Shown: one piece after another, positions 1 to 64,000 of the stretch
Layout: each line of letters starts with the position of its first letter
How positions within the stretch are numbered: position 1 is the stretch's first letter
Position numbers and translations under genes: made by a program
Virus record (IMG/VR): IMGVR_UViG_3300035696_000005
Span: 96,001-160,000 of that record
Length of the DNA stretch: 64,000 nucleotides
Reading direction: 5' to 3' (one strand)
From: a virus
The notes under the pieces: generated by a model
Databases searched by the model: none
The model's input: only the letters and a program-made list of their open reading frames with translations
Told to the model about the DNA's origin: nothing

Positions 1-1265
1 ATCTGCTTTTCTTTCCCATCAATCACACATGCAGTAGACTTCAGAGCAAATCCGAAGGTATCACGCGTGTTGTACTGATAGGTGTAAGAACCAATCCCAA
101 AGACCACGTTTGTAGATGCGAATCCCTTTGCTTCGAGCCTCTGAGTAATCTCTTCGGCCCTTTTCAGAGTGATCGCATCTCCATAGATGAGCCCGATGTG
201 GGAATCGAGTTGCTTGAAGCCTTTGGCAGTTTTAGTTCCACCAAAGATATCATAAAGAGCTTCAACAGCACCTTTACGCTCAAGCTCAGTCTTCCCATTA
301 GGATCACCGCAGACAATGAGAACCGGATCGCCCGAGTCAGGACGAATAACAACCTTATCCAGACCCAGCGGATGACCTTTGCGAGCCATGATCTTATCCT
401 TCAATGCGGGAAGAACATGACCAATGACGCCCCAGAAGTCATAGCCATCAGATACAATCGAGACCGGACCACTCGGATGAACCCGACAGATCACATTCTC
501 AAAGTAGGCCATATCATCGCCGTAGGCGCACTGAATGGAGTGCTCCGTTGCCGCGATAGAGGTTCCGATGAGCTCCTTCTCCACATTACCACCATAGTAA
601 TACTCGATGGCAGGAATGGCAGGAACCGTATCGGTACCAACGAAGCTCGTCAGATGCCCGATACCAGTCAACTTCGCAGCCTCAAGACCCATCATTCCAC
701 GCATGGAAAAATCATGACCTTGGAACTGAACAAAGCTCGTATCGCCCACAGTTCTCATTGCTGCCGCATCGAGAAGCTTACGATACTGGTGAGCAATGGT
801 TGCTGCCGTGTAAGTAGGCCAGAGCTCAGAAGACATCAGAGTTTCGACGTAGTTGGTCAGCCAAAAGAATTCAGGCTTCGTGTTTTGGATCGTAAGGCTC
901 GGAGTCCGAAGAGGAAGAATCGTTCCTTCAGGAACTGCCTTAACCAGAAGCGGAAGATATCCAAGCTTGTGAAGTGCTTCGATATGCTCCGTCTCAGGCT
1001 TCTCTTGCCCCAGCGTATACTTCACGATCCTGGAATACTCGGCAACCACTTTAGCCATAGGTCTGCTGAAGAAGTGCTCTTGGAAGTAGTCCTTCAGGAA
1101 CTTAACGAAGCGCTGATTACCGGCAACGACAACCTCTTCCACATCCTTCATCCGGCTAGCGCGGTGAGTCCACGTGGAATAGACAACTTCAGTTTTTTGG
1201 GGGTACATCGGACGGTGGAACAGCTTATAAAAATCGGCCAACAACATTGCAGAAGTGCGTTCCAT
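1..1265 (-). CDS. nadV: Nicotinamide phosphoribosyltransferase-like (NAMPT/Namat), runs off the window edge
   Basis: Hand translation: MERTSAMLLADFYKLFHRPMYPKKTEVVYSTW... and HIGLIYGDAITLKRAEEITQRLEAKGFASTNVVFGIGSYTYQYNTRDTFGFALKS; AAGGAG SD before ATG at 1265. Confidence 0.93.
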   Translation of the reverse strand, partial: MERTSAMLLADFYKLFHRPMYPQKTEVVYSTWTHRASRMKDVEEVVVAGNQRFVKFLKDYFQEHFFSRPMAKVVAEYSRIVKYTLGQEKPETEHIEALHKLGYLPLLVKAVPEGTILPLRTPSLTIQNTKPEFFWLTNYVETLMSSELWPTYTAATIAHQYRKLLDAAAMRTVGDTSFVQFQGHDFSMRGMMGLEAAKLTGIGHLTSFVGTDTVPAIPAIEYYYGGNVEKELIGTSIAATEHSIQCAYGDDMAYFENVICRVHPSGPVSIVSDGYDFWGVIGHVLPALKDKIMARKGHPLGLDKVVIRPDSGDPVLIVCGDPNGKTELERKGAVEALYDIFGGTKTAKGFKQLDSHIGLIYGDAITLKRAEEITQRLEAKGFASTNVVFGIGSYTYQYNTRDTFGFALKSTACVIDGKEKQ

Positions 1266-1351
1266 ATAATCTCCTTTGATATGGAATATGTTTTGTTACT
1301 CAATCTCCATCGCGAGTAACTATTCAAGCATAAAGGCAATTTTTTCTTACG

Positions 1352-2155
1352 TCAAACCTCGATTCCGTCCGTGTTCTTACACAGACTGTTGGTTGTAAAA
1401 AGTTTGATCCCGGCTTTTTCAAGGACCTCACGGCCCTTACTGAAGATACCGTGAGTGACAAACAGATTGATGGTATGGCTGTTCTCGTACTTTTGATTCA
1501 GTGTCTTTGCAACACTTAAGAAAGTTGCTCCGCCGTCGCAAAGGTCATCGAGAATAAGAAAACGCGTGTTGGGCTTACACTCGTAGCTTTCTCCGTCAAC
1601 CATCCTATGCCCAGTGATGTTGCCATTCGATTGTTCACGCACCTTTTCAAATGTCATTGTCGGTATGCCACAGTACCTACCCTCTCTTGAAGTGATTGGT
1701 AAATATCTTTTCCTTGCCCCGTAGTCTGGGAACACAATGAAATGCGGCGATAGCAGAGTAACGGTGGCGTGGTGAATGAAATACATTTCTTCGTTTCTGA
1801 AGTTTCTGATCAAATCCCGAGTTAGACTTGGGTTATGAACGTCAACCGACGTGACCTCCGCAAACTCAAGACCATTGATCAGATCAGCGAAAACTCTGAG
1901 ATTGAAAGTTGAATCGTTCGACACACCCTTGTCCTGCCTGCCGTACGGTAAGAACGGAACATGAAGATGAATCGCGGCATCCTTTCTTAGGAGCTTTCTC
2001 AGGCTGTAGAGATCGATAATTTCCCTCTCAGCCTCAAATCGCCAGTCAATCTGAAGCACTTTTGTATTAAGAATTTTATCAGGAAGATTCCAGACCTGAG
2101 AGGTTCCGTCTGGAAAGATCGTAGGCTTAATCAGATGCCCGTTTACTTTAATCAT
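1352..2155 (-). CDS. prs: Ribose-phosphate pyrophosphokinase-like (Prs/Adps)
   Basis: FPDG, PFLPYGRQDK, VDVHN, LILDDLCDGGATF, LFVTHGIFSKG motifs. Confidence 0.9.
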   Translation of the reverse strand: MIKVNGHLIKPTIFPDGTSQVWNLPDKILNTKVLQIDWRFEAEREIIDLYSLRKLLRKDAAIHLHVPFLPYGRQDKGVSNDSTFNLRVFADLINGLEFAEVTSVDVHNPSLTRDLIRNFRNEEMYFIHHATVTLLSPHFIVFPDYGARKRYLPITSREGRYCGIPTMTFEKVREQSNGNITGHRMVDGESYECKPNTRFLILDDLCDGGATFLSVAKTLNQKYENSHTINLFVTHGIFSKGREVLEKAGIKLFTTNSLCKNTDGIEV

Positions 2156-2197
2156 AAAAGTCTCCTTCTAACTTCTTATACCCTCAAAATGGGTAAA

Positions 2198-2227
2198 TAA
2201 AACCGGGGTGCGTTCTGCACCCCGGTT
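2198..2227 (-). terminator. Intrinsic terminator
   Basis: AACCGGGGTGC/GCACCCCGGTT stem with U-rich tail on minus strand after the 2232 ORF. Confidence 0.7.
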
Positions 2228-2231
2228 GAGC

Positions 2232-2738
2232 TTAGCTATGGTTAACCGCAGCACTCTTGTCGATGTAGGCGTGAAGACCGCTCTCACATTGGTCATTACC
2301 AGGATTGAACGGATGATGCGGAGTGTGCCAACGCTTCAGCTTCCACCTGAATTTGTTGTTTCCACGTTTATTCTTCCGAACCACTGACTCAAACGTGTGA
2401 AGTGGACAAAACTTCTTAGACACTACAGGTCCCGTCTGGTAGGCGTATTCAGCGCCCACAACGTAGGCTTCGGACACACGAAGCTTATCAAACCTATTGA
2501 CTCCGTTTCTTCTAGCAGCATCTCCTGGGACAAAAAGCGTTAGCACAACATCCCTACTGCCGTTGTACTCACCTCTTTTGAAGAACACCTCACGAACTTT
2601 CTTGTAGCAGATGAACGGTTTACCGATATCAGGAATCTTCGTGAGGGTTTGATTTTCCTCAGCTAGACTTCTGATCAAAGCCTCGTTCGGTGCTTTTTTG
2701 AAATAGTCTGAGATTTTTTGAAATAGTCTTTTGATCAT
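2232..2738 (-). CDS. DUF5758-like phage protein (paralogue 1)
   Basis: KKV...VLTLFVPGDAARRNG...KLRVSEAYVV pattern; clearly similar to 2750-3226. Confidence 0.55.
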   Translation of the reverse strand: MIKRLFQKISDYFKKAPNEALIRSLAEENQTLTKIPDIGKPFICYKKVREVFFKRGEYNGSRDVVLTLFVPGDAARRNGVNRFDKLRVSEAYVVGAEYAYQTGPVVSKKFCPLHTFESVVRKNKRGNNKFRWKLKRWHTPHHPFNPGNDQCESGLHAYIDKSAAVNHS

Positions 2739-2749
2739 GAGCGGTTCTC

Positions 2750-3226
2750 CTAGAGGTAATACTTCTTAGCCGAGGCTTTGGAAATAAATGCATGAAGCCC
2801 GTGAGAGCACTGACCAGCCGCTGCCGCAAACTTATACGCCGGTTTATGCCATTTACCAACCACCCAGCGAAATTTCCCCTCCGCAGATTTCTTTTTCTTG
2901 TTCAGTTGGGAATAAATGATATTGTAGGTGTGGCCGGGGAAGAATTCTTTCTCACTGATCGGGTTTCCACTGCGGCTTTCTGCTTTGACAACAAACGCGG
3001 CAGAAACTCTGAGCTTGTCGTGGCGACTGTTACCATTCCTTCTCTTTGCATCCGCAGGAACATAAAGAGTCAGGATCGCAACATTTTTTCTGCGCCCATT
3101 CTGATCAGGGACAATCACTTTCTTAAATGCGATGAAATCCTTACCTACCTGTGGCACCCGTGCCATTCTTTCATTTTCTTTAAGCAACTTCTTAATCAGT
3201 GCGCTGCTTGGTTTTTTTCTTGTCAT
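2750..3226 (-). CDS. DUF5758-like phage protein (paralogue 2)
   Basis: FKKV...ILTLYVPADAKRRNG...KLRVSAAFVV; SD AAGGAG. Confidence 0.55.
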   Translation of the reverse strand: MTRKKPSSALIKKLLKENERMARVPQVGKDFIAFKKVIVPDQNGRRKNVAILTLYVPADAKRRNGNSRHDKLRVSAAFVVKAESRSGNPISEKEFFPGHTYNIIYSQLNKKKKSAEGKFRWVVGKWHKPAYKFAAAAGQCSHGLHAFISKASAKKYYL

Positions 3227-3299
3227 CTGAATCTCCTTTTTTAAATCAGTGAGGTGAGGAACTCAGCTCATGTACACTCGCACACTAGTTCCCCACCAC

Positions 3300-3378
3300 C
3301 AAAGACATCCGTGGTTTCGCTCCACAGACTACCGGTACAACAATTCCCGGAGTGCTTACCTCTTTACACCAATGTCAC
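3300..3378 (-). ncRNA. Degenerate tRNA-like cloverleaf
   Basis: GACAT/ATGTC acceptor-like stem, GTG..GGTAAG..CAC D-like arm, CCGG/CCGG arm, GTGG-AGCGAAA-CCAC T-like arm; no CCA. Confidence 0.4.
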
Positions 3379-3405
3379 CTGCCAGCCAGGATACGCCTGG
3401 CACGC

Positions 3406-3612
3406 CTATTGAAATCGCATGCTTCTACACTCGTATTCCTTATGCCCGTCTGTGATGCATTGACGAACGAGGCGTTCCCTCTCTGTCACGCTTTTGGGCG
3501 TGACGCTCAGAAACACAAGTCCCATCGACAGAAGAAACGTAAGGAATGCGATAACGACCAAAAGCTCTCCGATTTTCTTTTTCTTTTCAATTCTCGCCAA
3601 ATCCTCCCTCAT
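3406..3612 (-). CDS. Small membrane protein
   Basis: One hydrophobic helix; ATGA overlap with upstream vWA stop. Confidence 0.65.
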   Translation of the reverse strand: MREDLARIEKKKKIGELLVVIAFLTFLLSMGLVFLSVTPKSVTERERLVRQCITDGHKEYECRSMRFQ

Positions 3613-4694
3613 TCCCGGTCCCACCCTTCAACTTCATACAGAAACTTCGTCCTACCCAAGAGCTTGCGGGTGTAAGAAGTACTCTGGACGAACGGAGTAT
3701 ACTGCTCCAGGCTTGTCGGACGAATACGAACAGTTCCGTGTTCAGGCAAACCAAGAAGCTCACGAGCCCTGCGACCCGTGTACATATCGCCCGTTCTCTT
3801 ATCGAGAAGGACGATCTCCTTATGGGCTTGGATGTTTTCCGACTTCGTGAATTCATAGAAACCACGGCCCTTTACATAAGGAATGCCGTTTGCCTCAACG
3901 AATCCTTTGATCGTCGTATCGCTATCCACATCCATGACTTGGAAGCGCCCCGCAGGAACAGCAGAAAAATCAGCTGCCCCGAACGCAGTTCTTCCGCCGG
4001 AGCGATTCAGAAGCGTGTTAAACACACGCTCCATGCTTCGATTCATGCGGTGACTGCGAACGATTTCCTGCTCGAAGTTCTGGAGCTGTTCTTCACCCAC
4101 CTGACGGTAGCAGATCGCCATGATCATGTCCGTCACTTGAGAGAACTGGTCCAGGTTCAAGTGAAAGCCTCCGGTCTTCTCCGCAATCTCACGGTAGAAG
4201 CTTGTGGCATGACGATGGTTCAGTGCCTGAACGCCGTAGACATGGATGCCAGACTCCAAAAGAAGACCCAGCTCGTTTCTCCAGTTGATTTTCTTTTTGT
4301 TCTGACGGTCGGTAGGTCCGTGCGGAATGTCATCCCCGATCATCGCAAGGACCTTGGATTTGCCAGATGTCCAGGAGATATCGGTGCGTGCCTCGTGAAG
4401 GACGAGCTCATAGCATTCCTCAGAGTCGCCACCACCCGTTGCCTCCACTGTATCCACAAAGCGACAGATCGCACGGACATCGTCCGAGAGATCAAAATGC
4501 TTTGTGACATAAGTTGAGCCCGCGTCACAGTAATCCCCGTGAGCGATAATCCCAATACGGATATTGGGGATCTCCCGGAAAAGGCGGGTGACGTTTTCCT
4601 TCAGGGTTCGACGTACCTGAGTCAAGCATGGGTACATCGATCCTGTGGTATCGAACGAAAATACGACTTCAATGTTTTCAGTTGGCCTACTCAT
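3609..4694 (-). CDS. vWA-domain protein
   Basis: MIDAS DTTGSM, GGGDSEE, IGDDIPH; extra C-terminal domain. Confidence 0.85.
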   Translation of the reverse strand: MSRPTENIEVVFSFDTTGSMYPCLTQVRRTLKENVTRLFREIPNIRIGIIAHGDYCDAGSTYVTKHFDLSDDVRAICRFVDTVEATGGGDSEECYELVLHEARTDISWTSGKSKVLAMIGDDIPHGPTDRQNKKKINWRNELGLLLESGIHVYGVQALNHRHATSFYREIAEKTGGFHLNLDQFSQVTDMIMAICYRQVGEEQLQNFEQEIVRSHRMNRSMERVFNTLLNRSGGRTAFGAADFSAVPAGRFQVMDVDSDTTIKGFVEANGIPYVKGRGFYEFTKSENIQAHKEIVLLDKRTGDMYTGRRARELLGLPEHGTVRIRPTSLEQYTPFVQSTSYTRKLLGRTKFLYEVEGWDRE

Positions 4695-4954
4695 GTATGT
4701 TCCTTTTGATCACTAATTGCAGCTCGGTATCCGAGCCGAAAGGCGTTTTGAATCTCTGCTCCGTGAGGAGCGCCCAGACATCTTCGAGTATCAATGAAAC
4801 GAAGAAGCGCAAGATGCTCTGGTCTCAAGCGCTCTTCAATTTTACTTATGTCTATGTACTCCTTCTCAGTAAGAGGAGTGAAGTGTTTCTTTATCTCTTC
4901 CTTGGCGCTAGCTAGCTCATCGTAGCCAACGATTTTGCCTGTCTTTGTATCCAT
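4691..4954 (-). CDS. Hypothetical protein
   Basis: SD GGAGG, tiles between purA-like and vWA genes. Confidence 0.65.
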   Translation of the reverse strand: MDTKTGKIVGYDELASAKEEIKKHFTPLTEKEYIDISKIEERLRPEHLALLRFIDTRRCLGAPHGAEIQNAFRLGYRAAISDQKEHT

Positions 4955-4962
4955 TCGTCCTC

Positions 4963-6174
4963 CTACAAATGAAATTCCCGAACATCCTTACGAGTCGGGC
5001 CATACGAAATTAAGCCACTTTCCGCATCAAGACTATCCAGAAGTAACTTCATGAAGTTTTCCACTGAAGTTGACTGAAGAGAACTGCTAACGTTAAAGCC
5101 GTTACCGACGTTACAGTTGTAGATGACTCCACGATCCCCTACCTGATCGGCGCAGGTGATTGCGTAGTGAGGGCGGGCTATAAGTCCTCCTCCCCTAAAC
5201 AAATCATCCATTACTCGGGCGGTTAGATAATCGAAGTCGATGATTCCGAATCTGAGATCCCCCTGATGGGCGTTCGTCACATTCGTTGTGTCAGAGGCTT
5301 TGTCGTACGGAAGCTTTTCCATCTCCTCAGGAAAGGGTCCAGCTCCGTGCCGAGTGACGTAAGTCCTTGTTACGTAGTAAACATCGATCGGGGTAGCGAT
5401 ACTCCGAGCCGCGAGCAACTTAGCCACATTTTTTAGACCCGTCTTCGACCTGGTAACATGTGGAAAGAAGGTATGATCTTCATCCAACATGAGTCCTTGA
5501 GCACCCTCAAACACAACGTTCTCGTGATCTAGCTCCAGATCCTCCCACTTGCAAATATTTGTGAGAAAAACCATCTTCTCGCAATCTCCAAGAAAGTTCT
5601 CAAGGAGCTGAGGATGGTTGAGATAAGGAAGCTTACTGTCCGAAATCTTCAGCTGATCCAATCGAGCAGGAACATACTTCTCTCGAATGTGCTTCAGCTT
5701 ATCCATAAGATCTTTTGAGAAAAGATCCTTAAAGCTTAAGGTGAAGTCGGGGTCCTGATTGCGGTGAACGGTCTCGTTAAAACCCATGCCGCAACTTCCG
5801 TGCTTCTTATCCCCCCGAGATTCCTCGGCTGCCTGGTTGATCATGATGTCAAAAGGAGTCGTAATAGGGCAGCGATGGTCGATGTAGGTGTTTGGAGCAA
5901 AGCCCATCGCAGACAGGACTTTAAGTTCCTCAACAAAGAAAATTGGGCATGCAACAAAATATTGGCTTAAGAAGGTTTCAGCTTTAGCCAGGGTACCTGA
6001 TCCGAAATGATGAAACACGTGGCGTTTTCCTTCCGGGGTAACAACGGTGTGCCCGGCTTGCGCTCCGCCATTGAAGCGAACAACCATAGAACTCGACTGA
6101 GACGAGAGATAGTCAGTGATTAATCCTTTGCCTTCGTCCCCGTAGTTTGCACCGATAACTGTTGAAATTTTCAT
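4963..6174 (-). CDS. purA: Adenylosuccinate synthetase-like protein (divergent PurA family)
   Basis: GANYGDEGKG, GGAQAGHT, FEGAQG, TRHGAGPFP. Confidence 0.85.
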   Translation of the reverse strand: MKISTVIGANYGDEGKGLITDYLSSQSSSMVVRFNGGAQAGHTVVTPEGKRHVFHHFGSGTLAKAETFLSQYFVACPIFFVEELKVLSAMGFAPNTYIDHRCPITTPFDIMINQAAEESRGDKKHGSCGMGFNETVHRNQDPDFTLSFKDLFSKDLMDKLKHIREKYVPARLDQLKISDSKLPYLNHPQLLENFLGDCEKMVFLTNICKWEDLELDHENVVFEGAQGLMLDEDHTFFPHVTRSKTGLKNVAKLLAARSIATPIDVYYVTRTYVTRHGAGPFPEEMEKLPYDKASDTTNVTNAHQGDLRFGIIDFDYLTARVMDDLFRGGGLIARPHYAITCADQVGDRGVIYNCNVGNGFNVSSSLQSTSVENFMKLLLDSLDAESGLISYGPTRKDVREFHL

Positions 6175-6446
6175 ACTAACTCCTTATGCCCGCAAGGTTC
6201 CCCGCAGGCGCAAAAACATCCGAGAGGGCCAAAGCCAATAACGGATCGATGGACGAACACAAAATCACCGTCAGACAGTTCAGCAGTCTTTGGTGTGGGT
6301 TCTCCATTTATCCCATAGCCCCAACAGGGATACTTGGTCATAGCCTGAGTGAATTCTGGAACTGCCGCTATAGCCTCACCCACGGTATTCGCACAAACGA
6401 CGTGTTTGTCCTTCCCAAGCATCTGCACTACGATGTTCTTAGCCAC
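6171..6446 (-). CDS. Ubiquitin-like (beta-grasp) protein with Cys-rich tail
   Basis: Aligns by eye to the 12412-12612 Ubl (MAK..Q.LG, TVG, NGEP, LSD..FV); ends VIGFGPLGCFCACGEPCGHKELV. Confidence 0.65.
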   Translation of the reverse strand: MAKNIVVQMLGKDKHVVCANTVGEAIAAVPEFTQAMTKYPCWGYGINGEPTPKTAELSDGDFVFVHRSVIGFGPLGCFCACGEPCGHKELV

Positions 6447-6645
6447 TTTTGTTTTCTACTGCTTTTTTATGGATGTCAGATCCGACGAACGTTTCCACAG
6501 AGCCAAAACAAGGCTCACCCCAGCCTTCGTCCATGCCGCGCTGGTCCTTTTCTGCTTCTTTTGCCGACAAAAACCACGACGGGAAAGCTGAGCCATCCCC
6601 ACCATTTTGAATTGAGTACCAGACAATTACTTTCTTGAGTGCCAT
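6439..6645 (-). CDS. Hypothetical protein
   Basis: SD GGAGG; overlaps next gene. Confidence 0.6.
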   Translation of the reverse strand: MALKKVIVWYSIQNGGDGSAFPSWFLSAKEAEKDQRGMDEGWGEPCFGSVETFVGSDIHKKAVENKSG

Positions 6646-6660
6646 GCTTCCTCCAAAATA

Positions 6661-6693
6661 AAAAATGCGGGCAAGGTTTCCCCTGCCCGCATC
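6661..6693 (-). terminator. Intrinsic terminator
   Basis: ATGCGGGCA/TGCCCGCAT stem followed by U-tract on minus strand. Confidence 0.65.
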
Positions 6694-6697
6694 AAAT

Positions 6698-7612
6698 TTA
6701 CAGGGACGCGGTTCCCGAGCCCCTACCTGCCGAAAGAGAACTTACGGCATTTCTTACAACTACTGCGGTGTTACCTTCCCAGCTTGAGGCAACATCGTCG
6801 TGATCGTGTCCTTCATTGACCTGAATGGCGCTGACGATCACTTCAGCAAGTTTAGTGTGATCCGCAAGACGGATCGCACGTTGCGGAAGAATTCGGTTCC
6901 AGTCTTGGAAAACCTGATCTGTTCTTCCGCGAGCATAACTACCTTCTTCCACAATAATGTGGAATACCTCATAGACCCGAGAGACTTCAGTGAGAAGCTC
7001 ACGTGCCGAAATATCGGTATGAGCATTATCACCAAAGAAGTTATTCAGGTCCCTGGCTCGAAGCATTGGGGTAGGCAGCTCGTCACCGATGGTGAAGAGA
7101 TAACCTTTCTTGCCCCGCTTCTCAACGCAGTCCGTACTGGTATGGCGAGCTCCCATGTACCAGGCAGCGATATAGGACTCGTAAGGATTCCCACCACCTC
7201 CGCCTTCCAGGTAGAACTTCTCCAGCTGCTGGGCGATCCTGAGATCGGCTTCAAACTGGGTTGCCTGGACAGGAGCACGGTCGCATTCCATATCACCGAT
7301 AGCCATGCACATAATGTGCGGATCAGTGACGGGTCTACGCTGGTAGATCTCCGATACCAGAGTTGGAACCCCTTTGCGAGCCATGTGATCTGAGATCATT
7401 CCCATTGATCCGGTAACGTCCTGAGCGATGATGATCGCTGTAGACTGCGGATTATCAGAGGAATCTCTGGATTCACGGACTCTGACGCCCTTCACATCCA
7501 GAGCGGCATCGATCCTCCGGCTGGTGAAAATCTCGTCCGTGGTCTTCGTTTCGTAGCTATTTGTCGTAGCGTAGGCTTCCCAATCCTTCGGATTAAACCT
7601 TCCTGATCCCAT
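6698..7612 (-). CDS. vWA-domain protein
   Basis: DVTGSMG MIDAS, GGGGNPYESY, FTIGDE. Confidence 0.85.
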   Translation of the reverse strand: MGSGRFNPKDWEAYATTNSYETKTTDEIFTSRRIDAALDVKGVRVRESRDSSDNPQSTAIIIAQDVTGSMGMISDHMARKGVPTLVSEIYQRRPVTDPHIMCMAIGDMECDRAPVQATQFEADLRIAQQLEKFYLEGGGGGNPYESYIAAWYMGARHTSTDCVEKRGKKGYLFTIGDELPTPMLRARDLNNFFGDNAHTDISARELLTEVSRVYEVFHIIVEEGSYARGRTDQVFQDWNRILPQRAIRLADHTKLAEVIVSAIQVNEGHDHDDVASSWEGNTAVVVRNAVSSLSAGRGSGTASL

Positions 7613-7614
7613 CG

Positions 7615-7782
7615 TTAGCTCTCCTTAGCAGGCGAATGACCGCCTTCGTTTTCCATTGCTTCAGCCGGGGTGGCTTCAGCGGGTGTGGCCTCGATAGCGG
7701 CAGGTGCTGCTTCAGCAGGCTTTGCCTCACCTTCCGGTGCCTTTGCATATTCTTCCATCGTTGTACTAGATACTCCGCCCAT
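7615..7782 (-). CDS. 55-aa acidic Ala/Pro/Glu-rich protein (not in ORF track)
   Basis: GGAG SD; MGGVSSTTMEEYAKAPEGEAKPAEAAPAAIEATPAEATPAEAMENEGGHSPAKES*. Confidence 0.65.
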   Translation of the reverse strand: MGGVSSTTMEEYAKAPEGEAKPAEAAPAAIEATPAEATPAEAMENEGGHSPAKES

Positions 7783-8065
7783 AAATTCTCCTATTGGTGA
7801 CTACGTTTTAAATCTACAAATAAAGAGAGGACACCGGGTCAAGGTCGGTGTCCTCTCCATCTTCTCGGGTCAGATTCCTGTCCGGCCCTTAACAGGCTCC
7901 TTTAAGGACAGCCGCCACTACCCTCCATTGGACTGACAGCCGGGCGACACTTCACAGAAAATCCCCCGTAATGGGATTTTGTTTTCTGTGGATAGGGTGA
8001 TGCTCGTATTACGCCGCCGAGAAAATACTTTTGCCCCAAAGACTTATACCCATATCTTGGGTATT

Positions 8066-8278
8066 TTAGAATCCCTTTCTGGTTGGAACCGACTGCTCAA
8101 TTCCCATACCGCTATTGGCTACTGTCTGAAGGTGCTTAGAACAAGATTCACAAAACCTATGCGACTTATCGGTCTTAATCATCTTGCCACCACACCATCC
8201 AAGACACGGTCTATATTTAACTCCCTTCTGTTTATGAGCAACATTTCTCGACATGTTCTTAGAGGTTTTAGAGCTCAT
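8066..8278 (-). CDS. Small Zn-ribbon-like protein
   Basis: CLGWC...FCESC. Confidence 0.55.
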   Translation of the reverse strand: MSSKTSKNMSRNVAHKQKGVKYRPCLGWCGGKMIKTDKSHRFCESCSKHLQTVANSGMGIEQSVPTRKGF

Positions 8279-8976
8279 CGAGGGGCTCCGGAAGTCAGTC
8301 CCTGAACAAACAGATCCATCACGTTGCGTCTCTGCGAGGGTGGAACGGGGAAGTGATCAAGAGCATTCTGAAATGCCGTAGCAACCGCTTCAGGACTGAG
8401 CCCAGGCGTTCTTGGGATTGTCGTTGGACCGCCTAGCGCACCGGTGACACGTGCCGCGAACTCCACCGCAGAAGTAGGTTCTCTAAAGAAGACTCTTTGT
8501 TCTTCGCTGCTGATACCCCACTCTTCGCGCTCATCGTTCCAGTAAGGTCCGCGATATTCTCTCTCCAACTTCTCAACCCAGTTGGCTGAATGACGTATCA
8601 AGGCCGACATACCCCCGCTAAAGCCACGGGAAAAGACAAGCGAGCCTCTCATTAGCTCTGGAAATGAGACACGGTTAACAATGTCGTAAATCTTTACGAC
8701 CATCATGTCAGCCGTTCCCATGACAATCTGCCTTTCGGCAATAATGTGGTTTTTGAAAATCAGTTCGGTAAACATATTCACCTCCGTAGCGGGTAATATT
8801 TGTCGAGCAACACTTTCGCCGAGCATATCCGGAAACATCAGCTCGTACATATCTCGGATATTAAACCCAGTAGTCGACTCAAACGGCTTTAAGAAAATAT
8901 CATCGAGAATAAGGTCTAGACCTTCAAGTCTTCTTCCACGCGATGAATTGGTCATCCTTAATGCTCCATTGGGCAA
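8275..8976 (-). CDS. Hypothetical protein downstream of E1
   Basis: 233-aa ORF overlapping E1 end; start uncertain. Confidence 0.6.
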   Translation of the reverse strand: MPNGALRMTNSSRGRRLEGLDLILDDIFLKPFESTTGFNIRDMYELMFPDMLGESVARQILPATEVNMFTELIFKNHIIAERQIVMGTADMMVVKIYDIVNRVSFPELMRGSLVFSRGFSGGMSALIRHSANWVEKLEREYRGPYWNDEREEWGISSEEQRVFFREPTSAVEFAARVTGALGGPTTIPRTPGLSPEAVATAFQNALDHFPVPPSQRRNVMDLFVQGLTSGAPR

Positions 8977-9598
8977 GCCTGAGATACTTCCCAGGACTTG
9001 TCACAAGATCTTTGACTGCCTTAGCTACCAGCCCAGACAGCATATTTGCGGTGTAAATTGTAGCTTTTGCCGTGCATCTCTCTTGGACCGCTGAATCGTC
9101 CGTATAGAGGGTCTTCTCATAACTCTCGATATCCCTCTCATCCATCGGGCTCATGACGTAAAGCAGTGCCGTCTCAGCCCCCATCCTAGGATCGATGATT
9201 GCCTTTGTGAACGGAGCCTGATTTTTGTGGTTCATCCAGATGCGCTTACGCACTTCCATTGAATCCACAGCCGAGATCACAATGCCTGGGAATGTGCCGC
9301 GCTCATAACGTTCATCGCGTGCAGCGATCTCAGTCTTGGTGAAATCAGCCACAAGCTTCTGAAGAGCAGTGACCTTCTTTGTTCCGATGTCGCTATAGCG
9401 ATAAAATTGGCTATTCATGTTCTCTTCTTCGATCTTATCGAAGTCGATAATAGTAATATCGCCGAAACCCATCTTAGCCAAAGCGAGAGCGGTGAATGAG
9501 CCAATGGCCCCTGCCCCAATGATCGTGATCTTTTCTCCTAACACTTCGAGGGGAATCAAATCCAACTGACGCGTCAAATTGACATTCTTAAGTTCCAT
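8924..9598 (-). CDS. ThiF/E1-like adenylating enzyme
   Basis: GAGAIGS, DFDKIEEEN, SQFY, K, VDS, IDPRMG; candidate catalytic Cys in ERCTAKAT; SD GGAGG before ATG 9598. Confidence 0.92.
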   Translation of the reverse strand: MELKNVNLTRQLDLIPLEVLGEKITIIGAGAIGSFTALALAKMGFGDITIIDFDKIEEENMNSQFYRYSDIGTKKVTALQKLVADFTKTEIAARDERYERGTFPGIVISAVDSMEVRKRIWMNHKNQAPFTKAIIDPRMGAETALLYVMSPMDERDIESYEKTLYTDDSAVQERCTAKATIYTANMLSGLVAKAVKDLVTSPGKYLRLAQWSIKDDQFIAWKKT

Positions 9599-9737
9599 AT
9601 TTCCTCCATAAAACCATTCTGTTGTGCAGATGTCTCCACAGAGCATGTCTCCTACGGACCAAATGACTGAGCCGCAATTTTTGCAATGCTCCTTCAAATG
9701 AATCCGTAGGAGAAATCTATCGAGTCTGCCGAGCTTC

Positions 9738-10514
9738 TTACCAACCACCCGAGTGGCCGTTTCTCATCGGCGGCCCTGCCTTGGGCGCGCCGATTGTTCG
9801 TCGTTCCTCCAAATACTCCTGAATTTCTTCAGGAGTCATGGGTGGAATCCGATCCTCGATCCCTGGACCATCATCCTCAACGGTGCGGCTTGGGTGGTGC
9901 GGAAGGAGAGGAAGCTGCCCACCTTCCCCACTTCTGAAGTCGCTTGAGCTTCTTCCGCTCTCGCTTGGATAGCGACTTTCCGACTTTCCCCAGGTGTAAG
10001 TCCTCATGAGATTAGTCACATTCTTCTCATAATCATCATCCCATTTCTTGACCGCTTCAGGATCAAGATACTGGATTTGCTGAGTAGGAATGTTATCGAT
10101 GAATCCCAAAGGAAGTGGGCTTACCATGCTCAATGCAGAGCGCATTTCATGCCTCTTATTGAATACGGTGGAAACAAACCAACCCCCTTGAGTGATCTTA
10201 TCGATTGTGTCGCGATCCGTTCCACTCCAGAAGACATCCATGTTGACGTGGCTATGCCACCACCAACGAAGATCTCCGGGAGTATCCTTAAGAAGGAACA
10301 TCGCCTTACCAACATCAGCACCCTCGATGTCGGTATGCGCTGAACCGTTCTTTTGAGGAAGAAGAATCGCATCGATCACCGTGATCCTTCCGTCCTTGTA
10401 GGTGATCTTACCGAGACCGGAAACTTCATAGCTCGACTTGTTCACCCAGTGCATGATCTTATGGTAGACCATGCTCTCAATCATAATGTGCGTTCCAACT
10501 ACTTCATTTGCCAT
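9738..10514 (-). CDS. JAB/MPN+ metalloprotease
   Basis: YEVSG Glu plus complete JAMM motif H-S-H-x7-S-x2-D (HSHVNMDVFWSGTD). Confidence 0.92.
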   Translation of the reverse strand: MANEVVGTHIMIESMVYHKIMHWVNKSSYEVSGLGKITYKDGRITVIDAILLPQKNGSAHTDIEGADVGKAMFLLKDTPGDLRWWWHSHVNMDVFWSGTDRDTIDKITQGGWFVSTVFNKRHEMRSALSMVSPLPLGFIDNIPTQQIQYLDPEAVKKWDDDYEKNVTNLMRTYTWGKSESRYPSESGRSSSDFRSGEGGQLPLLPHHPSRTVEDDGPGIEDRIPPMTPEEIQEYLEERRTIGAPKAGPPMRNGHSGGW

Positions 10515-10529
10515 GAATGATTCCTTTCA

Positions 10530-11885
10530 TTAATCACGGTTGTCTTCACGACGTTCAGGTGCTGCGCTCATAAACGCCTCTACGTTAGCAGAGGGTGTTA
10601 GAGGAGGATTCAGGTTCGGTCCAACAAAGATTGGATTAAGAGCTCCCCTGAGCCTACTAAATTCCTCCTGTCTACGAGCTGACTCACGAGACACCCTGCA
10701 GATATCGCACTCACACCCATCCATTGCGGGTTGAGTTGAATCTGTCGGGTGACCTGGCGGAGGTGTTACCCTATCCAATGAGATTCCCCTAAGAGCCTGA
10801 AGGAGGGCTTCGTTTTCGGAGAATGACCCGATCGATACCTCTACGGGACTGGTAAGACCCTCTAGAATACTAATCCCAGGATGCCTCGCGTAACCCATTA
10901 CTGGCGGTGCCGGACGAACTTCCGTTGCAGCAGCAGCCGCACGAGCTCTCCCGGCCTCCATCTCAGGGGGAAGGGGCGGCGGAGCATCTTTAGGAGGTGC
11001 GTCTCTCTCTGCCTTTTTCTGAAATTCAGCCAATGATCTGTAGGGGTTTCCATCGTTATAGTTCGTTAGAACGCTAGCGAGGAGCCTCAGAACATCGGCA
11101 ATTTCTCCTTTCGGTAGTTTTTGAGCCACAGTAGTTGCGGCAGTTCCCCAACAGATGTTTCCGGAAGGGTTAATGTGTGGGTGATAGTAGCCTCCCTCAA
11201 GTTCGATGTTCCCTTCATACTTAAGAACGCTTACCGTCATAGCACGAAGATTGATGATTGCGCGAACCTTCCCAAAGTTCACGCGAAGATCAATGCTTGC
11301 AGCCGCGTTCCGTTGTGTTAGAAGAATATCGTTCCTGGTAGTGAGTTCCAGATTCTCACCTGTCAGCTGGTGAAAATCCCAGAAGTTCTCCTGAAGAATC
11401 TGGGCAATCTGACCCGAAGCCGTTGATTCGCGACGCTCCAAAGCCATGATGTTTACTTCAACCCTGTGGGCTTCCGTAAGGTCGGCGTTGGCTCGCTCGA
11501 ACGAACGAATCGCGTTTGAGATATAGGAATCTCTGTTCTTCCTAAGATTCAAGATCTCCCGATCAGTCTGAGTTCTGGTCAGCGCGTCGATTTGATCACT
11601 GATCCGCTGCTCTAGAGCAAAGACCTGAGCCGGGGTCTTAGTCTTGATTTCCTCAACCTTCGCAAAAAATCTTTTGTTGATCTCCGTCTTATCGGTAATG
11701 AGTTCATTGCCCTTACCAGCACCAAAGACCTGAAGAAGATCCCAGGGCTCCATTTTGGTGCCAGTCTGGTTGGCAAGAAGCTCGATGTATTGAACTGCCA
11801 GGATGTGTGCCTTTTGCTTTTCGGCACCCATCCTGGAGAACGGCTTATAGCCTGAACGAATAACTTCACGTAGATTCATGACCAT
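10530..11885 (-). CDS. Coiled-coil + prokaryotic E2-like protein
   Basis: YHPHINPSGNICWG matches the E2 HPx(I)xxxGxIC signature with catalytic Cys; N-terminal heptad-like region. Confidence 0.85.
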   Translation of the reverse strand: MVMNLREVIRSGYKPFSRMGAEKQKAHILAVQYIELLANQTGTKMEPWDLLQVFGAGKGNELITDKTEINKRFFAKVEEIKTKTPAQVFALEQRISDQIDALTRTQTDREILNLRKNRDSYISNAIRSFERANADLTEAHRVEVNIMALERRESTASGQIAQILQENFWDFHQLTGENLELTTRNDILLTQRNAAASIDLRVNFGKVRAIINLRAMTVSVLKYEGNIELEGGYYHPHINPSGNICWGTAATTVAQKLPKGEIADVLRLLASVLTNYNDGNPYRSLAEFQKKAERDAPPKDAPPPLPPEMEAGRARAAAAATEVRPAPPVMGYARHPGISILEGLTSPVEVSIGSFSENEALLQALRGISLDRVTPPPGHPTDSTQPAMDGCECDICRVSRESARRQEEFSRLRGALNPIFVGPNLNPPLTPSANVEAFMSAAPERREDNRD

Positions 11886-12343
11886 CTCCCCACTTTCTCG
11901 GCATAGTATTCATCGCCATTACTGTCGAAGTAAGTTAGTTCCAAGGAGTCAGGAGCTCTTGGAATATCGTACCCACCGTAGTTGCAGTGCCCAAGGTCAA
12001 GCAAATAGTCCCTAGCAGCGTCCGTCATCGCCTTTAGATCTTTTTGCTCTTCCTCGGAAATATTAAACTTTTTAGCCACTGCTGCCACTAGAACTGGGTT
12101 ATTAGCAAACTTTTTGGCAGTATCATCCAACAGCTCGTCGCAGTCATCGCCACCAAGACCACGGCTGGCAACCTTAATTTGCTCCCTGTAAAGCTTCATC
12201 AGCTCTTCGATCTCGCCCTCATACTTATCCGAATATACAAGGCCGGTCTTGTATCCGTCCGCATCACCCTCCATGAAGGTAATGGCAAGACGATACTGAT
12301 TTTTTCGGCAAGCCTGCTTAAGTTTTAATTTAGAAACGTCCAT
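11876..12343 (-). CDS. Hypothetical protein within the Ubl operon
   Basis: 155-aa ORF between Ubl and E2, overlapping E2 start. Confidence 0.65.
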   Translation of the reverse strand: MDVSKLKLKQACRKNQYRLAITFMEGDADGYKTGLVYSDKYEGEIEELMKLYREQIKVASRGLGGDDCDELLDDTAKKFANNPVLVAAVAKKFNISEEEQKDLKAMTDAARDYLLDLGHCNYGGYDIPRAPDSLELTYFDSNGDEYYAEKVGRWS

Positions 12344-12355
12344 GCACGCGCCCCC

Positions 12356-12392
12356 TAAAAAATAAAAGGGACGCCTGAAACCAGGCGTCCCT
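12356..12392 (-). terminator. Intrinsic terminator directly after Ubl
   Basis: AGGGACGCCTG/CAGGCGTCCCT 11-bp stem + U-tract. Confidence 0.75.
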
Positions 12393-12411
12393 CAATTCCC
12401 TTCGACCTAAA

Positions 12412-12612
12412 TTAGATCTTGCCGCCCTTGACTGCCGGGCTCAGCGAGACGAATTCGAAGTCAGACAGCTGGTAGCTATCTTCAGCCGGTTCGCCGTTGA
12501 CGGTGGCGGTGTGGGTCGCTACACCGAGGCGAGACTTAACCTGGCCTACGGTCCCGCAATCATCGAGAACCTTCGGGTCGCCGCCCAGGACTTGTGCAGT
12601 TACTTTTGCCAT
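12412..12612 (-). CDS. Ubiquitin-like protein (ThiS/MoaD-like beta-grasp)
   Basis: 66 aa, TVNGEP, ends AVKGG-KI; SD AAGGAG. Confidence 0.88.
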   Translation of the reverse strand: MAKVTAQVLGGDPKVLDDCGTVGQVKSRLGVATHTATVNGEPAEDSYQLSDFEFVSLSPAVKGGKI

Positions 12613-12700
12613 TTTGTTTCTCCTTCTTTCTTGTACAAGTTACAACGAGAGATCTATCCCTCGCACCAGTCTTATATCTCACACTAGGAAGAATTTGCCT

Positions 12701-12737
12701 AGCTAAAAAAAGACCCCGCTAAGTACGCGGGGTCTTT
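12701..12737 (-). terminator. Intrinsic terminator with TTTTTTAGCT tail
   Basis: AAAGACCCCGC/GCGGGGTCTTT stem. Confidence 0.75.
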
Positions 12738-12739
12738 GA

Positions 12740-13102
12740 CTAAAGCTCCTCCCAGTGTTTCTCGATGATGTCAGCGATTTCGTTGAAAGTATGCCCCTCA
12801 TCATTTAGCCTGGTGAGAACAAAACGATTGTTTCCTTCCGTGAACTCCCCGTAACTACTCTTAAGATCACACTGTTTCATATGATCTGGTGCTAGGACAC
12901 CAAATGGATTAGTGACACCAGGTCCTTCGTGCGCATATTTGTAAGCATCCGTGCCTTTGTCCATCGGCTTAATTCCGTTGATATCCAAGAGAACCCCCAG
13001 ACAACAGAACTTTCCGTCAAGACTTTGCAGAAAAGATTTTCCCTGTTCGTATTTCTTAGAGCGAAGGGCTGTGACCCACTTATCTGCGTTTTCTTTTTTC
13101 AC
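12740..13102 (-). CDS. Conserved phage hypothetical (paralogue 2)
   Basis: ADKWVTALRS..YEQG...FCCLGVLLDING...LTRLNDEG.TFNEIADIIEKHWEEL. Confidence 0.7.
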   Translation of the reverse strand: MKKENADKWVTALRSKKYEQGKSFLQSLDGKFCCLGVLLDINGIKPMDKGTDAYKYAHEGPGVTNPFGVLAPDHMKQCDLKSSYGEFTEGNNRFVLTRLNDEGHTFNEIADIIEKHWEEL

Positions 13103-13449
13103 AGAGCCTCCCAATGCTTCTCGATGATATCGGCAATTTGGTTGAAGGTCTTCCCGCTGTCGTTCAGTCTGGTAAGGAAGGTCGCCTCCCCATCATCTCC
13201 GACAAATTCCCCGTGTGCGCTTCTAATGCCACACTTTTTACGAATATCTAGGTCTACGATTGCCCCGTATGAGTTATCCCCAAATGTGTTTCTGGCATCT
13301 TGTGTCTTCTTGGATTTAAACCCGTTAATATCAAGAAGAACCCCAAGGCAGCAGAACTCGCCTTTGCCGTTCTTCAGTTCTCCGGTACCTTGCTTATAGT
13401 TGCCGCTCCGAAGAGCGGCAACCCACTTATCAGCAACTTCCTTATTCAT
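13099..13449 (-). CDS. Conserved phage hypothetical (paralogue 1)
   Basis: ADKWVAALRSGNYKQG...FCCLGVLLDING...LTRLNDSGKTFNQIADIIEKHWEAL. Confidence 0.7.
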   Translation of the reverse strand: MNKEVADKWVAALRSGNYKQGTGELKNGKGEFCCLGVLLDINGFKSKKTQDARNTFGDNSYGAIVDLDIRKKCGIRSAHGEFVGDDGEATFLTRLNDSGKTFNQIADIIEKHWEAL

Positions 13450-13801
13450 CGATCTCGTCCTCCAAAGAAATCCTAAGCTCCCTGTGTCCGTTGGGCATCT
13501 TGAAGTGGTGGGTGCTATCCCAATATTCGAACCACCAGCAATACTTCACGCCCTCAAATGTCACCGCCCCAAACTCCCGCTTGGGTCCTTGAGCGTGAGG
13601 AGTATGCCTGATCAGATCAAGAAGCTTATTGTACCTGTCTGTACTGTCGTTCAGAAGTTCTGCGACCCCATCCGACAGTGTGATTCGCCTTAAATACTTA
13701 GGACCAAATTCCGTATGCACCATCGGCCCAGGGTTAAGCCCCCTTCTGATGATGTCGTTAATGTCTGCAATATTCTCATCCTTCGCAAGAGGTGCTGGCA
13801 T
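13442..13801 (-). CDS. DUF3768-like protein
   Basis: REFGAVTFEGVKYCWWFEYWD resembles the HDFG...FWKIDYYD motif. Confidence 0.55.
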   Translation of the reverse strand: MPAPLAKDENIADINDIIRRGLNPGPMVHTEFGPKYLRRITLSDGVAELLNDSTDRYNKLLDLIRHTPHAQGPKREFGAVTFEGVKYCWWFEYWDSTHHFKMPNGHRELRISLEDEIDE

Positions 13802-13810
13802 AGATCTCCT

Positions 13811-14572
13811 TTAGTGAAAATCAAATAAAGTTTCTTTCCTAACCGTTGGAACAAGCTTGTCGTTATATTTGAAGATCCCTTTATGGACCTCAAACACAAA
13901 CAAAAGCATTGGAGTTGAACGAGCCTTACGAATCGAATCTTTGTAGTAAGTTCTGCTCTGTAAGACCAGGGTATGATCATGAGTCTGAGCCACACGGTTA
14001 AGTTCCCTTGGAATCCCGTAGTGCCTTGCAAACCCAAGCTCATCTTTCAACTCAACGCTCTTAACTGCTGACTTGTAGAAATCGGAGATAACGAGTGACC
14101 GCAGATACTCGCTGTTCTCATGGGTTTCCCTAGCAGCTAAGACAGTCAATGCAATAATCGGATTGCCGTTCTTAAAGGAAAGATGTCCATTCTCAAAGAT
14201 AAGGTCCAGTGAGTAAGGAACATCCGAACAATAAGGAGAGCAACGATCGAGCCAAATGAAATCAAGCTTATTCTGAGCAGGACGATCCCAGTAGTCCAGG
14301 TCATACATCCTCTCAAGCGTCAGCGGAAGCCCAAGCTTAGCCGCCTTATCCCAAGCCCTTGCATAAGTTTGCTTGTCTTTTTCAACTCCGAAAAACTCGA
14401 CTTTGCCCCGGTGATAGCGCATGAGGCGCGCTTCGAATTCAAGAACATCTGCAGGCAAAGTCCAGATGTTCAGGCTCGCTGTATCCCCGAACTGATCAAA
14501 AATCTTATCGGTCAGATCGCGGCGAGTTTGGTGTTTCAAAACAGAATCATGAAATTTTTGAGTGGTATTCAT
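13811..14572 (-). CDS. Hypothetical, possible SAM-dependent methyltransferase fold
   Basis: FFGVEKD and DFIWLDRC resemble Rossmann MTase strand ends; weak. Confidence 0.4.
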   Translation of the reverse strand: MNTTQKFHDSVLKHQTRRDLTDKIFDQFGDTASLNIWTLPADVLEFEARLMRYHRGKVEFFGVEKDKQTYARAWDKAAKLGLPLTLERMYDLDYWDRPAQNKLDFIWLDRCSPYCSDVPYSLDLIFENGHLSFKNGNPIIALTVLAARETHENSEYLRSLVISDFYKSAVKSVELKDELGFARHYGIPRELNRVAQTHDHTLVLQSRTYYKDSIRKARSTPMLLFVFEVHKGIFKYNDKLVPTVRKETLFDFH

Positions 14573-14639
14573 TGTGTTCCCCCGAACCTCTCATAACTGC
14601 TTTTCTTGAAAAGGGGAGAGGGAACATCTCCCCTCTCCC

Positions 14640-16382
14640 TTATGACTGGATGACTTGAAGCTCGGTAACGCTGTTATCCACTTTGGCGATGAGAACTTGA
14701 GCGCGAGGAAGCCTACTTGCGTATTCATCCATCAGCTCAACGTCATCAATGAAATAGAATTGTGGGGCTTTTGCAACGAGCCTTTGAAAGGTTTTGCAAA
14801 GCTCCAAGCCGATTTTCTTTCTTCTGCCACGGGATAAAGATGTGTACGGAACGAGCCTCTCATCCGTAACCAAGAATTCCTCGTCAACGAAACTGAACAA
14901 AACTCCAGGAGTTTTAAGCATCTCAAGCGTTTGCTTGACTTCAAGCTCAGGCATCTTAAGGAGGGCTGCCTCAAATTTCTTGAGTTCCTCCGTAAGCTTC
15001 AGCTTCTGCTCAATCGCCGTCTTGTACATCTTTTCACGGGCTACCAGTTGTTCTTTCTTTTGTTGAAAGAGCTGATGCGCGTGAAATTTTGCTCTGAGAT
15101 CCGAAAGCTTCGTTCTTAACGCCTGCTCGTCTCCTTCTGGCTTTGGCGGAGGGGTTGGCTTTCTAACTTCCTTGGGCTGAAGTGAGGTGAGCCTCTCCTG
15201 AAGAATTCTTCGTTTTGAGTCATTAACTGCCGATAACGTACGATGTGAGGAAATCTGCTGAAATAGTTCTCTAATACTGTTTTCGCAGATGCGTATCCGC
15301 TCAGATCGCCCCTGGTTACGGTCTTGGATTTCCCTCGCTTTTTGATTGTACTCATTGATTGCTTTCTCCCTTGCACGAGCCGCTGTTTCTCTGAGTTTTG
15401 GTGGAACCAGTTGCCCACACTTTGGACAGCTTCCCTCCGGCATCTCCGTAAAGGTCGGTGCAGGAGGAACAGTTTCCATCTCGCTTAAAAGACGAGTCTT
15501 CTCAGTCTCCAGGGAGCTATTCTGTGCCTCAAGATCAGTGACCCGAGTTTGAGACGTAGTTCCCAAAGACTTAAGTTCAGTCTCAATTTTCTTCTTTTCA
15601 CCATCAAGTTTAAGGTTGTCCTCATGATTCTCCCTGGCTTTGGTCATGGCAGTCTGGTATTTAGAAAGTTCCGATGTGTAAAGATCAAACAGGTCCACCT
15701 GTGCGGTGAGCTGTTCAATCTCAAGGCGTGCTCCATCCAGATCCATCGAGGCAAGATCGCCCTTGAAATCAGAAAGCTGCGTTTCAATCTGAGCTAAAGC
15801 CCCCTGATCCGCAGCCAACTGGTTCTGAGCAATCCGCCTCTCAGTTGCAATGACTTGGGCGTCAACTCTCAAGTTCTCAAATTTGATCTTAGGATGAAGA
15901 GTCATCCCAGAAACGAGAGAACTTAAAAGTGCCTTACGATCCACCTTGGCCACTTGACCAATAACCTCAAGCCTTTTTGCCTGAGACAATGTATCCATGA
16001 AGAAGCCTTCGTTATAACAACTTGCGAAGACTTCAAAAGAGATACCAAGCAGCGCCGTAAGCTCAGTTTGATTAAGCTTAATGGGTGGAACGCCGTTACG
16101 GATTAAGTTGACCGTAGCCGTCTGGCCTCGCCTTTTGATCCTTTCAAACGAGGCTTTGTCGGTAGTGATGATGACACCACCAACCTCTTCTCCAGTAGAG
16201 ATCAAATGATCCGGATTTTTGCTTCCTGCAGAATCAGTTCCAAAGAAGCCAAACGAGATCCCTTCGTTGATTGAGGTTTTACCAATCTCGTTCGGACCTT
16301 TAATGACATTCAGTCCTGGACCAAAGTGAACGGTCTTGTCACGATGGCCACGGAAATTCTTAAAAGTCATGGAAAGGATCAT
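14640..16382 (-). CDS. sbcC: SbcC/Rad50-like (gp46-type) SMC ATPase
   Basis: Walker A GPNEIGKT, coiled coil with CPKC zinc hook, LSRG signature, Walker B FIDDVE. Confidence 0.9.
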   Translation of the reverse strand: MILSMTFKNFRGHRDKTVHFGPGLNVIKGPNEIGKTSINEGISFGFFGTDSAGSKNPDHLISTGEEVGGVIITTDKASFERIKRRGQTATVNLIRNGVPPIKLNQTELTALLGISFEVFASCYNEGFFMDTLSQAKRLEVIGQVAKVDRKALLSSLVSGMTLHPKIKFENLRVDAQVIATERRIAQNQLAADQGALAQIETQLSDFKGDLASMDLDGARLEIEQLTAQVDLFDLYTSELSKYQTAMTKARENHEDNLKLDGEKKKIETELKSLGTTSQTRVTDLEAQNSSLETEKTRLLSEMETVPPAPTFTEMPEGSCPKCGQLVPPKLRETAARAREKAINEYNQKAREIQDRNQGRSERIRICENSIRELFQQISSHRTLSAVNDSKRRILQERLTSLQPKEVRKPTPPPKPEGDEQALRTKLSDLRAKFHAHQLFQQKKEQLVAREKMYKTAIEQKLKLTEELKKFEAALLKMPELEVKQTLEMLKTPGVLFSFVDEEFLVTDERLVPYTSLSRGRRKKIGLELCKTFQRLVAKAPQFYFIDDVELMDEYASRLPRAQVLIAKVDNSVTELQVIQS

Positions 16383-16396
16383 ATGGATCTCCTTAG

Positions 16397-16597
16397 TTAT
16401 TTTTGCAAGCGATCATGCAGCTTGCCTGCTATGTCACGCCAGCTTTCGGCTTCCTTCTCGGCATCAATAAGCTCACTACGAAGCGACTTGATCTCATCAA
16501 AAAGTTCCTCAGCCTCGGACGGATAAAGAACCCGATTGAGATCGAGACTTGTTTTAAGAAGCTCCTCCCGCTCCAGGGTGAGCCTGAGTTTCCTCAC
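16397..16597 (-). CDS. Hypothetical coiled-coil protein
   Basis: GGAGG SD, tiling. Confidence 0.6.
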   Translation of the reverse strand: MRKLRLTLEREELLKTSLDLNRVLYPSEAEELFDEIKSLRSELIDAEKEAESWRDIAGKLHDRLQK

Positions 16598-16938
16598 AGC
16601 ACATCCTCCGGATAAGCAGGAACACTTGACGCGAGATCAGCATTCTCGTTACAGCTTTCACAAGGAACCCACTGTCCGCTCGTCATGTCATTGTTGTTAT
16701 AGTGCCTTCCCGGATAATCCGAATTCTTACACTCCGGGCACTGATACTCCATGAAGACGTGATCATAGGCATCAAGAGCCACGATCTCGTCATCTTCTAC
16801 TGCGTCGATGACGAGTCCTTCATCTTCGACTTTAATTTGATATCGACACACTTCCGCTTCTGATGTGCCTTTGTTACGGAACACTTCAACGTGGATGTAT
16901 TCTTTATCGACTTTGATGGTTTTTGTGATGGTGGACAT
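16594..16938 (-). CDS. Zn-ribbon-containing hypothetical
   Basis: CPEC...CESC; SD GAGGAG. Confidence 0.65.
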   Translation of the reverse strand: MSTITKTIKVDKEYIHVEVFRNKGTSEAEVCRYQIKVEDEGLVIDAVEDDEIVALDAYDHVFMEYQCPECKNSDYPGRHYNNNDMTSGQWVPCESCNENADLASSVPAYPEDVL

Positions 16939-17047
16939 TGGATCTCCTCAACTCGAATGATACCCGAGATGTAATACGGATGGATGAAACAGATGTTTTT
17001 GTTGGTTGAACAAGCACTGAAAAAGAATAATGAAACCGTCAGCCACC

Positions 17048-17266
17048 TCATTCTTTCTTCTTCTCCTCTTCTAGCTCATTAGCCTCAATTCCGGCGACAA
17101 CGCAGCCACCAACAAATGTGGCCAGTGCCCCATAGAACCATCGGGTATCAATCTGGTTCTGAGTTGTATTGGGTTCAGAGATCCCAACCGACCACAGAAC
17201 ATTAACAGTTAGAATAAGCAAGCCCGAACCAAGTAAATAGAGAGCAGCCAGTTTAAAGTATTTCAT
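17048..17266 (-). CDS. Two-TM membrane protein
   Basis: Two hydrophobic segments; ATGA overlap. Confidence 0.6.
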   Translation of the reverse strand: MKYFKLAALYLLGSGLLILTVNVLWSVGISEPNTTQNQIDTRWFYGALATFVGGCVVAGIEANELEEEKKKE

Positions 17267-17556
17267 TCTTCTTCATCTCCTGAATAATCGTCGTTGTTAA
17301 TGAGCTCCCCGTCTTCATCAAAGTCGTGCTCTTCTGGTACGTAGTCCATCTTTCTCAGCTCACGCATAGCCTGAGGACCTGAGATAGACTTTGAAGACTG
17401 AAGACGCCCACTTAGAAAAGGATTGTTAATGCAGCAACCCACCCCGTCCTTGTGGAGATCCTGAACCATATAATTGATGTCGGTTTGGTCAAGTTTCTCG
17501 TTGACCGTAATCACTTCAAGAACGACGGTGTGCTTATAGAACTTGTTATGAGCCAT
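17263..17556 (-). CDS. Hypothetical protein
   Basis: SD AAGGAG; tiling. Confidence 0.6.
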   Translation of the reverse strand: MAHNKFYKHTVVLEVITVNEKLDQTDINYMVQDLHKDGVGCCINNPFLSGRLQSSKSISGPQAMRELRKMDYVPEEHDFDEDGELINNDDYSGDEEE

Positions 17557-17843
17557 TAGAGTCTCCTTGGGGTGACAGTATAATCCAGTTTAAGCCCAGA
17601 AAGCCTTTTAAGTCTCTCTCCTTCCTGAGTTAAAAGATGGATATAGATTAAATCCGGCAAAATGCCCAAAGCTCTCGCCCATGGAACGATTTTTGCCGCA
17701 GGAAAAGGTCGCACCCCATTCTCCACATCCCAGATGTGTTGAGGGGATTGATCAATCTTTTTTCCTAGTTCTAACAGAGTTAAACCTTTGGCTTCTCTCC
17801 CGTCTTTAAGGAGAGATCCAAGGCGTGCGCTGGGTTGAGACAT
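17556..17843 (-). CDS. XRE-family helix-turn-helix protein
   Basis: REAKGLTLLELGKKIDQSPQHIWDVENG. Confidence 0.85.
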   Translation of the reverse strand: MSQPSARLGSLLKDGREAKGLTLLELGKKIDQSPQHIWDVENGVRPFPAAKIVPWARALGILPDLIYIHLLTQEGERLKRLSGLKLDYTVTPRRL

Positions 17844-18103
17844 ACTGAATTTTCCTTTGGTACAAATTTGAGTTCACAAGACTTCTTGAATTCGATCTCT
17901 TCGCCCGGATTATCATCAGCAGCGGTCATATCGAATTCGCCTAAGACCATACCCTCCAGATCCAGCACTAGAATTTCTACGTGCTCGTCTTTTTTCCAGG
18001 GTCCGAAGTCTTGTTTAAAGGTGACATCCGAAAAGTCAGAACCGCCACAATAGGGTGACTGACTACGAAACGAAAATATTTCTGAAAAGCCTTTGGTGGT
18101 CAT
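17780..18103 (-). CDS. Hypothetical protein
   Basis: SD GGAGGGAG; follows TATAAG motif. Confidence 0.6.
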   Translation of the reverse strand: MTTKGFSEIFSFRSQSPYCGGSDFSDVTFKQDFGPWKKDEHVEILVLDLEGMVLGEFDMTAADDNPGEEIEFKKSCELKFVPKENSVCLNPAHALDLSLKTGEKPKV

Positions 18104-18207
18104 AAAACTCCCTCCAGAGATCTTATAACCAGAAAATGGGTAAAAAAGAAAAGCCCCACTCCGTTTCCAGAGTGAGGCTTTTCCAATGTCGGGTCGGGTC
18201 TTCTATC

Positions 18208-18825
18208 TTAGCTGCTGCTGACCCAGTGTCCTGCAGCGGCATCCGTGAGTCTGATCGACTCAGCGGCAGCCCACAGCTGGTACTGAGAGCCAACAGTCAG
18301 AGCATCGATTTGATCCCCTGCTTGAGGATAGATATTCAAAACCGTGGAAGGCGGCTGAATAACGAATTCGATAGATCGCCCGCTTCCAGTTGCTGCCGGA
18401 AGATTGGTGACCTGGTTATCGATGTTCTCAACAATGAATGAGTCAGTCGCCTCAACCATGTAAGGATTAGCTGGGTGATAGACTACGTTCTGGTAGTTGC
18501 CGGGAAGAGGAGCGCCTGGCGGAACAAGGTTATTGCCAGCATCAAAACTCATCAAAGCAATCATTGGTAGCTTCTGTCCGCCTGCCGTAACGAAAAATGG
18601 CGGGCGGGACTTCTCTTCAATGGTGCTCGCAGGGTGAACTTCCACGTGTGCAGCAGAAACGGTCCCAGCGCCCTGAAATGCGGTCAAGGTGTTGCTTGCG
18701 GTCGGGACGACTGCGACTGCAGCAGGAACCTTATTCCCTAATGCGTCGGTGTAATAAGCAACATCATCGTCATCGAGAATAATGTTGTGCGCCGGATTGG
18801 CGACTTCAGATGGGTTAAATGCCAT
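18208..18825 (-). CDS. Possible virion decoration/fibre-like protein
   Basis: Small-residue, beta-rich; C-terminal LPAATGSG...IYPQAGDQI...W module; own promoter and terminator. Confidence 0.45.
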   Translation of the reverse strand: MAFNPSEVANPAHNIILDDDDVAYYTDALGNKVPAAVAVVPTASNTLTAFQGAGTVSAAHVEVHPASTIEEKSRPPFFVTAGGQKLPMIALMSFDAGNNLVPPGAPLPGNYQNVVYHPANPYMVEATDSFIVENIDNQVTNLPAATGSGRSIEFVIQPPSTVLNIYPQAGDQIDALTVGSQYQLWAAAESIRLTDAAAGHWVSSS

Positions 18826-18854
18826 ATGCATACTCCTTATTTTTAGATGATTAG

Positions 18855-18883
18855 AGTATGGATAGTGACGAAGCCTATGTCAA
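18855..18883 (-). promoter_or_regulatory. Sigma70-like promoter
   Basis: TTGACA-N17-CATACT. Confidence 0.7.
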
Positions 18884-18917
18884 CCGGAATTAGATTCCGC
18901 ATAAAAGTGTAGTAAAA

Positions 18918-18995
18918 TGGCGCGCCCGTTCGGACTCGAACCGAAAACTAGCCTTTTTTAGAGAAAGGCTCCTCTACCAATTGAGGTACGGGCGC
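18918..18995 (-). tRNA. tRNA-Sup (CUA), amber suppressor with 6-bp anticodon stem
   Basis: GCGCCCG acceptor, CCTC/GAGG D stem, GCCTTT-CTCTAAA-AAAGGC, TTCGAGT T loop, G73, CCA. Confidence 0.85.
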
Positions 18996-19005
18996 ACCGA
19001 CTACG

Positions 19006-19302
19006 TTACAACAAGGGAAGGTCTTTGACCAGTGTGTCTGCTCCAAGTACTGCTACTGCCGTGAGTTGATTACCAATATCTGGCTCATAAAATGAAGAGT
19101 AAAGCTTCTCACGATATGCAAATAGATCTTGATAGTACTCAAGCTCGTCTTCACTTTTTACTACGAGGAAAACTAAAGTGCCATTATCCCAGCCAGGAGT
19201 TTTACCATACTCCAAGAGAAACTCTGCTACGGCATGCCCAGCCTGAACTGCTTTGTAGCCGGGCGTCTTTAGGTCATCCCGCACTAGCACATACAGTTTC
19301 AT
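19006..19302 (-). CDS. pth2: Peptidyl-tRNA hydrolase, Pth2 family
   Basis: KLYVLVRDDL...GYKAVQAGHA...EPD...TAVAV. Confidence 0.88.
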   Translation of the reverse strand: MKLYVLVRDDLKTPGYKAVQAGHAVAEFLLEYGKTPGWDNGTLVFLVVKSEDELEYYQDLFAYREKLYSSFYEPDIGNQLTAVAVLGADTLVKDLPLL

Positions 19303-19684
19303 GGCAAACCTCTTTGGTTTCCTCTGCAATCAATTGCGTGTAGTGGTTCAAGAGCTCATGGATCTTCTTCTCACTGGGCTTATTGCAGCAATGAGGGTTG
19401 TCCTCACATTTGCCGTACACTGGCTTACACGGAACTCTCTTCTCAATTTGCTCACGAGTCCTACCACGAATCAGACAGTACACGATGTGCCTATGGCGAA
19501 AATCAAAACGGAGCTTAGCAAGCTCAGCTTCAATCGCTCCAAGCTCTTTATTGTGCCAGCTGGTATCGCCGCCCGCCTTAGTAGTAACGCTGACCGCTTG
19601 TCTAAAGATGGGCTTCTTTTGTTTGATCAGATCTGCGGTGAGCTTGAGCTCGTTTTTGAGTTTGAGTAACGTCATCGATTTCAT
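19274..19684 (-). CDS. Conserved phage hypothetical (RHxHIxYxxxRG motif)
   Basis: SD AAGGAG before ATG 19684; FRHRHIVYCLIRGRTREQIE. Confidence 0.7.
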   Translation of the reverse strand: MKSMTLLKLKNELKLTADLIKQKKPIFRQAVSVTTKAGGDTSWHNKELGAIEAELAKLRFDFRHRHIVYCLIRGRTREQIEKRVPCKPVYGKCEDNPHCCNKPSEKKIHELLNHYTQLIAEETKEVCHETVCASAG

Positions 19685-20021
19685 TTTTGTTCTCCTTAGC
19701 CCGAAAAGTAATAATCGCCTCTGAGACCTGCCGGGTGTCATAGTCACAAAGGAGTTCAGCAATTTCTTGATTGAGTGGAACACGAAGTATCCGGTTTTTC
19801 CGGACAGTTGAAAGAGCGTAAAAACCAGTGCTGCTCTTTTCGCCTTGAGAAAGATTTCGCCCAAGCGAAATATCCACCGGCCTGATCTCATAAGAGGGAT
19901 CAAGCTTCGTTAGAATATGCTGGGCAAGGGAGCGACTAAAAGTGATTCGAAAGATGAGCGACCCTTTGCAGATCGCGTATCCTGAGTTTCCAGAACAACC
20001 TAAACAAACCTAATGTTCCAT
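19602..20021 (-). CDS. ORF with in-frame TAG at codon 4 (read-through candidate, 139 aa)
   Basis: AAGGAG SD, ATG GAA CAT TAG, then an open frame continuous with the 19602-19877 ORF. Confidence 0.5.
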
Positions 20022-20562
20022 AAGCTATTTATCTCCTTCATAAAAATATTTGTCAATCGCGCCTCTTATTTAGCTCTGCAACGAGACGTAAGTTTCACCA
20101 GTCTTAGTTTGTTAGTATTTCGATAACAAACTAATACCTGCAAAACCAGTTTGTTTTTCTTGCGTCAAATCCATGCTGCGGCGCGACTGTGGGAATGTGT
20201 GGTCCTATAGCGAAGAAGGTCCGATAGACAATGAAAATTACGGACGAGGGTTCTTATAATAAAAAATGTTTGTAGAGTCAGCGTTATTGCTTAGGGTTGC
20301 ACATTATGCACATTGCGCATAAGGTCAGTTGTAAGCGCCTGTTTTTATTTCTTTTCCTTAGAGCACCGAATGTGTAGAAAAATGTGTAAAAAACGTCAAT
20401 GTGTGGCTACCCCACGCCGCGTTATAAAGCAAATCAATCGATTAAGCTATATTTTGGTTAACAATCAACTAAAGTGCTTTTGACACACTTCTCAGACCCG
20501 CTGTGTTGAATTACACATTGAGGGTATTTCGCGCACACGCCTACACAGTACTAAAATGGTTT

Positions 20563-20811
20563 TTAACGCGTTGCTTCGGAGCTCATCTTCTTGAGCTTGT
20601 GAGCTATCTTCCTAAACCAGCGGTGGTCTTCACCTTGGACCTTTTCCAAGATAGGGCAGAGCGCAAGCGCTGTGATCGCGACGATCTCTTCGGGATCTTC
20701 TGTCTTTTCTAGGTAAAGAAGAAGGGCGCTGGCGATAGCCGCCAAGTTCCCTTCTTCTAAAGCGACACGGTACTCTGGAACGGCAAAGGGCAACTTTTCA
20801 AGGAACTTCAC
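20563..20811 (-). CDS. Hypothetical protein
   Basis: 82-aa ORF following Hsp20. Confidence 0.55.
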   Translation of the reverse strand: MKFLEKLPFAVPEYRVALEEGNLAAIASALLLYLEKTEDPEEIVAITALALCPILEKVQGEDHRWFRKIAHKLKKMSSEATR

Positions 20812-20828
20812 TTTCCCATTTTCTCACC

Positions 20829-21173
20829 TTACTTGATCGGGATCAATCGGGGTCCGGCTATCTTCTGCTTCTTGAATCTGAGTTCCAAAACTCCATCTTC
20901 TAGGTGAGCGTCAATGGAGAGAGGATCTGCGCCCAAAGGGATGTCGAATATCCGCTTCAGTTCTTGGTCTCCCCTTTTTCCAGAAACAGTGATGTTTTCC
21001 CCGTTCACTTCAACTTTCAGATTCTCCTTTTTAATGCCTGGAACTTCGATTTGAAAACTGTAGCCGTCGCCTGTGTCATTATGTGGAACTATTGGAGCAA
21101 AAGGACTTCCCGGTCCAAAGAACTTTTCAGTAGCCTTCCAAAAGTCATCGAAAAAATCGTTATTATGGGACAT
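20829..21173 (-). CDS. Small heat-shock protein (Hsp20)
   Basis: EVPGIKKENLKVEV...ISGKR...IDAHLEDGVLEL; SD GAGGAGG. Confidence 0.92.
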   Translation of the reverse strand: MSHNNDFFDDFWKATEKFFGPGSPFAPIVPHNDTGDGYSFQIEVPGIKKENLKVEVNGENITVSGKRGDQELKRIFDIPLGADPLSIDAHLEDGVLELRFKKQKIAGPRLIPIK

Positions 21174-21204
21174 GGTAGCTTCCTCCTCTTGGTAATTTGA
21201 GTTT

Positions 21205-21432
21205 TCATTCATCGTTGTCAAGCATCGCCTTTTGGTCACGGATACGCAGCACCGGAGCAAACCCATATTTATGTGGTTTGCAGTGTGCGCATCCGCAACC
21301 ATAGTGATCTTTTTTAAGATGTCCAATGTGCTGGGATTTGTTGATTGTCTTCCAACAAGTGGCGCGAAGATCTCTCAATCTTCGCGCCTGCACTCGTTTG
21401 GTTTGTTCTCTTCTCCAGGCTCGATTACGCAT
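21205..21432 (-). CDS. Small basic Cys/His protein
   Basis: MRNRAWRR...CGCAHC. Confidence 0.65.
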   Translation of the reverse strand: MRNRAWRREQTKRVQARRLRDLRATCWKTINKSQHIGHLKKDHYGCGCAHCKPHKYGFAPVLRIRDQKAMLDNDE

Positions 21433-21433
21433 A

Positions 21434-22060
21434 TCAATCCCACATCCAAGGATCAAAGTAATCCTTGCGCTTACCGGTGAAGAGCTTCTCATGATTCCCT
21501 ATGTGAACCATTTGATTCTCATAGTGACGGAAGCACTTGTTGCTTGTTCGCTTAGCCCAGGTGCGTGGTCCCCAGTGACGGCGGCGTCCTCTCGCCTTGT
21601 CGCGATCAATGCCCCTCTCCTTACGCCATTCCTTCTTCTGAAGATACCTCTCAGAACGCACCTTCTTTTCGGTGATGTTCAGAGGGGTTTTGCAGCGGAA
21701 GTGAGCGCCGTTACGAGGATACCAGTCTTCGTACTTGTTACTGGTGTAGCGGCGTTTCTGACGATTCCAGAACGGTGGCTGGTATGGGACTGCGGCGCTG
21801 TGGTTGTAACGCTTTTCGACAGGCTCAATCCAAGCCCAGAACTCATCCATGCTTTTGTGCATGACGTAGTGCGATCTGCCAATACGCCAGATGCGATAAG
21901 CAAGGTGCCAGCAGTGGTAGCGGTCACGGCGGTTTTTACGGTGTGGGTGGCTATCGTGCTTGTCTTGGGAATAGAGCTCGCGAGCCCAGCTGAGGAAATG
22001 AATGTGGTCGCATCCGTCCCATTGACGAACGAATGGCGCGACCGGTTCTTTTTGTAGCAT
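21434..22060 (-). CDS. Basic Arg/Trp-rich hypothetical protein
   Basis: SD AAGGAG; ends PWMWD. Confidence 0.6.
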   Translation of the reverse strand: MLQKEPVAPFVRQWDGCDHIHFLSWARELYSQDKHDSHPHRKNRRDRYHCWHLAYRIWRIGRSHYVMHKSMDEFWAWIEPVEKRYNHSAAVPYQPPFWNRQKRRYTSNKYEDWYPRNGAHFRCKTPLNITEKKVRSERYLQKKEWRKERGIDRDKARGRRRHWGPRTWAKRTSNKCFRHYENQMVHIGNHEKLFTGKRKDYFDPWMWD

Positions 22061-22075
22061 AGATTATAGTCTCCT

Positions 22076-22288
22076 TCACAATCGACCTATAATCATGACC
22101 ATCTCCTTTCGTTTAGGGTTTAGAGTGCAGCCATCCATGGCTGAGAATTCCATCCTTGGTAGGTTCAGTATTCCATAAGAAGGCAAGAATTGCTAGTCGG
22201 CGAGCCAAAATACGCCGTCTTTTTCGCAAAGCCAAACGACTTTCCTTATGCGGGAACCATCTTCATACCACAGGCTGATTTGTTTCAT
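22076..22288 (-). CDS. ORF with in-frame TAG at codon 32 (read-through candidate, 70 aa)
   Basis: ATGA overlap with the upstream stop; final TGA abuts the next SD; MKQISLWYEDGSRIRKVVWLCEKDGVFWLAD*QFLPSYGILNLPRMEFSAMDGCTLNPKRKEMVMIIGRL. Confidence 0.55.
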
Positions 22289-22551
22289 ATTGGCTCTATA
22301 TGTGCTGGTTCATAAGTCTCATGGAAGATATCGGGCTTACAGGCGTAGTACTCACCCTTTACTCCGCAGATGATGTAGTCACCGACAGATACCTTCATTG
22401 CCCCTTCCATGGTGTGGATCTTGAGGTCTTCTCCTTCACGGTAGAGATAGGTGCCCGTGCTAGGAGCGTAACTCGCCCACCCCATGGCTGCTTCCCAATC
22501 CCCCGTGTAGTGGTAGGCTTCAACTTCAACCGGCTTTTTTCTGTATAGCAT
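22285..22551 (-). CDS. Conserved phage protein (YRKKPV...GDYII.GVKGE...CKPDIF..TYE family)
   Basis: Recognisable family motif. Confidence 0.8.
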   Translation of the reverse strand: MLYRKKPVEVEAYHYTGDWEAAMGWASYAPSTGTYLYREGEDLKIHTMEGAMKVSVGDYIICGVKGEYYACKPDIFHETYEPAHIEPI

Positions 22552-22736
22552 TAATCCTCCTTAGCTTGTGCACGCTCGGCATCAGCGTGGCGTAAATTCT
22601 CAGGGCTTATTCCATATACGTGTCCATCGAAATCAACCCGCACGCGCCCATCTTTCCAAAATCCGATAACCGTTCCCACTCGGTCACGACCACAGGTGAA
22701 TCGACAAATTACCACGTCAAATAGTCCAAACATCAC
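22551..22736 (-). CDS. Small SH3-like hypothetical
   Basis: VGTVIG...VRVDFDG; tiling. Confidence 0.5.
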   Translation of the reverse strand: MMFGLFDVVICRFTCGRDRVGTVIGFWKDGRVRVDFDGHVYGISPENLRHADAERAQAKED

Positions 22737-23093
22737 TCGCCCCCTTTTGCCTGCTGGGCAGTGGTGTTTACCATCGGTAATTCATGTCATCGTACAGTTT
22801 TCGTTCTTCATCTTGCTGGCGCTCATACTCGGCACCGAATTTTCGCCATTCAAACCACCATTCTTTTAACTTAGCCCACATCAACAACCTCCGGGGTTTG
22901 GCATACTGGTCCACACTCAATATCATCATCCGGCGCATCTGCGTCCGGCGGCAATTCATCGAGAAAGATTCGCACGCCTTTGACCCGCACTAGGCGCACG
23001 CCGAGAAGTCTGCTCTGTCTTGCCCGACGCTCAAAAACTTCGTCCCTAGTCTCTTCAACAACCTTATGTTTTTCTCCGCCTCTAAAAACAAAC

Positions 23094-23345
23094 TTATCCA
23101 TCCTTGCTCCCCTTGGACTGTTGGGCATCCGTGCCGCTATCCGGTCGAGCGTAAAAGCGTTTCACATCGCACATAGTTCTTACAAAGGGTGAAATGGTGA
23201 AACTATCTAGCTGGTTGATCTCGGCTAGAAAATCATAAGCATCTGCCTGTGTTCCGGTGAACTGCGCAGCTTTTTTGCGCCAGCTTTCGTCAAGTTGACC
23301 GGTGGGTGCAGAAACCAACATAGCTACCATCTTTACAAAATCCAT
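23094..23345 (-). CDS. Hypothetical protein
   Basis: SD AAGGAG. Confidence 0.6.
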   Translation of the reverse strand: MDFVKMVAMLVSAPTGQLDESWRKKAAQFTGTQADAYDFLAEINQLDSFTISPFVRTMCDVKRFYARPDSGTDAQQSKGSKDG

Positions 23346-23347
23346 AG

Positions 23348-23569
23348 TTACTCCTTCTTGACAGTGCGAACGTAGTTATGTGAGCCATCCCAATGAACCA
23401 CAACGCCGCCGCCACCTGTCCCGCCGTAGTAAACCCAAGCCACCATTTCCATACCCACTCCTTCACTTAATCGTTTGTCACACAAGTAGTCGTGTCTTCT
23501 TTCTTTAGTAGGGCATCGATCTCCTTTTTGGTGCAAAAGTAGTACTGAATCAATAACCCGTCCGGACAC
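23348..23569 (-). CDS. Hypothetical protein
   Basis: Tiling ORF. Confidence 0.5.
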   Translation of the reverse strand: MSGRVIDSVLLLHQKGDRCPTKERRHDYLCDKRLSEGVGMEMVAWVYYGGTGGGGVVVHWDGSHNYVRTVKKE

Positions 23570-23606
23570 CCAAATTCGCGAAGTTCTTCGAAGGTGTAGC
23601 TATCCA

Positions 23607-24638
23607 TCAGTTATAATTCTCCCCATGTTCTTTATAGACAGCTCCCGTAAACGCCATCACTTCTTCTCCATAGTGGTGGCAGATCAGTTTATTGCACCAT
23701 TCCAGATCCGGCGTTTCGTGGAGAGTTGACTTAAGCCTAGCCTCTTCGAGTTCCACCAATCCTTGCTCGATCTTTTCAAAGATCTCCTTGGAGTGGATCT
23801 CTTTGTTTCTGATCTTAAGCAAATATTCTGCATCAGGTCTTGGGAAAGTGATCCTTCCAGTCAATAGAAGCTCCTTAGCTTGAGAAGCAACACGGATTGC
23901 GTGCATGCAGGCTTTAAAATCAATACCCTCATTCTTTTCCGCCTGGAGAGCGCGTTCTCCGTATTCGTCCACCCACTTAGCCGCCATCGTAAGTGCAAGA
24001 GGGAGTTTCGTGCTGAAAGGAATCATCTTTCCGCAGACATCGAGGTGTTTGATCATTTGGGTAGAAGGCATTAGATCCATCTTTCGGGTCTTTTGTTCCA
24101 CTTCAACGATCTTAATGAAAGTGTTTTCGAGTGCCCTTGTAGCCCAAAGTGATTCCATGTCCCCAACAGTATGTGGCGTTCCGCTGGCTGCAAGAAGGTC
24201 ATCTCGAACAATACGAAACGCCGCTACCCGCGATCCTTTGATCCCGTATTTGTCCGCCTGCCCTTTGCAGTACTCAGCAAACTTAGCCGTTCCTTTGTGG
24301 ATGAACTTTTGTTTGTTGAACCGAATTTCTACCCACCAGCCCGGGACATGTTGGCTGGTGTAGAATTTTGCTGGTGTGAACAGCATATCAAGCGCCATCG
24401 TATCCCCAGCCAAAAGAAGACCCATATACTTCTTAAGTGAGTAGAAGTCGCGGTCTGTATCGTTTTTCGTGTTCTTGGCGTGCTCATCTTCCTTCGTATG
24501 GGTCCGGTAAGCATCGACTACCCTCTGAAGAAGGATGTCTTCAGCTTTGGGGATGAAAACAGTTTTGTAATCAGTGTCGCTTTCCGTGGTATTGGTTCCG
24601 TAAACGTGGCTCCCAAACTGCATTGTGATTTCGTCCAT
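23607..24638 (-). CDS. Nucleotidyltransferase (Pol beta superfamily)
   Basis: FGSHVYGTNTTESDTDYKTVF (GS...DxD). Confidence 0.85.
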   Translation of the reverse strand: MDEITMQFGSHVYGTNTTESDTDYKTVFIPKAEDILLQRVVDAYRTHTKEDEHAKNTKNDTDRDFYSLKKYMGLLLAGDTMALDMLFTPAKFYTSQHVPGWWVEIRFNKQKFIHKGTAKFAEYCKGQADKYGIKGSRVAAFRIVRDDLLAASGTPHTVGDMESLWATRALENTFIKIVEVEQKTRKMDLMPSTQMIKHLDVCGKMIPFSTKLPLALTMAAKWVDEYGERALQAEKNEGIDFKACMHAIRVASQAKELLLTGRITFPRPDAEYLLKIRNKEIHSKEIFEKIEQGLVELEEARLKSTLHETPDLEWCNKLICHHYGEEVMAFTGAVYKEHGENYN

Positions 24639-24895
24639 TAATCCTCCCAGTCTTCTGCGTCTGCGTCGTAAACGTTGCCGTTACCATCATCAAGGTAGGT
24701 GAGAGCACCATGTTCATAGTGGACCTCTCCGGTGCCAATTTGTGGTTGAACGCCGTGGAGATCGCCACGCAAATTCCTATTTCCGAATTCCCTTTTCACT
24801 GGAACGCCCTCGTCATAGCCACAGCAAATCAATCTTCCATCTACCGGTTTGACTTCTTTTCCACAAGTTTTACACCCAAAGCGTGGGTTTGACAT
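24638..24895 (-). CDS. Small Zn-ribbon hypothetical
   Basis: CKTC...CC; SD AAGGAG. Confidence 0.6.
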   Translation of the reverse strand: MSNPRFGCKTCGKEVKPVDGRLICCGYDEGVPVKREFGNRNLRGDLHGVQPQIGTGEVHYEHGALTYLDDGNGNVYDADAEDWED

Positions 24896-25017
24896 AGTGA
24901 TTCTCCTTGAAGAAACGGCGGCTCGGAGTAGGTGTTCTTCAGTCCCCGCCGAACCGCCGCCTTTTGCTCGTGCTTTAGAAGTTTAAAGAAGCTTGTTCTT
25001 TATCCTACCGAGCAAAC

Positions 25018-25161
25018 TTAGTAATAGAATACGTGAAAGAGCCTTTTTCCCTTCCTCCGAATGTCGACGACCTTTAGGAGCTTGAAGCCCTCGTTGCGGA
25101 CTCGCTCCAAAACTTCGTCGTACATATCCTCGTAAGCCACGATCATTTTGACTTGATTCAT
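25018..25161 (-). CDS. 47-aa hypothetical (not in track)
   Basis: ATGA overlap; MNQVKMIVAYEDMYDEVLERVRNEG... Confidence 0.55.
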   Translation of the reverse strand: MNQVKMIVAYEDMYDEVLERVRNEGFKLLKVVDIRRKGKRLFHVFYY

Positions 25162-25448
25162 GATTTTATTCCTTTCAATTGTTGGTTTTCCTTCAGCAGT
25201 ACTTGAATCTTTTTATCTAAATTGATCACGGTTGCAATCAGGATATTTTCAAAATCATCGGGATCAAGTAGCCCAGTATACTGGTCATCTTCCACAAGCA
25301 TGTCAAAGAATTCTTCCCTGCTGAGCGGTGCTATCTCCCCGAGAAGCACTCCTTCACTCATGAAGTCCATATCTGCAAGTGCTTGCTCTTGGCAGTCGCA
25401 AGCCTCTCCTGGTTCCAACCCGTATGCTCCACAGTTTTCACAGTTCAT
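25158..25448 (-). CDS. Hypothetical with N-terminal CxxC
   Basis: SD GAGG; MNCENCG...CDC. Confidence 0.6.
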   Translation of the reverse strand: MNCENCGAYGLEPGEACDCQEQALADMDFMSEGVLLGEIAPLSREEFFDMLVEDDQYTGLLDPDDFENILIATVINLDKKIQVLLKENQQLKGIKS

Positions 25449-25451
25449 AGA

Positions 25452-25625
25452 TTATTCCTCGCAGCACAAATCATTGTCAGTGCCATGATAGTAGTGGTCC
25501 CCGTATCCGCAGCTTATGACTGAGGGGACATAGCGGCAGTAGGGTTTAGCTTTAATCTCACCACCTCCGATCGATAAAGCGCATCCGGTAAGAGAAGTTA
25601 TGCTTAATATCAGTAACAGCTTCAT
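25452..25625 (-). CDS. 57-aa predicted lipoprotein (not in track)
   Basis: GGAGG SD; MKLLLILSITSLTG-C lipobox. Confidence 0.6.
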   Translation of the reverse strand: MKLLLILSITSLTGCALSIGGGEIKAKPYCRYVPSVISCGYGDHYYHGTDNDLCCEE

Positions 25626-25669
25626 TGTGCCTCCTTGCTAAATTAGGTACATTGCCTCAAAATTTTAAG

Positions 25670-25972
25670 ATGAGGGTGTTCTTTTTATTGATGCTCCTAG
25701 CCATTTCCGCCCAGGCTTTCGATCGAGACAGCTTCTGTAAGGGCGTTTGTCACGATCGGTATCACGACGGAATGGCTACCTCTGACCAAAGTAATCTTGC
25801 TGAAAACGAGGTGCGTTGTTTCTGCGGTGATTACCGCGTTATTACTTTGGGAAGACAGCTTCCGGTTCCTCATAGGAAAAACCAAAATCCCTCTGAACCT
25901 ACTGTTTATTACGGGGTCGACGAAATGCACTATGCTCCCGCCGACCCTCCTTCTGTCAATGTTACTTTTTAG
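25670..25972 (+). CDS. Small secreted Cys-rich protein
   Basis: Signal-peptide-like MRVFFLLMLLAISAQA; four Cys. Confidence 0.5.
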   Translation: MRVFFLLMLLAISAQAFDRDSFCKGVCHDRYHDGMATSDQSNLAENEVRCFCGDYRVITLGRQLPVPHRKNQNPSEPTVYYGVDEMHYAPADPPSVNVTF

Positions 25973-26739
25973 ACATCCTCGGTTCTCCACCCTTCTGGAT
26001 CATAATACTGCTTTGCTGCCTTAACCGTATGGTAGCTTTCCGCGCTATCATCCGCCTCAATAACCACAGCACGTAAGTGTCCTCCATAAACACAACCTGC
26101 ATCCAAAGCCCTCGCATAGGGGAAGTAGTATTGCTCACCTACGTTGTGCACATTATGTCCGAAGTAGATCGTTTCAGGACCGTGCCAGGAGTTGTACCAT
26201 GGTGGACAATCATCCGAGTTATATGAGCCTTTTTTGTCGGGGCTATAAGTTCGGATCAGCCTGCAGGCAAAAGGATCTTGTTTGTAGACCGGAAATCGTG
26301 AGTCGATGCCCGCGTGCGCGACATACTTTGTATCCCGAAACCGAATGATCTGTGGCAGCTGATCGAGCCACTCAAAAAGCTCTTGTTTGTGTCTCGGCTG
26401 TTCGAGCTCCCACTTGAATTGGGTGAGTGTTGAGAGGAGCGACCCAACTTTAACGTTATTTCCTTTGAGAAAACGCTTGAGCTTATTTTCATGGTTTCCC
26501 TCGCAGCAGTAGATGTTCTCGATAAACCTGGCAAAGTTAACGAGCCTGGCAATACCAGGACCACGGTCAATGAGATCTCCCGTGAAGATCAGAATGTCGT
26601 TTGTCATCTTCCAATCCACGAGTTTTAGGAGTTGGTGGACTTCAGCGTCGCAACCGTGGGGATCTCCGATAATGATGACGCGCTTATCTTTACAGACCTC
26701 GCGGAGGTCTAGGATCTTTGCGTATTCCTTTGGTTTCAT
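25969..26739 (-). CDS. Metallophosphoesterase (PPP/PrpE-like)
   Basis: GDPHG, GDLIDRG, GNHE, HAG, GH, LDAG. Confidence 0.9.
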   Translation of the reverse strand: MKPKEYAKILDLREVCKDKRVIIIGDPHGCDAEVHQLLKLVDWKMTNDILIFTGDLIDRGPGIARLVNFARFIENIYCCEGNHENKLKRFLKGNNVKVGSLLSTLTQFKWELEQPRHKQELFEWLDQLPQIIRFRDTKYVAHAGIDSRFPVYKQDPFACRLIRTYSPDKKGSYNSDDCPPWYNSWHGPETIYFGHNVHNVGEQYYFPYARALDAGCVYGGHLRAVVIEADDSAESYHTVKAAKQYYDPEGWRTEDV

Positions 26740-27094
26740 AAGACTCCCCAATGAGTTTTTTTAGCTCATAAAGCTCGTTGGTAAACTGGCAAACGTCTGC
26801 TCCAACATCGCCTTCGTGTTCCATATACCAAATGATCTCCGGAATGACCCAAAGAGCCTCTTTGAGCTTATCTAGTTTTTCCCGGGCTTCGTGCCAAAGA
26901 TCGTGCTTAGCTTGCGCTTCTCTTGCAAAGCTTTCTTTGTCGCCCAGCGTAAGCCACATTGCTTCAGCCCGATGCTTGGCCATTTCAAGTTCTTCTTTGC
27001 TGAAGGTATTGGCTGCTTCGCGTAGCTCATCTGCTTCTCTTGGCGTAAGGACATTCACATACTTTGTACCACACTCGTCACATTCGAAAACCAT
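26690..27094 (-). CDS. Hypothetical with CxxC
   Basis: SD GAGG; CDEC. Confidence 0.6.
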   Translation of the reverse strand: MVFECDECGTKYVNVLTPREADELREAANTFSKEELEMAKHRAEAMWLTLGDKESFAREAQAKHDLWHEAREKLDKLKEALWVIPEIIWYMEHEGDVGADVCQFTNELYELKKLIGESYETKGIRKDPRPPRGL

Positions 27095-27145
27095 AGCATC
27101 CTCAAAATAAAAAAGGCGGGGCGCATAAGCACCCCGCCTGATTGG

Positions 27146-27964
27146 TTAATTCACCGCCGTGTAACTTGAGATCATGATATTCAGTCGATCAAGCCTATTG
27201 AGCCTGCTTGTCTCCTGAATCCTCCGACTGGAGTTGCCGATCACATAGGTGAAGGCGTTGTAAATGTCCCAAACCGTGGTAGCAGATTGGAAGCGTACCT
27301 TCTCCTTCTCGATATCCCTTGGGCTTGCAATACCATATTCTTTGGCTGCCATCTCTGTAAGCCTTTCGATCTCATGGGGTCTAAGGGTAAGATCCGCCCA
27401 TTGTTCCCAGATGCGACCCGTACGCTGGAACGCAGCAATGACCGCCTCAGGTGTAGGAAGGTTGATCTCAGGCTCTCCGTGCCCAACGTGTTTGATGTTG
27501 AGCCCGAAGATACTATCCATCGCCGTCGCACCATTCATGCAGCGAAGAACAAGACATCCCACTCGCAGGGTCAACGGAGTGGTTGTGTTGTAGGAATTGG
27601 TTCCCCAGGTACGAAGAGCAACGACGTCGCCCAGGCCCCGACCAACGCCCGGAATGTTATGGCCTGGCATATTGAACGTGATGCTTCGGAATGTATGCTG
27701 GACGATGACTCTGGCACCGTCTTTTTCCTGGAAGAACTGGGTGTCAGGATTTACTCCGCCCAGAGCGCGAGCAAACGGCTCGAAAGCATCGATCATGCGC
27801 TCGTGTTTAATCAGCTTGTAGCGATCACTCACGATAGCCAGATGTTTTCTTGTGTCAGTTCTAGTGACACTTTTGACTCGTGGAATTTCCCGGTCAAACT
27901 CGTCGAACACAGGACGAAGGGCGACCGGGAAGTTATAAACGGAAGGGTTTGTAGTAGGAAGCAT
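27146..27964 (-). CDS. DUF932-family protein
   Basis: LAIVSDRYKLI..., NSYN...LRVGCLVLRCMNG, TVWDIYNAFT. Confidence 0.85.
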   Translation of the reverse strand: MLPTTNPSVYNFPVALRPVFDEFDREIPRVKSVTRTDTRKHLAIVSDRYKLIKHERMIDAFEPFARALGGVNPDTQFFQEKDGARVIVQHTFRSITFNMPGHNIPGVGRGLGDVVALRTWGTNSYNTTTPLTLRVGCLVLRCMNGATAMDSIFGLNIKHVGHGEPEINLPTPEAVIAAFQRTGRIWEQWADLTLRPHEIERLTEMAAKEYGIASPRDIEKEKVRFQSATTVWDIYNAFTYVIGNSSRRIQETSRLNRLDRLNIMISSYTAVN

Positions 27965-28008
27965 AGTGATTCTCCTTGATACAATACTTATAACAGAGAA
28001 ATAAGGCG

Positions 28009-28191
28009 CTATTCCTGGATTTTGGCTTCTTTCTTCGCTACAGCCGCAAGAAGTTGATTGAGCTGATTGATCTCGTTAAGCACAGCATGATAGCCAGGAT
28101 TGTGTTCTTGGCTTATGCCACGGTATTCAAAATCTTGTAGCTCATTGTGAAGTCTAATCAATTCCCGGTCGATTGCTTCAATGATGGTCAT
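28009..28191 (-). CDS. Hypothetical protein
   Basis: SD AAGGAG; tiling. Confidence 0.55.
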   Translation of the reverse strand: MTIIEAIDRELIRLHNELQDFEYRGISQEHNPGYHAVLNEINQLNQLLAAVAKKEAKIQE

Positions 28192-28487
28192 TGTTTCTCC
28201 TTATCTAGTTCGCTGAGCGCTTCCCTCAAATCAGACAGAGCCTCTGAGTACGAGGTGAACGGTGCCTGCTTGATCACCCCTGACTCCATCGCTTTTCGAG
28301 CCAGATTAACAACTCTTTGGAGGGAATCACGCTCTTTTACGAGCTGACATAAACCATGCTTCTCCCAAATGGCGTGCTCCATTTCCATCTCTTCCACGCG
28401 AGCCTGGAGTCGCCTAAAGCAGTTCTTCGACGGGTAGTGAAGTGGAAGTCCCCCGCATCTGCAATCTAAAGTATCTTCGTTACTCAT
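28188..28487 (-). CDS. Hypothetical coiled-coil protein
   Basis: LQARVEE...LQRVV...EAL motifs shared with 28768-29103. Confidence 0.6.
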   Translation of the reverse strand: MSNEDTLDCRCGGLPLHYPSKNCFRRLQARVEEMEMEHAIWEKHGLCQLVKERDSLQRVVNLARKAMESGVIKQAPFTSYSEALSDLREALSELDKEKQ

Positions 28488-28849
28488 TTACTAGACTCCT
28501 TTAGTGCACGAATTTCTTTCTCAATGGCTTTTTGGGCATTTTCCCAGCCTTCCATGGAGTGATCTCCGAAATAAGGGTCTTTTTCATCTTCTGGCCAGAC
28601 TCCAGCGCACAGACTGGCTGCTTCCTCTAGTGCCTCGTTGCGAATTTCGCGGAGTACCCCAAGCAGATATGGACTGAAGTCAGCCGGGAGACACAAAACT
28701 CCGTCCTTGTCTGCGTAGACATTGCATAGAAACATCATCGTCACTTTGTCTGCACGTTCTTTCAGTTTCACTTGCTCTCCTTGTTCAGCTCTTGAAGAGC
28801 TTCTGTGAATTCTGGAAATTTCTTGTGGTACTGAAATCCCTTCATCCAT
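28484..28849 (-). CDS. Hypothetical protein (true start probably near 28771)
   Basis: RNEALEEAA phage motif. Confidence 0.55.
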   Translation of the reverse strand: MDEGISVPQEISRIHRSSSRAEQGEQVKLKERADKVTMMFLCNVYADKDGVLCLPADFSPYLLGVLREIRNEALEEAASLCAGVWPEDEKDPYFGDHSMEGWENAQKAIEKEIRALKESSK

Positions 28850-29103
28850 TCAAACACGCCTCGTGCAGCATCCACCACACGCTGAAGCTTGGCGTTTTTC
28901 TTGGCAAGCTTTCGATTTGTTTCCTTTAGTTCAACTGGGAAATCTCGATTAGCCAGTGTCTTCCAATTCTGTCTATCTCGGGCAAGTTCTTCACATTCCT
29001 TTTCGAGTTCCTCCACGCGGGCTTGAAGTGAACGAATCATTTCAGATCGTTCATCTCCTGAAGTCTCTGGAAACGCCCCACCCCACGGACTGTCCCAACC
29101 CAT
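28768..29103 (-). CDS. Hypothetical coiled-coil protein
   Basis: Motifs shared with 28188-28487. Confidence 0.6.
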   Translation of the reverse strand: MGWDSPWGGAFPETSGDERSEMIRSLQARVEELEKECEELARDRQNWKTLANRDFPVELKETNRKLAKKNAKLQRVVDAARGVFEWMKGFQYHKKFPEFTEALQELNKESK

Positions 29104-29106
29104 AAG

Positions 29107-29460
29107 CTATTCCTCCATATTAAAGTTCTGTCCGCAATCCTCGCATAAGAATTGTTTCTTAAGTTTCCTCCCTTTGGAGAAATAATCGATCCGTTTCTGG
29201 ATGTGTTCTTGCGGGTCTGCCTGGTCCAGGATGTTCTGACTTTTACATTCAGGACAACGCTCCTCTGGACCATTCAGTACTAGCGTCCTATCTTTTGAGG
29301 CTCGCGAGTTGGAATTGATTAGGTCCGCAATGTAACCAGCATCTTGTTCTCCTCCGCCGTCGTTGTACCAGGCAAGCCAGCAGTCTAGGTCGGAGTCTGA
29401 TTCAAATACAAGAAGCAGACTTCGTTCGTTAATGGGTTGTAGGTTCTTCTTTTTTGACAT
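29107..29460 (-). CDS. Zn-ribbon hypothetical
   Basis: CPEC...CEDC. Confidence 0.6.
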   Translation of the reverse strand: MSKKKNLQPINERSLLLVFESDSDLDCWLAWYNDGGGEQDAGYIADLINSNSRASKDRTLVLNGPEERCPECKSQNILDQADPQEHIQKRIDYFSKGRKLKKQFLCEDCGQNFNMEE

Positions 29461-29719
29461 CGGTCACCTCTGGTCCAAAGGGCATAACTTCTCCGAACTT
29501 CTTAAGCCACTTCATATCAGTGGGGCATTCAAGAACAAGTCTCAGATCGTTACATTCAGGATTATAGGCAAGTCCAATGATTGGGAAGTCGAGAAGGACA
29601 TCATAGGCTTCGCTATTTTCATCCTTCAGATCGACTGCGATAAGGCGGGAAAGCTCGACGTGTGCGTTATCCGGGTAGTCAGAGCTTGAGAGGGCTTCGA
29701 TAAATTCTTTTTTAGTCAT
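29429..29719 (-). CDS. Hypothetical protein
   Basis: SD AAGGAG. Confidence 0.6.
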   Translation of the reverse strand: MTKKEFIEALSSSDYPDNAHVELSRLIAVDLKDENSEAYDVLLDFPIIGLAYNPECNDLRLVLECPTDMKWLKKFGEVMPFGPEVTDVKKEEPTTH

Positions 29720-29734
29720 AGTGTTTCTCCTTTA

Positions 29735-29805
29735 TGGTACCCCCGTACAGATTCGAACTGTACAGCACGAGCTTAGAAGGCTCAGTTGGTATCCAAACCG
29801 GGGGC
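29735..29805 (-). tRNA. tRNA-Arg(UCU), compact D arm
   Basis: GAGC-CTTCTAA-GCTC, TTCGAAT T loop, CCA; D arm TTGG-ATA-CCAA. Confidence 0.8.
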
Positions 29806-30075
29806 ACTGATAGTTCCTTTATAGCTATCGATTTCAACACCGTTACCTTTGCGGTAGGCGTACATTTTCACGTCCCGCACTGGGAAGATTACGATCTTCT
29901 TTCGTTCAAGTACATCGTGTACAACTTCTTGGATCATAACCGTGAAGTTTGGGTCTTCTACTGATTTAATGCCGTAGTCTTGGTATTCAACCACAAGACC
30001 GGATAGGCGCTTATGTCGCCTATTGAAGATGTAGTTGAAGAGGTCTTTGAGCTCATCGAAGAGTCTTTTTATCAT
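29782..30075 (-). CDS. Hypothetical protein
   Basis: MIKRLFDELKD...; the annotated 3' end overlaps the tRNA. Confidence 0.5.
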   Translation of the reverse strand: MIKRLFDELKDLFNYIFNRRHKRLSGLVVEYQDYGIKSVEDPNFTVMIQEVVHDVLERKKIVIFPVRDVKMYAYRKGNGVEIDSYKGTISAPGLDTN

Positions 30076-30241
30076 CTGACTTTCCTTTCTCCCACGGCAC
30101 ACCCCTGATCAATATGATAATGCACTGACCAACAGCATAGCAGAACACGAATGCAGGAATACTTGCCTCCGGCACGATAAATTTCATGAGAGCGCCCCAG
30201 AGCGACATCCAGGCAATGTGAAAGACGAAGTAGGTTAACAT
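30053..30241 (-). CDS. Small membrane protein
   Basis: Two hydrophobic segments. Confidence 0.55.
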   Translation of the reverse strand: MLTYFVFHIAWMSLWGALMKFIVPEASIPAFVFCYAVGQCIIILIRGVPWEKGKSDDKKTLR

Positions 30242-30573
30242 TATGTGTCTCCTTTTAGAACGGTCCTGGCTTCTATTGCAACACGCCTACAAGGCCCACA
30301 GCAATTGTTTCCGTCTGTCTTTTGCAGAATCGACTTTAGGACAGTTTCGAGCTGCTCGATCCTATCTTCGTAACGATGTCTTGTCATACTCTTTCCGCGC
30401 TTGAATGCTTCCATATCAACTCTGATCAGAGCCGCTTCAGCAAAGTCAGCTATGTCACTAGGGTGATTATGTATCCAGTCTTCGCGGATTTTTTCTGCCA
30501 CCTTTCTAAGATCCATCTGAGTTCTCTTCGGTAAGTCCATCAACCCACTTTCCGCTTTCATCTCTGGTCTCAA
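30241..30573 (-). CDS. Hypothetical protein
   Basis: Tiling; CC..C near C-terminus; start uncertain. Confidence 0.5.
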   Translation of the reverse strand: MRPEMKAESGLMDLPKRTQMDLRKVAEKIREDWIHNHPSDIADFAEAALIRVDMEAFKRGKSMTRHRYEDRIEQLETVLKSILQKTDGNNCCGPCRRVAIEARTVLKGDT

Positions 30574-30880
30574 CCTTAACCGCCTTCATTTCCTGATCGA
30601 CTTTCTCGTCGATCTTGGCAAGAACTCCAGTGACTCGGGCTGTCTCAGTCTTAAGCCAGGCTTGAAATGTTTTACTTTGAATGCAGCGTTCAAAGGCTCG
30701 TTTCTTGTTCACATGTTGGTCTCGCTCGTCACGAGCTTCGCCAACAGCACCTGAGGCTTCGTGAACTACACGAACACCTGAGTTGACCTTGTTTTGATTC
30801 TGCCCTCCCTTGCCGCCGGAGCGAAAAGTATCGACTCTAAAGTCTTTTTTGGTGACGCTGAAGAGGATTTCTTTAGCCAT
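30506..30880 (-). CDS. Class I release-factor homologue (GGQ domain; ArfB/PrfH-like)
   Basis: FRSGGKGGQNQNKVNSGVR.VH...ERDQHVNK; only 124 aa, no codon-reading domain. Confidence 0.88.
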   Translation of the reverse strand: MAKEILFSVTKKDFRVDTFRSGGKGGQNQNKVNSGVRVVHEASGAVGEARDERDQHVNKKRAFERCIQSKTFQAWLKTETARVTGVLAKIDEKVDQEMKAVKVETRDESGKWVDGLTEENSDGS

Positions 30881-30890
30881 ACATCTCCTT

Positions 30891-30965
30891 TGGTCTCCCC
30901 ACTCCGAATCTCACGGAGATTTCAAATTTAGGAAATTTGCGTCCTGTATATTGAACGATGGGGAG
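30891..30965 (-). tRNA. tRNA-Arg(CCU), atypical loops
   Basis: CAAAT-TTCCTAA-ATTTG; CTCCCCA/TGGGGAG; CCA. Confidence 0.75.
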
Positions 30966-30968
30966 GTC

Positions 30969-31169
30969 TTAATCTTCTAGCCAATGACTGAAAGGTCCGA
31001 TCTCTTCGAGTTCTCGTTCGCGTTCGATATCTTCCTTCATTGATGAGCTAATAGCCATAGAGCCCATGTCTTCAAGTTCTCGTTCGCGTTCGATATCTTC
31101 TTTCATGGATGGGCTAATTCCCATTGCTCCGAAACCATCATCCTTTTTCTTCTTTCCCGAAGACCTCAT
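30969..31169 (-). CDS. Small acidic protein with 22-aa tandem repeat
   Basis: SMKEDIERERELE occurs twice; 66-nt period. Confidence 0.6.
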   Translation of the reverse strand: MRSSGKKKKDDGFGAMGISPSMKEDIERERELEDMGSMAISSSMKEDIERERELEEIGPFSHWLED

Positions 31170-31350
31170 ATTCTGTTCTCCCTTCTAGTAACTGTTCCAT
31201 GTCGAACTCGTTTGGAAAGTGTTTGAGACGGTAATAGGCTTCTTTCCTGATCCATTTTGGAACACCGGGAGTTTTCTTTGGGTCAAGTAATGCCCGCAGA
31301 AACTCTCTCGTATTCCTGATTGCTCTTGTTCTTTCGTAAGGTAGCGTCAT
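31138..31350 (-). CDS. Conserved hypothetical (MTLPYERTRA...LKHFP)
   Basis: ATGA overlap; recognisable small phage family. Confidence 0.65.
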   Translation of the reverse strand: MTLPYERTRAIRNTREFLRALLDPKKTPGVPKWIRKEAYYRLKHFPNEFDMEQLLEGRTEYEVFGKEEKG

Positions 31351-32021
31351 AGATCAAACACAATGGGTTCGTTTTCCGGGTCGTAGCTATATGTGCAGGT
31401 ACTGGCGTTCACATAGAGCGTATCTCCCACCTTCACTTCGCCGTAAGCTTCGTGAATGTGTCCAAAGATATGAGCTTTGGGCTTAATTCGCTCCACAGCT
31501 TTTGCCAAATCCCAGCACCCCACATGTCCCGGAACCAATCCGACAGGATCATACTTGGTCCGTGTCTTCCTGAAAATATCATCCTGGATCAGATAGGGCG
31601 GTCCATGAGTGATGAGCACATCCGTATCCGTCGGGATCTTATCCCACATGATCTTGAGCGCGTTTCCCCTGGGAAGGTTAAACGCCCAGTCATAGAATTC
31701 TGGTTGCCAGGGTGAGCCATAGAACTTGAGTCCTTGAACGGTGACTGAGCTATCTTGCAGGTAGTGTCCTGCAACCTTCACCATGTCTCTGGCGAGCGTG
31801 GGGTTTTCCTCAAAGAGGAAATCGTGATTGCCACAAATCCAAACGACATCCTTGTATTTTCCTTTGTTGAGAAGGGTATCAACCCAGTCAACAAAGCGTT
31901 GAACTTCATCGATGTCTCCTCGCATACTGATATCACCCGAATGGACGAGGATATCTCCATCAGGTAGTTTTAATTTTTTGTGTAGTCCGTGAGTGTCGGA
32001 AATAGCAACGATTCGGGGCAT
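31347..32021 (-). CDS. Metallophosphoesterase (MPPED/239FB-like)
   Basis: ISDTH, HSGD, GNHD, THGPP, GHIHE. Confidence 0.9.
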   Translation of the reverse strand: MPRIVAISDTHGLHKKLKLPDGDILVHSGDISMRGDIDEVQRFVDWVDTLLNKGKYKDVVWICGNHDFLFEENPTLARDMVKVAGHYLQDSSVTVQGLKFYGSPWQPEFYDWAFNLPRGNALKIMWDKIPTDTDVLITHGPPYLIQDDIFRKTRTKYDPVGLVPGHVGCWDLAKAVERIKPKAHIFGHIHEAYGEVKVGDTLYVNASTCTYSYDPENEPIVFDL

Positions 32022-32242
32022 AATGATTCTCCTAGTAATAATCCTATACCCGATTTGATTAGAAGTGGTAGCCCTGCTTGGAATCGCACCAAGTTCTTCG
32101 GTTTCGTAGACCGATATCCTATCTATTGAACGACAGGGCCACATGAGGTAAAGTGGAAGGCGTGTGGTAACAACATCTATCTCCGAATTCAGTACTAGCA
32201 ACTGAAACTGACGCCACACGTGCGTCTAAAAGGAGATAGGAT

Positions 32243-32470
32243 ATGAAGCGTTATACGATTGTCGAGCTTTGCTCTGTTGACCACCCCAATGCCGAGAAGA
32301 TCAAGAAGTACAATAAGGACCTGGGCTTCCATGTCTATAAATACCGTGGTGCCTATATGCTCATCATCGGTGATGAGTATGTGTGGAGAGCTGACGATGT
32401 CGACTACTGTTACATTGAGGGCGGAATGTACGTCTTTAATGAAAAGGGCGAACCTGTAAAGGTCGCTTAA
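32243..32470 (+). CDS. Hypothetical protein
   Basis: SD AAGGAG; opposite strand to neighbours. Confidence 0.6.
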   Translation: MKRYTIVELCSVDHPNAEKIKKYNKDLGFHVYKYRGAYMLIIGDEYVWRADDVDYCYIEGGMYVFNEKGEPVKVA

Positions 32471-32472
32471 AT

Positions 32473-32546
32473 TGGAGCCCCAACCGGGAGTTGAACCCGG
32501 GCGTCCTGACTGGCAGTCAGGCATGCTACCGTAACATCTCTGAGGC
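32473..32546 (-). tRNA. tRNA-Gly(GCC)
   Basis: CCTGA-CTGCCAG-TCAGG; CCA. Confidence 0.9.
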
Positions 32547-32610
32547 ATTGAACTTGTATTAGGAAAATTCCCCTATTGAAACGCTGTTCACCCAGTGTTT
32601 CAATAGGGGT

Positions 32611-33378
32611 ATGAAAAACAAACTTTTTGGTCGTCGTCCTCGTGGCTTTAACCATAAGATCCCGCACATGAGCGCCATGCTGCTGGGCTCCGACAACTCT
32701 GTCTTTGTGCCGCCCAGCATCAACTATGCTCCGGACACTGTTTCGAATTTTGGAATGATGTTGAATGATCAGCTCGGGGATTGCACTTGCGCTGCTGTCT
32801 ACCACTCCATTCAAATTTGGTCCTTAAACGCACAAGGATCGATGCTGACAGAGCCGGACAATGATGTCCTCTCTTTGTATGAGCAGGCTTGCGGGTACAG
32901 CCCAGCCGATCCTAGCACGGATCAGGGCGGGGTCGAGCAGAGCGTTCTCTCATATCTCCTCAACAACGGTGCTCCGATGAGTAGCGGAGCACCCCACAAG
33001 ATCTCTGCTTTCTATGAAGTCGATCCTCGTAACACCAAGGACGTTAAGCAAACAATCTACGAATGTGGCGTTGCTTACATCGGTATCGATGTTCCAGCCA
33101 ATATCATGCCGGATGACGGCATGCCTCCGCAGCTCTGGCAGGTCGTGCCTAACCAGGAGATTATTGGTGGGCACGCGATTGCTCTGACTGGCTATAACGC
33201 CACCGGTCCTTTTCTGATCAGCTGGGGTCAAAAATTTCAAATGACCTGGGATTTCTTTAACCAGTATACCGACGAGGTCTACGGCATCGTAGACTCTGAG
33301 TGGATCGCCAAGACTGGCAAGACTCCTTGTGGAATGACACTTGTTCAGCTTGAACAAATGATGCAGTCCATGAAGTAA
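32611..33378 (+). CDS. Papain-like cysteine peptidase
   Basis: NDQLGDCTCAA (Cys), GGHAI (His), SWG. Confidence 0.8.
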   Translation: MKNKLFGRRPRGFNHKIPHMSAMLLGSDNSVFVPPSINYAPDTVSNFGMMLNDQLGDCTCAAVYHSIQIWSLNAQGSMLTEPDNDVLSLYEQACGYSPADPSTDQGGVEQSVLSYLLNNGAPMSSGAPHKISAFYEVDPRNTKDVKQTIYECGVAYIGIDVPANIMPDDGMPPQLWQVVPNQEIIGGHAIALTGYNATGPFLISWGQKFQMTWDFFNQYTDEVYGIVDSEWIAKTGKTPCGMTLVQLEQMMQSMK

Positions 33379-33479
33379 GCCGCTGTTTATCATTCACGGA
33401 AGTGTCGGCAGTTTAACGTAACTATGTGCTTTTTCACGATTTAGTGATCTCCTTATCAGTCACGTTATCATTCAAAAAT

Positions 33480-33554
33480 TGGAGCCCCGAGCGAGAGTCG
33501 AACTCGCTTCACCAGATTGGAAGTCTGGCACATCACCACCAATGTTTTCGAGGC
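33480..33554 (-). tRNA. tRNA-Gly(UCC)
   Basis: CCAGA-CTTCCAA-TCTGG. Confidence 0.9.
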
Positions 33555-33555
33555 A

Positions 33556-33630
33556 TGGAGCCGCTACCGGTGTTCGCACCCGGATCGCTACATTACCAAT
33601 GTAGAGCTCTGCTACTTAAGCTATAGCGGC
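33556..33630 (-). tRNA. tRNA-Thr(GGU)
   Basis: CTACA-TTGGTAA-TGTAG. Confidence 0.9.
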
Positions 33631-33637
33631 ATTAAAA

Positions 33638-33711
33638 TGGTACCCCAGCAAGGAATTGCACCCTGTCGAGCTGTTTCGAAGACAGCCATGCGTCTACTAC
33701 ATCACTGGGGC
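33638..33711 (-). tRNA. tRNA-Arg(UCG)
   Basis: GCTGT-CTTCGAA-ACAGC. Confidence 0.85.
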
Positions 33712-33781
33712 TCAGGATATTGGTGCGCGGCCACGCACCTCACTGATAGTTAAAAAAGCCGAGCCCGAAGGCTCGGCGAAA

Positions 33782-34027
33782 CTAAAGCAAATGAAGTTCG
33801 TACTTGCTGTTCTGTGTTTGGAACAGGTACTTACTTTCTTCTTTGAGAAACGAGCACTCCTTGATTTCGGTTGTGAGAACAATCCTGAGATTACCCTCTT
33901 CAAGTGGTGGAGCAGTCATTAGAAAAGTCTTCCCAACTTCAGGAAGCTCCATACATTTCCCGACAATCTCGTTTGTCCTTAGGTTGTTGTGATTAGACTG
34001 AATCTTCACTAACCGTACTTCGTACAT
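33782..34027 (-). CDS. Hypothetical protein
   Basis: SD AGGAG; followed by terminator at 33751-33778. Confidence 0.65.
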   Translation of the reverse strand: MYEVRLVKIQSNHNNLRTNEIVGKCMELPEVGKTFLMTAPPLEEGNLRIVLTTEIKECSFLKEESKYLFQTQNSKYELHLL

Positions 34028-34034
34028 AAATCTC

Positions 34035-34775
34035 CTAGTCGATATTTTCCTGCTGGTAGATTTCCATCTCTGGGAATCTTAGAGCAGTGAGTTTTCCGTA
34101 GTAAGGTCTCAACGGATCACCGAGAATCGTTATGCCCTTATAAGCACATCCCGTATCAATGTTGGCATACCAGTCTTGGATATCAGGACCACTTTGCTGT
34201 GGCGTGTGTCCGTGGACGTTATACCAATTTTTGACGTTCTTCCTCGGTGGCTTGTAGCGGTTCCAGATGAAGGTCTGTCCGTCCCAGCCAAATTTTTTAA
34301 CCTGATTCTCAAGATGACCCTGACCGACAGGGGCGTGAGTGATCAAAAGATGCCTTCCATTCTTGTGCTTGAGTTCCTCGTACTCAAGATAAAGCGGAAG
34401 TGCCTTGATGTACTCTTGGTGCTTTTTCAGAACCTCGATACCTTCACAGGTGTGTGCTCTGTTGATTACTGTTTCTCCTGGATGCGGATAGAGTAGTCCA
34501 TCTGGACAGCTACAGTAGCTTGCGTAAGCCTTAAGTCCTCCGTTGTAGAGCCACAAGCCTTCTTGCTTATCATCCGACATGAAATCATCGTGGTTTCCTT
34601 TGATACATGTGATCTTGTTATCGATGATGTATTGGATGAGCTCGCGGGTTCTTGGTCCACGATCAGGGAGATCTCCTGCAACCACAAAAGGCTCGCCTGG
34701 AAATTTGGCCGTCATGTCTTCATGAAGCTTCTTGAACGTTAGAAAACATCCGTGCGGATCTGTCGTGATAATCAT
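34035..34775 (-). CDS. Metallophosphoesterase (PPP/PphA-like)
   Basis: TDPHG, GDLPDRG, GNHD, HGHTP, IDTG. Confidence 0.9.
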   Translation of the reverse strand: MIITTDPHGCFLTFKKLHEDMTAKFPGEPFVVAGDLPDRGPRTRELIQYIIDNKITCIKGNHDDFMSDDKQEGLWLYNGGLKAYASYCSCPDGLLYPHPGETVINRAHTCEGIEVLKKHQEYIKALPLYLEYEELKHKNGRHLLITHAPVGQGHLENQVKKFGWDGQTFIWNRYKPPRKNVKNWYNVHGHTPQQSGPDIQDWYANIDTGCAYKGITILGDPLRPYYGKLTALRFPEMEIYQQENID

Positions 34776-34813
34776 ATAGATCTCCTTGGAAGTCTCATAC
34801 CAGCATTTTAAAG

Positions 34814-34890
34814 TGGTAGGGATGGTGAGAATCGAACTCACTTGATGTCTTGCTCCCAAAGCAAGCGGCTAGCCTTTGGCCCACATCCCT
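34814..34890 (-). tRNA. tRNA-Pro(UGG)
   Basis: CTTGC-TTTGGGA-GCAAG. Confidence 0.92.
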
Positions 34891-34989
34891 ACATTAAAAT
34901 TGCATTCCGATGCCCGGTCACCCTAACTCACAACTTCGCATGTGACGCATATTCCAGCAACCGGCCTCTTTGACCTGGCTGATGAAAAT

Positions 34990-35056
34990 TGGAGCGGGCT
35001 GTTGGCTTCTAACCGAAAGAGCTTATGCTGCAGCAACTTCTCTTTCCAGACCCCGC
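34990..35056 (-). ncRNA. CCA-ended tRNA-like element lacking a D arm
   Basis: GCGGG/CCCGC-T-CCA ends; AAAGAG/CTCTTT central stem. Confidence 0.3.
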
Positions 35057-35063
35057 ATAGTAA

Positions 35064-35303
35064 CTAATTGGCCGCAATAGATCCACGGCGTTTAAATTCG
35101 ATAGCCTCTCTGGCTTTTTCCAGCGCCTCTTGCATAGGGAGACGCATGCTGCTTGCTGACAGTACTGTCCATAAACGAAGTGGTTCGTCACTATCTTTCA
35201 GCGTTACCTGATAACCTACTTTTGCACCACGCTCAGGAATCCAGGCGACGGTTTCGAAATTCTCGCTTTTCAGTACGCACTGCCTAAAGAAGTCATCTTT
35301 CAT
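35064..35303 (-). CDS. Hypothetical protein
   Basis: SD AGGAG. Confidence 0.65.
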   Translation of the reverse strand: MKDDFFRQCVLKSENFETVAWIPERGAKVGYQVTLKDSDEPLRLWTVLSASSMRLPMQEALEKAREAIEFKRRGSIAAN

Positions 35304-35317
35304 ATAGTCTCCTAAAA

Positions 35318-35396
35318 TGGTGCCCCCAGCCAGCTCCGCCCTGGCACATTCACCGAGTCTCAGTCGATGCTCTCTACTAATCTGGAGTATAGGGGC
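35318..35396 (-). tRNA. tRNA-Leu(GAG), short variable loop
   Basis: ATCGA-CTGAGAC-TCGGT; A73; CCA. Confidence 0.75.
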
Positions 35397-35400
35397 ATAA

Positions 35401-35580
35401 TCAGTTGGCTGAAATTTTCGGATCTCTCCAGACTAAGGAGTCTGTGAGTACGTCAATGTAGTAAAGAATGCGTCCTCTTTCGTCTCGCTCTTTCTTCACC
35501 TTAAGTCCACCAACCTGTTCGTTGATGCGAATGACTTCTTTGATTCCTTCGTCGAATTCTGAGCCAATGATGACCTTCAT
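35401..35580 (-). CDS. 59-aa hypothetical (not in track)
   Basis: MKVIIGSEFDEGIKEV...; TAATG overlap. Confidence 0.6.
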   Translation of the reverse strand: MKVIIGSEFDEGIKEVIRINEQVGGLKVKKERDERGRILYYIDVLTDSLVWRDPKISAN

Positions 35581-35837
35581 TAGTATCCTCCCCTTTTCCT
35601 GATAACCTTACTTTCTTTGAAGCAGTAGTCTAGGTTCACCTTATCAGCGTCTGCTTTGTTTTGACCCCCAGCATGGCTGTTGGCAAGGTAGTATTGCTCC
35701 ACGCCGTCTATGCAACCGTACTCGTACCAGTTGGAACCCGTCATTCGCACGTAAGCGTAGGCAGCGAAGTATGCTGTCGGAATAAACAGCAGCATAACAA
35801 GCACCAGAGCAGCGAGCGACATGGCGATATATTTCAC
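35580..35837 (-). CDS. Small membrane protein
   Basis: N-terminal TM helix. Confidence 0.6.
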   Translation of the reverse strand: MKYIAMSLAALVLVMLLFIPTAYFAAYAYVRMTGSNWYEYGCIDGVEQYYLANSHAGGQNKADADKVNLDYCFKESKVIRKRGGY

Positions 35838-35851
35838 TGACTATCCTTTAA

Positions 35852-35934
35852 TGGTGACCCTGGAGGGACTTGCACCCCCACGCCGAAGCATAAGTTCCTA
35901 AGACTTACGTGTCTGCTAATTCCACCACAGGGCC
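35852..35934 (-). tRNA. tRNA-Leu(UAG)
   Basis: TAAGT-CTTAGGA-ACTTA; long variable arm. Confidence 0.92.
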
Positions 35935-35940
35935 ACATCC

Positions 35941-36477
35941 CTACAAAAAGTCCTTGAGATAAGACTCCCACACAGCCGGATCATTTGGCAAGTACTGGAT
36001 TGTCATCGCAGGCTCCCATGAAGGTTTGAATGGCTCCCTAAGGAGTTTCATTTTAGCTTCTTGAGGTGTCCTGTTTCTCTTCTTCTGGTTGCAAGGTTTG
36101 CAAGCAGTCACGATGTTAGTCCAAGACTTGTAAGAGTCTGGCGTTCGATTACTCTTAGGAATTACGTGGTCAAGCGTGAGCTTGGCTGCTGGAAATTTCT
36201 TACAGCAGTATTGGCAGATGTAGCCATCTCGCCAGAACACGTTGGGCCTGGAGAATTTTACGAAACGCCTCTTATAGTGTCCCGCTCCATTAAGCATCAT
36301 TACGCAAGGAAGATTGAGAGTAAGGCGCTGAGAGCGTATGGGAATATCAGCGTATTCTTCTAAAACATCCGCCTTACCCTCGTAAAGCTTTTCAATGGCT
36401 TTCCTACCATTGATTACATCGATAGGCTGCATGCCTTGATCAAGAAGTAACACACGGACTTTTTCTAAGTTTGCCAT
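35941..36477 (-). CDS. HNH endonuclease (McrA-like)
   Basis: RDGYICQYC...TLDHVIP...WTNIVTACKPCN..K. Confidence 0.92.
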   Translation of the reverse strand: MANLEKVRVLLLDQGMQPIDVINGRKAIEKLYEGKADVLEEYADIPIRSQRLTLNLPCVMMLNGAGHYKRRFVKFSRPNVFWRDGYICQYCCKKFPAAKLTLDHVIPKSNRTPDSYKSWTNIVTACKPCNQKKRNRTPQEAKMKLLREPFKPSWEPAMTIQYLPNDPAVWESYLKDFL

Positions 36478-36504
36478 ACAGCCTCCTCTCTGGGTTTACG
36501 TTAA

Positions 36505-36583
36505 TGGTGCCGGTGATCGGACTTGCACCGATAAGCAGTAAGGTTTGAGCTTACTAGGTATGCTAGATTCCCTTCACACCGGC
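36505..36583 (-). tRNA. tRNA-Leu(CAA), short variable loop
   Basis: GTAAG-CTCAAAC-CTTAC; A73. Confidence 0.78.
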
Positions 36584-37015
36584 TCGTTTCCAATTAAACT
36601 GTTTTGCGGTCCTACGCCTATGGCAGTTTGCACAGCGGACTTCGCATTTACTGATTTCCTCTTCAATGGCTTTCCAGCTGTAGGCACCGCGAACAAGCAG
36701 TGTCACAGCACTGATCTTAAGGTCACGGTCAACGTGATCAAAGTCAAGGACAACCAGATCGTCTTCGCCGCAGTCCACACACGGATGCTCAAGCAAATAC
36801 TTGAAAAGTTTTTCGTAATTCTCTGCCCTAATGTCCTTGTTGCGCTTGCGAGCCTTTTTCTTGTAATAGCCTTTATTATTCTGATAGTGATCGCGAAGCC
36901 TGGCTCTACGGCACTCAGTACAATAAGACCTGCGCGTGCCGGTCTTTGGATTCTTGATGTCAAACTCTTCGATGGACTTCTCAAGCTTACACGGACCAGT
37001 GCAGCGTTTAGTCAT
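36563..37015 (-). mobile_element. HNH homing endonuclease (leaderless); 3' end overlaps the tRNA 5' end
   Basis: CVDCG...LDFDHV...KCEVRCANCH; TTGACA-17-TACACT-7-ATG. Confidence 0.85.
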
Positions 37016-37054
37016 TAAACAGAGTGTAGGTAATAATTTCCGCTATGTCAAATC

Positions 37055-37130
37055 TGGTGCCCGTGATGGGTACTGCCCCCAAAAGACGGCGGATTTTAAG
37101 TCCACCCGATATACTATTCTCTACACAGGC
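37055..37130 (-). tRNA. tRNA-Leu(UAA), short variable loop
   Basis: GTGGA-CTTAAAA-TCCGC; A73. Confidence 0.78.
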
Positions 37131-37134
37131 AAAC

Positions 37135-37208
37135 TGGCGTCGCTTAAGGGAGTTGAACCCTTCTTGTCCGACTGAGAATCGGAAGTCCTACCGATAGACG
37201 AAAGCGAC
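37135..37208 (-). tRNA. tRNA-Glu(CUC)
   Basis: TCCGA-TTCTCAG-TCGGA. Confidence 0.9.
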
Positions 37209-37209
37209 A

Positions 37210-37497
37210 TCAAAGCTTAATCTTATCCCGATACTTCTTCATGGCCCGCTCGACTGTGCCTACGAGCTTTCCTTCGTCCTCGGCTAAGGCAGCGTGTTCT
37301 AGAGCCTCGTGTTTGAGGTCATCGCCCCAATCAAGAAGCCTGCAACGCTCTTTAGGATCAGATTCTTTTGCAGCCAGAATAAAGACAGCCATTGCGCGAG
37401 ATGCCCACTTTGACGCAGTCTCGCGCTCGATCTGTTTTTCGCTTTTAGTCTGAACTTCCTTCATGGCTTCGGCGATATCGAATCCGATTTTGAACAT
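37210..37497 (-). CDS. Hypothetical helical protein
   Basis: 95-aa ORF between tRNAs. Confidence 0.6.
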   Translation of the reverse strand: MFKIGFDIAEAMKEVQTKSEKQIERETASKWASRAMAVFILAAKESDPKERCRLLDWGDDLKHEALEHAALAEDEGKLVGTVERAMKKYRDKIKL

Positions 37498-37512
37498 TTG
37501 TCTATTATATCA

Positions 37513-37588
37513 TGGTGGACTACATGGGAATCGAACCCATCAAAAACTGATTGCAAATCAGCCTACTTCCCCAGCTGTTTCGTAGCCC
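37513..37588 (-). tRNA. tRNA-Ala(UGC)
   Basis: Loop TTTGCAA; G3:U70; A73. Confidence 0.9.
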
Positions 37589-37647
37589 ATTGAAATTTGG
37601 CATTGGGGAGAGCCCGGCAACTAGGCCGTATGACTCTCCCCAATCTT

Positions 37648-37830
37648 TTAGCCGAACAGAATTCGGCGCGCTTGAGTCAGCGTCTGAGCCGACATGAATT
37701 CGGCTTCCACTTTTTTCTCTTGCGCACGCTTCTTGTGAAGCGCTTTGTAGTTGGTCAGACTACGAAATGGGCTTAACACCCATCTTTCCTTCCCGTCCTG
37801 GGTAAGGAACTTCCTCTTGATCTGGTTCAT
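37648..37830 (-). CDS. Small basic protein
   Basis: SD AAGGAGG. Confidence 0.6.
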   Translation of the reverse strand: MNQIKRKFLTQDGKERWVLSPFRSLTNYKALHKKRAQEKKVEAEFMSAQTLTQARRILFG

Positions 37831-37932
37831 AACAGACCCTCCTTCAGCTTTTGAGCGAAGAAGAGGTCTAGAAAGGATCTTCCGTAGTCATAGGCAGATG
37901 ATGCCTGATGATGTTTTCAAAATCAAATTAAA

Positions 37933-38007
37933 TGGCAGGGGATGAAGGTAGTGCGCCCTCTTCTGCTGGTTTGGAATCAGCCGTGTTACTTTTATCACTA
38001 ATCCCCT
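37933..38007 (-). tRNA. tRNA-Trp(CCA)
   Basis: Loop TTCCAAA; G73. Confidence 0.85.
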
Positions 38008-38018
38008 ACTGGAAAAAC

Positions 38019-38093
38019 TGGGGTCGCGTACGGGTTCTGCCCCCGCCTGTTCACCTTGAAAGGATGATGACCTCACTAGAAGTCGAACGCGAC
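38019..38093 (-). tRNA. tRNA-Glu(UUC)
   Basis: TCATC-CTTTCAA-GGTGA. Confidence 0.85.
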
Positions 38094-38098
38094 AAACT

Positions 38099-38175
38099 TG
38101 GGGTGATCGACGGGAGTTGCACCCGCTTACCCTGCTTCACAGGCAGGTACCTCAGCTACTTCGGTTTCAACCACC
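38099..38175 (-). tRNA. tRNA-His(GUG)
   Basis: CCTGC-CTGTGAA-GCAGG; encoded G-1:C73. Confidence 0.92.
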
Positions 38176-38184
38176 ACTGGAACT

Positions 38185-38259
38185 TGGTCGCTACGGGGGC
38201 ACTTGCATCCCCTTCAGCAGGATATGAATCTGCAGCTTTACTTTATAAGCTACGTAGCG
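38185..38259 (-). tRNA. tRNA-Met/Ile2 (CAU)
   Basis: Loop TTCATAT. Confidence 0.8.
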
Positions 38260-38312
38260 AAATGAGCAATCATCAGCCGCCTTCTGCAGTTCGGCTGTAT
38301 CTTCGCTGATGA

Positions 38313-38654
38313 TTACCACTTGGCTGCTTGTTCAGCAGCATGAAACTTTCGATGACAATTTGCGCACAAGATGTCGCATTTTTTTAATTCAATTAGTATG
38401 CGTTCTTTGCTCGCGTGATGAGCCAGTAACTTTGACATTTCTGAATCTTTTTCTGATGGATCTCGATGATGAAAATCCAGGCAAGCTCTGTCTGTCTCTC
38501 CGCATTTTTTGCATTTGATATTCGGCGTAATCTCAACGAACCACTGCCTAATTTCTCTTCTTCGTGCCTGATTTCTTGAGTGATAGGCTTCTTTGTTTTT
38601 GAGGTAATGTTTGCGCTGAGCTGTTCTTTGTTTTTTTGTATCTGAGTAAGGCAT
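38313..38654 (-). mobile_element. HNH homing endonuclease (leaderless)
   Basis: CKKCG...LDFHH...KKCDILCANCH; TTTACA-18-TATGAT-7-ATG. Confidence 0.85.
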
Positions 38655-38701
38655 GGTTCGTATCATACGCTATAGATATGAACTTTGTAAATTTAAAGGA
38701 A

Positions 38702-38766
38702 TCGGGGGAGGTGATTCGATACACCATCTCCGGCTTTCGCCGGGCTCTAACTTAAGCTATCCCCCG
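38702..38766 (-). ncRNA. tRNA-like RNA with a GAAA tetraloop in place of the anticodon loop
   Basis: CGGGGGA/TCCCCCG, GCT..AGC D arm, CCGGC-GAAA-GCCGG, GGTG-TATCGAAT-CACC; no CCA. Confidence 0.7.
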
Positions 38767-38769
38767 TCA

Positions 38770-38841
38770 TGGATGCAGGTCCTAGGGATGCCCTAGGGTC
38801 TTCTGGTTATGAGCCAGACATGGTCTCTCCACTAACCTGCA
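38770..38841 (-). tRNA. tRNA-Met(CAU), atypical T arm
   Basis: TCTGG-CTCATAA-CCAGA; directly after promoter TTGACA-17-CATAGT. Confidence 0.75.
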
Positions 38842-38877
38842 AAATCTACTATGGCAAATCTTGCCGCCTTTGTCAAA

Positions 38878-38950
38878 TGGTCCGCGCTCCGGTTCCGCCC
38901 CGGTCCCTAACTCTTATAAGGAGTTTGTTGTTCTACTCAACTAAACGCGG
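38878..38950 (-). tRNA. tRNA-Ile(UAU)
   Basis: AACTC-CTTATAA-GAGTT. Confidence 0.85.
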
Positions 38951-38982
38951 ATGTATACTGAAAAAGACCATCTTGGAGATAT

Positions 38983-39924
38983 ATGAAAACAGAAAACTTC
39001 TATGTCATCGCAGTGATCAGCAACCCCATTCGTTTCAAAAGCCGCTACGCCCTCTATCAAAAATTTGAAGCAGAAGTCAAGGCCGCAGGAGCACAACTTC
39101 TGACTGTGGAGTGCGCGCTTGGAGACAGACCACACATGGTTACGGAGTCGAATAATCCGTGGCATCTTCAGCTCAGAACCTGGGACGAAATTTGGCATAA
39201 AGAAAACATGATCAATCTTGGGCTAGCACGCCTTCCTTCCAATTGGGAATACGTCGCTTGGATTGATGCCGATGTTTCTTTCATCCGAAAAGATTGGGTT
39301 CTTGAAACCATCCATCAACTTCAGCACTACATGGTTGTTCAAATGTGGGAGACCGCTATTGATCTAGGACCAACCGGTAGCGCTCTTGCGACTCATCATT
39401 CGTTCATTTCTCAGTACATCAAGGGTAAACCTTATTGCTACGGGCGACCTGGCGGCTACTACTATGAACAATGGCATCCAGGCTATGCTTGGGCAGCCAG
39501 GCGCGAAGCAATTGATCATCTGGGTGGCATGATTGATACCGCAATCTTGGGTGCTGGCGATAACCATATGGCACACGCCCTGATCGGTATGCTCGATGGA
39601 TCGATCGCAAAAGGTCTTCACCCAAACTACATCAAGCACCTGACGACGTGGCAAGCTCGTGCTGAACGACATGTTCGTAGAGATGTTGGCTTTGTTCCTG
39701 GAACGATCTGTCATTCGTGGCACGGTAAAAAAGTGGACCGTAAATATCATGATCGCTGGAAGATTCTTGTGAATCACCAGTATGATCCGGATCTTGATCT
39801 TAAGCGCGACTCTCAGGGTCTTTATCAGCTCGTGGATCACGGGACACTCAGAAGTTCTCGTTTTCGCGATGATCTTCGTAGATACTTCCGCGCAAGAAAC
39901 GAAGACTCCATCGATCTAGAATAA
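38983..39924 (+). CDS. Putative GT-A-fold glycosyltransferase
   Basis: YVAWIDADVSF (DxD); SD GGAG. Confidence 0.55.
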   Translation: MKTENFYVIAVISNPIRFKSRYALYQKFEAEVKAAGAQLLTVECALGDRPHMVTESNNPWHLQLRTWDEIWHKENMINLGLARLPSNWEYVAWIDADVSFIRKDWVLETIHQLQHYMVVQMWETAIDLGPTGSALATHHSFISQYIKGKPYCYGRPGGYYYEQWHPGYAWAARREAIDHLGGMIDTAILGAGDNHMAHALIGMLDGSIAKGLHPNYIKHLTTWQARAERHVRRDVGFVPGTICHSWHGKKVDRKYHDRWKILVNHQYDPDLDLKRDSQGLYQLVDHGTLRSSRFRDDLRRYFRARNEDSIDLE

Positions 39925-39925
39925 A

Positions 39926-40000
39926 TGGTGCATCCCCACGGTACTGCCCCGTGTGCACTGCCGTGTAAAAGCAGCCGCTCACTTTTTGCTGTTGAGATGC
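39926..40000 (-). tRNA. tRNA-Val(UAC)
   Basis: CTGCT-TTTACAC-GGCAG. Confidence 0.82.
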
Positions 40001-40001
40001 A

Positions 40002-40074
40002 TGGTAGCCCTACCAGGAATCGGACCTGGGTTTCTTCCATGTCACGGAAGCGCTCTTCCATTGAGTTATAGGGC
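40002..40074 (-). tRNA. tRNA-Val(GAC)
   Basis: CTTCC-GTGACAT-GGAAG. Confidence 0.88.
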
Positions 40075-40084
40075 TATAGGAAAC

Positions 40085-40158
40085 TGGTTGGCCTTCCCGG
40101 TACCGCCCCGAGTTCTTGCGCCTATCAAGCGCAGGCATCACTTTAATGCTTAAGGCCA
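40085..40158 (-). tRNA. tRNA-Ile(GAU)
   Basis: TGCGC-TTGATAG-GCGCA. Confidence 0.88.
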
Positions 40159-40166
40159 GTCTTTTA

Positions 40167-40241
40167 TGGTGGGCCGCCCGAGGCTCGAACTCGGTTCTAC
40201 GGATTAAGAGTCCGCTGTGTCACCCGGTACACTTGCGACCC
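40167..40241 (-). tRNA. tRNA-Lys(CUU)
   Basis: GCGGA-CTCTTAA-TCCGT. Confidence 0.92.
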
Positions 40242-40264
40242 ACAAAAAATGGTATATGGTTTAG

Positions 40265-40338
40265 TGGTAGGCCCGAACGGTACTGCCCCGTTTTCCTTAG
40301 GTTAAAAGCCTAATGTATCACTTTAATACTTCGAGCCC
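40265..40338 (-). tRNA. tRNA-Lys(UUU)
   Basis: TTAGG-CTTTTAA-CCTAA. Confidence 0.9.
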
Positions 40339-40340
40339 AC

Positions 40341-40415
40341 TGGAGCCTCCGGTGTGAATTGCACACACGCTTTCTCTTTTGCAGAGAGATATCTCCCTAA
40401 TTCGATCACGGAGGC
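40341..40415 (-). tRNA. tRNA-Cys(GCA)
   Basis: TCTCT-CTGCAAA-AGAGA; U73. Confidence 0.9.
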
Positions 40416-40424
40416 ATAGAAAAT

Positions 40425-40500
40425 TGGAGCCAGCTCCGGCGTTCGCATCCGGTTTACCTGCTTACAAGACAGGAGTTTTACTACATAGAACTAAGCTGGC
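40425..40500 (-). tRNA. tRNA-Thr(UGU)
   Basis: CCTGT-CTTGTAA-GCAGG. Confidence 0.9.
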
Positions 40501-40501
40501 A

Positions 40502-40576
40502 TGGAGCCTCCACACGGACTTGCGCCGAGCTATCAGCTTTACGAAAGCTGCACATCGCTATCTATGTTTTGAAGGC
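40502..40576 (-). tRNA. tRNA-Thr(CGU)
   Basis: CAGCT-TTCGTAA-AGCTG. Confidence 0.88.
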
Positions 40577-40585
40577 ATTGAAAAA

Positions 40586-40660
40586 TGGCGGAGCTAAGGG
40601 GAATTGAACCCCTGTTTTCCGATCGACAGTCGGATGTAATTGCCACTATACGATAGCTCC
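40586..40660 (-). tRNA. tRNA-Asp(GUC)
   Basis: TCCGA-CTGTCGA-TCGGA. Confidence 0.92.
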
Positions 40661-40783
40661 GTGGTAAATATGTTCATGCTCATGTTTGAAGTCACCGCTC
40701 AGGCGTCACCCTGACTTGGTTCTGAATATCCTGTAGGTTTCCCCACAGGGTCCAACTTCATCTACAAGCACTGCTTTTCAAAT

Positions 40784-40828
40784 AGCTAAAAAACAAAGAG
40801 CCAGCCCTGGTTTCCCGGGGCTGGCTCT
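40784..40828 (-). terminator. Terminator/attenuator upstream of the main tRNA array
   Basis: 14-bp stem + TTTGTTTTTTAGCT. Confidence 0.8.
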
Positions 40829-40855
40829 ATCAGTTCAAACTTTTTAGTTATCCCT

Positions 40856-40972
40856 TTAGATCCAGCCCCTCTTAGTACCCGGTTCAATACCGGTGACCAA
40901 ATGAGCGCACATATCCAGTCCACGCTTTGTGGCTGGTTTTGCTGCTCTGAGGTTGGACCATAGGTTAAACAT
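40856..40972 (-). CDS. 38-aa leaderless peptide
   Basis: TTGCAA-17-TATTCT-7-ATG; MFNLWSNLRAAKPATKRGLDMCAHLVTGIEPGTKRGWI*. Confidence 0.55.
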   Translation of the reverse strand: MFNLWSNLRAAKPATKRGLDMCAHLVTGIEPGTKRGWI

Positions 40973-41070
40973 AAGTTTAAGAATAATGGGGTTAGGAAGA
41001 AGTTGCAACATTTATTTTTGAATAGCTAAAAAAAGACCTGCTCTCCAGAAGAGCAGGTCTTTTTATTAGT

Positions 41071-42410
41071 TTAGGAGTTGGGCGACGACCGCACTTCGGA
41101 ACGAATATTGTGCGTTACCGCGCCGTATTCATTAGTTTGCGTTACTCCTTTCTTATTCTTAACGCTTACCCGAACCTTGGTAATTTCTTCAGTTCGTGGA
41201 ACGGATTTTTCAACCATGTCGTACAGTTTGTTCCAGATAGATTCTGTCCTGCCGAAAGCGTAAGTGTTCTGCTTACCCGTGATTTTTAGCAGAGCATAAT
41301 CTAAGAGGCTTTGCAGAGTTTTATCCACAAACTCTTTAACGTCTTCGAACGGCATGATGAATTCTAGATCCTGCCCGTTTTCACCCAACCTAACCAACTG
41401 CCTGTATGCAGACAAGATAGGCATGCGAATCGAATACATCAAAAGATAATCGATTTCTCCATTAAGGAAGACAAGCTGTTTATACTTGGCCTTCTTTCCA
41501 GTAGTTTTATGGGCATATGTTCTAATCTGAGAAACCTCTCCATCGAATCTCTTACTGAGGTATCTGGAAGATAGTAACAGCACATAATCCATTAGAGCCG
41601 CAAACTGCGGTCTAATCTTTTCTCTGGCCCTCACCGCTTCCGGATCAGATTTAAACCTGTCGATAACAAGGTCATCTCCGCAAACGTTGATAAAAATTGG
41701 AGCCCTCCTCTTTCCAAGGTAGGTATGCCCATCCAATGCCAAATCGAGTTTAGCTAAATCAACGCAAGACCAGGTTGTGTCTGGCTGGTTCTCTTTTCTT
41801 TCAATCTTATCTCTGGACGGGTGATTCTCGAAACTAACTTCAAAAGTATCGAATACGCCGCCAAGATAGGCAAAAGAAGACGATTTAACCTTGTTGCTTG
41901 AGTTAAGCCGAAAAGATGTCGACAAAAGATCTTCTCTAGTTTCAGTAAAGCCCTCAATCAACCAGATACTCTGTTCGACATTGAACGGTTATCTTTGGCA
42001 TCCATCAGAGTTTTGTAAAGATTTTGACCGTTAACAATTCCTCCGATAGCCATTTCCCCCAAATTGCAGTCGAATGTGACAGTATCCCCGTCACTATCCA
42101 ACTCTCCAATGAGGACATGGATGGCATTATTGCTTACCAGATGTGTACCCGCTTCTTTTGGAATATGTAGGGATTTTTCGATTCCTCGGATGACCTTGTT
42201 GCTTTCTGGGACAGGATATCTGGCATTAGAATCGTTTCTAACCACTTGGGCGTTTTTCAGATCCTTCAAGGTAGTTACGATCCATGTCACTCTCCTCACC
42301 CTATCCCACTCACTTTCCGGAAAAAATTCTAGAAGCTTCGTATCAGTATTCCGGATCGTTGATTCGTAAGTACTGCGATGCTTAACTTTGAGGGTAACGA
42401 TAGTATTCAT
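41071..42410 (-). pseudogene. AIPR-like gene split by a -1 frame change
   Basis: ORF1 has NAR...KSL...NNAI...IVNGQN; ORF2 continues IEG...LNSSNKVK; the frames overlap around 41958-41990. Confidence 0.65.
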
Positions 42411-42494
42411 AAATTTCTCCTTTAGCTTCTTATAACCATTTTTGTGGTATTTTTACTCTGGTAAAAAGACCCCCTCCATAGGGTCTTTATCGAA

Positions 42495-43040
42495 CTAGAT
42501 GTTCAAGTGCCCGTTGAAGTGCTTCTTCAGGTCTTTGATGGTGTACCTGATATGTTCCATCGGCGGCTGATAACCAGGGCTGATCCAGTACTCGCTGATC
42601 GTAATTTCTTTACCGGTATACTTATTGAAGGTCCCGGAATCCCTACGATAGACAAGCCAGTACTTCTCAGTCCTGAGCGAAATCCTCCACCGAACCAAAC
42701 CACCAACGAACTTCAGTTGAAGCTCATTGGCCTGATCTAGATTTCGCCCCGTAAGCATGTGGGTAGAGAAAGTCATTTCAGCTGTATCCCAAATGTGGTT
42801 TACATCCACGTGAGGGACAGCGCTTTTATGACCAACGAGGAAGCCAGCCTTAGTGAAAATTAGTTTTCCGGCCATAGTTCCGTTACTGACCAGATCATCG
42901 AGTGCGACATCGAGGATGTCACAATCTTTCCCGAATCTACGAGCGCCAACTTCTGTCTTGGCTTTTTGAAGGATGTCGTAGCTTTCTGCATCCTTGGGAT
43001 TAACCCAATAGTCTTTGTGAGTCACATCGAACAAGTACAT
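42495..43040 (-). CDS. Hypothetical protein
   Basis: SD GGAGG; terminator after. Confidence 0.7.
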   Translation of the reverse strand: MYLFDVTHKDYWVNPKDAESYDILQKAKTEVGARRFGKDCDILDVALDDLVSNGTMAGKLIFTKAGFLVGHKSAVPHVDVNHIWDTAEMTFSTHMLTGRNLDQANELQLKFVGGLVRWRISLRTEKYWLVYRRDSGTFNKYTGKEITISEYWISPGYQPPMEHIRYTIKDLKKHFNGHLNI

Positions 43041-43120
43041 AATTACCTCCTATGTTCTTGCGAGAGTATTCGAACGACCTAGACCATCCAGGTTCCTTCG
43101 AAGCACTTCTCATTGTGTTG

Positions 43121-43339
43121 TTAATACGTTCTAGAGTAGTTCCCAAACCTCAAACGAGCTTTGGCTTCTCCAGCATCCCCGTAGTAATCGCTTTCGCGGC
43201 TATACGGACCACAGTCACAGAGAGTTCCGATGTAGTAACCATTACCGCATCCGATCACTGTGATCTCTGGAATTTTTTTGCAACAGCCGCATACTTTAGG
43301 TGCGCCCGTTGCCATAGTTGTGTTAACTTGCGTTTCCAT
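43121..43339 (-). CDS. Small Cys-rich phage protein
   Basis: CGCC...GYYIGTLCDCGPYSRESDYY. Confidence 0.65.
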   Translation of the reverse strand: METQVNTTMATGAPKVCGCCKKIPEITVIGCGNGYYIGTLCDCGPYSRESDYYGDAGEAKARLRFGNYSRTY

Positions 43340-43598
43340 ACTTACTTTTCCAGCCACCACTTATTCCTATTCATACGTCCTCCTCAACGGCACCTAAGCC
43401 ATGCCGTAACAAACATTATTCCCATTCCGACGGACACAGCCACCGACGTAAGCAGTATGTCCTTCCCGACTAGTATTACGATATTCATCTGACACCTTCC
43501 CGATAGTTAAAGAAAAAGCCATAAGCCTAGTTGCGAGGCTAAACTTATTTCTTTTCCTCATTATTCTTATACCCGGATCATGAGTAATTTTGCCCGCT

Positions 43599-43627
43599 TG
43601 ACGGCAGGCTTTTCCTAGGATAGATTT
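43599..43627 (+). promoter_or_regulatory. Sigma70-like promoter
   Basis: TTGACG-17-TAGATT upstream of 43690 (approximate coordinates). Confidence 0.55.
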
Positions 43628-43689
43628 GTCCTTGTCCCTAGCTCTTAAACCCGAGGAGTCGAGCTACCCTCATAACAAGGAGATCCCTC

Positions 43690-44664
43690 ATGATGGCCTA
43701 CGAGTCGAATTTCGTCGTATCAATCGTTCACAACAACAAACCCCTCCGAGAATTCAATGAATGCGGTACCCGTGTTTGCCGAGTTCCGTTCAACTCAGAA
43801 TATAAGATCAGACTGAAGAGCAAGACCTGGAAACGGGCTCTCGCTGTAATCACTATCGACGGAACGGATGTTCTTTCGGGCGGTAAGGCTGTTCTTCTTT
43901 CCCCGTATCAAACGGTGGATCTTGAGCGCTTTGTCGACGACTTGGATGCTGGTCGTAAGTTCAAGTTCGTCTCTGTGGAAAAGGGTGCTATGACGGGTGA
44001 AGTTCAAGATCCGACTTCAGCAGAGAATGGCTGGATTCAGGTGGATGTCTATCCTGAGGTGGATGCGCCGAAAGTGTATCCCACTTCAGACACTGGAATT
44101 CCTATCTGCTCCACCAAAGACATGGGCAGTGTTTGTCGTAGTCGTGGCATGTCCACTAGTTTCTCTGTCGCTGCCGACAACGGAATCAATCTCAGCGGCG
44201 CTACGATGGATTTCATGAGCTGCTCAAATGAGTCTTTTGCTACCAATACTGTAGCTAACACTTTTTATACATCAGGGGCAGTCCCTACCCCCTGCTCTAT
44301 AAGTGGTGGTGTATCTGAGGAGCGATATCGAGCCATTTCTGACAAAGGCGCTACTGCCGAAGGAACTCATTCCGGTCAACAGTTTAGACTGGAAACGAAG
44401 AGCTTCGAGGTGGAGGAAAAGCCTGTGTCGATCAAGATCCTTCTTAAGGGTCCTAAGAGTGATCTGCAACAAGGAGTGCCAGCTACCGTGCCCAACACGA
44501 AGCCGGTCATTGTCTCCTTCCGTGATGGCAAGTACTACGTCTACTTGAACGGTAAGCTTGTTGATGGAATCACTAGCTGCCAAATCACAGACGGGATGGT
44601 CCACATTACAGGACGTAACGGACTATCTATTCAGACGGCAGATTATATGTTGGATTCGCAATAA
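43690..44664 (+). CDS. Conserved hypothetical beta-rich protein
   Basis: SEYKIRLK...AVITIDGTDVLSG...KFKFV; SD AAGGAG. Confidence 0.7.
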   Translation: MMAYESNFVVSIVHNNKPLREFNECGTRVCRVPFNSEYKIRLKSKTWKRALAVITIDGTDVLSGGKAVLLSPYQTVDLERFVDDLDAGRKFKFVSVEKGAMTGEVQDPTSAENGWIQVDVYPEVDAPKVYPTSDTGIPICSTKDMGSVCRSRGMSTSFSVAADNGINLSGATMDFMSCSNESFATNTVANTFYTSGAVPTPCSISGGVSEERYRAISDKGATAEGTHSGQQFRLETKSFEVEEKPVSIKILLKGPKSDLQQGVPATVPNTKPVIVSFRDGKYYVYLNGKLVDGITSCQITDGMVHITGRNGLSIQTADYMLDSQ

Positions 44665-44666
44665 TT

Positions 44667-44696
44667 AAAAAAGAGGGGCACCATTTGGTGCCCCTC
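44667..44696. terminator. Bidirectional terminator between convergent genes
   Basis: GAGGGGCACC/GGTGCCCCTC stem. Confidence 0.7.
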
Positions 44697-44700
44697 AATC

Positions 44701-46335
44701 TTACAACTCAACCGAATTAACAACTGATTCGACATCCATTCCAAGCGTACCTACAGCTCCGAATAAGGCTGGAGTGAGCGTGTTATACACAATCATGGAA
44801 TCACAGTTTGGAACTGCCGACCAAGGATTTGAAGCTTGGTTGATCAGAATCAGCTTTGAACGTGAATTGACATTCTTTTGATACTTCAAGAATGCCTGAT
44901 CCAGCGGTGTTCCCTGATTTTGGGCTTCATCGGTGATGATGATGAACTTATCCACATGCTTATCTTCAGCCAACGCTTTTTCGATAATCATGGCCGGGTT
45001 GGTATAGCCAGCAGCATAAGGATATTCAAGTACCATCTTCATGTCGGTCTTACGGTTTCCAGTCCAGCGAGGAAATGCTGCAGCACCACGAGATGCCCCA
45101 ACGGAGCTTCCTTCGAAATGAAGCCTGCTATTTTCAAACCAGCTAAACCGAACGTCTCTAGCTTTACCATAGAATGCGTAAGCAAAAACGTTAGCAACTA
45201 GATACGACCATTGGTCAGAGTTTCCAAGACCACCGCGCATTGAGCCTGAGCTGTCAACACTGACTTCAATAACGTCATCAGCGATCCCATCGATTGGAGT
45301 GTCGAAAGAAGAAGCTAAAGCTTCAGCCTGGATTCCCTTGATCTGTGGATGACTCGTATGAACGTAGCTCTTGACGATGTCCAGCGGATTCATCCTTCCG
45401 CGCACAATAGCTTCAGGAGAAAGCATCTCACGATACTTCTCGATCGCACCGGTGAGCTCGAATACGCCGTGCTCGATGAATGAACGAGTATTCAAAAGAA
45501 GACCTTGAGTACCGCAGCTCATCATCAATGCAAACCACCAGCGTGGGTTGCTGCAAGGGACTGGCTTAAGCGTATCAAACGGAAGCTTATTCTCCAGGAT
45601 GATTCGACCCACAGCATCCAAATCGAAGTTCGGACGCTGCGCCATCGAGAGCACCTGCTCGTATGCCTTCTGCTGTGTTCCGTAAGGAACACCCTTACGG
45701 GTTCCTTCCTGCCCAGGGAACACGTAATCAAGCAGCGGGTTATTCCAGTCCGGGTGAGTCAAGCGAAGGAGGATTCGCATGTCATCCTTGTACTGGATCG
45801 TATAGCGCTCAAGCTTCTCAGGGCTCCAGCTCTTCATGACCTTACCGACCCAGCCTTGCTGGCGGTAGCCGAGACCCTTCGTGTACTTCTTTTGCATCTC
45901 GACATATTCCCGAAGCTGCTTCGGGTGATAAGTCGAAAGAAGATCCACAATGACGTCCCTGTAGTCAGCACAGAAGTCCTTGTTTGCGGACAGCGCAATA
46001 ACGCCAAGCTTAGGCGACATCTTGATATTGCTTCGACGAGCAAGCACAAGCGCCTTAAGCAGAAACAGAGGGTTGGTCTGTGCTGCTTCAGAGAACCTCT
46101 TTAGCATCTCGGAGGCTTGCTTATCTGCATCGCTGTAATACGTATTTCCAATCACACCGCACTGAGACATACGGAAAATATCACGAGCAAACGAAGGAGT
46201 GAATGCCGCGTATCCATGAGGATTGGTTGTGGTCGGAGTTTTTCCGCTTGCGTGCTTTTCCATAAGCTTTCCGCCACGGCTTGAAGCAGGCTTTGGTTCC
46301 CGGGTATTTCGAAATGCGTCGACGTTGTTTGCCAT
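44701..46335 (-). CDS. rsr: Ro60/TROVE-domain RNA-binding protein (Rsr-like)
   Basis: TTTNPHGYAAF, NTYY, FLLKALVLAR...MSPKL TROVE helices; C-terminal vWA VSVDSSGSM...FIIITDE; SD GGGAG before ATG 46335. Confidence 0.85.
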   Translation of the reverse strand: MANNVDAFRNTREPKPASSRGGKLMEKHASGKTPTTTNPHGYAAFTPSFARDIFRMSQCGVIGNTYYSDADKQASEMLKRFSEAAQTNPLFLLKALVLARRSNIKMSPKLGVIALSANKDFCADYRDVIVDLLSTYHPKQLREYVEMQKKYTKGLGYRQQGWVGKVMKSWSPEKLERYTIQYKDDMRILLRLTHPDWNNPLLDYVFPGQEGTRKGVPYGTQQKAYEQVLSMAQRPNFDLDAVGRIILENKLPFDTLKPVPCSNPRWWFALMMSCGTQGLLLNTRSFIEHGVFELTGAIEKYREMLSPEAIVRGRMNPLDIVKSYVHTSHPQIKGIQAEALASSFDTPIDGIADDVIEVSVDSSGSMRGGLGNSDQWSYLVANVFAYAFYGKARDVRFSWFENSRLHFEGSSVGASRGAAAFPRWTGNRKTDMKMVLEYPYAAGYTNPAMIIEKALAEDKHVDKFIIITDEAQNQGTPLDQAFLKYQKNVNSRSKLILINQASNPWSAVPNCDSMIVYNTLTPALFGAVGTLGMDVESVVNSVEL

Positions 46336-46350
46336 AAATCTCCCTACATA

Positions 46351-46396
46351 AAAAAAGAGAGGGACATAGCTTGCACAATGCAAGGTGGCCCCTCTC
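46351..46396 (-). terminator. Terminator between Y-RNA-like array and Ro60
   Basis: AGAGAGGG/CCCTCTCT outer stem followed by U6. Confidence 0.65.
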
Positions 46397-46408
46397 TGAG
46401 TTGAAAGA

Positions 46409-46471
46409 GCCACTGTGAATTGTAGAACCGGTTTTTCGTTTCAAGTGATGAACGGTTCCACGAAGAGTGGC
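46409..46471 (-). ncRNA. Y-RNA-like unit 4
   Basis: GCCACT/AGTGGC outer stem; GTGGAACCG/CGGTTCTAC inner stem; AACCGTTCATC motif. Confidence 0.7.
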
Positions 46472-46491
46472 GAACTTGGTACTTCAATTGT

Positions 46492-46624
46492 TTTACTACT
46501 ATAAACGGATCAACCGGTTTTTAGCGTCCTAGCCATTAGACGACCTAGACCAAGGTCTTGGGTGAGATTCGAACTCACATTTCCATCTTGTGTAGATGAA
46601 CGGTTAATTAACCAGAGTAGTAAA
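46492..46624 (-). ncRNA. YrlA-like Y RNA (unit 3) with a circularly permuted tRNA module
   Basis: TTTACTACT/AGTAGTAAA outer stem; order T arm (GTGAG-TTCGAAT-CTCAC), closed acceptor (CCAAGAC-CTTG-GTCTAGG), D arm (GTC-TAATGGCTAG-GAC). Confidence 0.8.
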
Positions 46625-46639
46625 TTTTCAAACAACAAA

Positions 46640-46699
46640 GCTACTGTGAATCGGACAACCGGTGTTCAGTGTATAGATGAACGGTTATCCAAGAGTAGC
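46640..46699 (-). ncRNA. Y-RNA-like unit 2
   Basis: GCTACT/AGTAGC; GGATAACCG/CGGTTGTCC; TTCA/TGAA. Confidence 0.7.
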
Positions 46700-46720
46700 G
46701 AACTTCAAAAACTTTTTGTG

Positions 46721-46789
46721 GGGAGCTACTGTGTTTTGATCAACCGGTTTTCATTTTTGCCGATGAACGGTTAATCGAGAGTAGCTCCC
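46721..46789 (-). ncRNA. Y-RNA-like unit 1
   Basis: GGGAGCTACT/AGTAGCTCCC 10-bp stem; same internal motifs; starts just after TATAAG at 46798-46803. Confidence 0.7.
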
Positions 46790-46845
46790 TCAACTTACTT
46801 ATAACAGAGTACCGGAAGATTGTTCCTAGTCAACTCTTTTTTAAA

Positions 46846-46938
46846 TGGCGGAGAAAGCTGGACTCGAACCAGATCCGGTCAAAGCCGGACTCAGAGTTTA
46901 GCAAACTCGCTATGCCGCCCGAGCATAGTTCATTCTCC
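46846..46938 (-). tRNA. tRNA-Ser(GCU)
   Basis: Loop TTGCTAA; long variable arm; G73. Confidence 0.9.
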
Positions 46939-46943
46939 AAATA

Positions 46944-47033
46944 TGGCGGAGGGTTACGGAGTCGAACCGTCACGCTTTCGCGTGTGGTGCCTGTTTTCAA
47001 GACAGGTAGTCGTCCACACAACACAAACCCTCC
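46944..47033 (-). tRNA. tRNA-Ser(UGA)
   Basis: CCTGT-CTTGAAA-ACAGG; long variable arm. Confidence 0.9.
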
Positions 47034-47040
47034 AAACTTT

Positions 47041-47114
47041 TGGTTGGGCTACTCTGGATCGAACAGAGGTTAACACCTTCAGAGAGTGCAGTCTTGCCAC
47101 TAGACGATAGCCCA
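47041..47114 (-). tRNA. tRNA-Gln(CUG)
   Basis: GCACT-CTCTGAA-GGTGT. Confidence 0.88.
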
Positions 47115-47122
47115 ACATAAAC

Positions 47123-47196
47123 TGGTAGGGGATACCCGTGCTGCCCGGGTGCGACAACTTTCAAAGAGTTGCAGGCTACTGTTACCTCAATCCCCA
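47123..47196 (-). tRNA. tRNA-Gln(UUG)
   Basis: CAACT-CTTTGAA-AGTTG. Confidence 0.88.
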
Positions 47197-47208
47197 ACAT
47201 CAAAACTA

Positions 47209-47284
47209 TGGTGCCGCGAATCCGGATCGAACGGATACCTCTTGCTCTTCAGGCGAGCGTGCAGACCAACTACACCATCCCGGC
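47209..47284 (-). tRNA. tRNA-Phe(GAA)
   Basis: Loop CTGAAGA. Confidence 0.9.
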
Positions 47285-47296
47285 ACATTAAAATTT

Positions 47297-47383
47297 TGGT
47301 GCCCGCATAAGGAGTCGAACCTTATTGCCCCGAAGAGAACGCGTTTACAGCGCGCCGAGTTCACCGGAACTCTCACTGCAGGC
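47297..47383 (-). tRNA. tRNA-Tyr(GUA)
   Basis: GCGCG-CTGTAAA-CGCGT; variable arm. Confidence 0.9.
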
Positions 47384-47393
47384 ACATTAAACT

Positions 47394-47469
47394 TGGCGCA
47401 TGGGTTGAGACTCGAACTCAACTTTCCCGAGTTAACAGCTCGGTTCCATCACCCGATGGATACCCATGC
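47394..47469 (-). tRNA. tRNA-Asn(GUU)
   Basis: CCGAG-CTGTTAA-CTCGG. Confidence 0.9.
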
Positions 47470-47470
47470 A

Positions 47471-47548
47471 TGGCTGCGGGAGCTGGGATCGAACCAGCCT
47501 CATTTCGCATTAACAGTGCGACGCACTCACCCTGAACGCTATCCCGCA
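47471..47548 (-). tRNA. tRNA-Asn(GUU), second copy
   Basis: TCGCA-CTGTTAA-TGCGA. Confidence 0.88.
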
Positions 47549-47901
47549 ACATCTAACTTTTCATGCTCCTCTGCGTGACAATTCAAACACAGTAGGACAC
47601 ATTTCTTTGCTTCAGCCAACACAGCCTTGTAAGAGCGCGTAATTCCTTTATTCGATACTCCGAAATCTTTCTTACTAGGGTCCGTATGGTGAAAACTTAG
47701 TGCTCCGTTACATTTGTTATAACCACACTTAGTACATTTACCTCCAAACTCATTAAGAAGCATTTCTTTTACACGCCTTCGTCGTCGTGCAACTGCTTCT
47801 GACCTGCATCTTACGCAGCGGTAATGCTGCTCACACTTAACGAAAATAAAGCTAGTTTTTCCATGCTTGCTGCAAACTCGATCAATATACTTTGTGGGCA
47901 T
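47539..47901 (-). mobile_element. HNH homing endonuclease (leaderless)
   Basis: CTKCGY...LSFHH.DP...KCVLLCLNCH; TATGAT-7-ATG. Confidence 0.85.
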
Positions 47902-47934
47902 GTTGGTTATCATAACACGTTAACCAACCTCCAT

Positions 47935-47979
47935 AGCTAAAAACAAAAACCCCGGCTAACTTTCGCTAGCCGGGGTTTT
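47935..47979 (-). terminator. Terminator/attenuator upstream of HNH and second tRNA array
   Basis: AAAACCCCGGCTA/TAGCCGGGGTTTT + TGTTTTTAGCT. Confidence 0.8.
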
Positions 47980-48002
47980 GAGTTCTTGTCTATTCGTAAT
48001 CT

Positions 48003-48074
48003 TTAGACGCGAACGCTCCCCGACCAGCTTTGCTGGTTACTATTAAAATAGCTTGAGGAGAAGTTCTTAGTCAT
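48003..48074 (-). CDS. 23-aa leaderless peptide
   Basis: TTGCAC-17-TAGGAT-7-ATG; MTKNFSSSYFNSNQQSWSGSVRV*. Confidence 0.55.
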   Translation of the reverse strand: MTKNFSSSYFNSNQQSWSGSVRV

Positions 48075-48084
48075 AAATACGATC

Positions 48085-48339
48085 CTAAGCGGGATTTTCC
48101 GTTTGTGCAACAACTTTCTTTTGTGTGGGTCTAGGCTTCTTTTTCGGAGGCAAATACCCAAACCCATAAGCCGTATTACCGATACCGATGACCACCCAAG
48201 GACCCGGAGTTTCGCCGTAGTCAAGGAAGAGCTGCGCCTTGTGCGGGTTCGGAATGTTTTTCACCGCAACCTGAAATTGCGGTGCTCTTTTGTTTGTGAG
48301 CGCTTTCTCTGTGTTGATCGTAACGAGTTCTTTAGCCAT
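48085..48339 (-). CDS. Hypothetical protein
   Basis: SD GGAGG. Confidence 0.65.
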   Translation of the reverse strand: MAKELVTINTEKALTNKRAPQFQVAVKNIPNPHKAQLFLDYGETPGPWVVIGIGNTAYGFGYLPPKKKPRPTQKKVVAQTENPA

Positions 48340-48364
48340 GTGAATCCTCCACAAGGCTTATAAC

Positions 48365-48556
48365 TTATTTTCGAGTTTTCTTGGGTGGCGGGTAATCTCG
48401 GGCTAGCGAGTATTTGTTGATCCAGTTTCTGAGAGTTCTGACACTGATACCGAGAAGCTCTGCCGCCTCTGTCCTATTTCCTTTGGTCTGTGTGAGTGCA
48501 GCTTCTGCAAGTTTCTTAAGTTGCTTATCGACGTTGAATGCGTTGTTGTTTGCCAT
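48365..48556 (-). CDS. Fis-family (HTH_8) DNA-binding protein
   Basis: ALTQTKGNRTEAAELLGISVRTLRNWINKY. Confidence 0.9.
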   Translation of the reverse strand: MANNNAFNVDKQLKKLAEAALTQTKGNRTEAAELLGISVRTLRNWINKYSLARDYPPPKKTRK

Positions 48557-48825
48557 TAGTCCAAGTACCTCACTTCGGTACGCCCATCATGGCTGTGGAG
48601 CTTTTCAAGCTGCGCAACGCTGTGACAGAACTCCATGCTCTTTTCGACCGAGAGCCACTCAACGATTACGAAGCCACTCGGGAAGATAAGACCAGTTGCA
48701 ATGTAGCCGCAACCGCTGTTTCCTGAAACGTCTTCTTTTCTGTAGAGGGCTATCTTTCGTGTAAGAGGGACTTCTTTTTCTGGGTTATGAAGGGAGCTAG
48801 CAATCTTACCTTTGGTTTTTGCCAT
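48556..48825 (-). CDS. Conserved phage hypothetical (leaderless)
   Basis: LYRKEDVSGNSGCGYIATG..F.SG...W; TTGACA-17-TATATT-6-ATG. Confidence 0.7.
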   Translation of the reverse strand: MAKTKGKIASSLHNPEKEVPLTRKIALYRKEDVSGNSGCGYIATGLIFPSGFVIVEWLSVEKSMEFCHSVAQLEKLHSHDGRTEVRYLD

Positions 48826-48896
48826 AAGCCCAATATACCTCGGCAAAACTTGCCTGTCAAAAGAGCTAAAAAAAGAGGGAGCCCCGAAGGGCTCCC

Positions 48897-49112
48897 TCAG
48901 AAGGTGAATGTCACCTTTGTCCTCACCTCAGTCTCTTTGGCACCTTTGAAAAGCTTCTGCAACCTGTAGCCGTGTTGCTGCAGCATCTCAAGTCTAGTAA
49001 TCACATCTTTCTTAGAGGCGATAGTCTCATAGTTAAGACTACCGTTCTCAACAGAATAGATGAGCACATAGACGCCCGCATCTCGGGTAGTGTCGTTTGA
49101 CTGAGTTTCCAT
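48897..49112 (-). CDS. Hypothetical protein
   Basis: SD AAGGAG. Confidence 0.6.
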   Translation of the reverse strand: METQSNDTTRDAGVYVLIYSVENGSLNYETIASKKDVITRLEMLQQHGYRLQKLFKGAKETEVRTKVTFTF

Positions 49113-49134
49113 AGTGATTCTCCTTACCCTTAGA

Positions 49135-52100
49135 TTACTCGTTCACGGCAATTTTTGCCACAATATTTTGTGGCACTACCTCAAGCGAGGTTGTCGTGAG
49201 TTCTTTGGGGGAGATCTTGCTTGGAGTAAACCCAAGTGACTCAAGCTTAATTGCCCAGCAATAGTGCCTGTTTCCTTGGGGTGTGGTCACATACTTCGTA
49301 TTGGAAGTGCTCTTGGGGTCGTGCATACCAGGAGGAATATGCCCATCCTCAAGAAGCTGTCTTCCAATATGATGCTTACTCTGTGACCAGCTCTTGGATT
49401 TGTTGAGATGGGTCTCGACTTCTCCGTGAGCGGTGCCCGGGTAGATATAAACTACATCAGGCGTTTTCTCACGATAAAAGCCAAGTGCCTTTGAGCTCTT
49501 GTGCTCCGAAGGATCGTGCTCGCCCCAATTGATAATATGGTAGCGGGCAGGATCTTGAAGAAGCTCTTTAATTGAGTCCAAGAAAAGAGCTGCGGCACGC
49601 TGAGAGCCTGCGTTAGAGATGATTGTCTCACGACAGATCTCAAGGTTCTTTAGATGCCTCGCACAGAATTCATCCTTTCGTTTGTCTGGAATTACTCCCT
49701 TATCAACGAGAAGATCCATGATGAGTCTAAAGCCCGTCATATTGAATGCCAGGTTCTCGGAGATGCGGTAGCTGTTCTCTTTGACACCGGCTTCTTTATT
49801 TCTTTGTTCGAAGTAGGCAAGATACTCGTTGTAGATTCTCCTGACTTCTTCTTCGGTCATGTTGTACACGAACTGAATGAAGTAAGGGGTAAATCCGCAA
49901 TAGTCAATTCGTCTGTCCCGAACTTTGTTTCCCTTCTCAACGTTCATGCAGTTTTTCCCTGCATCAACCATGATCATGCGAGAAACAACGCTTGCTTCTT
50001 CAAGGGGACAGTCTTCTCCGGTAGTAGCCACAAGGCTTCTCACCCGAGTCGTCTTGTCCCTAAGCTCCCCATGCCTCTGAAGCGCCTGCCGACCAGAACG
50101 ATCGTAGGCATTCTGAATAAACTCCATCATCTGTTTGGTGTTGTGTTCATTCAAAGACTTCTTGAAGTCATCCATCACGAAGAATGCATCTCTGAATTTA
50201 TGCGCAATCTGAAGCTTGGCTAGTCCAGTGCTCTTCATGCCAGTCAGGCTTGAGAAGTTACCGTAAAAGCATTGCGCCATTTCAGCGATGAAGCTTTTTC
50301 CGTTTCCGAAGGAGCCCCCAATCCAAAGAACAGGGCTTTTCGTAAGCGGAATGTGAGACATGATGGAAGCAGCCATGGCGTGAGCAAAGAGCGCCATAGT
50401 TGCAATAGAAGAGTTACACTCGAAGTAATCCGTGATGATGTGAAGGGAAAGATCCTTGAATTGGCTTTCGTCAATGATCTTGAAGTCAAGAGACTTGCAA
50501 GTATCGTCGCTGAACTCCAGCTCAAACTCATCGTTTGGACGAATATAGTCTTTGGTAATAATCACCGAAGGAGAGATGTAAGCGTGCTCTCCTTTGATCA
50601 TGTAGTGACCAAAGTCTTCGACCTTTTTGCGGATGACTTTCAAGTCCTTGCTGAATGTTCCGATACAGTTACGAATCGCGTTGAAGTCTTGCGTTTCGTA
50701 CTGAACTTCTGTTCCAGCACGGTTCATGATGAACGTGAAAAATGCTTCCGAGCTTCTAAGCCATTCATCTGAGGCGGTCTTGAAAGTGTAGTGCTTTGTT
50801 CCAACATGAATAATGCCCTTGACCCACCTATGTTCGATGGTCTGTTCTTCTTTGGGATCATCGAGATCTTTAGGCTTAATCAGCGTAATTTCCTCTTTGA
50901 TCTCAATTGTGAAGTTGGTGATTGGAAGCGTCGACGGACTTCCATCCAGAGCTCTTGAAATCTGAACGTATCCTCCGTCTTTTTGCATGTAATCTTTGCC
51001 GTGGAAAGAGAAGTGCGGGTGGGTCTTTTTATCGATCTTTACCGCCTCTTCTTTAATCTCTTTGGCAACGATCTTCCTAAGCTGCTTTGCCTCTTTCTCC
51101 GGCATGTACTTCTTTACGGCAACGTAGCTATGGAAAGCACCGCCATCTTCTGGATCGAGCTTGCCAGCTGATGCGTAGATTTCTTTCACTCGAACAGCCA
51201 GATCTTCTGGCTCCGGTTCTTTCTTTTCTCTAAAAGAAAACAAAGCATCCAAAGCCTTAGTGAGCTGATCAAGAGTCATGTATCCGCTGGCAAAGCGAAC
51301 CGGACTAGGATCTTTCCACTCACTCTCCGGAAGATTATCTGGATTAACCACATACTGGTTATTCCGCATCTCTCCCGGCGGTATCTTCTTCATGCAGTGG
51401 TCCCGCTTAACCGGATGGGTACCGATTCGGCAAAGTCCTGATTCCTGCATTGCCTTACAAGTCCATGGATGTTGAGTTGATTCTAAGGCGTAATCGATCT
51501 CAGCCTCAATGCTGATGGATTTCCAGCGGTCTCTGACGATCTCAAGGCCGTTTTCCGTTGCAGCAGCAAAGGCAATAGATGCAGTCCGGTGATTGTGGTC
51601 GCCTTTAGCATCTGGTCCAATCTTGTACCTACCCGCTTCATCCTTTTCCCAGAACTGCTTTAGAGCTGGGCACCTCTCGACCACTTTCCAAAAGTCACCG
51701 CGTGGTGGAATGGGCTCTCGATTTTCCTTATCTGTTCCTGCGTTTGCAGCAGCCCTTCGACTTCTGCTCACCGGAACATTCAGAACTTCGATTTTTTGCT
51801 CAGCAATCACCTTCTCCAATTGCTCAAGAGTGATCTCTTTGCAGTTCGTAAAGTAGGACCACTGCTCATCTGTAGGGATTGGCTTTGCATCGTCGTCCAC
51901 CCAACAGTTGAACCCCTCCTTAATCTTAGGCTCAATCATTGGGATCTTGATACCATTACCAGGTTTTGCAGGATCGTAGTTCACCTGTTTCGGGAAAGTC
52001 TCAGGAATTTTCATCTCGATGTTTTCTTGATACCGAGCAGTGAATCCGACTTTCTCGTAAATGTGGTGAATTAAGCTTGTAAAAAGATGGGCTGGAACCG

Positions 52101-52581
52101 GAGTCGCAAAGAACCAATAAAGATGGTAGCCCTTCTTACTGGATCTTGCGATATAACTTGGCAACCCATACTTCATGCTCTCATCCCGAACTGCTTTGGC
52201 ATCTTCGAAGTGAGTTCCGTAATCAAAGTCGCAAGCGCCGAACTTGATTCCTTCTCTCTGGAGTAGGTGAAGGACCAGTTCTTTTTCTCCTGAGATGTGT
52301 TTCCAGATCCACTCGTCTGTGAGCGGCTGATACCGTTTGTGATCACATGTCGTGCATCCGCCTTTGTTTTGCGTGATTAGGCAAAGCTTCTGATTGCCAT
52401 AATTCATGCATTGCGGAGAGAAGGTCGAGACTTCTTCAACACGTGGATTCAGTTTTTCAATATCGTCTGGATCATAGACTGTCTTTTGAAATGTCTGGCG
52501 AACAGTGAAAACGTCTTCTCTGGAGCCGAATCTTTTTCGGAATAGATCAACTTTCTGCTTCCATACTTCTTGTTGAGTCAT
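49135..52581 (-). CDS. AEP primase-helicase fusion
   Basis: ACDFD, SSKKGYHLY (AEP motifs), Cys cluster (CPAL...WTC...GLC...HC), Walker A GGSFGNGKS, Walker B FVMDD. Confidence 0.88.
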   Translation of the reverse strand: MTQQEVWKQKVDLFRKRFGSREDVFTVRQTFQKTVYDPDDIEKLNPRVEEVSTFSPQCMNYGNQKLCLITQNKGGCTTCDHKRYQPLTDEWIWKHISGEKELVLHLLQREGIKFGACDFDYGTHFEDAKAVRDESMKYGLPSYIARSSKKGYHLYWFFATPVPAHLFTSLIHHIYEKVGFTARYQENIEMKIPETFPKQVNYDPAKPGNGIKIPMIEPKIKEGFNCWVDDDAKPIPTDEQWSYFTNCKEITLEQLEKVIAEQKIEVLNVPVSRSRRAAANAGTDKENREPIPPRGDFWKVVERCPALKQFWEKDEAGRYKIGPDAKGDHNHRTASIAFAAATENGLEIVRDRWKSISIEAEIDYALESTQHPWTCKAMQESGLCRIGTHPVKRDHCMKKIPPGEMRNNQYVVNPDNLPESEWKDPSPVRFASGYMTLDQLTKALDALFSFREKKEPEPEDLAVRVKEIYASAGKLDPEDGGAFHSYVAVKKYMPEKEAKQLRKIVAKEIKEEAVKIDKKTHPHFSFHGKDYMQKDGGYVQISRALDGSPSTLPITNFTIEIKEEITLIKPKDLDDPKEEQTIEHRWVKGIIHVGTKHYTFKTASDEWLRSSEAFFTFIMNRAGTEVQYETQDFNAIRNCIGTFSKDLKVIRKKVEDFGHYMIKGEHAYISPSVIITKDYIRPNDEFELEFSDDTCKSLDFKIIDESQFKDLSLHIITDYFECNSSIATMALFAHAMAASIMSHIPLTKSPVLWIGGSFGNGKSFIAEMAQCFYGNFSSLTGMKSTGLAKLQIAHKFRDAFFVMDDFKKSLNEHNTKQMMEFIQNAYDRSGRQALQRHGELRDKTTRVRSLVATTGEDCPLEEASVVSRMIMVDAGKNCMNVEKGNKVRDRRIDYCGFTPYFIQFVYNMTEEEVRRIYNEYLAYFEQRNKEAGVKENSYRISENLAFNMTGFRLIMDLLVDKGVIPDKRKDEFCARHLKNLEICRETIISNAGSQRAAALFLDSIKELLQDPARYHIINWGEHDPSEHKSSKALGFYREKTPDVVYIYPGTAHGEVETHLNKSKSWSQSKHHIGRQLLEDGHIPPGMHDPKSTSNTKYVTTPQGNRHYCWAIKLESLGFTPSKISPKELTTTSLEVVPQNIVAKIAVNE

Positions 52582-52661
52582 TTGTATCCCCGGATAGTGG
52601 TGTTAGAGTAAATGCTTCTCACTAGGACCCGGAGCATTTCCGGGTCCTATTCCTTATTCCA

Positions 52662-52922
52662 TTATCTGGAAGGATTGAGAGAAGGCTTCTCTCCATTCTC
52701 ACCAGCTGGAGTAACTTCGCAATGGAAAACTACTTTTTTGCCGTGTGTCGGCGTCCGACACAAGTACTTCGGAATTTCTTCGATCTCGTCTTGTTCTGCA
52801 GGCAAGGTCCATAGAATCACAAGCAATTCCGCAGGACCCTCCACCAAGGATCTCTTTAGATAAACGAGATCGCCCGATTCATATTCTTTTATATCTTGAC
52901 TAGTTGCTTTCCAATTATCCAT
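52662..52922 (-). CDS. Hypothetical protein
   Basis: Overlap tiling. Confidence 0.55.
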   Translation of the reverse strand: MDNWKATSQDIKEYESGDLVYLKRSLVEGPAELLVILWTLPAEQDEIEEIPKYLCRTPTHGKKVVFHCEVTPAGENGEKPSLNPSR

Positions 52923-54978
52923 TTCTGTTTCTCACTCGTTGGATTAGTTTTTTTGTTAGATGTTCCGCAATCTCTTCAACAGAGCTTTGGCTGGATGGAT
53001 TGAAAAGAGCGTTACGGTCACTGTTCTTTGTTACCATGACATCCATCAAGTCCCAGTCAATAGTTTCTGTTCCGTCTCTATACTTGGCCAGAATGTGACC
53101 TACGAAAATAGGCCACCTTTGCCCGAGCCTCTCGATTCGTTTGGCTGTTTGATAGTAATACTCGAAGTTGTAATCAAGCGACGCAAATACGAGATGATTC
53201 GCCGCTGTAAGCGTAATCCCGTGGGCAGCTGCTGCAGGCTGGAGAATAACAATTCGGCATGTGGGATTTTCTTGGAAGTCCCTGATGATTCGAGCTCTCT
53301 CCGGAACAGCAACGTCTCCGTTGATAGCTTTTGCGCCAATTCCTGAGTATCGTCGCACAAGGCAACTAATCTCTTCACGGAACTGGGCTGCGATGACAAT
53401 CTTTTTATCACCAAGCTCTTCAATGTAGTCATCTAGGTCCTCCCATTTTGGGTTAGATGTTAGGTGAGCGACTTCCCCGTCTTTACCGAGGAGAAAGCCA
53501 CTTGTGATTTGGCGAAGTTTCATGATCTTGGATAGGACATTGACGGCTTCCGCGCCGACACGTCTCCCGTCCTGACTCGTGAGTTCTGCGATGAGGTCAC
53601 GCTCCATTCGATCATAAGCCTCCTCCTGTTCAGCTGTCATATAAGCCACTCGCCTGGTATCGGTACGCGGCGGTAGATCAATACAGTCCCGTTGCTCAAA
53701 AAATGAACTTGCATTCCGCACTCTAGTGATAAGTGCTTCTTTTTCTTTTTCTCCCCTGATTTCGTATTTGATTGCTTCTTTATTTCCTCCCGGCGTTTTG
53801 ACGTACCCGACTCGAATTGGCTTGAAGTACTCATTTAAAAAATCCTTATACGATGGCTCTAAAGTAAGCCCACGATCCAAGAAATAGAACTGCTGGAAGA
53901 GATCTAAAAAACCGTTCGGATTAGGCGTCCCACTTAAAATAGATCTTCTTTTACATCTCCAGCTTATATTCACGTGTGCACGTGCAACTTTAGATCTGGG
54001 GCTTTTTATTTTGGTGCTCTCATCAATAATCAGCCAGTCAAGATCAAATTCTTTGAATATACCTTCGTAAATCCTTACGGAATCGTGGTTAGTAAGATAG
54101 ACGTCAACATCTGTACGGGCTAGCTCGGATCGGATGAAGGCTTCTCTGGTCTTTTCGGTGCTTGCAGTGCGTGCTCTAATTGGTCCGAAAGGAGTTTCGC
54201 ATCCTTCGAGATCGATGGCGACTTTATAATTGGCAAGATGCTTGACCCAGTCATTGCCGTCGAGTGACGTAGGTCTTTCAAGAACCCTTCCGCTACTTGT
54301 TTGAACGTAGCAGACACCTGTTTTTGTCTTTGTCGTGATCGTACCTTCTGGCTTTTCCCCGTAGTTGCCGATGATCTTTTTTTCTTCGCCGAGGATCGTT
54401 TTGTTCGAGAGCGGGGTCCAGAGGATACTGGCTTTAAGCGAAGTAAACTTACCAAGATCGTCGAACCAGGAAGTGTGCAAAATACTGAGAGGGGCAGATA
54501 CGAGTATACGCCCCTTTCGTACTTCACCATTCGCAAGACATAATTCGATTGCTCTTCCGTAGGAACCAGTTTTTCCCAAACCACAGTCAGCGAAGGTTGC
54601 TGTGTATGGGTTATTGAGGATAGCTCCGACAATTTTCGTCTGATGCGAGTACGGGATGAATTTGCCATTGGGCGGTACCGGATACCTTTCCTGTGAGGCG
54701 ATTTGTTGAGTTGTTTCTTTTGCAGCTTTATATCGGCTAAGTCTGTCTTTTAGACTATCTAAATACTGCTGACCTCCGGTTACAACCGGCTTCCTAGGTC
54801 CAGTAAGCCATTTAGCAATACGCTGCATATTCTGAGTCGACAATGCATATTCAAACACGCCGGGCGCTATGTCCTCCACCTTGCCGGTCAGCTTGCTAGC
54901 AAAAAGCCAGTCGGCTGGATCTGATAGTTTTAGAATGATCTTAGAGTACGTGAATTTAATTTCGTTACTCACATCCAC
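52915..54978 (-). CDS. SNF2-family (SF2) helicase
   Basis: DCGLGKT, IIDEST, SGTP, KLRQITSG, GITLT, QTAKRIER. Confidence 0.92.
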   Translation of the reverse strand: MDVSNEIKFTYSKIILKLSDPADWLFASKLTGKVEDIAPGVFEYALSTQNMQRIAKWLTGPRKPVVTGGQQYLDSLKDRLSRYKAAKETTQQIASQERYPVPPNGKFIPYSHQTKIVGAILNNPYTATFADCGLGKTGSYGRAIELCLANGEVRKGRILVSAPLSILHTSWFDDLGKFTSLKASILWTPLSNKTILGEEKKIIGNYGEKPEGTITTKTKTGVCYVQTSSGRVLERPTSLDGNDWVKHLANYKVAIDLEGCETPFGPIRARTASTEKTREAFIRSELARTDVDVYLTNHDSVRIYEGIFKEFDLDWLIIDESTKIKSPRSKVARAHVNISWRCKRRSILSGTPNPNGFLDLFQQFYFLDRGLTLEPSYKDFLNEYFKPIRVGYVKTPGGNKEAIKYEIRGEKEKEALITRVRNASSFFEQRDCIDLPPRTDTRRVAYMTAEQEEAYDRMERDLIAELTSQDGRRVGAEAVNVLSKIMKLRQITSGFLLGKDGEVAHLTSNPKWEDLDDYIEELGDKKIVIAAQFREEISCLVRRYSGIGAKAINGDVAVPERARIIRDFQENPTCRIVILQPAAAAHGITLTAANHLVFASLDYNFEYYYQTAKRIERLGQRWPIFVGHILAKYRDGTETIDWDLMDVMVTKNSDRNALFNPSSQSSVEEIAEHLTKKLIQRVRNRNG

Positions 54979-55444
54979 CTCTACGCAGGTATTTAATTGC
55001 CGCTTTCAGTAAAGAGATATCATCGCCGAACAGACCTAAGGCATTATTACATGATTTACACAGAAGACCCCTGACTTTGCCTGTTTTGTGGTCGTGATCT
55101 ATGTGCATGTGTTTAGTACGTACATCACCGCTAGTCCTTCTCATGCAGATAGCACACCGTCTATTTTGTTTTACAAAAAGATTTACATAATCTAGTTCTG
55201 TAAGTCCTCGCCTACTTAAAACCATCTGTCGATTATATTTTTTTCTCTTCTCTGGATTAGCTTTTCTGTATGCTGTAACTCTGGCATGAAATAGCTGTGG
55301 GTTAGCAAGATAACGTTTTCTTGCTCTTTTGCTGGAACATTTTTTACAGAGTCTGACAAACTTACCTTTTCCGTCAACGTAACTGTAATGTTTCCTACTA
55401 CCACATTTCCTACATCTATAAGCCTTCCTTGGCTTCTTTTTCAT
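54965..55444 (-). mobile_element. Endonuclease VII-family homing endonuclease
   Basis: CAIC...HIDHDHKTGKVRGLLCKSCNNALG. Confidence 0.9.
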
Positions 55445-55453
55445 AATCTCTCC

Positions 55454-56170
55454 TTAAAGACTGCTATACCTTTCTTTTGGATTCGTCGCTTGCTCTAACC
55501 TCGAAAGCGTCGGAGACACAAACGGATTAGGCGGACGAGTTGTCGTAGTGGACGTAAGACTCTTAGTCGGCTCATTAGGAACCTCCTTCGCTCTATGAAA
55601 CTCATTCCAATAAGCGCAAGTCTGAAGTTTGCAATCTTCGCAGGTCGCTCTCTTACTTGTATCCCTGATCTTGGGATCAGTGTTGTAGAGTCTGCAGCGG
55701 TTGCAATAAGTCCTCACATGCTCTTTACCGCCACTCCACTCTGTGACGTTAGCGCTGCAATAGCCCATAGGAACGAGTACACCACAGTCGTCACAAGCAG
55801 CGTGATTAGGACGATCCATGATTTCAATCATCCCGTGAGGTACGACATTCTTGTTGTCATAGAGCCACACTTGAAGAAGCTCAAGCTTCTTGTAATCAAG
55901 GTGACCTTCCTCCATACCGAAGTAGCCTTCTTTGTAATAGGTCTTGAGGTAACTCGCTGGCTCAGCCTTAAAGGTATCGCGGAGAAGCTTATATAAGATT
56001 CTATGCCCGTCTGACCGCTTAGAGAGATACCCAAAGACGATCTGAGTGATAAAGGTGATATCATCCACCGAAAGATTGATGCCGCACTGATGAAGAAGCT
56101 TACGAGCCTCCTCCACCATAGGTGGGTGGGACGGGGGGAGCGAACGCGACCACTGGATTCTGGGATTCAT
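55454..56170 (-). CDS. Cys-rich hypothetical protein
   Basis: CDDC, CNRC, CEDC...C. Confidence 0.6.
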   Translation of the reverse strand: MNPRIQWSRSLPPSHPPMVEEARKLLHQCGINLSVDDITFITQIVFGYLSKRSDGHRILYKLLRDTFKAEPASYLKTYYKEGYFGMEEGHLDYKKLELLQVWLYDNKNVVPHGMIEIMDRPNHAACDDCGVLVPMGYCSANVTEWSGGKEHVRTYCNRCRLYNTDPKIRDTSKRATCEDCKLQTCAYWNEFHRAKEVPNEPTKSLTSTTTTRPPNPFVSPTLSRLEQATNPKERYSSL

Positions 56171-56618
56171 GTTGAACCTCCTGCATAATGATAGGTTGTT
56201 GCTGCTGTTGTTTGGTTTGTTCTTCTGTTTTGATGAAATGCGTTGGGTGGTGTTTACCACCTGCTTCTAAAAACTGTTCGTATGCTTTAGCGATTTCTCC
56301 TATGCGAATTCCTAGCTTCACTAGTATTCTTATATCCTCTACGCGTGTTCTTTTGCCCGCCAAGTTCTCAAAAATAATGAGAGTATCGTTTGCGATGTTG
56401 TTGGCTTTATCAATCGGCATGACTGCCAGCACGTCGATCAGTTTTTCTGAGTTAATGTATTTGAGATGTTGTTCTGAGAGAGTATAGGGTAGCGTATAGG
56501 CTTCTAGTGCCTGCTTTCCCAGAGGTAGCCCGCAACTGGGGCAGCTCGTGGTTGTTTCGATTGAGCTGATGCCCTCTTCACAGCGTGGGCACAGGAAGAC
56601 TCTTTTGATAACGGCCAT
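56100..56618 (-). CDS. Zn-ribbon hypothetical protein
   Basis: CPRC...CPSC; SD AGG. Confidence 0.65.
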   Translation of the reverse strand: MAVIKRVFLCPRCEEGISSIETTTSCPSCGLPLGKQALEAYTLPYTLSEQHLKYINSEKLIDVLAVMPIDKANNIANDTLIIFENLAGKRTRVEDIRILVKLGIRIGEIAKAYEQFLEAGGKHHPTHFIKTEEQTKQQQQQPIIMQEVQHESQNPVVAFAPPVPPTYGGGGS

Positions 56619-56690
56619 TTTTTCCTACCTCTTGACTTTATCCTAACTGACCGGATACAGTATGAAAAGGTTCTTTAAGGAGATACCACG

Positions 56691-57386
56691 ATGGAAGGCA
56701 GCTTCAAGGCACAAGGTTCGTTCGGAATTCCGGAACACGTCAAAAGGGAAATGGAAGCAGTCCGAAAGAGAGTCCCCGCTGCCGAAGCAGAAGCAAAGGC
56801 GACGCAGCCCCATCATCCACGTGCCCCAGCACCTGAAAAAGTAAACGAGCCGGAACCCACCCCCACACAAGAACTCAGCAAAGAACTCGCTCCCGAAGAA
56901 GCTAAACAAAAGACTGCCGAAGAAACCGAATACGAAGAACTCGTTAAAAGGAAAAACTACTGGGAAAAGCAGCTTGAGATCGAGATTACTGGTGAAGATC
57001 TCCAAGACTACTTGTTCAAGGGGCGCATCATCAAAGATGGAATCTATCTGACCTCCTATAAAGTTAAAGGCGCTGAGAAAGATTTCAGGGTGAAGCTTCA
57101 ATCACTTAACCCGAATGACTCAACAGAGATTGACGAAAAGATGGCTGCATTCCGCGACAAGGGAAAGTACACAGCAGCGGGTATCGATAATGAGCAAGCT
57201 CTTGTGACGCTCTCTTATGGGTTGCTAGCAGCCGACGGAAGGCCGCTTGGAAAAACACCAGACGAGCGGTACAAGAATATCTGCCAATTCGGTGGACTCA
57301 CCGTCAACATGCTCGCTAGTGCATGGAAGGGCTTCAACTACCTCCTTGACTACGCCCTACAGGAAAAAAAACTCTTAAAAAAGTAG
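56691..57386 (+). CDS. Tail assembly chaperone (G-like)
   Basis: Upstream of tape measure; ends in slippery A AAA AAG TAG. Confidence 0.7.
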   Translation: MEGSFKAQGSFGIPEHVKREMEAVRKRVPAAEAEAKATQPHHPRAPAPEKVNEPEPTPTQELSKELAPEEAKQKTAEETEYEELVKRKNYWEKQLEIEITGEDLQDYLFKGRIIKDGIYLTSYKVKGAEKDFRVKLQSLNPNDSTEIDEKMAAFRDKGKYTAAGIDNEQALVTLSYGLLAADGRPLGKTPDERYKNICQFGGLTVNMLASAWKGFNYLLDYALQEKKLLKK

Positions 57387-57760
57387 TAAACTCCGCCGAA
57401 GTAAAAAGTCTGCTTGATTTGAGGCTTGCGGGCTTTAATTTCAGTGAGCTTAATCCCTTGGAACGAGATCTCTTGCTCAATCGTTTAGCCGAAGTGAAGC
57501 AAGTCACCTACTTTCAAATGATGACCATAGTTTATGCAATCATGGAAGGCGCTAAGATGGTTGCAAGCGGTGAAGGTAGCTTTAATAAAACCTCAGACAT
57601 GCTGAAGTACGTTCGAGATATTATGTTCCCTGAAGTGGCTGAACAGACTGAGAAAAAAGCAGAAAGAACCAAGGCCCTCATCGAGAAAGAAATGAGCCGT
57701 GGACCAATCAAATTTCAGACCCGCGACTACGGGAAACAAAAGAGGAAAAAGAAGCGTTAA
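57383..57760 (+). CDS. -1 frame extension of tail chaperone (GT-like)
   Basis: Open -1 frame from 57383 joins the 57419-57760 ORF. Confidence 0.7.
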   Translation, partial: VVNSAEVKSLLDLRLAGFNFSELNPLERDLLLNRLAEVKQVTYFQMMTIVYAIMEGAKMVASGEGSFNKTSDMLKYVRDIMFPEVAEQTEKKAERTKALIEKEMSRGPIKFQTRDYGKQKRKKKR

Positions 57761-57794
57761 GTACCTTTTGCCACTATGTTAAACTGAGTGGTGT

Positions 57795-60700
57795 ATGGCC
57801 TTTGACCAGAACATAACGTATCGCGTCAACGTAGACGATTCGAATTTCCAGGCCAAGCTCTCGCAGATGAGAGCAAGCATGGACATGACGATGGGGGGCA
57901 TGGGCGGCTTCGGCGGCATGATGCCCACGGGTGCTGCCTTCGGCGCGATGATGGCTCCTTTTGGTGGCGGCTATACGGGCGGCGTAATGAGCGGACTCGC
58001 CGACTTCGGTGCCCAAATTAGACCCGTCACTTACACCCCTCCCGCCATTGCGATGCAGCCTCATTTTGGAATGATTGCGCTCCAGCAAACAACCGGACAA
58101 GCCATGATGGGTGCAATGGGTCCTTTGGGTATCGGTCTTCAAGGTGCCGGGCACTTCTTAAGACACCCCTTCAGTGCTCAACCAGATGTCATTCCTCAAC
58201 AGATCTCGGCTGCTGAGTACATGACTCTTTCATCAAGAGCATTTGCCACACGTGCAGGAGATGCGGCAGCTACTGGCGCTTACGTGGCTTCTAGCGTTGC
58301 TGCAAGCCTCGTAGGTGGCACCATTGGTGGTATTGCAGGTACAGCTCTTGGCGGACCAGTTGGTGGCTTTATTGGAAGCGTGCTGGGTAGCCAAGCCACA
58401 GATATGGTGATGGGTCCTGTTGGCACAATGATGACCGCTAACAGAGCTGTTCAAACTCAGCTTGAGGCTGGATCATTTCGCTTTATCTCTGGTGGCCCTG
58501 ATGTCGATCCACTGACAGGTCGTGGCTTTGGTCGTAGAGCTCGTGCTGAGGTAGCGGATTTCATTCAATCTCAAGAACTCAGAGATCCCCGCTTTGGCAT
58601 GGGTGAGATGAGACAAGTTCTTGAGGGTGGCATGCAGATGGACCTCTTTTCAGGAACGAGAGATGTCCAGCAGTTCAAGGAAAGATTCTCAGGGCTTGTC
58701 AGCACTTTGAAAACCGTCACTGCAACACTTCACACAAGCCTTCAAGAAGGAATGGAAGTCGTTCGCGGGATGCGAGACATTGGCATTACCGATCCAGGTC
58801 AGGTAGTTGGAATGACCATGAAAGCCGAGACGATGGGACGCATGGCAGGCCGTACTGGTTCTGAGATGCTTGCTATCGGACAAGCAGGCGCTGAAATCTT
58901 TCGCGGTACTGGCATTCGAATGGGTCTTGGTTTTGAAGCTAATATGCAGAACGCTACGATGGTTCGCCAGATGCTTAACCAGGGCGTAATCACCCGGGAG
59001 AATATCGCACAAGCAGGCGGCGAAAACGCCATGGCTCAACAGATGACTGCAAGCGCCCTTGCTTCAACCCAAACAGCGATGGGTCGCGGCATCTTGATGG
59101 CAAATTTCAATCCAGCTACCGGTGCGCTTGATCCCAATATGGCTACCAACATGGCTAATCGTGGAGTATTTGGGCTATTAGGTCGTGCAGCTGCCATGTC
59201 CCCTCAAGCCATCATGAGTTTTCAGGCAAGGCAAGAAGACGTCATCAGTCAGATGAATCCGATGCAGCTTCAGCTCTTTGGAATCCAGTCCGATATGATG
59301 CAGGCTCGTATGGTGACTGATTCGATCTCAGGCACACGCCGTGGAACTCCTGAGTATCAACAAGCTCTGGAAGATAACTTCATCAATGCGGAAAAACGCC
59401 GTGGTGTCCCAATCGATATCATCAAAGCCAACATGGGCATGATGAAAGCCGATCCGGATAAACTCAAGCAGGACCAGGAAGCAGCGATGGCTACCATGGG
59501 TCAGCAGGCTGCTATGGAAGATATCAGGAATACCTATAGTTTAAAGCGTGTTACCAACGCTCTGAGCAGAACTTTTGTTCAGCCGCTTCAAAGAGAATTT
59601 ACAGCTATCAGTACTGCAGTTGGGCTTGGTGTCGAGAGAGCTACGATGAGCCTCATGGGTGGTACTACGGTTGACTCTCTTTTTCTCGGACCAAGAACAA
59701 TGTCTATGGCCCAAAACTTGGCTCAGCATCCTCTCGTTGCTGCTCCTACTGAAAAAGCAGGCGAAGTGCTGGACCTTCGTGGGAGCCTCTACCAAAGAGC
59801 GGTTGGTGGACAGACCTCTGGCGCTTTGGCTGCAGATATCTTTAAGTTCGGTACTCAGGGTGCTGCGGCAAACGAAGTCAACTTTATGGGCGGCACTGCC
59901 CTGAAGTTCAAATCCGAAGCAGACGTGAAGGCATATGCCGAAAGAGAGCACGTTGCTATGAGAATCCTTGGCGAGAAGAATGGGGAGATTCTCGCAGTTT
60001 CTTCTACGCAGGAAGAGAAGATGCTTAAAAGGAGAGATCAGCTTATTCCAACAGCCAAAGACAAAGAGGCTGCTGAGAAGTTCAAAACCTCATCTGAAAC
60101 AGACCAAGCGCTTCAAGATATGGCTATCCGAGAAGAACAGACGGGAGTTGCTACCGGAGTTAAAGACATCTCCGCTGTTCTCATGAAAGAGAAAGGCTTT
60201 CAAAAGCTCAGTGTTGCTGCTCAAGGCGAAGTTTTGGCTAGAGTCTCTAGGCAAGCAGGTTTCACTAAGGCGGGTGAGCAAATTGAGGCTGTTCGTGGCA
60301 AAGCTCTTGCTAACGCTGGCATGGCAACGACGGCTCAGGAAATCCAAGCTGGCGTGAAGGCTGGTAGGGCGGTTCAAGCACAGTTTTCGGATATCGCTGG
60401 CGGCGGAGCCCTTAAAGGTGCCTTGCTTGGGACGGCGGGCGTATTCGGAATCCACACCGCTGCTGATGATGCAAGCCGGGCCATTGGTAAGATGAACATG
60501 GATCAGTTCAATCAACTCGCCATTGTTGCGACTGACCCAACCTCCACAGAAGGCAAATCCGCTGCTGCAGCCCTGGAGGCTGAAGGTGTTTCTGCAAGCG
60601 TGATTAAAGTCGCCAGAGAAGACATCCATAAGAGGCTTATGGAGAAAGGTCAGATCTCTGATGTAAAAGCGCAGATCGCAGAATCCCAACGTGCTATTCG

Positions 60701-60875
60701 AGCAGGCGCTGCTACCGCAGAAGCAACTGGAGCGGCTGTTACTGGTGCTGGTGTTGGAGAAATATCAAAAGATACTTTGGCTTCAATGCGTACGATGTCT
60801 GATCAACTTGTTAAGAATATGGAGATGCTCATCGCCCTTCAGAAGCAATTTAATCAACTTCAAGGAAGCAGGTAA
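57795..60875 (+). CDS. Tape-measure-like protein
   Basis: 1026 aa, Ala/Gly/Met-rich helical; follows the frameshifted chaperone. Confidence 0.78.
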   Translation: MAFDQNITYRVNVDDSNFQAKLSQMRASMDMTMGGMGGFGGMMPTGAAFGAMMAPFGGGYTGGVMSGLADFGAQIRPVTYTPPAIAMQPHFGMIALQQTTGQAMMGAMGPLGIGLQGAGHFLRHPFSAQPDVIPQQISAAEYMTLSSRAFATRAGDAAATGAYVASSVAASLVGGTIGGIAGTALGGPVGGFIGSVLGSQATDMVMGPVGTMMTANRAVQTQLEAGSFRFISGGPDVDPLTGRGFGRRARAEVADFIQSQELRDPRFGMGEMRQVLEGGMQMDLFSGTRDVQQFKERFSGLVSTLKTVTATLHTSLQEGMEVVRGMRDIGITDPGQVVGMTMKAETMGRMAGRTGSEMLAIGQAGAEIFRGTGIRMGLGFEANMQNATMVRQMLNQGVITRENIAQAGGENAMAQQMTASALASTQTAMGRGILMANFNPATGALDPNMATNMANRGVFGLLGRAAAMSPQAIMSFQARQEDVISQMNPMQLQLFGIQSDMMQARMVTDSISGTRRGTPEYQQALEDNFINAEKRRGVPIDIIKANMGMMKADPDKLKQDQEAAMATMGQQAAMEDIRNTYSLKRVTNALSRTFVQPLQREFTAISTAVGLGVERATMSLMGGTTVDSLFLGPRTMSMAQNLAQHPLVAAPTEKAGEVLDLRGSLYQRAVGGQTSGALAADIFKFGTQGAAANEVNFMGGTALKFKSEADVKAYAEREHVAMRILGEKNGEILAVSSTQEEKMLKRRDQLIPTAKDKEAAEKFKTSSETDQALQDMAIREEQTGVATGVKDISAVLMKEKGFQKLSVAAQGEVLARVSRQAGFTKAGEQIEAVRGKALANAGMATTAQEIQAGVKAGRAVQAQFSDIAGGGALKGALLGTAGVFGIHTAADDASRAIGKMNMDQFNQLAIVATDPTSTEGKSAAAALEAEGVSASVIKVAREDIHKRLMEKGQISDVKAQIAESQRAIRAGAATAEATGAAVTGAGVGEISKDTLASMRTMSDQLVKNMEMLIALQKQFNQLQGSR

Positions 60876-60931
60876 GCCTGCTATAATGAGCCAAACCACA
60901 CCTCAGAAGATGAGCGTAGCTGGGAGGAACC

Positions 60932-61162
60932 ATGGGCCAGGTTGTTAGTAGTACAGTTGGTATCGCAGACACGGGAATTGGACCCGTCTCAGTCACGGTG
61001 TCAATCATGAACAACTTTGATATCGATGACTTCGTTCATTCAGTCGTTCGGGCTCAGTGTATCCAACTCCAGCTGATCAACGCTATTCAGACAGCGGACC
61101 CTAGCCTGGCAACGAATCGTCCCCCACTCAACATTAACGGCAATGTTATTGGTGGGTATTAA
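60932..61162 (+). CDS. Small virion-module protein
   Basis: SD GGAGG; TAATG overlap. Confidence 0.55.
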   Translation: MGQVVSSTVGIADTGIGPVSVTVSIMNNFDIDDFVHSVVRAQCIQLQLINAIQTADPSLATNRPPLNINGNVIGGY

Positions 61163-62241
61163 TGGCACAAAGTGTTCTTAGCTCTGGTCAGAGCCCCGCA
61201 AGCCTACTAAATACCAACTCCACGGGCACTGGAAACTATGCCCTTCTTACGGGGAAACTTACCGATTCCTCTGCGATTTCAGGAACGAATGTCGGACCCA
61301 TTGGATCATCGCTCGCAGTTCCGGCTGCTCCACAGACTATCCAGCAAATGCTAACCCCTGGTGGTGGGTCGGTAAATCAAACGGAAGTTTTGCAGATGCA
61401 GTCGCAGCCCGCAACAACGCCCGACTCTAATGCGACTTCAACGAGCATCAACTTCAGTAACGACGCTTATCGTAATACACCAGGACTCGGAATTACTTCC
61501 AGCGTAAGCGGAGACACGGTTACTACACCGCGAGAGCTTGGTGACTCGGCAGATAACGTTGCTTCAATCAGCCTTTCAAGCCAACTGATTGGGCCGAATT
61601 CGAACGCTACACCAACAAGCAACACAATCTTGAGTGCTTACTCGCGGTTCTTTTTGCAATCGATTAATGAATCTCAGGTTGAGAAGTACCAGGTGGTAGA
61701 AACATTCACAGCCTATTATACTTTCTTCTACGGAAAGAGACCCCCTGTCTACAATTTCCGTGGTGCTTTGCTTAACGACGAGAACCACAAGTGGACCAAC
61801 GATCTGATGTTCTTCTACGAGAACTTCTTAAGAGGCACACAAACTGTCAGCCTGGGTGCACAAGCTATCATCAGCTATGACGGTCGTTTGATCAGTGGCT
61901 TTCTCCTCAATCTGAATATCAATCAAACAGCCGACCTGAACAAGGGCGCTGCGTTCTCTTTCGATGTGCTTGTCACAGATCACGTGCAAACTTATTTCAG
62001 TGCGGATATCAGTAGCCTTATTTCTAACGCAAGAGCTCTGCTAGCAGCAAGGCAGCAACAGATTGAGCAGCAGATCAGCCAGATTACTTCTTCGGTCGCT
62101 CCTGGGAAAGCAGCACTGAATTCTCTTCTTGTTACCAATGGGCAGCAAAAGGCAAACTCTGTGTTAGCATCCGGTGTGACCCCCACCGTAACACCGGTAA
62201 GCGTTCAGGCGCCGACATTCGTTTCTACAGCGAACTTTTAA
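61162..62241 (+). CDS. Putative baseplate/tail-tube initiator protein
   Basis: EKYQVVETF...FFYGKRP.VY.F.G.L...LRGT; position after TMP. Confidence 0.5.
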   Translation: MAQSVLSSGQSPASLLNTNSTGTGNYALLTGKLTDSSAISGTNVGPIGSSLAVPAAPQTIQQMLTPGGGSVNQTEVLQMQSQPATTPDSNATSTSINFSNDAYRNTPGLGITSSVSGDTVTTPRELGDSADNVASISLSSQLIGPNSNATPTSNTILSAYSRFFLQSINESQVEKYQVVETFTAYYTFFYGKRPPVYNFRGALLNDENHKWTNDLMFFYENFLRGTQTVSLGAQAIISYDGRLISGFLLNLNINQTADLNKGAAFSFDVLVTDHVQTYFSADISSLISNARALLAARQQQIEQQISQITSSVAPGKAALNSLLVTNGQQKANSVLASGVTPTVTPVSVQAPTFVSTANF

Positions 62242-62252
62242 GGATAATCACG

Positions 62253-64000
62253 ATGGCTAAAGGCATAACTCAGAAATGTAGACTTTTACTGGAAGGGCGT
62301 GAAGTTCCCTTTGTTGCAGCTACTCTTGTTTGCAATATCGGTGAACCGATGACTGCTGTCATCGAGCTTGTTCCACTTCAGGTCATTAAGTTCATTAAGC
62401 CGAAAACACAAGTTCAGATCTTTGTTCAGGATACCTACAACTTCGGTGACACTAATTTCTATTGTGCATTCGAAGGCGAAACTACCGGGCGTATGATGAG
62501 AAAGACGGATGGTTCCCGCTCTTTTCAAATCACAGCCGTAGATTACACCGGATACTGGGATGAAGCTAAAGCCTATTACTACAACCCAAACTTTCTTGTG
62601 GGTAAAATCGAGGATGTTGTTGAAGGTGGGCAATCACCTTCTGCAGAAGCAAAACAAGCTGGCGCTACAACACTCACGACAAGTTCGACAGTCAACAGCA
62701 TCATGATCAACATCATTACTACTGCCCTTCATGGGTCTAGTACGGATCTAATCGATGGTGTTGTGAACGTGGTTAAAGCTCTGAAGAAGATCAACCTCTT
62801 CTACAAAGCAGCGTTCAACCGCCTGCGGATTACTGACCGAATTCAAGTCCTCTCTAGCGGAAACATCAAAGCATTCCTTAAAGACCTGAACATGGATGAC
62901 TTCCTGCTCAGCTACACGGGTAAACAGGGTGGAATGACTTCACTCAGGGAAATGCTTCTCAATGTGATGGGACTTATCTTTCACGATTTCGTAAGCGTTC
63001 CGTTTGCGTCGCTGGTTCCGTCCGTTCAGGGTGGCACTAACCTTGGGAACACGATCGCAAACTTCCTTTTTGTTCCTGACGGCTATCCCTTTCCCCCACC
63101 CCAGTGTAATGTCATTTTTCCGAACTACGTGCAGTCATTTGAATTTCGTGATGACTTCCAATCTAGCCTGACGAGGTTTTCTTATCGTGCAAGTTTCCCA
63201 GGATTTGCTGCGGATATTGGTGGTGTGAAGACATATCCAATGCAGTTCTATCCAGATAGCTTTAAAGACTATATGTTTAACACAGCTACTGAAACAGATG
63301 CTGAATACTATAGTTTACTTGGTACGTCTACGATCCTTGTAGATCCAGCAACTGGTAAAACCTATGGAGATCTTGCAGAAAGCGGATTTCATTACGGATC
63401 TGCCGCAGGAACAAATAGCGCAAACGCTATTGGAAAAACGTCTGTGTCCCCGGTTCTCAGGGAAGCTGACTTTTTAACTAACGAAGAATCGATTAAGGGC
63501 ATCATCCTGGATACTGAAACTTTCATGCCCGGAATGACCACACTAGCGTCTCACAGCTCGGCTGGCTCCATTCGTGGCTTTACTCAGTCAGTCGGCGCTT
63601 ACATGTTTTACAAGAAAAGATTCTCATCTAGAAACGCACAAGCACAACTGATGTTTCACCCATTTCTCGTTCCTGGATTCAACTGCATTATTGTCGACGA
63701 CAGCGATGCCGGACAAAGCTTCATTGCCAAGATTCAAGGACTGACTCACAATCTCACTCACCAGGGATGCTCAACTACTGTTCAGCTTGGCTATGCCCGT
63801 GACTTCGATGAGGTCGATGCTTTGACGGGCGGTTCCTCTGAACCTCCTCTTCCGCCCTGGTTTGATTCAACCAAGTTTGGAAGTGTTGCTACGAATGGCA
63901 CATTGTTTAACCAGGAAACTGTATATCTCATCAACCAGAACATGTTAGGTCCTCAGTCCTTTGACCCCACTAACGGGACGCAAGAGCTAATCAATAGGCA
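62253..64000 (+). CDS. Putative baseplate hub protein (partial, runs off edge)
   Basis: Hand translation MAKGITQKCRLLLEGREVPFVAA...FQITAVD; later in frame FHPFLVPG...IQGLTHNLTHQGCSTTVQLGYAR. Confidence 0.6.
   Translation, partial: MAKGITQKCRLLLEGREVPFVAATLVCNIGEPMTAVIELVPLQVIKFIKPKTQVQIFVQDTYNFGDTNFYCAFEGETTGRMMRKTDGSRSFQITAVDYTGYWDEAKAYYYNPNFLVGKIEDVVEGGQSPSAEAKQAGATTLTTSSTVNSIMINIITTALHGSSTDLIDGVVNVVKALKKINLFYKAAFNRLRITDRIQVLSSGNIKAFLKDLNMDDFLLSYTGKQGGMTSLREMLLNVMGLIFHDFVSVPFASLVPSVQGGTNLGNTIANFLFVPDGYPFPPPQCNVIFPNYVQSFEFRDDFQSSLTRFSYRASFPGFAADIGGVKTYPMQFYPDSFKDYMFNTATETDAEYYSLLGTSTILVDPATGKTYGDLAESGFHYGSAAGTNSANAIGKTSVSPVLREADFLTNEESIKGIILDTETFMPGMTTLASHSSAGSIRGFTQSVGAYMFYKKRFSSRNAQAQLMFHPFLVPGFNCIIVDDSDAGQSFIAKIQGLTHNLTHQGCSTTVQLGYARDFDEVDALTGGSSEPPLPPWFDSTKFGSVATNGTLFNQETVYLINQNMLGPQSFDPTNGTQELINR

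Follow-up and report, generated by a model that had tools for sequence, protein, structure and literature searches.

A predicted ubiquitin-like conjugation cassette in the early region of a large tailed phage

Four neighbouring genes of a tailed phage encode a ubiquitin-like protein (Ubl), an E2-like protein, a JAB protease and a ThiF-type E1. We consider it likely that they form a phage-owned Ubl conjugation system, in which an E1-E2 thioester cascade and JAB maturation operate, expressed together with early and replication genes. Work on Ubl tagging in prokaryotes has until now treated it as a means by which bacteria defend themselves against phages; here the kit is the phage's own. The original prediction, that the phage owns the full Ubl/E2/JAB/E1 machinery, is backed by the folds and profile alignments, and by the conservation of catalytic residues and gene order, described below. 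In the literature, no paper describing a phage Ubl-E2-JAB-E1 cassette was found.

The locus and its conservation

The window analysed (64,000 nucleotides, positions 96,001 to 160,000 of the IMG/VR virus record IMGVR_UViG_3300035696_000005) belongs to a 182,359-bp genome that CheckV estimates to be 100% complete and that encodes a terminase; it is a tailed phage. The five open reading frames first listed were all found on the minus strand: Ubl (12412-12612), a 155-aa protein (11876-12343), the E2-like protein (10530-11885), JAB (9738-10514) and ThiF/E1 (8924-9748, as first listed). The motifs quoted for the Ubl (KGG-KI), E2 (HPH, Cys) and JAB (HxHx7SxxD) are all present. The conserved co-oriented run extends further downstream of E1, to position 8066. 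It comprises a 233-aa protein, 'Y' (8275..8976, minus strand), which is 37-39% identical to the genes that follow E1 in the related loci L003 and L006 and has no match in Pfam, PHROG, NCBIfam or PADLOC, and then a 70-aa Zn-ribbon protein (8066..8278, minus strand; CLGxCG ... CxxC), whose four cysteines are invariant across the window, L003 and L006 (HMM matches of 2e-41 to 6e-36 in the three loci). On the other side, the terminator claimed upstream of the cassette was recovered as a hairpin at 12709..12737 (minus strand; 11-bp stem, 7 GC pairs, T-run); this terminator-like element may close the preceding transcription unit. The TATAAG motif reported with it is present at 12671-12676; as GATATAAG occurs twice in the window versus 1.28 expected, this motif is not above chance, and any promoter function for it is speculative.

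Among the 27 IMG/VR loci with enough flanking DNA to test gene order, 22 keep the order Ubl-E2-JAB-E1, which is also seen in further Logan/JGI contigs. Because dozens of unrelated contigs share this gene order and the catalytic residues are conserved, the cassette is far beyond chance. The family is very large, nameless and mostly viral: a search of 1.84 billion representatives with the E2 domain matched 2,958 clusters, and the ten that were looked up were all without a name and of metagenomic source. The 155-aa gene, previously counted as a cassette member, was rejected as a conserved component because 5.8 billion proteins contain a single homologue, whose gene context is unrelated, and because the slot between Ubl and E2 is variable: L002 and L006 have nothing there, whereas L003 and L005 have another E2 paralogue. 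The 155-aa gene is thus an orphan insertion, with only weak PHROG matches, to entries of unknown function, and no useful match in the Atlas.

The neighbours of the cassette are replication, recombination and nucleotide-metabolism genes; it lies in the early/replication region of a large, apparently virulent 182-kb phage. This setting bears on whether the cassette could instead serve defence or superinfection exclusion by a phage or prophage, either through Bil-like tagging of the structural proteins of rivals or through an abortive marking of host proteins. The cassette does have the four activities of Bil operons (10.1101/2023.09.26.559546; 10.1101/2023.09.04.556158). Copies on Planctomycetota MAG chromosomes border an integrated element, with a tyrosine integrase 1-4 kb away. 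Genes that benefit a lysogen are commonly found at such sites, so that a defence role instead of a lytic one would also fit; and some relatives of ~12-47 kb carry HTH repressor-like and RecT genes. However, in large and apparently virulent phages the cassette sits amid early and replication genes, and crAss-like and FpV4-like phages carry JAB-E1 versions that are more distant. The Ubl, E2 and JAB match none of the PADLOC defence models, and the E2 and E1 architectures are unlike those of Bil. Moreover, a system that tags tail proteins would put the virions of its own carrier at risk unless its specificity were high. We therefore regard a defence role as unlikely.

The Ubl precursor and the hairpin behind its gene

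The Ubl gene is preceded by an AAGGAG ribosome-binding site and encodes a 66-aa beta-grasp protein ending in VKGG followed by Lys-Ile. Its AF2 model (pLDDT 88.8, pTM 0.73) has Mth1743, ubiquitin, MoaD, TtuB, NEDD8 and ThiS as best Foldseek matches (probability 1.0, TM 0.6-0.72), and the Ubl profile aligns SAMP2 over its full length. Gly63-Gly64 and the two-residue tail, which is predicted to be removed, are encoded at 12415..12426 (minus strand). We found 225 Ubl homologues; of 120 compared, ~74 end in VKGG, with a tail that is mostly 0-2 residues long, rarely more, and that differs in sequence as well as in length, and the remaining 46 mostly end in VKGA. Such variable tails behind the glycines are the pattern typical of processed Ubl precursors, and the claim that the residues after Gly-Gly must be trimmed fits the family.

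Directly 3' of the Ubl gene lies a second strong terminator-like hairpin (12366..12393, minus strand; 12-bp stem, 8 GC pairs, T-run). L003 and L006 have a hairpin at the same position with a different sequence. When the 90 nt downstream of each gene were inspected, a hairpin with a T-run followed 14 of 23 Ubl genes, versus 3/40 E2, 4/44 JAB and 9/66 E1 genes (that is, 7-14% at the other junctions). We propose that this element acts as an attenuator that keeps the Ubl in excess over the enzymes.

An E2-like protein with a UBC-fold domain

The 451-aa E2-like protein consists of a conserved helical N-domain, a UBC domain and a low-complexity tail (AF2 model of the whole protein: pLDDT 76). Residues 150-296 (10998..11438, minus strand) are modelled with a UBC fold: they superimpose on UbcH8 with a VIA-align Z of 8.1 (rmsd 3.3 A over 116 residues), a value that is only moderate and that concerns one domain of the protein. 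E2 enzymes accounted for all of the top 50 structural matches in the second-look comparison and for the nine best matches when the search was wide; over residues 150-296, nothing but E2s matched. The active site, His235-Pro-His237 ... Cys245 (11151..11183, minus strand), is invariant in the 17 sequences of our E2 alignment, the spacing here being HPH-x7-Cys, and the pattern H-[PS]-H-x5-12-C-x-G was found in 32 of 40 cassette E2s. The profile alignment (E 0.005) pairs it with the HPN...Cys of Ubc2/UbcH5, with a His at the position of the Asn of classical E2s, and the L..YN..NPY segment that follows aligns with the classical L..PN..SP.

The N-terminal domain (residues 1-149; 11439..11885, minus strand) is made of a conserved head (Y33, W48, F54, N70, F73-F74) and a single helix of 85 residues. 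Among the best 150 family members, the UBC domain almost always begins near residue 150, and searches with the N-domain gave coiled-coil look-alikes only. In the tail, a His/Cys3 motif (GHPxDST ... GCxCxxC; 10698..10754, minus strand) is present in six close homologues of the alignment and is modelled at pLDDT 86-91 within an otherwise disordered region; we consider it a candidate zinc knuckle.

JAB and E1

The 258-aa JAB/JAMM metalloprotease has a catalytic N-half and a variable C-half. Its motif, H87-x-H89-x7-S97-x-x-D100 (10215..10256, minus strand; Glu30 at 10425-10427), is invariant in all six aligned JABs, and HxHx7SxxD is present in 43 of 44 cassette JABs, or in all 44 with relaxed spacing. 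Among solved structures, its profile matches best to 6fjv, an Rpn11-like protein of Caldiarchaeum, in an alignment that spans the motif (E 0.0025). Pfam scores of both E2 and JAB are under the curated cut-offs; at E <= 0.1, UQ_con is the sole Pfam family matched by the E2, the JAB gives sub-threshold Pfam matches only (Prok-JAB and NUFIP1), and neither matches a PADLOC model.

The short ThiF/E1 gene stands, but not its start at 9748. The start is most likely Met51 (9598), since it follows a GGAGG, relatives are 221-226 aa long, and the upstream extension is interrupted by stop codons in L005 and missing in L003 and L006, where the genes abut. The in-frame stretch of 50 codons (9599..9748, minus strand; CxxC...CxxxC) is not conserved and is probably a non-coding spacer. 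The resulting protein (8924..9598) is a minimal ThiF-type E1 of 224 aa with a single adenylation domain (Pfam ThiF, 3.8e-21, over the cut-off; profile matches to UBA3 and UBA5 at 1e-10). It contains an invariant G-x-G-x-x-G in the nucleotide-binding loop GAGAIGS (9497..9517, minus strand) and has neither a separate Cys domain nor a ubiquitin-fold domain. The single candidate cysteine proposed earlier gains strength: Cys175 (9074..9076, minus strand), the candidate thioester-forming residue, is a Cys in 44 of 44 cassette E1s, those of FpV4 and crAss-like phages included, and aligns with Cys187 of E. coli MoeB. We take Cys184 of ThiF to be the equivalent residue.

This cysteine position would also suit a ThiS/MoaD/TtuB-like sulfur-carrier pair, in which the Ubl and E1 would serve cofactor synthesis or the thio-modification of tRNA or DNA, the 'E2' and JAB being accessory. 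Likewise, the NCBIfam models that match the E1 best are those for ThiF, although every score is far under the cut-off, and some Ubl homologues carry a ThiS label from their sources and match Pfam ThiS. However, the absence of sulfur-pathway context noted for the window holds for the entire 182-kb genome, where no ThiG, MoaE, rhodanese or PP-loop ATPase/sulfurtransferase gene is present; in addition, a protein that has a UBC fold and an invariant Cys is always encoded next to them, the precursor tails block the C-terminus of the Ubl, and the E1 has none of the CxxC zinc motifs of MoeB. A sulfur-carrier function is thus very improbable.

The catalytic residues bear on a purely counter-defensive role, in which the JAB would strip Ubl or CD-NTase conjugates made by Bil or type II CBASS, and the Ubl, E1 and E2 would act as decoys or poisons. 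Anti-phage defence does use bacterial Ubl conjugation, which the JAB enzymes Cap3 and BilC reverse, and related loci carry other counter-defence-like genes (NAPRTase, Macro). Yet the catalytic cysteines of E1 and E2 are strictly conserved and the tail of the cognate Ubl is a processed one, which speaks for productive conjugation and against decoy action; the JAB has no detectable similarity to the Cap3 or BilC models, and nothing links the distribution of the cassette to hosts bearing Bil or CBASS. We find this explanation improbable.

Proposed pathway

In the conjugation pathway that we infer, the Ubl would be produced in excess because the hairpin behind its gene limits how much transcription continues into the enzyme genes. 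The JAB would remove the residues beyond Gly-Gly; the E1, which probably forms homodimers in the manner of ThiF, MoeB or UBA5, would adenylate the exposed Gly and load the Ubl onto Cys175, from which it would be handed on to Cys245 of the E2 and attached to target lysines. No RING or HECT E3 is present, and targets might be chosen by the conserved N-terminal helical domain and the variable Cys/His tail of the E2, possibly aided by the 233-aa and Zn-ribbon proteins; that the long helix of the E2 takes the place of an E3, as suggested earlier, is speculative. The JAB could also undo the modification. The purpose is most likely to alter host or phage proteins during infection, to the benefit of the phage; that it lies specifically in modifying host proteins, or in poisoning or reversing Bil/CBASS conjugation, is conjecture.

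Comparison with known systems

Bil (BilABCD) type I/II operons, bacterial ubiquitination-like anti-phage systems (10.1101/2023.09.26.559546) that correspond to classes 6d/6c of Iyer et al. 2006 (PMC1779556), resemble the phage cassette in having the Ubl, E2, JAB deubiquitinase and E1 on four separate genes, in lacking an E3 and in being highly mobile. They also share a Ubl with a short non-conserved tail past a conserved Gly, and removal by the JAB has been shown for type II BilA/BilC. However, Bil resides in cellular defence islands whereas the cassette is phage-encoded amid early/replication genes, in the order Ubl-E2-JAB-E1. The phage E2 has the classical His-Pro-x upstream of its Cys, a His that classes 6c/6d lack or have downstream, and adds a conserved helical N-domain of ~150 aa; and the phage E1 is a single adenylation domain of 224 aa, whereas BilD is multi-domain (IAD, AAD and CYS).

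The Caldiarchaeum subterraneum operon, with Ub, E1, E2, a small RING E3 and an Rpn11-like JAMM (PMC3082918, PMC5654768), is similarly compact and has a separate classical-type E2, and its JAMM 6fjv is the structure closest to the phage JAB; by contrast, the phage cassette is viral, has no RING E3, a Ubl whose sequence resembles ThiS/SAMP and not ubiquitin, and a much smaller E1. With type II CBASS, the cassette shares the E1 adenylation domain of Cap2 (PADLOC E1-E2 models, 1e-13 over ~70 residues; Cap2 in the PDB, 2e-5) and a JAB partner (Cap3), but its E2 and E1 are separate genes whereas Cap2 is an E2-E1 fusion, its substrate is a dedicated beta-grasp Ubl instead of a CD-NTase, and it includes neither a CD-NTase nor an effector. 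The archaeal SAMP/UbaA/HvJAMM1 and Thermus TtuB/TtuC systems likewise combine a small ThiS/MoaD-like Gly-Gly Ubl, a minimal ThiF-type E1 and a JAMM protease; unlike the cassette, which always has a UBC-fold E2 with an invariant Cys, they have no E2, and they double as sulfur carriers.

Among phages, the only Ubl and JAB association that we found described is that of the Lambda/T1 tail-assembly Ubl (TAPI) and JAB-NlpC/P60 protein (TAPK) (PMC1779556), which lie in the tail module without E1 or E2, the Ubl being a domain of a larger protein, whereas here a full cascade is encoded in the early region. Cultured Flavobacterium phages of the FpV4 group and crAss-like phages (Kehishuvirus, Kolpuevirus) have a short E1 with the same invariant Cys, annotated mostly as a thiamine biosynthesis enzyme and, in bajarodcaudo virus 1, as 'E1 enzyme family protein'. 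Their E1s are only 26-33% identical to that of the cassette, their Ubl continues into a long C-terminal extension, and the protein at the E2 position (~420 aa) is not detectably E2-like. HxHx7SxxD is retained in the JAB encoded next to the E1 (hhalign probability 86%; HMM E 4e-5, 1e-4), gp53 of FpV4 opens with a Ubl-like segment ending in ...SGG, and these genes too sit in the replication module.

The Ubl-E2-JAB-E1 cassette of a large tailed phage

The 182,359-bp IMG/VR record, which is rated complete by CheckV and encodes a large terminase, is a large tailed phage. The window, bases 96,001-160,000 of the record, contains genes for replication and nucleotide metabolism, including those for an AEP primase, an SNF2 helicase, an SMC-like ATPase and a PurA-like enzyme. 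The cassette lies on the minus strand and consists of the genes for a 66-aa Ubl (12412-12612), a 451-aa E2 (10530-11885), a 258-aa JAB (9738-10514) and a ThiF-type E1 (ORF at 8924-9748, the E1 most likely starting from 9598), with a 155-aa ORF (11876-12343) between the Ubl and E2 genes. The cassette is a real, conserved feature: all the sequence motifs quoted in the original prediction were found in its ORFs, and the terminator proposed upstream of the Ubl gene is real, at 12709-12737. The TATAAG motif that had been noticed there is present as well; however, we do not take it as a promoter, because a longer version of the motif is no commoner in the window than expected by chance. TATAAG was rejected as a recurring promoter motif on the same frequency grounds, and a scan for sigma-70-type promoters returned nothing convincing. 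Directly upstream of the cassette are two tandem paralogous genes of ~120 aa (phrog_18067; 12740-13114 and 13099-13449, minus strand), a conserved neighbour inasmuch as DUF8296 genes are found at the matching position in the related loci L006 and L009. A gene 32 kb from the cassette (44701-46413, minus strand) encodes a 570-aa protein whose vWA domain is of the Ro60 type (Pfam, 5e-7).

The E2 is a divergent member of the UBC superfamily

The AlphaFold2 (AF2) model of the E2 has a pLDDT of 76, with values >90 over most of residues 100-280. Residues 150-296 adopt the alpha/beta UBC fold, as a helix, a beta-meander and three helices, with 6 strands instead of 4. When the full-length protein was submitted to Foldseek, the 50 best matches were all E2 enzymes, but with weak E-values; all 50 listed matches of a second-look structural comparison were again E2 enzymes, and VIA-align superimposed 116 residues of the model on UbcH8 with a Z of 8.1 and an rmsd of 3.3 Å. 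In a Foldseek-independent wide search, the top nine matches were E2s (Z 7.0-7.6), followed by coiled coils that match the long helix of the protein and not residues 150-296. H235-P-H237, C245, G247 and an L..YN...P segment are invariant across 17 E2 homologues. HMMER comparison of the family profile with Ubc2/UbcH5 placed HPH...C exactly on HPN...C (E 0.005), and the segment following the Cys on the classical L..PN..SP; in classical E2s the catalytic Cys stands ~8-10 residues after HPN, and the protein has the matching motif with C245 behind it, the third position being His and not Asn. As the structure comparisons return E2s and HPH...C aligns with HPN...C, the E2-like domain does model on a UBC fold. 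Pfam UQ_con (PF00179), at 13.1 bits (E 0.076), misses its cut-off of 27, and the E2 is therefore a divergent superfamily member, outside the curated Pfam family. UQ_con is the sole Pfam family to match it, and PADLOC models gave no match.

Residues 1-149 comprise a conserved head and an 85-residue helix. The E2 domain starts near residue 150 in nearly all of the best 150 family members, and the N-domain is therefore a family trait; searches with residues 1-150 gave nothing beyond look-alikes that are coiled coils or helices, and no fold was assigned. In the tail, a conserved GHPxDST...GCxCxxC motif is the one part that is not disordered, and from it we infer a candidate zinc knuckle.

The Ubl has the features of a processed modifier and the JAB an intact zinc site

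The AF2 model of the Ubl, built with 42 homologues, has a beta-grasp fold (pLDDT 88.8), and its best solved matches in Foldseek are Mth1743, ubiquitin, MoaD, TtuB, NEDD8 and ThiS (probability 1.0, TM 0.6-0.72). The family profile can be aligned end to end with archaeal SAMP2, the alignment terminating on Gly-Gly. In Pfam, the Ubl of the window has no match, and relatives match ThiS, one of them weakly. With few exceptions, 120 homologues keep a VKG-G/A signature: about 74 of these have a VKGG C-terminus, mostly followed by 0-2 (rarely more) residues that vary from one homologue to another (Cys, Lys-Ile, Val-Arg and others), and most of the other 46 have VKGA. The Ubl is a beta-grasp protein with an exposed C-terminal Gly(-Gly), as expected of a modifier. 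ThiS and MoaD are devoid of the pattern of processed Ubl precursors, a conserved Gly plus a variable tail. The type II BilA precursor carries, as in processed Ubl, a conserved Gly and a short non-conserved tail (10.1101/2023.09.26.559546). The tails of the phage family have the look of processed Ubl precursors.

A second Ubl paralogue of 91 aa is encoded at 6171-6446 (minus strand). It shares 33% identity with the cassette Ubl (BLASTP E 2e-6; Ubl HMM 1e-6) and ends in ...VIGFG followed by a 17-residue Cys-rich tail; the end of its gene overlaps the start of the PurA-like gene (4963-6174) by 4 nt. This protein may be a second substrate of the cassette E1 and JAB, or an unrelated carrier.

In the JAB, E30, H87, H89, S97 and D100 are invariant, which provides the JAMM Glu and the H-x-H-x7-S-x-x-D zinc site. 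The latter motif was found in 43 of 44 cassette-linked JABs, and in all 44 with relaxed spacing. The family profile matches a Caldiarchaeum Rpn11-like JAMM protein (6fjv) across the motif (E 0.0025); the Pfam Prok-JAB score (13.7 bits) is below the cut-off of 25, and a Pfam scan of the JAB gave no match to an NlpC/P60 domain. Overall, none of the three proteins (E2, JAB, Ubl) has a Pfam match above cut-off or any match in PHROG, NCBIfam or PADLOC.

A short E1 with a conserved cysteine

Pfam ThiF (PF00899) scores 75.8 bits on the E1 (cut-off 28.1; 3.8e-21), and 75.3 bits in the genome search. The E1 has a Rossmann-type adenylation domain with an invariant Gly-rich loop, GAGAIGS, and its profile matches UBA3 and UBA5 at 1e-10, with weaker matches to Cap2 and BubCD. 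Its true start is almost certainly Met51 (9598), from which residues are numbered here, because a GGAGG precedes it, the relatives are 221-226 aa long and the upstream spacer is not conserved. An isoform with an N-terminal Zn-finger (9599-9748) was rejected as a conserved feature: the equivalent JAB-E1 spacer of locus L005 has stops in the E1 frame, and the JAB and E1 genes abut in L003 and L006.

Every one of 44 cassette E1s has Cys175, those of FpV4 and of a crAss-like phage among them. Its position was settled by alignment with E. coli MoeB: MAFFT placed Cys175 and MoeB Cys187 in one column, which we take to be the crossover-loop position that ThiF Cys184 occupies, as do the catalytic cysteines of E1s, eukaryotic ones included. 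The phage E1s in this alignment lack the CxxC zinc pairs of the MoeB/ThiF type (C172/C175 and C244/C247 in MoeB), and a profile of the C-terminal half of the E1 had no match among PDB sequences.

The Ubl and the E1 might act as a sulfur carrier and its activating enzyme. However, the original prediction had noticed no sulfur-pathway context, and this holds for the whole 182-kb genome, in which the families of thiocarboxylate-using partners (ThiG, MoaE, rhodanese and PP-loop; PF05690, PF02391, PF00581 and PF01171) were unmatched while positive controls worked. Host enzymes could still supply these functions; we consider a sulfur-carrier role less likely.

Gene order is conserved and the Ubl-E2 slot is variable

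The Ubl-E2-JAB-E1 order is found in close relatives among Logan, JGI and IMG/VR contigs. Thirty-two IMG/VR loci, found with the E1 profile, were scanned with purpose-built HMMs: among the 27 loci in which the E1 gene has 3 kb or more of upstream sequence, 22 carry E2, JAB and E1 collinearly on one strand, and the Ubl, for which the HMM is narrow, is detectable in 13 of these 22. Downstream of the cassette, the closest relatives keep a ~200-aa protein and a 66-70-aa four-Cys Zn-ribbon protein, represented in the window by proteins of 233 aa (8275-8976) and 70 aa (8066-8278), both on the minus strand.

The content of the slot between the Ubl and E2 genes differs among loci: L002 and L006 have no gene there, L003 and L005 have a short E2 paralogue that keeps HPH...C, and the window has the 155-aa gene, whose end overlaps the E2 start. 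Among 5.8 billion proteins, the product of this gene has just one homologue, whose gene neighbourhood is unrelated; with the slot empty or different in relatives, its inclusion in the operon by the original prediction does not stand, and the gene is an inserted orphan. It was also rejected as a degenerate E2: it does not resemble the short E2 paralogue, and the Atlas gave no useful lead. The short paralogues themselves (L003:5111-6004 and L005:4144-5001; 285-297 aa, no long tail) precede the long E2, and HPH...C is kept in both copies of each tandem, which suggests different targets served by one shared E1.

Further variants were observed. In L058, a 105-kb IMG/VR contig, the E2-JAB-E1 set is followed by a second JAB-E1 pair (1366-4579, 6307-7666); L050 carries Ubl-JAB and then a 668-aa E1, a possible fusion (5021-7927); and L040 has an additional E2-like gene 3' of the E1 gene (7702-8454). 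In a group of ~42-kb phages, 700-830 nt without called genes follow the E1 gene (L004:8313-9144 and L009:9364-10050). Patches of this stretch appear conserved between the two loci, and no Rfam family scored above noise in L004; the stretch may encode a non-coding RNA or contain a gene that was not called.

A 12-bp GC-rich hairpin followed by a T-run lies at 12366-12393, 18 nt past the Ubl stop codon. Hairpins of other sequence occupy the matching place after the Ubl gene in L003 and L006. By one uniform criterion, a hairpin and T-run follow 14 of 23 Ubl genes, as compared to 3/40 E2, 4/44 JAB and 9/66 E1 genes. This placement would fit production of the Ubl substrate in excess, with read-through giving catalytic amounts of the enzymes.

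Distribution of the cassette and its probable beneficiary

Among 1.84 billion representatives at 50% identity, the E2-domain profile retrieved 2,958 clusters at E ≤1e-3, including 888 at ≤1e-10; ten sampled members were all metagenomic and without a protein name. The contigs carrying the cassette are often 35-47 kb long with a terminase nearby, and others reach 100-200 kb. Neither megablast of the region nor tblastn of the E2 against GenBank phages, in which the phage's own or near records were possibly masked, gave a match. Cultured phages have only a distant version: FpV4-like Flavobacterium phages and crAss-like phages carry a JAB and a short E1 that shares the Cys, in the replication module. 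In FpV4 (L008, 1616-5627), gp53 (289 aa) has a Ubl-like N-terminus ending in SGG, and a ~420-aa protein is encoded at the E2 position; gp52 was rejected as an E2, as hhalign found nothing. Another distant JAB-E1 pair is carried by bajarodcaudo virus 1 (L010, 1517-5648), a crAss-like genome from a faecal metagenome, some crAss-like carriers being cultured. The distant E1 is labelled 'thiamine biosynthesis protein ThiF' in most FpV4-like and crAss-like records, including that of FpV4, and 'E1 enzyme family protein' in L010.

Copies were also found in MAG contigs assigned to Planctomycetota, Anaerolineales, a deltaproteobacterium, Romboutsia and a 'Promethearchaeota' bin. In two Planctomycetota contigs (L015, 8323-9450; L016, 11277-12401), E2-JAB-E1 lies 1-4 kb from a tyrosine integrase and next to ordinary cellular genes (AcrB/HlyD efflux, histidine kinase); these neighbours mark the edge of an integrated element, and such integrated copies point to Planctomycetota as possible hosts of this phage group. 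Because of the integrase-adjacent copies, a Bil-like role in which the cassette protects lysogens is a serious rival explanation. We nevertheless favour a benefit to the phage itself during infection, because the cassette resides among early/replication genes of large, apparently virulent phages and because, in the sampled loci, viral contigs carry it far more often than cellular contexts. A role purely in counter-defence, or as a decoy, is less likely.

Folds, motifs, conservation, synteny and context are observed, and each chemical step of the cascade is inferred, as is its purpose. The JAB would first trim Lys-Ile to expose Gly64. The E1, which like ThiF, MoeB and UBA5 is probably a homodimer, would then adenylate Gly64 and bind the Ubl to Cys175 as a thioester. 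The Ubl would next pass from the E1 to Cys245 of the E2, and aminolysis by the E2 would attach it to target lysines with no E3, target specificity coming from the E2 N-domain or tail, and perhaps also from the downstream proteins. The JAB could reverse the conjugates as well.

Significance and comparison with known systems

Recent work has established that prokaryotic Ubl-E1-E2-DUB systems (Bil, type II CBASS) defend bacteria against phages. A full Ubl machinery as a conserved and widespread phage module reverses the expected ownership, and predicts a new layer of phage biology, the covalent tagging of host or viral proteins in infection. It is for this role reversal and for the size of the unannotated family that the cassette is of note. 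The family being large and unannotated, and its distant E1s mostly labelled 'thiamine biosynthesis', many phage annotations could be corrected. With a 224-aa E1, a classical-type E2 and no E3, the cassette is an attractive minimal model for E1-to-E2 transfer and target choice, and the E1/E2 pair may also be useful in understanding how the eukaryotic cascade arose. No description of a phage-encoded Ubl-E2-JAB-E1 cassette was found in the openly accessible full-text literature, and an earlier description in subscription-only work is possible; a survey of jumbo phages mentions ubiquitin merely in passing (PMC7824862).

Taken as a whole, we advance the following proposal tentatively, giving it about one chance in three: that complete Ubl cascades borne by viruses form a very large family, almost all of it uncharacterised (at least 2,958 E2 clusters at 50% identity), that its E2 is nearer to the classical eukaryotic UBC (upstream His-Pro-x, L..YN..P) than to the described bacterial Bil or Cap2 E2s, and that phages use it offensively in infection, to tag proteins of the host or their own. 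In that case, protein 'ubiquitination' would be a weapon for both phage and bacterium, and phages a plausible reservoir or vehicle for ancestors of the classical E2 enzymes.

The cassette resembles Bil in that Ubl, E2, JAB and E1 are all present and syntenic, with no E3 and with predicted trimming of a precursor. However, it falls outside Bil on the architecture of its E2 and E1. In E2s of classes 6c/6d, the classical upstream His is absent, or is downstream of the Cys (PMC1779556), whereas the cassette E2 has the classical upstream His-Pro-His, in contrast to the 6c/6d E2 of the Bil type. BilD is a multi-domain E1 (IAD, AAD and CYS; 10.1101/2023.09.26.559546), whereas the cassette E1 is a single domain of 224 aa; moreover, the cassette is borne by a phage genome, whereas Bil is a cellular anti-phage defence operon. 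In CBASS, Cap2 is an E2-E1 fusion, whereas the E2 and E1 are here separate genes with the JAB gene between them. PADLOC matched only the Rossmann core of the E1, via Cap2 models, and Pfam scans of the cassette genes and of four neighbours within about 2 kb found no nucleotidyltransferase (CD-NTase); with neither the fusion nor a CD-NTase in it, the cassette is not CBASS. Nor is it of the SAMP/TtuB type, in which there is no E2. In lambda TAPI/TAPK, a Ubl lies beside a JAB-NlpC/P60 protein in the tail module, whereas the cassette JAB lacks NlpC/P60 and its neighbours are SMC-like ATPase, primase, helicase and PurA-like genes. We place the cassette among the prokaryotic Ubl conjugation cascades, a known kind of system, from which it is set apart by its viral ownership, by a classical-type E2 with a novel N-domain and by a minimal E1.

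Follow-up and report, generated by a model that had tools for sequence, protein, structure and literature searches.

A putative amber suppressor tRNA beside an amber-gated gene and a Pth2-fold hydrolase gene in a phage that keeps the standard genetic code

Results

An operon ending in a tRNA with a CUA anticodon

The window analysed here is a stretch of 64,000 nucleotides from a virus (positions 96,001 to 160,000 of IMG/VR record IMGVR_UViG_3300035696_000005), and all coordinates without a locus name refer to it. On its minus strand lies an operon with the order gated gene (19602..20021), ORF2 (19274..19684), Pth2-like hydrolase gene (19006..19302), and tRNA (18918..18995), where "gated" denotes an in-frame stop codon close to the start codon.

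ARAGORN calls the tRNA at 18918-18995 (-), with a length of 78 nt and the anticodon CTA (18959-18961). When this region was searched alone, it matched Rfam RF00005 with 51.6 bits (E 1.7e-10), against a cut-off of 29; a gathering run over the whole window had missed it, and the speed filters are probably to blame. The acceptor stem, GCGCCCG/CGGGCGC, begins with the pair G1:C72 and is followed by U8 and A9. The D stem is CCUC/GAGG, with an 8-nt D loop, AAUUGGUA, that carries GG (G18G19); the variable loop is UAGUU (5 nt), the T stem is UUCGG/CCGAA with the loop UUCGAGU, and the 3' end consists of G73 and an encoded CCA. In the anticodon arm (18950..18970, minus strand), A26 faces a U and is followed by GCCUUU/AAAGGC around the loop CUCUAAA. 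Position 26 is thus occupied and followed by six Watson-Crick pairs, one more than in a standard tRNA. In the Rfam alignment, the extra G and C appear as insertions on either side of a 5-bp stem, at its top. The predicted fold has a free energy of -33.5 kcal/mol (RNAfold; z -3.7 against shuffles), and the six pairs have probabilities of 0.86-0.999 (ViennaRNA). Relative to the six-pair form, an open top G:C pair costs 3.3 kcal/mol and a 9-nt loop 1.3 kcal/mol. An earlier note, made from the letters alone, had described a CUA tRNA with a 6-bp stem (GCCTTT/AAAGGC), G1:C72, G73 and CCA; ARAGORN, Rfam and ViennaRNA bear out this description in every detail. Judged by sequence and predicted fold, the gene is confirmed as a genuine elongator tRNA with a UAG-reading anticodon, canonical apart from the extra pair. 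An exact search of viral contigs with the anticodon arm gave only a chance match in a coding region, where there is no tRNA.

ARAGORN gives the label "Pyl" to any CUA tRNA, and a pyrrolysine-type tRNA charged by PylRS is a reading that has to be weighed here. The CUA anticodon, the loop CUCUAAA, the 6-bp anticodon stem, G1:C72 and G73 are all shared with tRNA-Pyl (PMC6337575, PMC1851642). The resemblance goes no further than the anticodon arm and the acceptor end. In tRNA-Pyl, one bridging nucleotide is missing, the small D loop lacks GG, and the variable region has 3 nt (PMC6337575), whereas the window tRNA has both bridging nucleotides (U8 and A9), its D loop is 8 nt long and contains GG, its variable loop has 5 nt, and its T loop is canonical. 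Moreover, the PylRS model TIGR02367, to which control genomes responded, matched nothing in the complete phage genome. The pyrrolysine reading is therefore largely refuted and its probability is close to nil, and the separation of this tRNA from tRNA-Pyl, already drawn in the earlier note, stands.

A sigma-70-like promoter match, TTGACA-17-CATACT, was picked up by a consensus scan at 18855..18883 (-), just past the tRNA and in position to serve the next gene (18208-18831). Matches of this kind were no more numerous in the region than in shuffles.

The hydrolase gene runs from an ATG start to a TAA stop and encodes 98 amino acids; the tRNA follows after 10 nt. The match of the protein to Pfam PTH2 is weak (E 3e-4) and below the cut-off. 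Nonetheless, a profile of 47 relatives matches archaeal Pth2 structures (PDB 2zv3, E 1.9e-6), and the AlphaFold model (pLDDT 95) aligns to Pth2 structures with a Foldseek TM score of 0.83. By profile and model, the product is a divergent Pth2-fold protein, and the position given to the tRNA in the earlier note, directly downstream of Pth2 on the same strand, is correct. The window's Pth2-like gene, which starts MKLYVLVRDDL, contains no in-frame stop; the TAG that matches the tRNA is found instead in the first gene of the operon. ORF2 (136 amino acids, minus strand) lies directly upstream of the Pth2-like gene and has no match in Pfam, PHROG or the Protein Atlas.

An amber codon in the first gene

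The first gene (19602..20021, minus strand) begins ATG GAA CAT TAG GTT TGT..., that is, MEH-UAG-VCLGCSG..., with the gate at codon 4 (TAG at 20010-20012); its own terminator is TAG as well. With the residues after the TAG as the query, HMMER retrieved homologues in 126 clusters. Those of full length begin M-x(2-14)-C-x-GC..D..YAI..R.TFS, and in the window gene the conserved C-x-GC..D..YAI motif comes directly after the TAG. The next in-frame start is 45 codons on, and none precedes the conserved Cys motif. As the conserved motif adjoins the TAG and no start follows for 45 codons, the UAG is part of the coding sequence. Codon usage gives weak support for this reading frame (score 8.5). The structure model is confident (pLDDT 86), Foldseek finds no PDB match for it, and the predicted fold looks novel. 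The protein has no match in the Protein Atlas either. About two thirds of the predicted homologues are without the conserved N-terminal motif. Gene callers truncate gated genes, which matters for annotation.

Just upstream of the gated gene, at 20030-20062 (-), TTGACA stands about 17 nt before GATAAA, a site that the consensus scan did not call. If this is a promoter, the Shine-Dalgarno-like GAAGGAGA would lie inside it and the mRNA would be almost leaderless.

No related loci were retrieved with the gated protein alone as the query, or with P0009, and an HMM of the gated family found no members in the Pth2-like loci described below. A narrower alignment (A6) fetched seven loci with relatives of the gated gene. 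Three of these have an early stop together with a tRNA that would read it: MQ-TAG-TCSISGC with a CUA tRNA in locus L197, M-TGA-VCKISGC with a UCA tRNA 143 nt downstream in L198, and MS-TAG with a CUA tRNA at the gene end in L201. Two others, L199 and L200, have early TAGs and no tRNA seen in flanks of 2-2.5 kb.

The CUA tRNA of L197 (2300-2461) lies about 40 nt upstream of the TAG-gated gene and carries an insert of about 90 nt between the anticodon arm and the T arm; ARAGORN missed it without its intron mode, and Rfam scores it at 32.6 bits. In L199, a permuted tmRNA (2893-3202) lies 93 nt past the TAG-gated gene.

The phage genome keeps the standard code

The virus record comprises 182,359 bp and is rated complete by CheckV; DNA and protein searches found no close relative among GenBank phages. 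It has 19 tRNAs called by ARAGORN and four found by Rfam only, all on one strand. In the rough gene models made for this analysis, 238 genes end in TAA (136), TGA (67) or TAG (35, about 15%). Pairs of long same-frame open reading frames split by TAG are not commoner than pairs split by TAA or TGA, and no TAG-terminated gene has a convincing coding extension beyond its stop; the same-frame followers have their own start. A genome-wide scan for early amber gates returned a single convincing case. With TAG as a common terminator and only one early gate, the genome lacks the marks of code 15 and is not recoded. The earlier note had come to the same view from the window alone, naming TAG-terminated open reading frames at 2750, 4963, 34035, 35941 and 42495, and all of these are present in the gene model. 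The TAG stops of the phage appear in no way adapted to a suppressor: they have neither back-up stops nor a special base at position +4, and a strong suppressor would therefore be costly.

The module in other phages

To follow the gene neighbourhood, 80 viral and 67 metagenome loci were collected with the Pth2-like protein, and then its alignment, as the query; the two sets were merged and de-duplicated to 118 distinct Pth2-like genes on phage and metagenome contigs. A CUA tRNA lies within 2.5 kb of the Pth2-like gene in 65 of the 80 viral loci, on the same strand in all but one, and 68 of the approximately 170 tRNAs in these loci are of the CUA kind. Among the 118 distinct genes, 81 have a stop-reading tRNA within 2.5 kb and 56 have an in-frame stop. 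The stop is TAG in 54 genes, accompanied by a CUA tRNA in 37, by none seen in 17, and by no other suppressor; it is TAA in two, both with a UUA tRNA. The 62 genes without an in-frame stop are accompanied by CUA (40), UUA (1), UCA (1) or no tRNA seen (20). Wherever both stop and tRNA are seen, they agree (TAG with CUA in 37, TAA with UUA in 2, and no mismatch). As the flanks extend only 2-2.5 kb, and as ARAGORN misses or misreads odd tRNAs (those of L122 and L197, for example), "no tRNA seen" weighs little.

The arrangement differs among subgroups. In the loci closest to the window, ORF2 is kept, and usually 4-50 nt separate the hydrolase gene from the start of the tRNA; in all, ORF2 gave tblastn matches in 29 of the 80 viral and 24 of the 67 metagenome loci. 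In a distant subgroup, the hydrolase gene begins M-x(1-12)-TAG without an alternative start, for example MK-TAG-IHKLIVITRRDL, and other hydrolase genes have one internal TAG; internal stops were counted in 16 Pth2-like genes. The published genome LR756500, in which the module is unannotated, has MK-TAG and a CUA tRNA. In Prevotella Lak phages, a UUA tRNA lies about 600-700 nt upstream of the Pth2-like gene on the same strand (L193 1841-1913; L194 1734-1806). The cultured phages XacN1, RAS14 and Moby have a PTH2 domain and no tRNA within 2.5 kb.

The 43 distinct early gates lie at codon 3 in 20 cases and at codons 4-15 in the remainder. The base after the gate is a purine in all 43, against 17 of the 35 TAG stops of the window phage. 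In E. coli, genetic work has established that a purine after UAG favours amber suppression. The purine after the early gates may, however, just reflect conserved Ile or Val codons. In-frame TAG is not enriched in the genes on either side of the module, which indicates that the genomes carrying the module are not recoded.

Taken by sequence, these loci represent a module, widespread in phages, in which a stop-reading tRNA stands beside a Pth2-fold hydrolase gene and a module gene contains the matching in-frame stop. The gated gene is usually that of the hydrolase itself, most often at codon 3. In the window, the hydrolase gene is ungated, so that the logic of the common form does not transfer to it directly.

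Reinitiation at ATT, ATA or GTT after a tiny upstream open reading frame was considered as another account of the early stops and rejected: many gates precede codons that are unable to start translation, and the reading is also ruled out by the 16 Pth2-like genes with internal stops and by the pairing of TAA with UUA and of TGA with UCA.

Could the tRNA instead mark an early step towards genome recoding, with the single in-frame TAG as a tolerated nonsense mutation? Suppressor tRNAs do occur in standard-code relatives of recoded phages, and such a path has been proposed (10.1101/2021.08.26.457843); that the window phage has only one gate would fit as well. Random tolerated nonsense codons would, on the contrary, be scattered, whereas the in-frame stops fall in the module's own genes, mostly at codons 3-5, in more than 100 diverged loci whose neighbouring genes are not enriched. 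In addition, the proposed path expects TAG to be depleted first, and it is not depleted here (35 of 238). We consider early recoding quite improbable.

Several features of individual loci were recorded. Internal TAA codons interrupt the Pth2-like genes of L123 (256-624) and L132 (340-733), with a UUA tRNA 6 or 68 nt downstream, and in L140 (2001-2373) a UUA tRNA accompanies an ungated gene with the double terminator TAA TAA. A second small gene family (..VFHFNKKH..PTIP.W..GFSTKETPD.PHTKG..) starts M-x-TAG in L034 (2837-3094), L055 (2100-2357) and L192 (about 2830 onward) and adjoins a gated Pth2-like gene, which suggests that more than one gene per module can be locked. In L122, beside a Pth2-like gene with an internal TAG, ARAGORN assigns the anticodon AAA to a tRNA at 2350-2424; its sequence points to a probable CUA suppressor whose enlarged loop contains CUCUAAA, closed by a weak 3-bp stem. 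Near modules in L034 (3961-4037 and 4863-4936), L061 (621-701), L069-L073 and L082, ARAGORN reports anticodons of two or four bases in 6- or 8-nt loops (for example "ttag" and "gc"), which may be quadruplet or otherwise odd decoders. GGQ genes stand beside the module in L003 and L040, that of L040 with a TAG at codon 2; L030 has a standard tmRNA (856-1252) and L196 a GOLLD RNA (3138-3583) in the same place.

The sixth pair of the anticodon stem

The loop CUCUAAA is common to nearly all suppressors of the module. The combination of an occupied position 26 with six pairs is, by comparison, found in 3 of 55 distinct CUA tRNAs of the viral loci (the window, L076, and the second tRNA of L077). The metagenome loci add L128 with six pairs and three tRNAs with an extra unpaired or mismatched position. 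These six-pair tRNAs are unrelated in sequence, which implies that the trait arose several times. The earlier note had likened the 6-bp stem to that of tRNA-Pyl; as a speciality of that kind it does not hold up, since most module tRNAs have 5 bp and non-suppressor tRNAs are extended about equally often. An extended anticodon arm is present in 6 of the 78 suppressors and 8 of the 103 other tRNAs of class I in these loci, and the extended stem was accordingly ruled out as a mark of suppressors. The sixth pair is thus a recurrent oddity of phage tRNAs, specific to lineages and not defining for the module.

An extra anticodon-stem pair could, by the geometry of tRNA, lower activity on the ribosome. 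It is conceivable that decoding by the window tRNA is abnormal, the tRNA either being inactive in elongation, as a decaying or non-translational tRNA-like gene, or presenting a 9-nt loop that reads, for instance, a quadruplet. The extra pair is uncompensated elsewhere in the cloverleaf, each of the three pairs next to the loop is U:A, and the cost of the 9-nt loop form is small (see above). The other features of the tRNA are nonetheless intact, down to the encoded CCA. The lock is a frame-0 UAG behind which the conserved protein continues in frame 0, which fits triplet reading. Six paired positions, furthermore, are found in at least three unrelated module suppressors (L076, L077 and L128) and in ordinary phage tRNAs, so that the shape appears to be tolerated. 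We regard abnormal decoding as very improbable. The literature search turned up no data on how a sixth pair affects decoding; the recent study of stem length deals with stems of 4 bp (PMC13092985).

Candidate amino acids

In bacterial MAGs, the 5' 24 nt of the window tRNA are found nearly exclusively in tRNA-Lys with CUU or UUU (13 of 16 scanned). In this comparison, anchored on the 5' half of the tRNA only, the window tRNA has the same acceptor stem and T loop as Gemmatimonadales tRNA-Lys(CUU), and the anticodon loops, CUCUUAA in the latter and CUCUAAA in the window, are one base apart. The discriminator is A73 in the matched tRNA-Lys genes as opposed to G73 in the window tRNA. The T arm joined to the 3' strand of the acceptor stem has no exact match in bacterial genomes. 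LysRS and GlnRS both read U35. In E. coli amber suppressors, a see-saw between charging by LysRS and by GlnRS is set by the 31:39 pair, with U31:A39 being intermediate (PMC1483225). Lys or Gln is our best guess for the inserted residue, and it is held with low confidence. Because the discriminator varies among module tRNAs (G, U or A) and the amber gate sits in the non-conserved leader of the gated protein, the identity of the residue is probably immaterial. The complete phage genome has no PylS and no class IIb or class Ic synthetase, and it would thus fall to the host to charge the suppressor.

Discussion

The tRNA is probably a working amber suppressor that serves as a dedicated key for the first gene of its operon, within a module that is widespread in phages. 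The earlier note had proposed that the tRNA is a regulatory or partial suppressor, its charged amino acid being unclear, and that proposal now gains support from a gate in the tRNA's own operon and from a recurrent module with matching stops. From sequence comparison, we infer that the tRNA is expressed and charged, that it reads through the gate, and that the gate serves a purpose. The tRNA would be made from the 3' end of the four-part operon transcript, co-transcription being suggested by the 10-nt spacing, and would be cut out by host RNase P and 3' trimming. Once charged by a host synthetase, it would translate the UAG of the first gene (codon 4) as sense, in frame 0, such that full-length gated protein would be made only when the tRNA is present and charged. 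The approximately 35 ordinary TAG stops of the phage would remain stops most of the time.

Two roles are plausible for the Pth2-like partner. It might clear peptidyl-tRNAs that arise from read-through or from drop-off at the early stop, or it might limit the suppressor itself. A theme of ribosome rescue is suggested by the GGQ genes, tmRNA and permuted tmRNA that adjoin related modules. A more elaborate scheme, which is speculative and rather unlikely, is a homeostat: the Pth2-fold enzyme would act on aminoacyl- or peptidyl-tRNA of the suppressor, or on short dropped peptidyl-tRNAs, and its own synthesis, or that of its partner, would need the suppressor. If that were true, read-through in a cell with the standard code would be kept low enough to be safe, and variants like the extra anticodon-stem pair would tune the competition with release factor 1.

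The same neighbours bear on another reading, in which the tRNA is a tool of host takeover or stress. It would drive ribosomes through host (and some phage) TAG stops, Pth2- and ArfB-like hydrolases would clear the resulting peptidyl-tRNAs, and the gate would act as a sensor. The tRNA does adjoin a Pth2-fold enzyme, a GGQ RF-1-domain gene is present in the same genome, and rescue elements of the kinds just listed stand beside the module in related loci; moreover, the PTH2 of phages has been read as a ribosome-rescue enzyme (Iyer et al. 2021, PMC7824862). On the other side, the TAG stops of the phage itself are without protection. This account is unlikely as it stands. It is, however, compatible with the tRNA being a key for the gated gene, to which it would add a purpose.

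Suppressor tRNAs and stop-codon switches are already known from recoded phages, and PTH2 from jumbo phages. The recoded phages (code 15 or 4; crAss-like, Lak, and the Jade "code change module"; 10.1101/2021.08.26.457843) also supply their own stop-reading tRNA, and translation of genes with in-frame stops has to wait until it appears; both cases share the notion that stop codons act as a post-transcriptional switch. The window phage differs in that it keeps the standard code and has one gene gated at codon 4, in the operon of the tRNA itself, and in that the constant partner in the module is neither a synthetase nor a release factor, but a Pth2-fold hydrolase; the preprint of Borges et al. (10.1101/2021.08.26.457843) never mentions a hydrolase. 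The jumbo-phage PTH2, for which ribosome rescue was proposed, has the same enzyme fold in large phages, and its description mentions neither suppressor tRNAs nor in-frame stops in the PTH2 gene (Iyer et al. 2021, PMC7824862). Our search of the literature, with incomplete coverage, found nothing that links phage suppressor tRNAs with PTH2, or that describes N-terminal amber gates in standard-code phages.

Two other systems invite comparison. The amber suppressors of E. coli (supF tRNA-Tyr, supE tRNA-Gln, and tRNA-Lys-derived forms) likewise have an elongator body with a CUA anticodon, and the loop of supF is the same. Unlike those laboratory suppressors, the window tRNA is a natural, conserved gene with its target in cis and an extra anticodon-stem pair. 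The prfB gene (RF2) is autoregulated through an early in-frame UGA, with a +1 frameshift sensed by RF2 itself. It is similar in that an early in-frame stop makes synthesis of the gene product depend on how the stop is read; in the window module, by contrast, a dedicated tRNA would read the stop in frame.

Suppressor tRNAs occur in many standard-code phages without an evident purpose, and the window case offers a concrete target in cis. The module spans well over a hundred diverged phage lineages, and the kind of stop always matches the neighbouring tRNA. If read-through is real, the module would be a natural one-gene switch of the genetic code with a built-in hydrolase partner, a compact system for the competition between suppressor tRNA and release factor, and a source of natural stop-reading tRNAs of unusual shape, six-pair anticodon stems included.

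Some further features of the phage genome deserve mention. A GGQ RF-1-domain gene of the ArfB-like kind (30506-30880, minus strand; Pfam PF00472, 63 bits) ends in TAG, and so does a 403-amino-acid gene at 4963-6174 (-). The latter matches PHROG 1211, the family of PurZ-type 2-aminoadenylosuccinate synthetases (E 4e-70), and because of this match, the phage may replace adenine with 2-aminoadenine (Z-genome). Just upstream of the operon lies a gene for an HSP20/alpha-crystallin small heat-shock protein (20829-21326, minus strand; Pfam E 5e-13). When bases 1-50 of the record were compared with bases 182310-182359, the first 47 bases were found to recur at the very end with one mismatch, either as a repeat inside a repetitive gene or as an imperfect terminal overlap of a circularly permuted genome.

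What the first reader, a model, noticed from the sequence alone, without database searches (positions are those of the whole stretch)
19602..20056. Amber-gated ORF at the head of the Pth2 - suppressor tRNA unit
Seen: a TTGACA (20051-20056) and AAGGAG SD precede ATG GAA CAT TAG at 20021. The frame then stays open for 135 more codons (VCLGCSGNSGYAICKGSLIFRITF...) into the tracked 19602-19877 ORF, with no ATG/GTG/TTG start before 19877. Gene order is amber ORF, RHxHI protein, Pth2, tRNA(CUA). Inference: the protein is made only when the suppressor is present (a feedback switch). Without it the MEH minigene would shed peptidyl-tRNA, as lambda bar minigenes do, which would give Pth2 a role.
Basis: partly seen in the sequence, partly recalled or inferred. 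Interest (0 to 1): 0.75.

Follow-up and report, generated by a model that had tools for sequence, protein, structure and literature searches.

The report
Amber-locked phage gene with tRNA key
A small phage gene has a UAG stop as its fourth codon and shares an operon with a phage tRNA that reads UAG; in about 45 related phage loci the 'lock' in this gene (UAG, UGA or a four-base codon) always matches the odd tRNA next to it, so the protein is very probably made only when that tRNA works.

Summary
On the minus strand AAGGAG, ATG-GAA-CAT-TAG and 135 open codons lead a co-oriented run: this ORF ("X"), an RHxHI ORF, a Pth2-fold gene and tRNA(CUA). The TTGACA has no matching -10.

X is real. It belongs to an unnamed phage family (126 representative clusters, PHROG 29342, no Pfam). 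Its fold is confidently predicted and has no PDB match.

In 23 independent lineages, including cultured Acinetobacter, Klebsiella, Pseudomonas, Synechococcus and Alishewanella phages, X starts with ATG, 0-7 codons, then TAG. A tRNA(CUA) is nearby wherever the contig is long enough. Other members carry TGA with tRNA(UCA), or need a +1 shift at CAUU, GAUU or CCUU beside a tRNA whose loop holds AAUG, AAUC or AAGG. That gives 29 matched pairs and no mismatch.

A Pth2-like gene often flanks X and is often locked by the same key. The genome is not TAG-recoded overall.

The gating reading is strongly supported. The bar-minigene/Pth2 idea is not. What X does remains unknown.

This scan has already reported locked Pth2-like genes with odd tRNAs on other DNA. 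X is a second client family. I found no paper describing either.

The parts
20032..20037 (-). Shine-Dalgarno AAGGAG, 10 nt upstream of the ATG
   Evidence: equivalent SDs precede the ATG in relatives
20010..20021 (-). Lock: ATG GAA CAT TAG (Met-Glu-His-amber); amber codon at 20012-20010, followed by G
   Evidence: the same ATG, 0-7 codons, TAG layout occurs in 23 lineages; the base after the TAG is a purine in 20 of 21
19602..20021 (-). Gene X, 139 codons read through the amber; its own stop is TAG 19604-19602, with a back-up TAA at 19580-19578
   Evidence: single copy in the genome, and the profile match runs across the TAG
19698..20006 (-). Conserved domain of the X family (two N-terminal Cys, R-x-T-F-S-x-S-L-A, L-R, S-R motifs)
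   Evidence: hmmsearch E 3e-40, profile positions 8-110; 126 representative clusters; AF2 pLDDT 92.9
19274..19684 (-). RHxHI ORF (136 aa), own SD, overlaps the 3' end of X by 82 nt; no known family
   Evidence: found only here and in syntenic L016
19006..19302 (-). Pth2-like gene (98 aa), not locked in this phage
   Evidence: Pfam PTH2 E 3.4e-4, below cut-off; 7 of 10 relatives hit PF01981; AF2 pLDDT 93 and Foldseek to 2zv3, 3erj, 1wn2, 1xty, 1q7s with TM 0.82-0.85
18918..18995 (-). Key: tRNA with anticodon CUA, G73, CCA encoded, 10 nt after the Pth2-like stop
   Evidence: ARAGORN; at most 67% identical to any of the phage's other 18 tRNAs; no PylS in the genome

Best explanation
Gene X (20021-19602, minus strand) is a genuine protein gene. 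Its fourth codon is a conserved, deliberate UAG. Ribosomes start at the SD-served ATG. They make full-length X only when the phage's own tRNA(CUA), encoded about 1 kb downstream in the same co-oriented gene run, out-competes release factor 1 at that codon. Otherwise they release a three-residue peptide. X and its tRNA are one instance of a widespread phage 'lock-and-key' cassette. The cassette pairs a non-standard tRNA with one or two small client genes (X and/or a Pth2-like hydrolase). Each client carries the tRNA's cognate signal, UAG, UGA or a four-base codon, within its first 9 codons or so. Shown here: conservation of the lock and its co-variation with the key. Inferred: synthesis of X therefore tracks the decoding activity of that tRNA, as a threshold or timer. 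Also inferred, and my favoured but weakly supported view of function: X, an arginine-rich alpha/beta protein of unmatched fold, works with the Pth2-like hydrolase on the tRNA or on the stalled or dropped-off products of its decoding, so that the clean-up or control proteins are produced in proportion to recoding activity.
For: (1) X is coding upstream of GTG 19877. phmmer finds 126 representative clusters aligned from residue 2-5 onward. The family profile matches residues 2-104 at E 3e-40. AF2 places strands 9-15 and 18-23 and helix 26-35 in one compact fold, pLDDT 92.9. (2) The stop immediately upstream of the domain is TAG, preceded by ATG plus 0-7 codons, in Klebsiella, Acinetobacter, Alishewanella, Synechococcus and Pseudomonas phages and in many metagenomic loci. 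(3) A tRNA(CUA) lies within 0-2.3 kb in 17 lineages. (4) The lock switches with the key: ATG-TGA or internal TGA with tRNA(UCA) in L013 and L017; a +1 frame requirement at CATT with loop GU-AAUG-A in 8 loci; GATT with AAUC in L010; CCTT with AAGG in L030. Reading one quadruplet restores the whole ORF. That is 29 matched pairs and 0 mismatches. (5) Lock classes are interleaved on the X tree, so the switches are repeated events. (6) The base after the gate TAG is A in 14, G in 6, C in 1 and U in 0. From my own knowledge, a purine there is the context that favours amber suppression. (7) L042 differs from L014 by 2 nt in 3.8 kb, and one change is CAG to TAG inside X. A new amber is tolerated where the tRNA is present. 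(8) The genome is not TAG-recoded overall.
Against: There is no experimental evidence that the tRNA is expressed, charged or suppresses. The amino acid inserted is unknown. Some amber-locked loci show no tRNA(CUA) within the DNA held (L011, L020, L039 and short contigs), and in L005 and L014 the candidate is an atypical D-arm-less tRNA-like seen only by eye and by folding. The SD-ATG spacing in the window is 10 nt, which is on the long side. RHxHI and Pth2-like have their own SDs, so the amber need not gate the whole unit. The functional part (clean-up or feedback) rests only on gene neighbourhood. X has no structural or sequence relative of known function, and cultured phages carry X without a Pth2-like gene nearby.
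Confidence: 0.8

Rival explanations
1. Termination-reinitiation. MEH is a true upstream mini-ORF, and ribosomes that terminate at UAG restart at or just after it on a non-AUG codon, with no suppressor needed.
For: The codon after the gate TAG is GTG, GTT, ATT or ATC in about 10 of 23 lineages. One gene caller started P0160 at such a GTG.
Against: In the window the next codon is GTT, which is not a known start. Many lineages have ACT, AAT, AAA, GCT, AGT or CAA there. This rival does not explain why the stop is always TAG where the neighbour is tRNA(CUA) and TGA where it is tRNA(UCA), nor the internal ambers or the quadruplet members.
Confidence: 0.06
2. The real product starts at GTG 19877 (91 aa), as the ORF track had it. 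The upstream open frame is a non-functional remnant and MEH-TAG a chance or regulatory mini-ORF.
For: GTG 19877 is the first canonical start. Public annotations of relatives use such internal starts: Mx1 at 89 aa, Acinetobacter at 80 aa, PHROG 29342 at 80 positions.
Against: The upstream 44 residues are as conserved as the rest, including the two invariant-position Cys and R-x-T-F-S. They form two strands and a helix of the predicted fold. A 91-aa product would lack them.
Confidence: 0.04
3. RF1 sensor. The UAG is read through by host near-cognate tRNAs when release factor 1 is scarce or inhibited, so the gene senses termination capacity rather than the phage tRNA.
For: This is analogous to prfB autoregulation.
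Against: The lock co-varies with the adjacent tRNA's anticodon, including sense-codon-based quadruplets where no release factor is involved.
Confidence: 0.05
4. Decaying pseudogene, or genome-wide TAG reassignment (code 15), so that the amber is either a defect or an ordinary sense codon.
For: The phage carries a CUA tRNA. Gene callers read relatives with TAG=Q or TGA=W.
Against: TAG ends 62 of 306 long ORFs, and TAG-split frames are no commoner than TAA- or TGA-split ones. The amber is conserved at the same place across distant phages.
Confidence: 0.03

Closest known systems
Stop-codon-recoded phages with their own suppressor tRNAs (TAG or TGA reassigned in late or lytic genes; crAss-like and Lak phages; from my knowledge of Borges et al. 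2022 and Ivanova et al. 2014; see also PMC10879173)
   Same: A phage-encoded suppressor tRNA makes otherwise unreadable phage genes translatable, which gives a translational switch.
   Different: In those phages dozens of genes, or whole genome blocks, are recoded. Here the genome keeps TAG as a stop. One small gene, or a two-gene cassette in relatives, carries a single lock in its first codons, next to the key. The key can also be opal or four-base.
prfB (RF2) programmed +1 frameshift autoregulation
   Same: An early in-frame stop makes synthesis of the protein depend on competition at that codon. It acts as a sensor of decoding activity.
   Different: prfB needs a slippery CUU-U and an internal SD, and it senses its own product. 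The window needs plain readthrough, not a shift. Whether X acts back on the tRNA is unknown.
Frameshift-suppressor tRNAs with enlarged anticodon loops (sufD, sufJ, SufB2) and engineered quadruplet decoders (PMC4238358, PMC8481270, PMC9094753)
   Same: Relatives of X require a +1 step at CAUU, GAUU or CCUU. They lie beside tRNAs whose loops hold the exact four-base complements.
   Different: Those are laboratory mutants or designs. Here the pairs are natural, conserved and dedicated to a client gene. The window itself uses the triplet UAG.
Lambda bar minigenes and Pth
   Same: There is an SD-served ORF of 2-4 codons ending in a stop, and a peptidyl-tRNA hydrolase-fold gene is nearby.
   Different: In most relatives the Pth2-like gene is behind the same lock, which argues against a clean-up role for failed readthrough.
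Locked Pth2-like genes beside odd tRNAs, reported earlier by this scan on other genomes (e1-4041703, e1-5755151, e1-5389875, e1-5821689)
   Same: The same lock-and-key logic with the same classes of key. I confirmed locked Pth2-like genes in my own loci.
   Different: The client here is a different, unrelated family (X). It is the only client near the tRNA in the cultured phages examined, and in this window it is locked while Pth2-like is not.

Membership tests
X family (PHROG 29342-like; unnamed) | Significant match to the family profile over the whole domain | tested here: met
   hmmsearch E 3e-40; phmmer finds 126 clusters; PHROG 29342 at E 4.5e-4 covers only the C-terminal 80 positions
X family (PHROG 29342-like; unnamed) | Recoding signal within the first ~9 codons, just before the first conserved Cys | tested here: met
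   Met-Glu-His-UAG-Val-Cys; compare
X family (PHROG 29342-like; unnamed) | Cognate non-standard tRNA encoded nearby on the same strand | tested here: met
   tRNA(CUA) at 18995-18918, 607 nt downstream of X's stop
Code-15-type stop-codon-recoded phage | In-frame TAG in many (late) genes; TAG rarely used as a terminator | tested here: not met
   62 of 306 ORFs of at least 100 aa end in TAG; there is no excess of TAG-split frames
Code-15-type stop-codon-recoded phage | Phage-encoded suppressor tRNA | tested here: met
prfB-type autoregulatory recoding | Slippery P-site codon plus internal SD that drive a +1 shift at the stop | tested here: not met
   The downstream frame is in phase with the ATG, so no shift is needed
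prfB-type autoregulatory recoding | The product controls decoding of its own recoding site | not testable with these tools
   The function of X is unknown
Lambda bar-type toxic minigene | SD-served ORF of 2-4 codons | tested here: met
   AAGGAG, 10 nt, ATG GAA CAT TAG
Lambda bar-type toxic minigene | Causes peptidyl-tRNA drop-off and toxicity when Pth is limiting | not testable with these tools
   This needs a genetic assay in a pth(ts) host
Peptidyl-tRNA hydrolase 2 (PF01981), for the gene at 19302-19006 | Pfam match over the gathering score | tested here: inconclusive
   21.2 bits against a cut-off of 23 for the window protein; 7 of 10 relatives match, best E 6e-7
Peptidyl-tRNA hydrolase 2 (PF01981), for the gene at 19302-19006 | Pth2 fold | tested here: met
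   Foldseek matches 2zv3, 3erj, 1wn2, 1xty and 1q7s, E down to 7e-8, TM 0.82-0.85
Pyrrolysine system (ARAGORN labels the tRNA 'Pyl') | PylS synthetase present | tested here: not met
   No TIGR02367 match in the 182-kb genome. The label follows from the anticodon alone.

The most novel reading that the evidence does not exclude
X and the Pth2-like hydrolase are the dedicated clients of a modular, natural 'private codon' system of large phages. A cis-encoded tRNA key is interchangeable over evolution between amber, opal and true four-base anticodons (AAUG, AAUC, AAGG). It licenses translation of a two-protein device that in turn monitors or limits that tRNA's activity. This would be the first natural, conserved use of quadruplet decoding, and a new class of tRNA-activity sensor. 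It could be tested at once in cultured phages: Myxococcus Mx1 for CAUU, and Acinetobacter T4-like, Klebsiella and Pseudomonas phages for UAG.
Probability: 0.35. Interest if true: 0.95.

Novelty: new variant of a known kind. Interest (0 to 1): 0.8.

Why it matters
It explains why phages with the standard genetic code keep a suppressor tRNA: at least one conserved gene is written so that only that tRNA can open it. It corrects the annotation of a widespread phage gene family, which public records either truncate at an internal start or leave uncalled (Klebsiella KP13-26, Acinetobacter AbTZA1-like phages, Mx1). Through the family's relatives it offers natural, conserved codon/anticodon pairs of four bases, a phenomenon so far known from laboratory suppressors and engineering. 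Several members sit in cultured phages, so the switch, the inserted residue and the function of X can all be tested directly.

Tried and rejected
DNA-level search of the region against 50,697 phage records found nothing. Pattern scans of IMG/VR with single proteins found nothing. The word-indexed protein search with the window protein found nothing. These failures reflect the sensitivity of those methods, because tblastn and phmmer then found the family.

The RHxHI protein has no relative in phage records, Pfam, PHROGs or the PDB, apart from syntenic L016.

Fold searches of the X model found no convincing match: Foldseek against the PDB gave a best E of 0.8, VIA wide a best Z of 3.2, and BFVD only uncharacterised phage proteins. 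The ESM Atlas gave no usable hit. A search for fused, longer forms of X found none, which is weak evidence.

The broad family alignment was too divergent for pattern scans, so a narrower alignment was used.

I first read Mx1-type members as needing a +1 shift at the TAG itself (TAGC). I dropped this once all such loci turned out to share CATT, and their neighbouring tRNAs AAUG.

The candidate second amber client at 22076-22288 has no homologue in phage records.

Six literature searches found no description of the system.

Full report
**1. The observation**

Reading the minus strand confirms every sequence statement. TTGACA lies at 20056-20051 and AAGGAG at 20037-20032. ATG GAA CAT TAG runs from 20021, with the amber at 20012-20010. 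The frame then stays open for 135 codons to TAG 19604-19602.

The first ATG, GTG or TTG after the amber is GTG 19877. Downstream on the same strand lie three features:
- a 136-codon ORF with the RHxHI motif (19684-19274);
- a 98-codon Pth2-like gene (19302-19006);
- a tRNA with anticodon CUA, 10 nt after the Pth2-like stop (18995-18918).

The TTGACA has no acceptable -10, so I do not count it as a promoter.

The window is part of a 182-kb virus record.

**2. Is the phage recoded?**

No. Under the standard code TAG ends 62 of 306 ORFs of at least 100 codons. Frames split by a single TAG are no commoner than frames split by TAA or TGA. A genome-wide scan for 'short ATG ORF, stop, long frame without an early start' finds 11 TAG cases, against 7 for TAA and 11 for TGA. 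Of those 11 TAG cases, the only one with a strong SD is this one. Within this genome alone, then, the pattern would be unremarkable. The evidence has to come from relatives.

**3. X is a real, conserved protein, including the part upstream of GTG 19877**

tblastn of the post-amber translation hits several cultured phages:
- Myxococcus phage Mx1 (E 2e-16);
- Klebsiella Stephanstirmvirinae;
- about 20 Acinetobacter T4-like phages;
- Alishewanella, Synechococcus and Pseudomonas phages.

An exhaustive phmmer search finds 126 representative clusters, many aligned from residue 2-5 of the query. Their alignment (A1) shows two N-terminal Cys, an invariant R-x-(T/S)-F-S, and L-R and S-R motifs.

AlphaFold2 on this alignment gives pLDDT 92.9. 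Residues 9-35, which lie upstream of the GTG, form two strands and a helix of one compact domain.

The family has no Pfam model and no source name other than 'hypothetical protein'. It has no PDB relative by sequence or fold. PHROG 29342 ('unknown function') covers only the C-terminal 80 positions, because public annotations start the gene at an internal codon.

**4. The amber is conserved**

For every locus I walked upstream in the frame of the domain. In 23 independent lineages the nearest upstream stop is TAG, 1-4 codons before the first Cys. It is preceded by an SD-served ATG and 0-7 sense codons. Examples are M-S in Klebsiella, M-K-H in Acinetobacter, M-K-E in Pseudomonas Astolliot, M-G-S-D-G-S in Synechococcus BUCT-ZZ01, and M-G-H in L025, the closest N-terminal relative of the window.

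In the two Klebsiella records whose annotation I fetched (KP13-26 and phi1_175008) the ORF is not called at all, and it runs into the annotated 'tRNA-Pyl'.

The base after the gate TAG is A in 14 lineages, G in 6, C in 1 and U in none. From my own knowledge of classic suppression-context work, a purine there favours suppression.

Some members carry extra internal ambers (L009, L020, L027/L032, L039, L042). L042 differs from L014 by 2 nt in 3,773, and one of the two changes is CAG to TAG inside X.

**5. The key**

ARAGORN or Rfam finds a tRNA(CUA) within 0-2.3 kb on the same strand in 17 amber-locked lineages. In L012 the tRNA carries an insert of about 90 nt. In L005 and L014 a D-arm-less tRNA-like hairpin set with CUA in its loop lies about 40 nt upstream. 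I saw these only by eye and by folding. The remaining amber loci are short contigs or show no CUA tRNA within 3 kb (L011, L020, L039).

The CUA tRNAs of different lineages have unrelated acceptor stems and discriminators. The window's tRNA resembles none of the phage's other 18 tRNAs. The inserted residue may therefore differ between lineages, which fits a lock placed in a poorly conserved N-terminal position.

**6. Lock and key change together**

- L013 starts ATG-TGA and has a tRNA(UCA) 95 nt downstream.
- L017 has an internal TGA and a tRNA with loop UUUCAAA.
- In a third group the SD-served ATG is in the -1 frame and overlaps a TGA of the domain frame as ATGA. The short ATG frame soon hits a stop. 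All eight such loci share CATT a few codons in (Mx1, L018, L026, L029, L031, L033, L035, L040). Each is flanked by a tRNA that ARAGORN calls 'Ile(aat)', whose loop reads N-GU-AAUG-A-N, the exact four-base complement of CAUU.
- L010 has GATT, and its tRNA loop holds AAUC, which is a compensatory change.
- L030 has CCTT beside AAGG. L022 and L028 also have CCTT, but on contigs too short to hold a tRNA.

Reading one quadruplet restores a full-length ORF in every case (translate tool; script), except that L010 and L026 then still carry an in-frame TGA.

Counting only loci where both partners are determined gives 29 matched pairs in five classes and no mismatch. On a maximum-likelihood tree of X the classes are interleaved. 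For example, a TAG and a +1 member are well-supported sisters, and the TGA member L013 sits inside a TAG clade. The match therefore reflects repeated switches, not one inheritance event.

**7. A second client**

A Pth2-like gene lies next to X in many loci. It is often locked by the same key: amber in L032, L034, L046, L047, L051 and L055, and CATT in Mx1, L018 and L031. In three lineages X has an ordinary sense N-terminus (L047, L051, L055). In each of these the overlapping upstream Pth2-like gene carries the amber, and L051 and L055 have the tRNA(CUA) alongside. L059 is the only member seen with no lock and no tRNA within its 3.2-kb contig.

In the window and its syntenic relative L016, X is locked and Pth2-like is not. 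The window's Pth2-like protein scores just under the Pfam cut-off. However, 7 of 10 relatives match PF01981, and its model superposes on archaeal and human Pth2 structures at TM 0.82-0.85. The cultured phages examined have X and the tRNA without a Pth2-like gene within 2.5 kb.

**8. Interpretation**

Shown by comparison: X is a client gene whose reading requires the neighbouring non-standard tRNA.

Inferred: its synthesis follows that tRNA's decoding activity. Lock and key are co-oriented and tightly packed, so they are probably co-transcribed, and X would appear only after the tRNA has been processed, charged and accumulated.

The function of X is open. The same protein family serves amber, opal and four-base keys. 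It therefore cannot act on a particular anticodon or on one release factor. Several features point to the handling of the tRNA, or of the by-products of recoding:
- its recurrent pairing with a Pth2-fold hydrolase;
- its conserved arginines;
- its position in tRNA clusters, twice next to a permuted tmRNA.

I hold this with low confidence.

The bar-minigene idea is not supported, because the hydrolase is usually behind the same lock.

**9. Relation to earlier notes of this scan, and to the literature**

After I had seen the quadruplet pattern, the scan's index showed earlier reports of Pth2-like genes locked by amber or four-base codons beside odd tRNAs in other genomes. My loci confirm that observation and add X as a second, unrelated client family.

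Six full-text searches found engineered quadruplet decoding, classical frameshift suppressors and recoded phages. None described a natural lock-and-key cassette of this kind. This covers only the held library.

Noticed in passing
L005 2296-2363; L014 2806-2872: About 40 nt upstream of the amber-locked X gene in Alishewanella phage Slickus01 and in an IMG/VR contig lies a tRNA-like element. It has a 7-bp acceptor stem, a T arm and an anticodon-like hairpin with CUA in the loop, but no D arm. ARAGORN and Rfam both miss it.
   Followed up: partly
L012 2800-2961: A tRNA(CUA) is interrupted by an insert of about 90 nt between the anticodon arm and the T arm, directly upstream of amber-locked X. It could be an intron or an inserted element.
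   Followed up: no
L014 3342-3651; L006 2928-3346: A permuted (two-piece) tmRNA gene lies just downstream of X (Rfam tmRNA_permuted, 109 bits, in L014; ARAGORN tmRNA* in Synechococcus phage BUCT-ZZ01).
   Followed up: no
L010 about 3034; L026 about 2995: In two quadruplet-locked members an in-frame TGA stands exactly where the second conserved Cys (TGY) should be. It could be a second recoding event, Sec/Cys-type decoding, or decay.
   Followed up: no
window 19578-19604: X's own terminator is also TAG. If the suppressor is active it would be partly read through to a back-up TAA 8 codons later, adding 7 residues plus whichever residue the suppressor inserts at the TAG.
   Followed up: yes
Its 70-aa readthrough translation has no tblastn match in phage records, so its status as a second client is undecided.
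   Followed up: partly
L009 3138-3583 (minus strand): A GOLLD RNA (Rfam, 205 bits) lies 1.4 kb from an X gene that has an internal amber.
   Followed up: no
L034 527-597: A tRNA has an 8-nt anticodon loop (AUUCUAAC; ARAGORN reads 'tcta'). It sits beside X and Pth2-like genes whose ambers are in frame, so the triplet-versus-quadruplet reading of this tRNA is ambiguous.
   Followed up: partly
P0011 (727 aa; representative library): A 727-aa predicted protein made of 13 tandem repeats matches residues 12-46 of X (the R-I-S-F-S-Q-Q-L-A motif). It is probably a translated DNA repeat, but it was not examined.
   Followed up: no
L002 2456-2773 with tRNA at 2759-2833; also L031, L033, L038: The 3' end of X, including its stop codon, overlaps the 5' part of the key tRNA. 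RNase P processing of the tRNA would therefore cut the stop codon off the X message.
   Followed up: no
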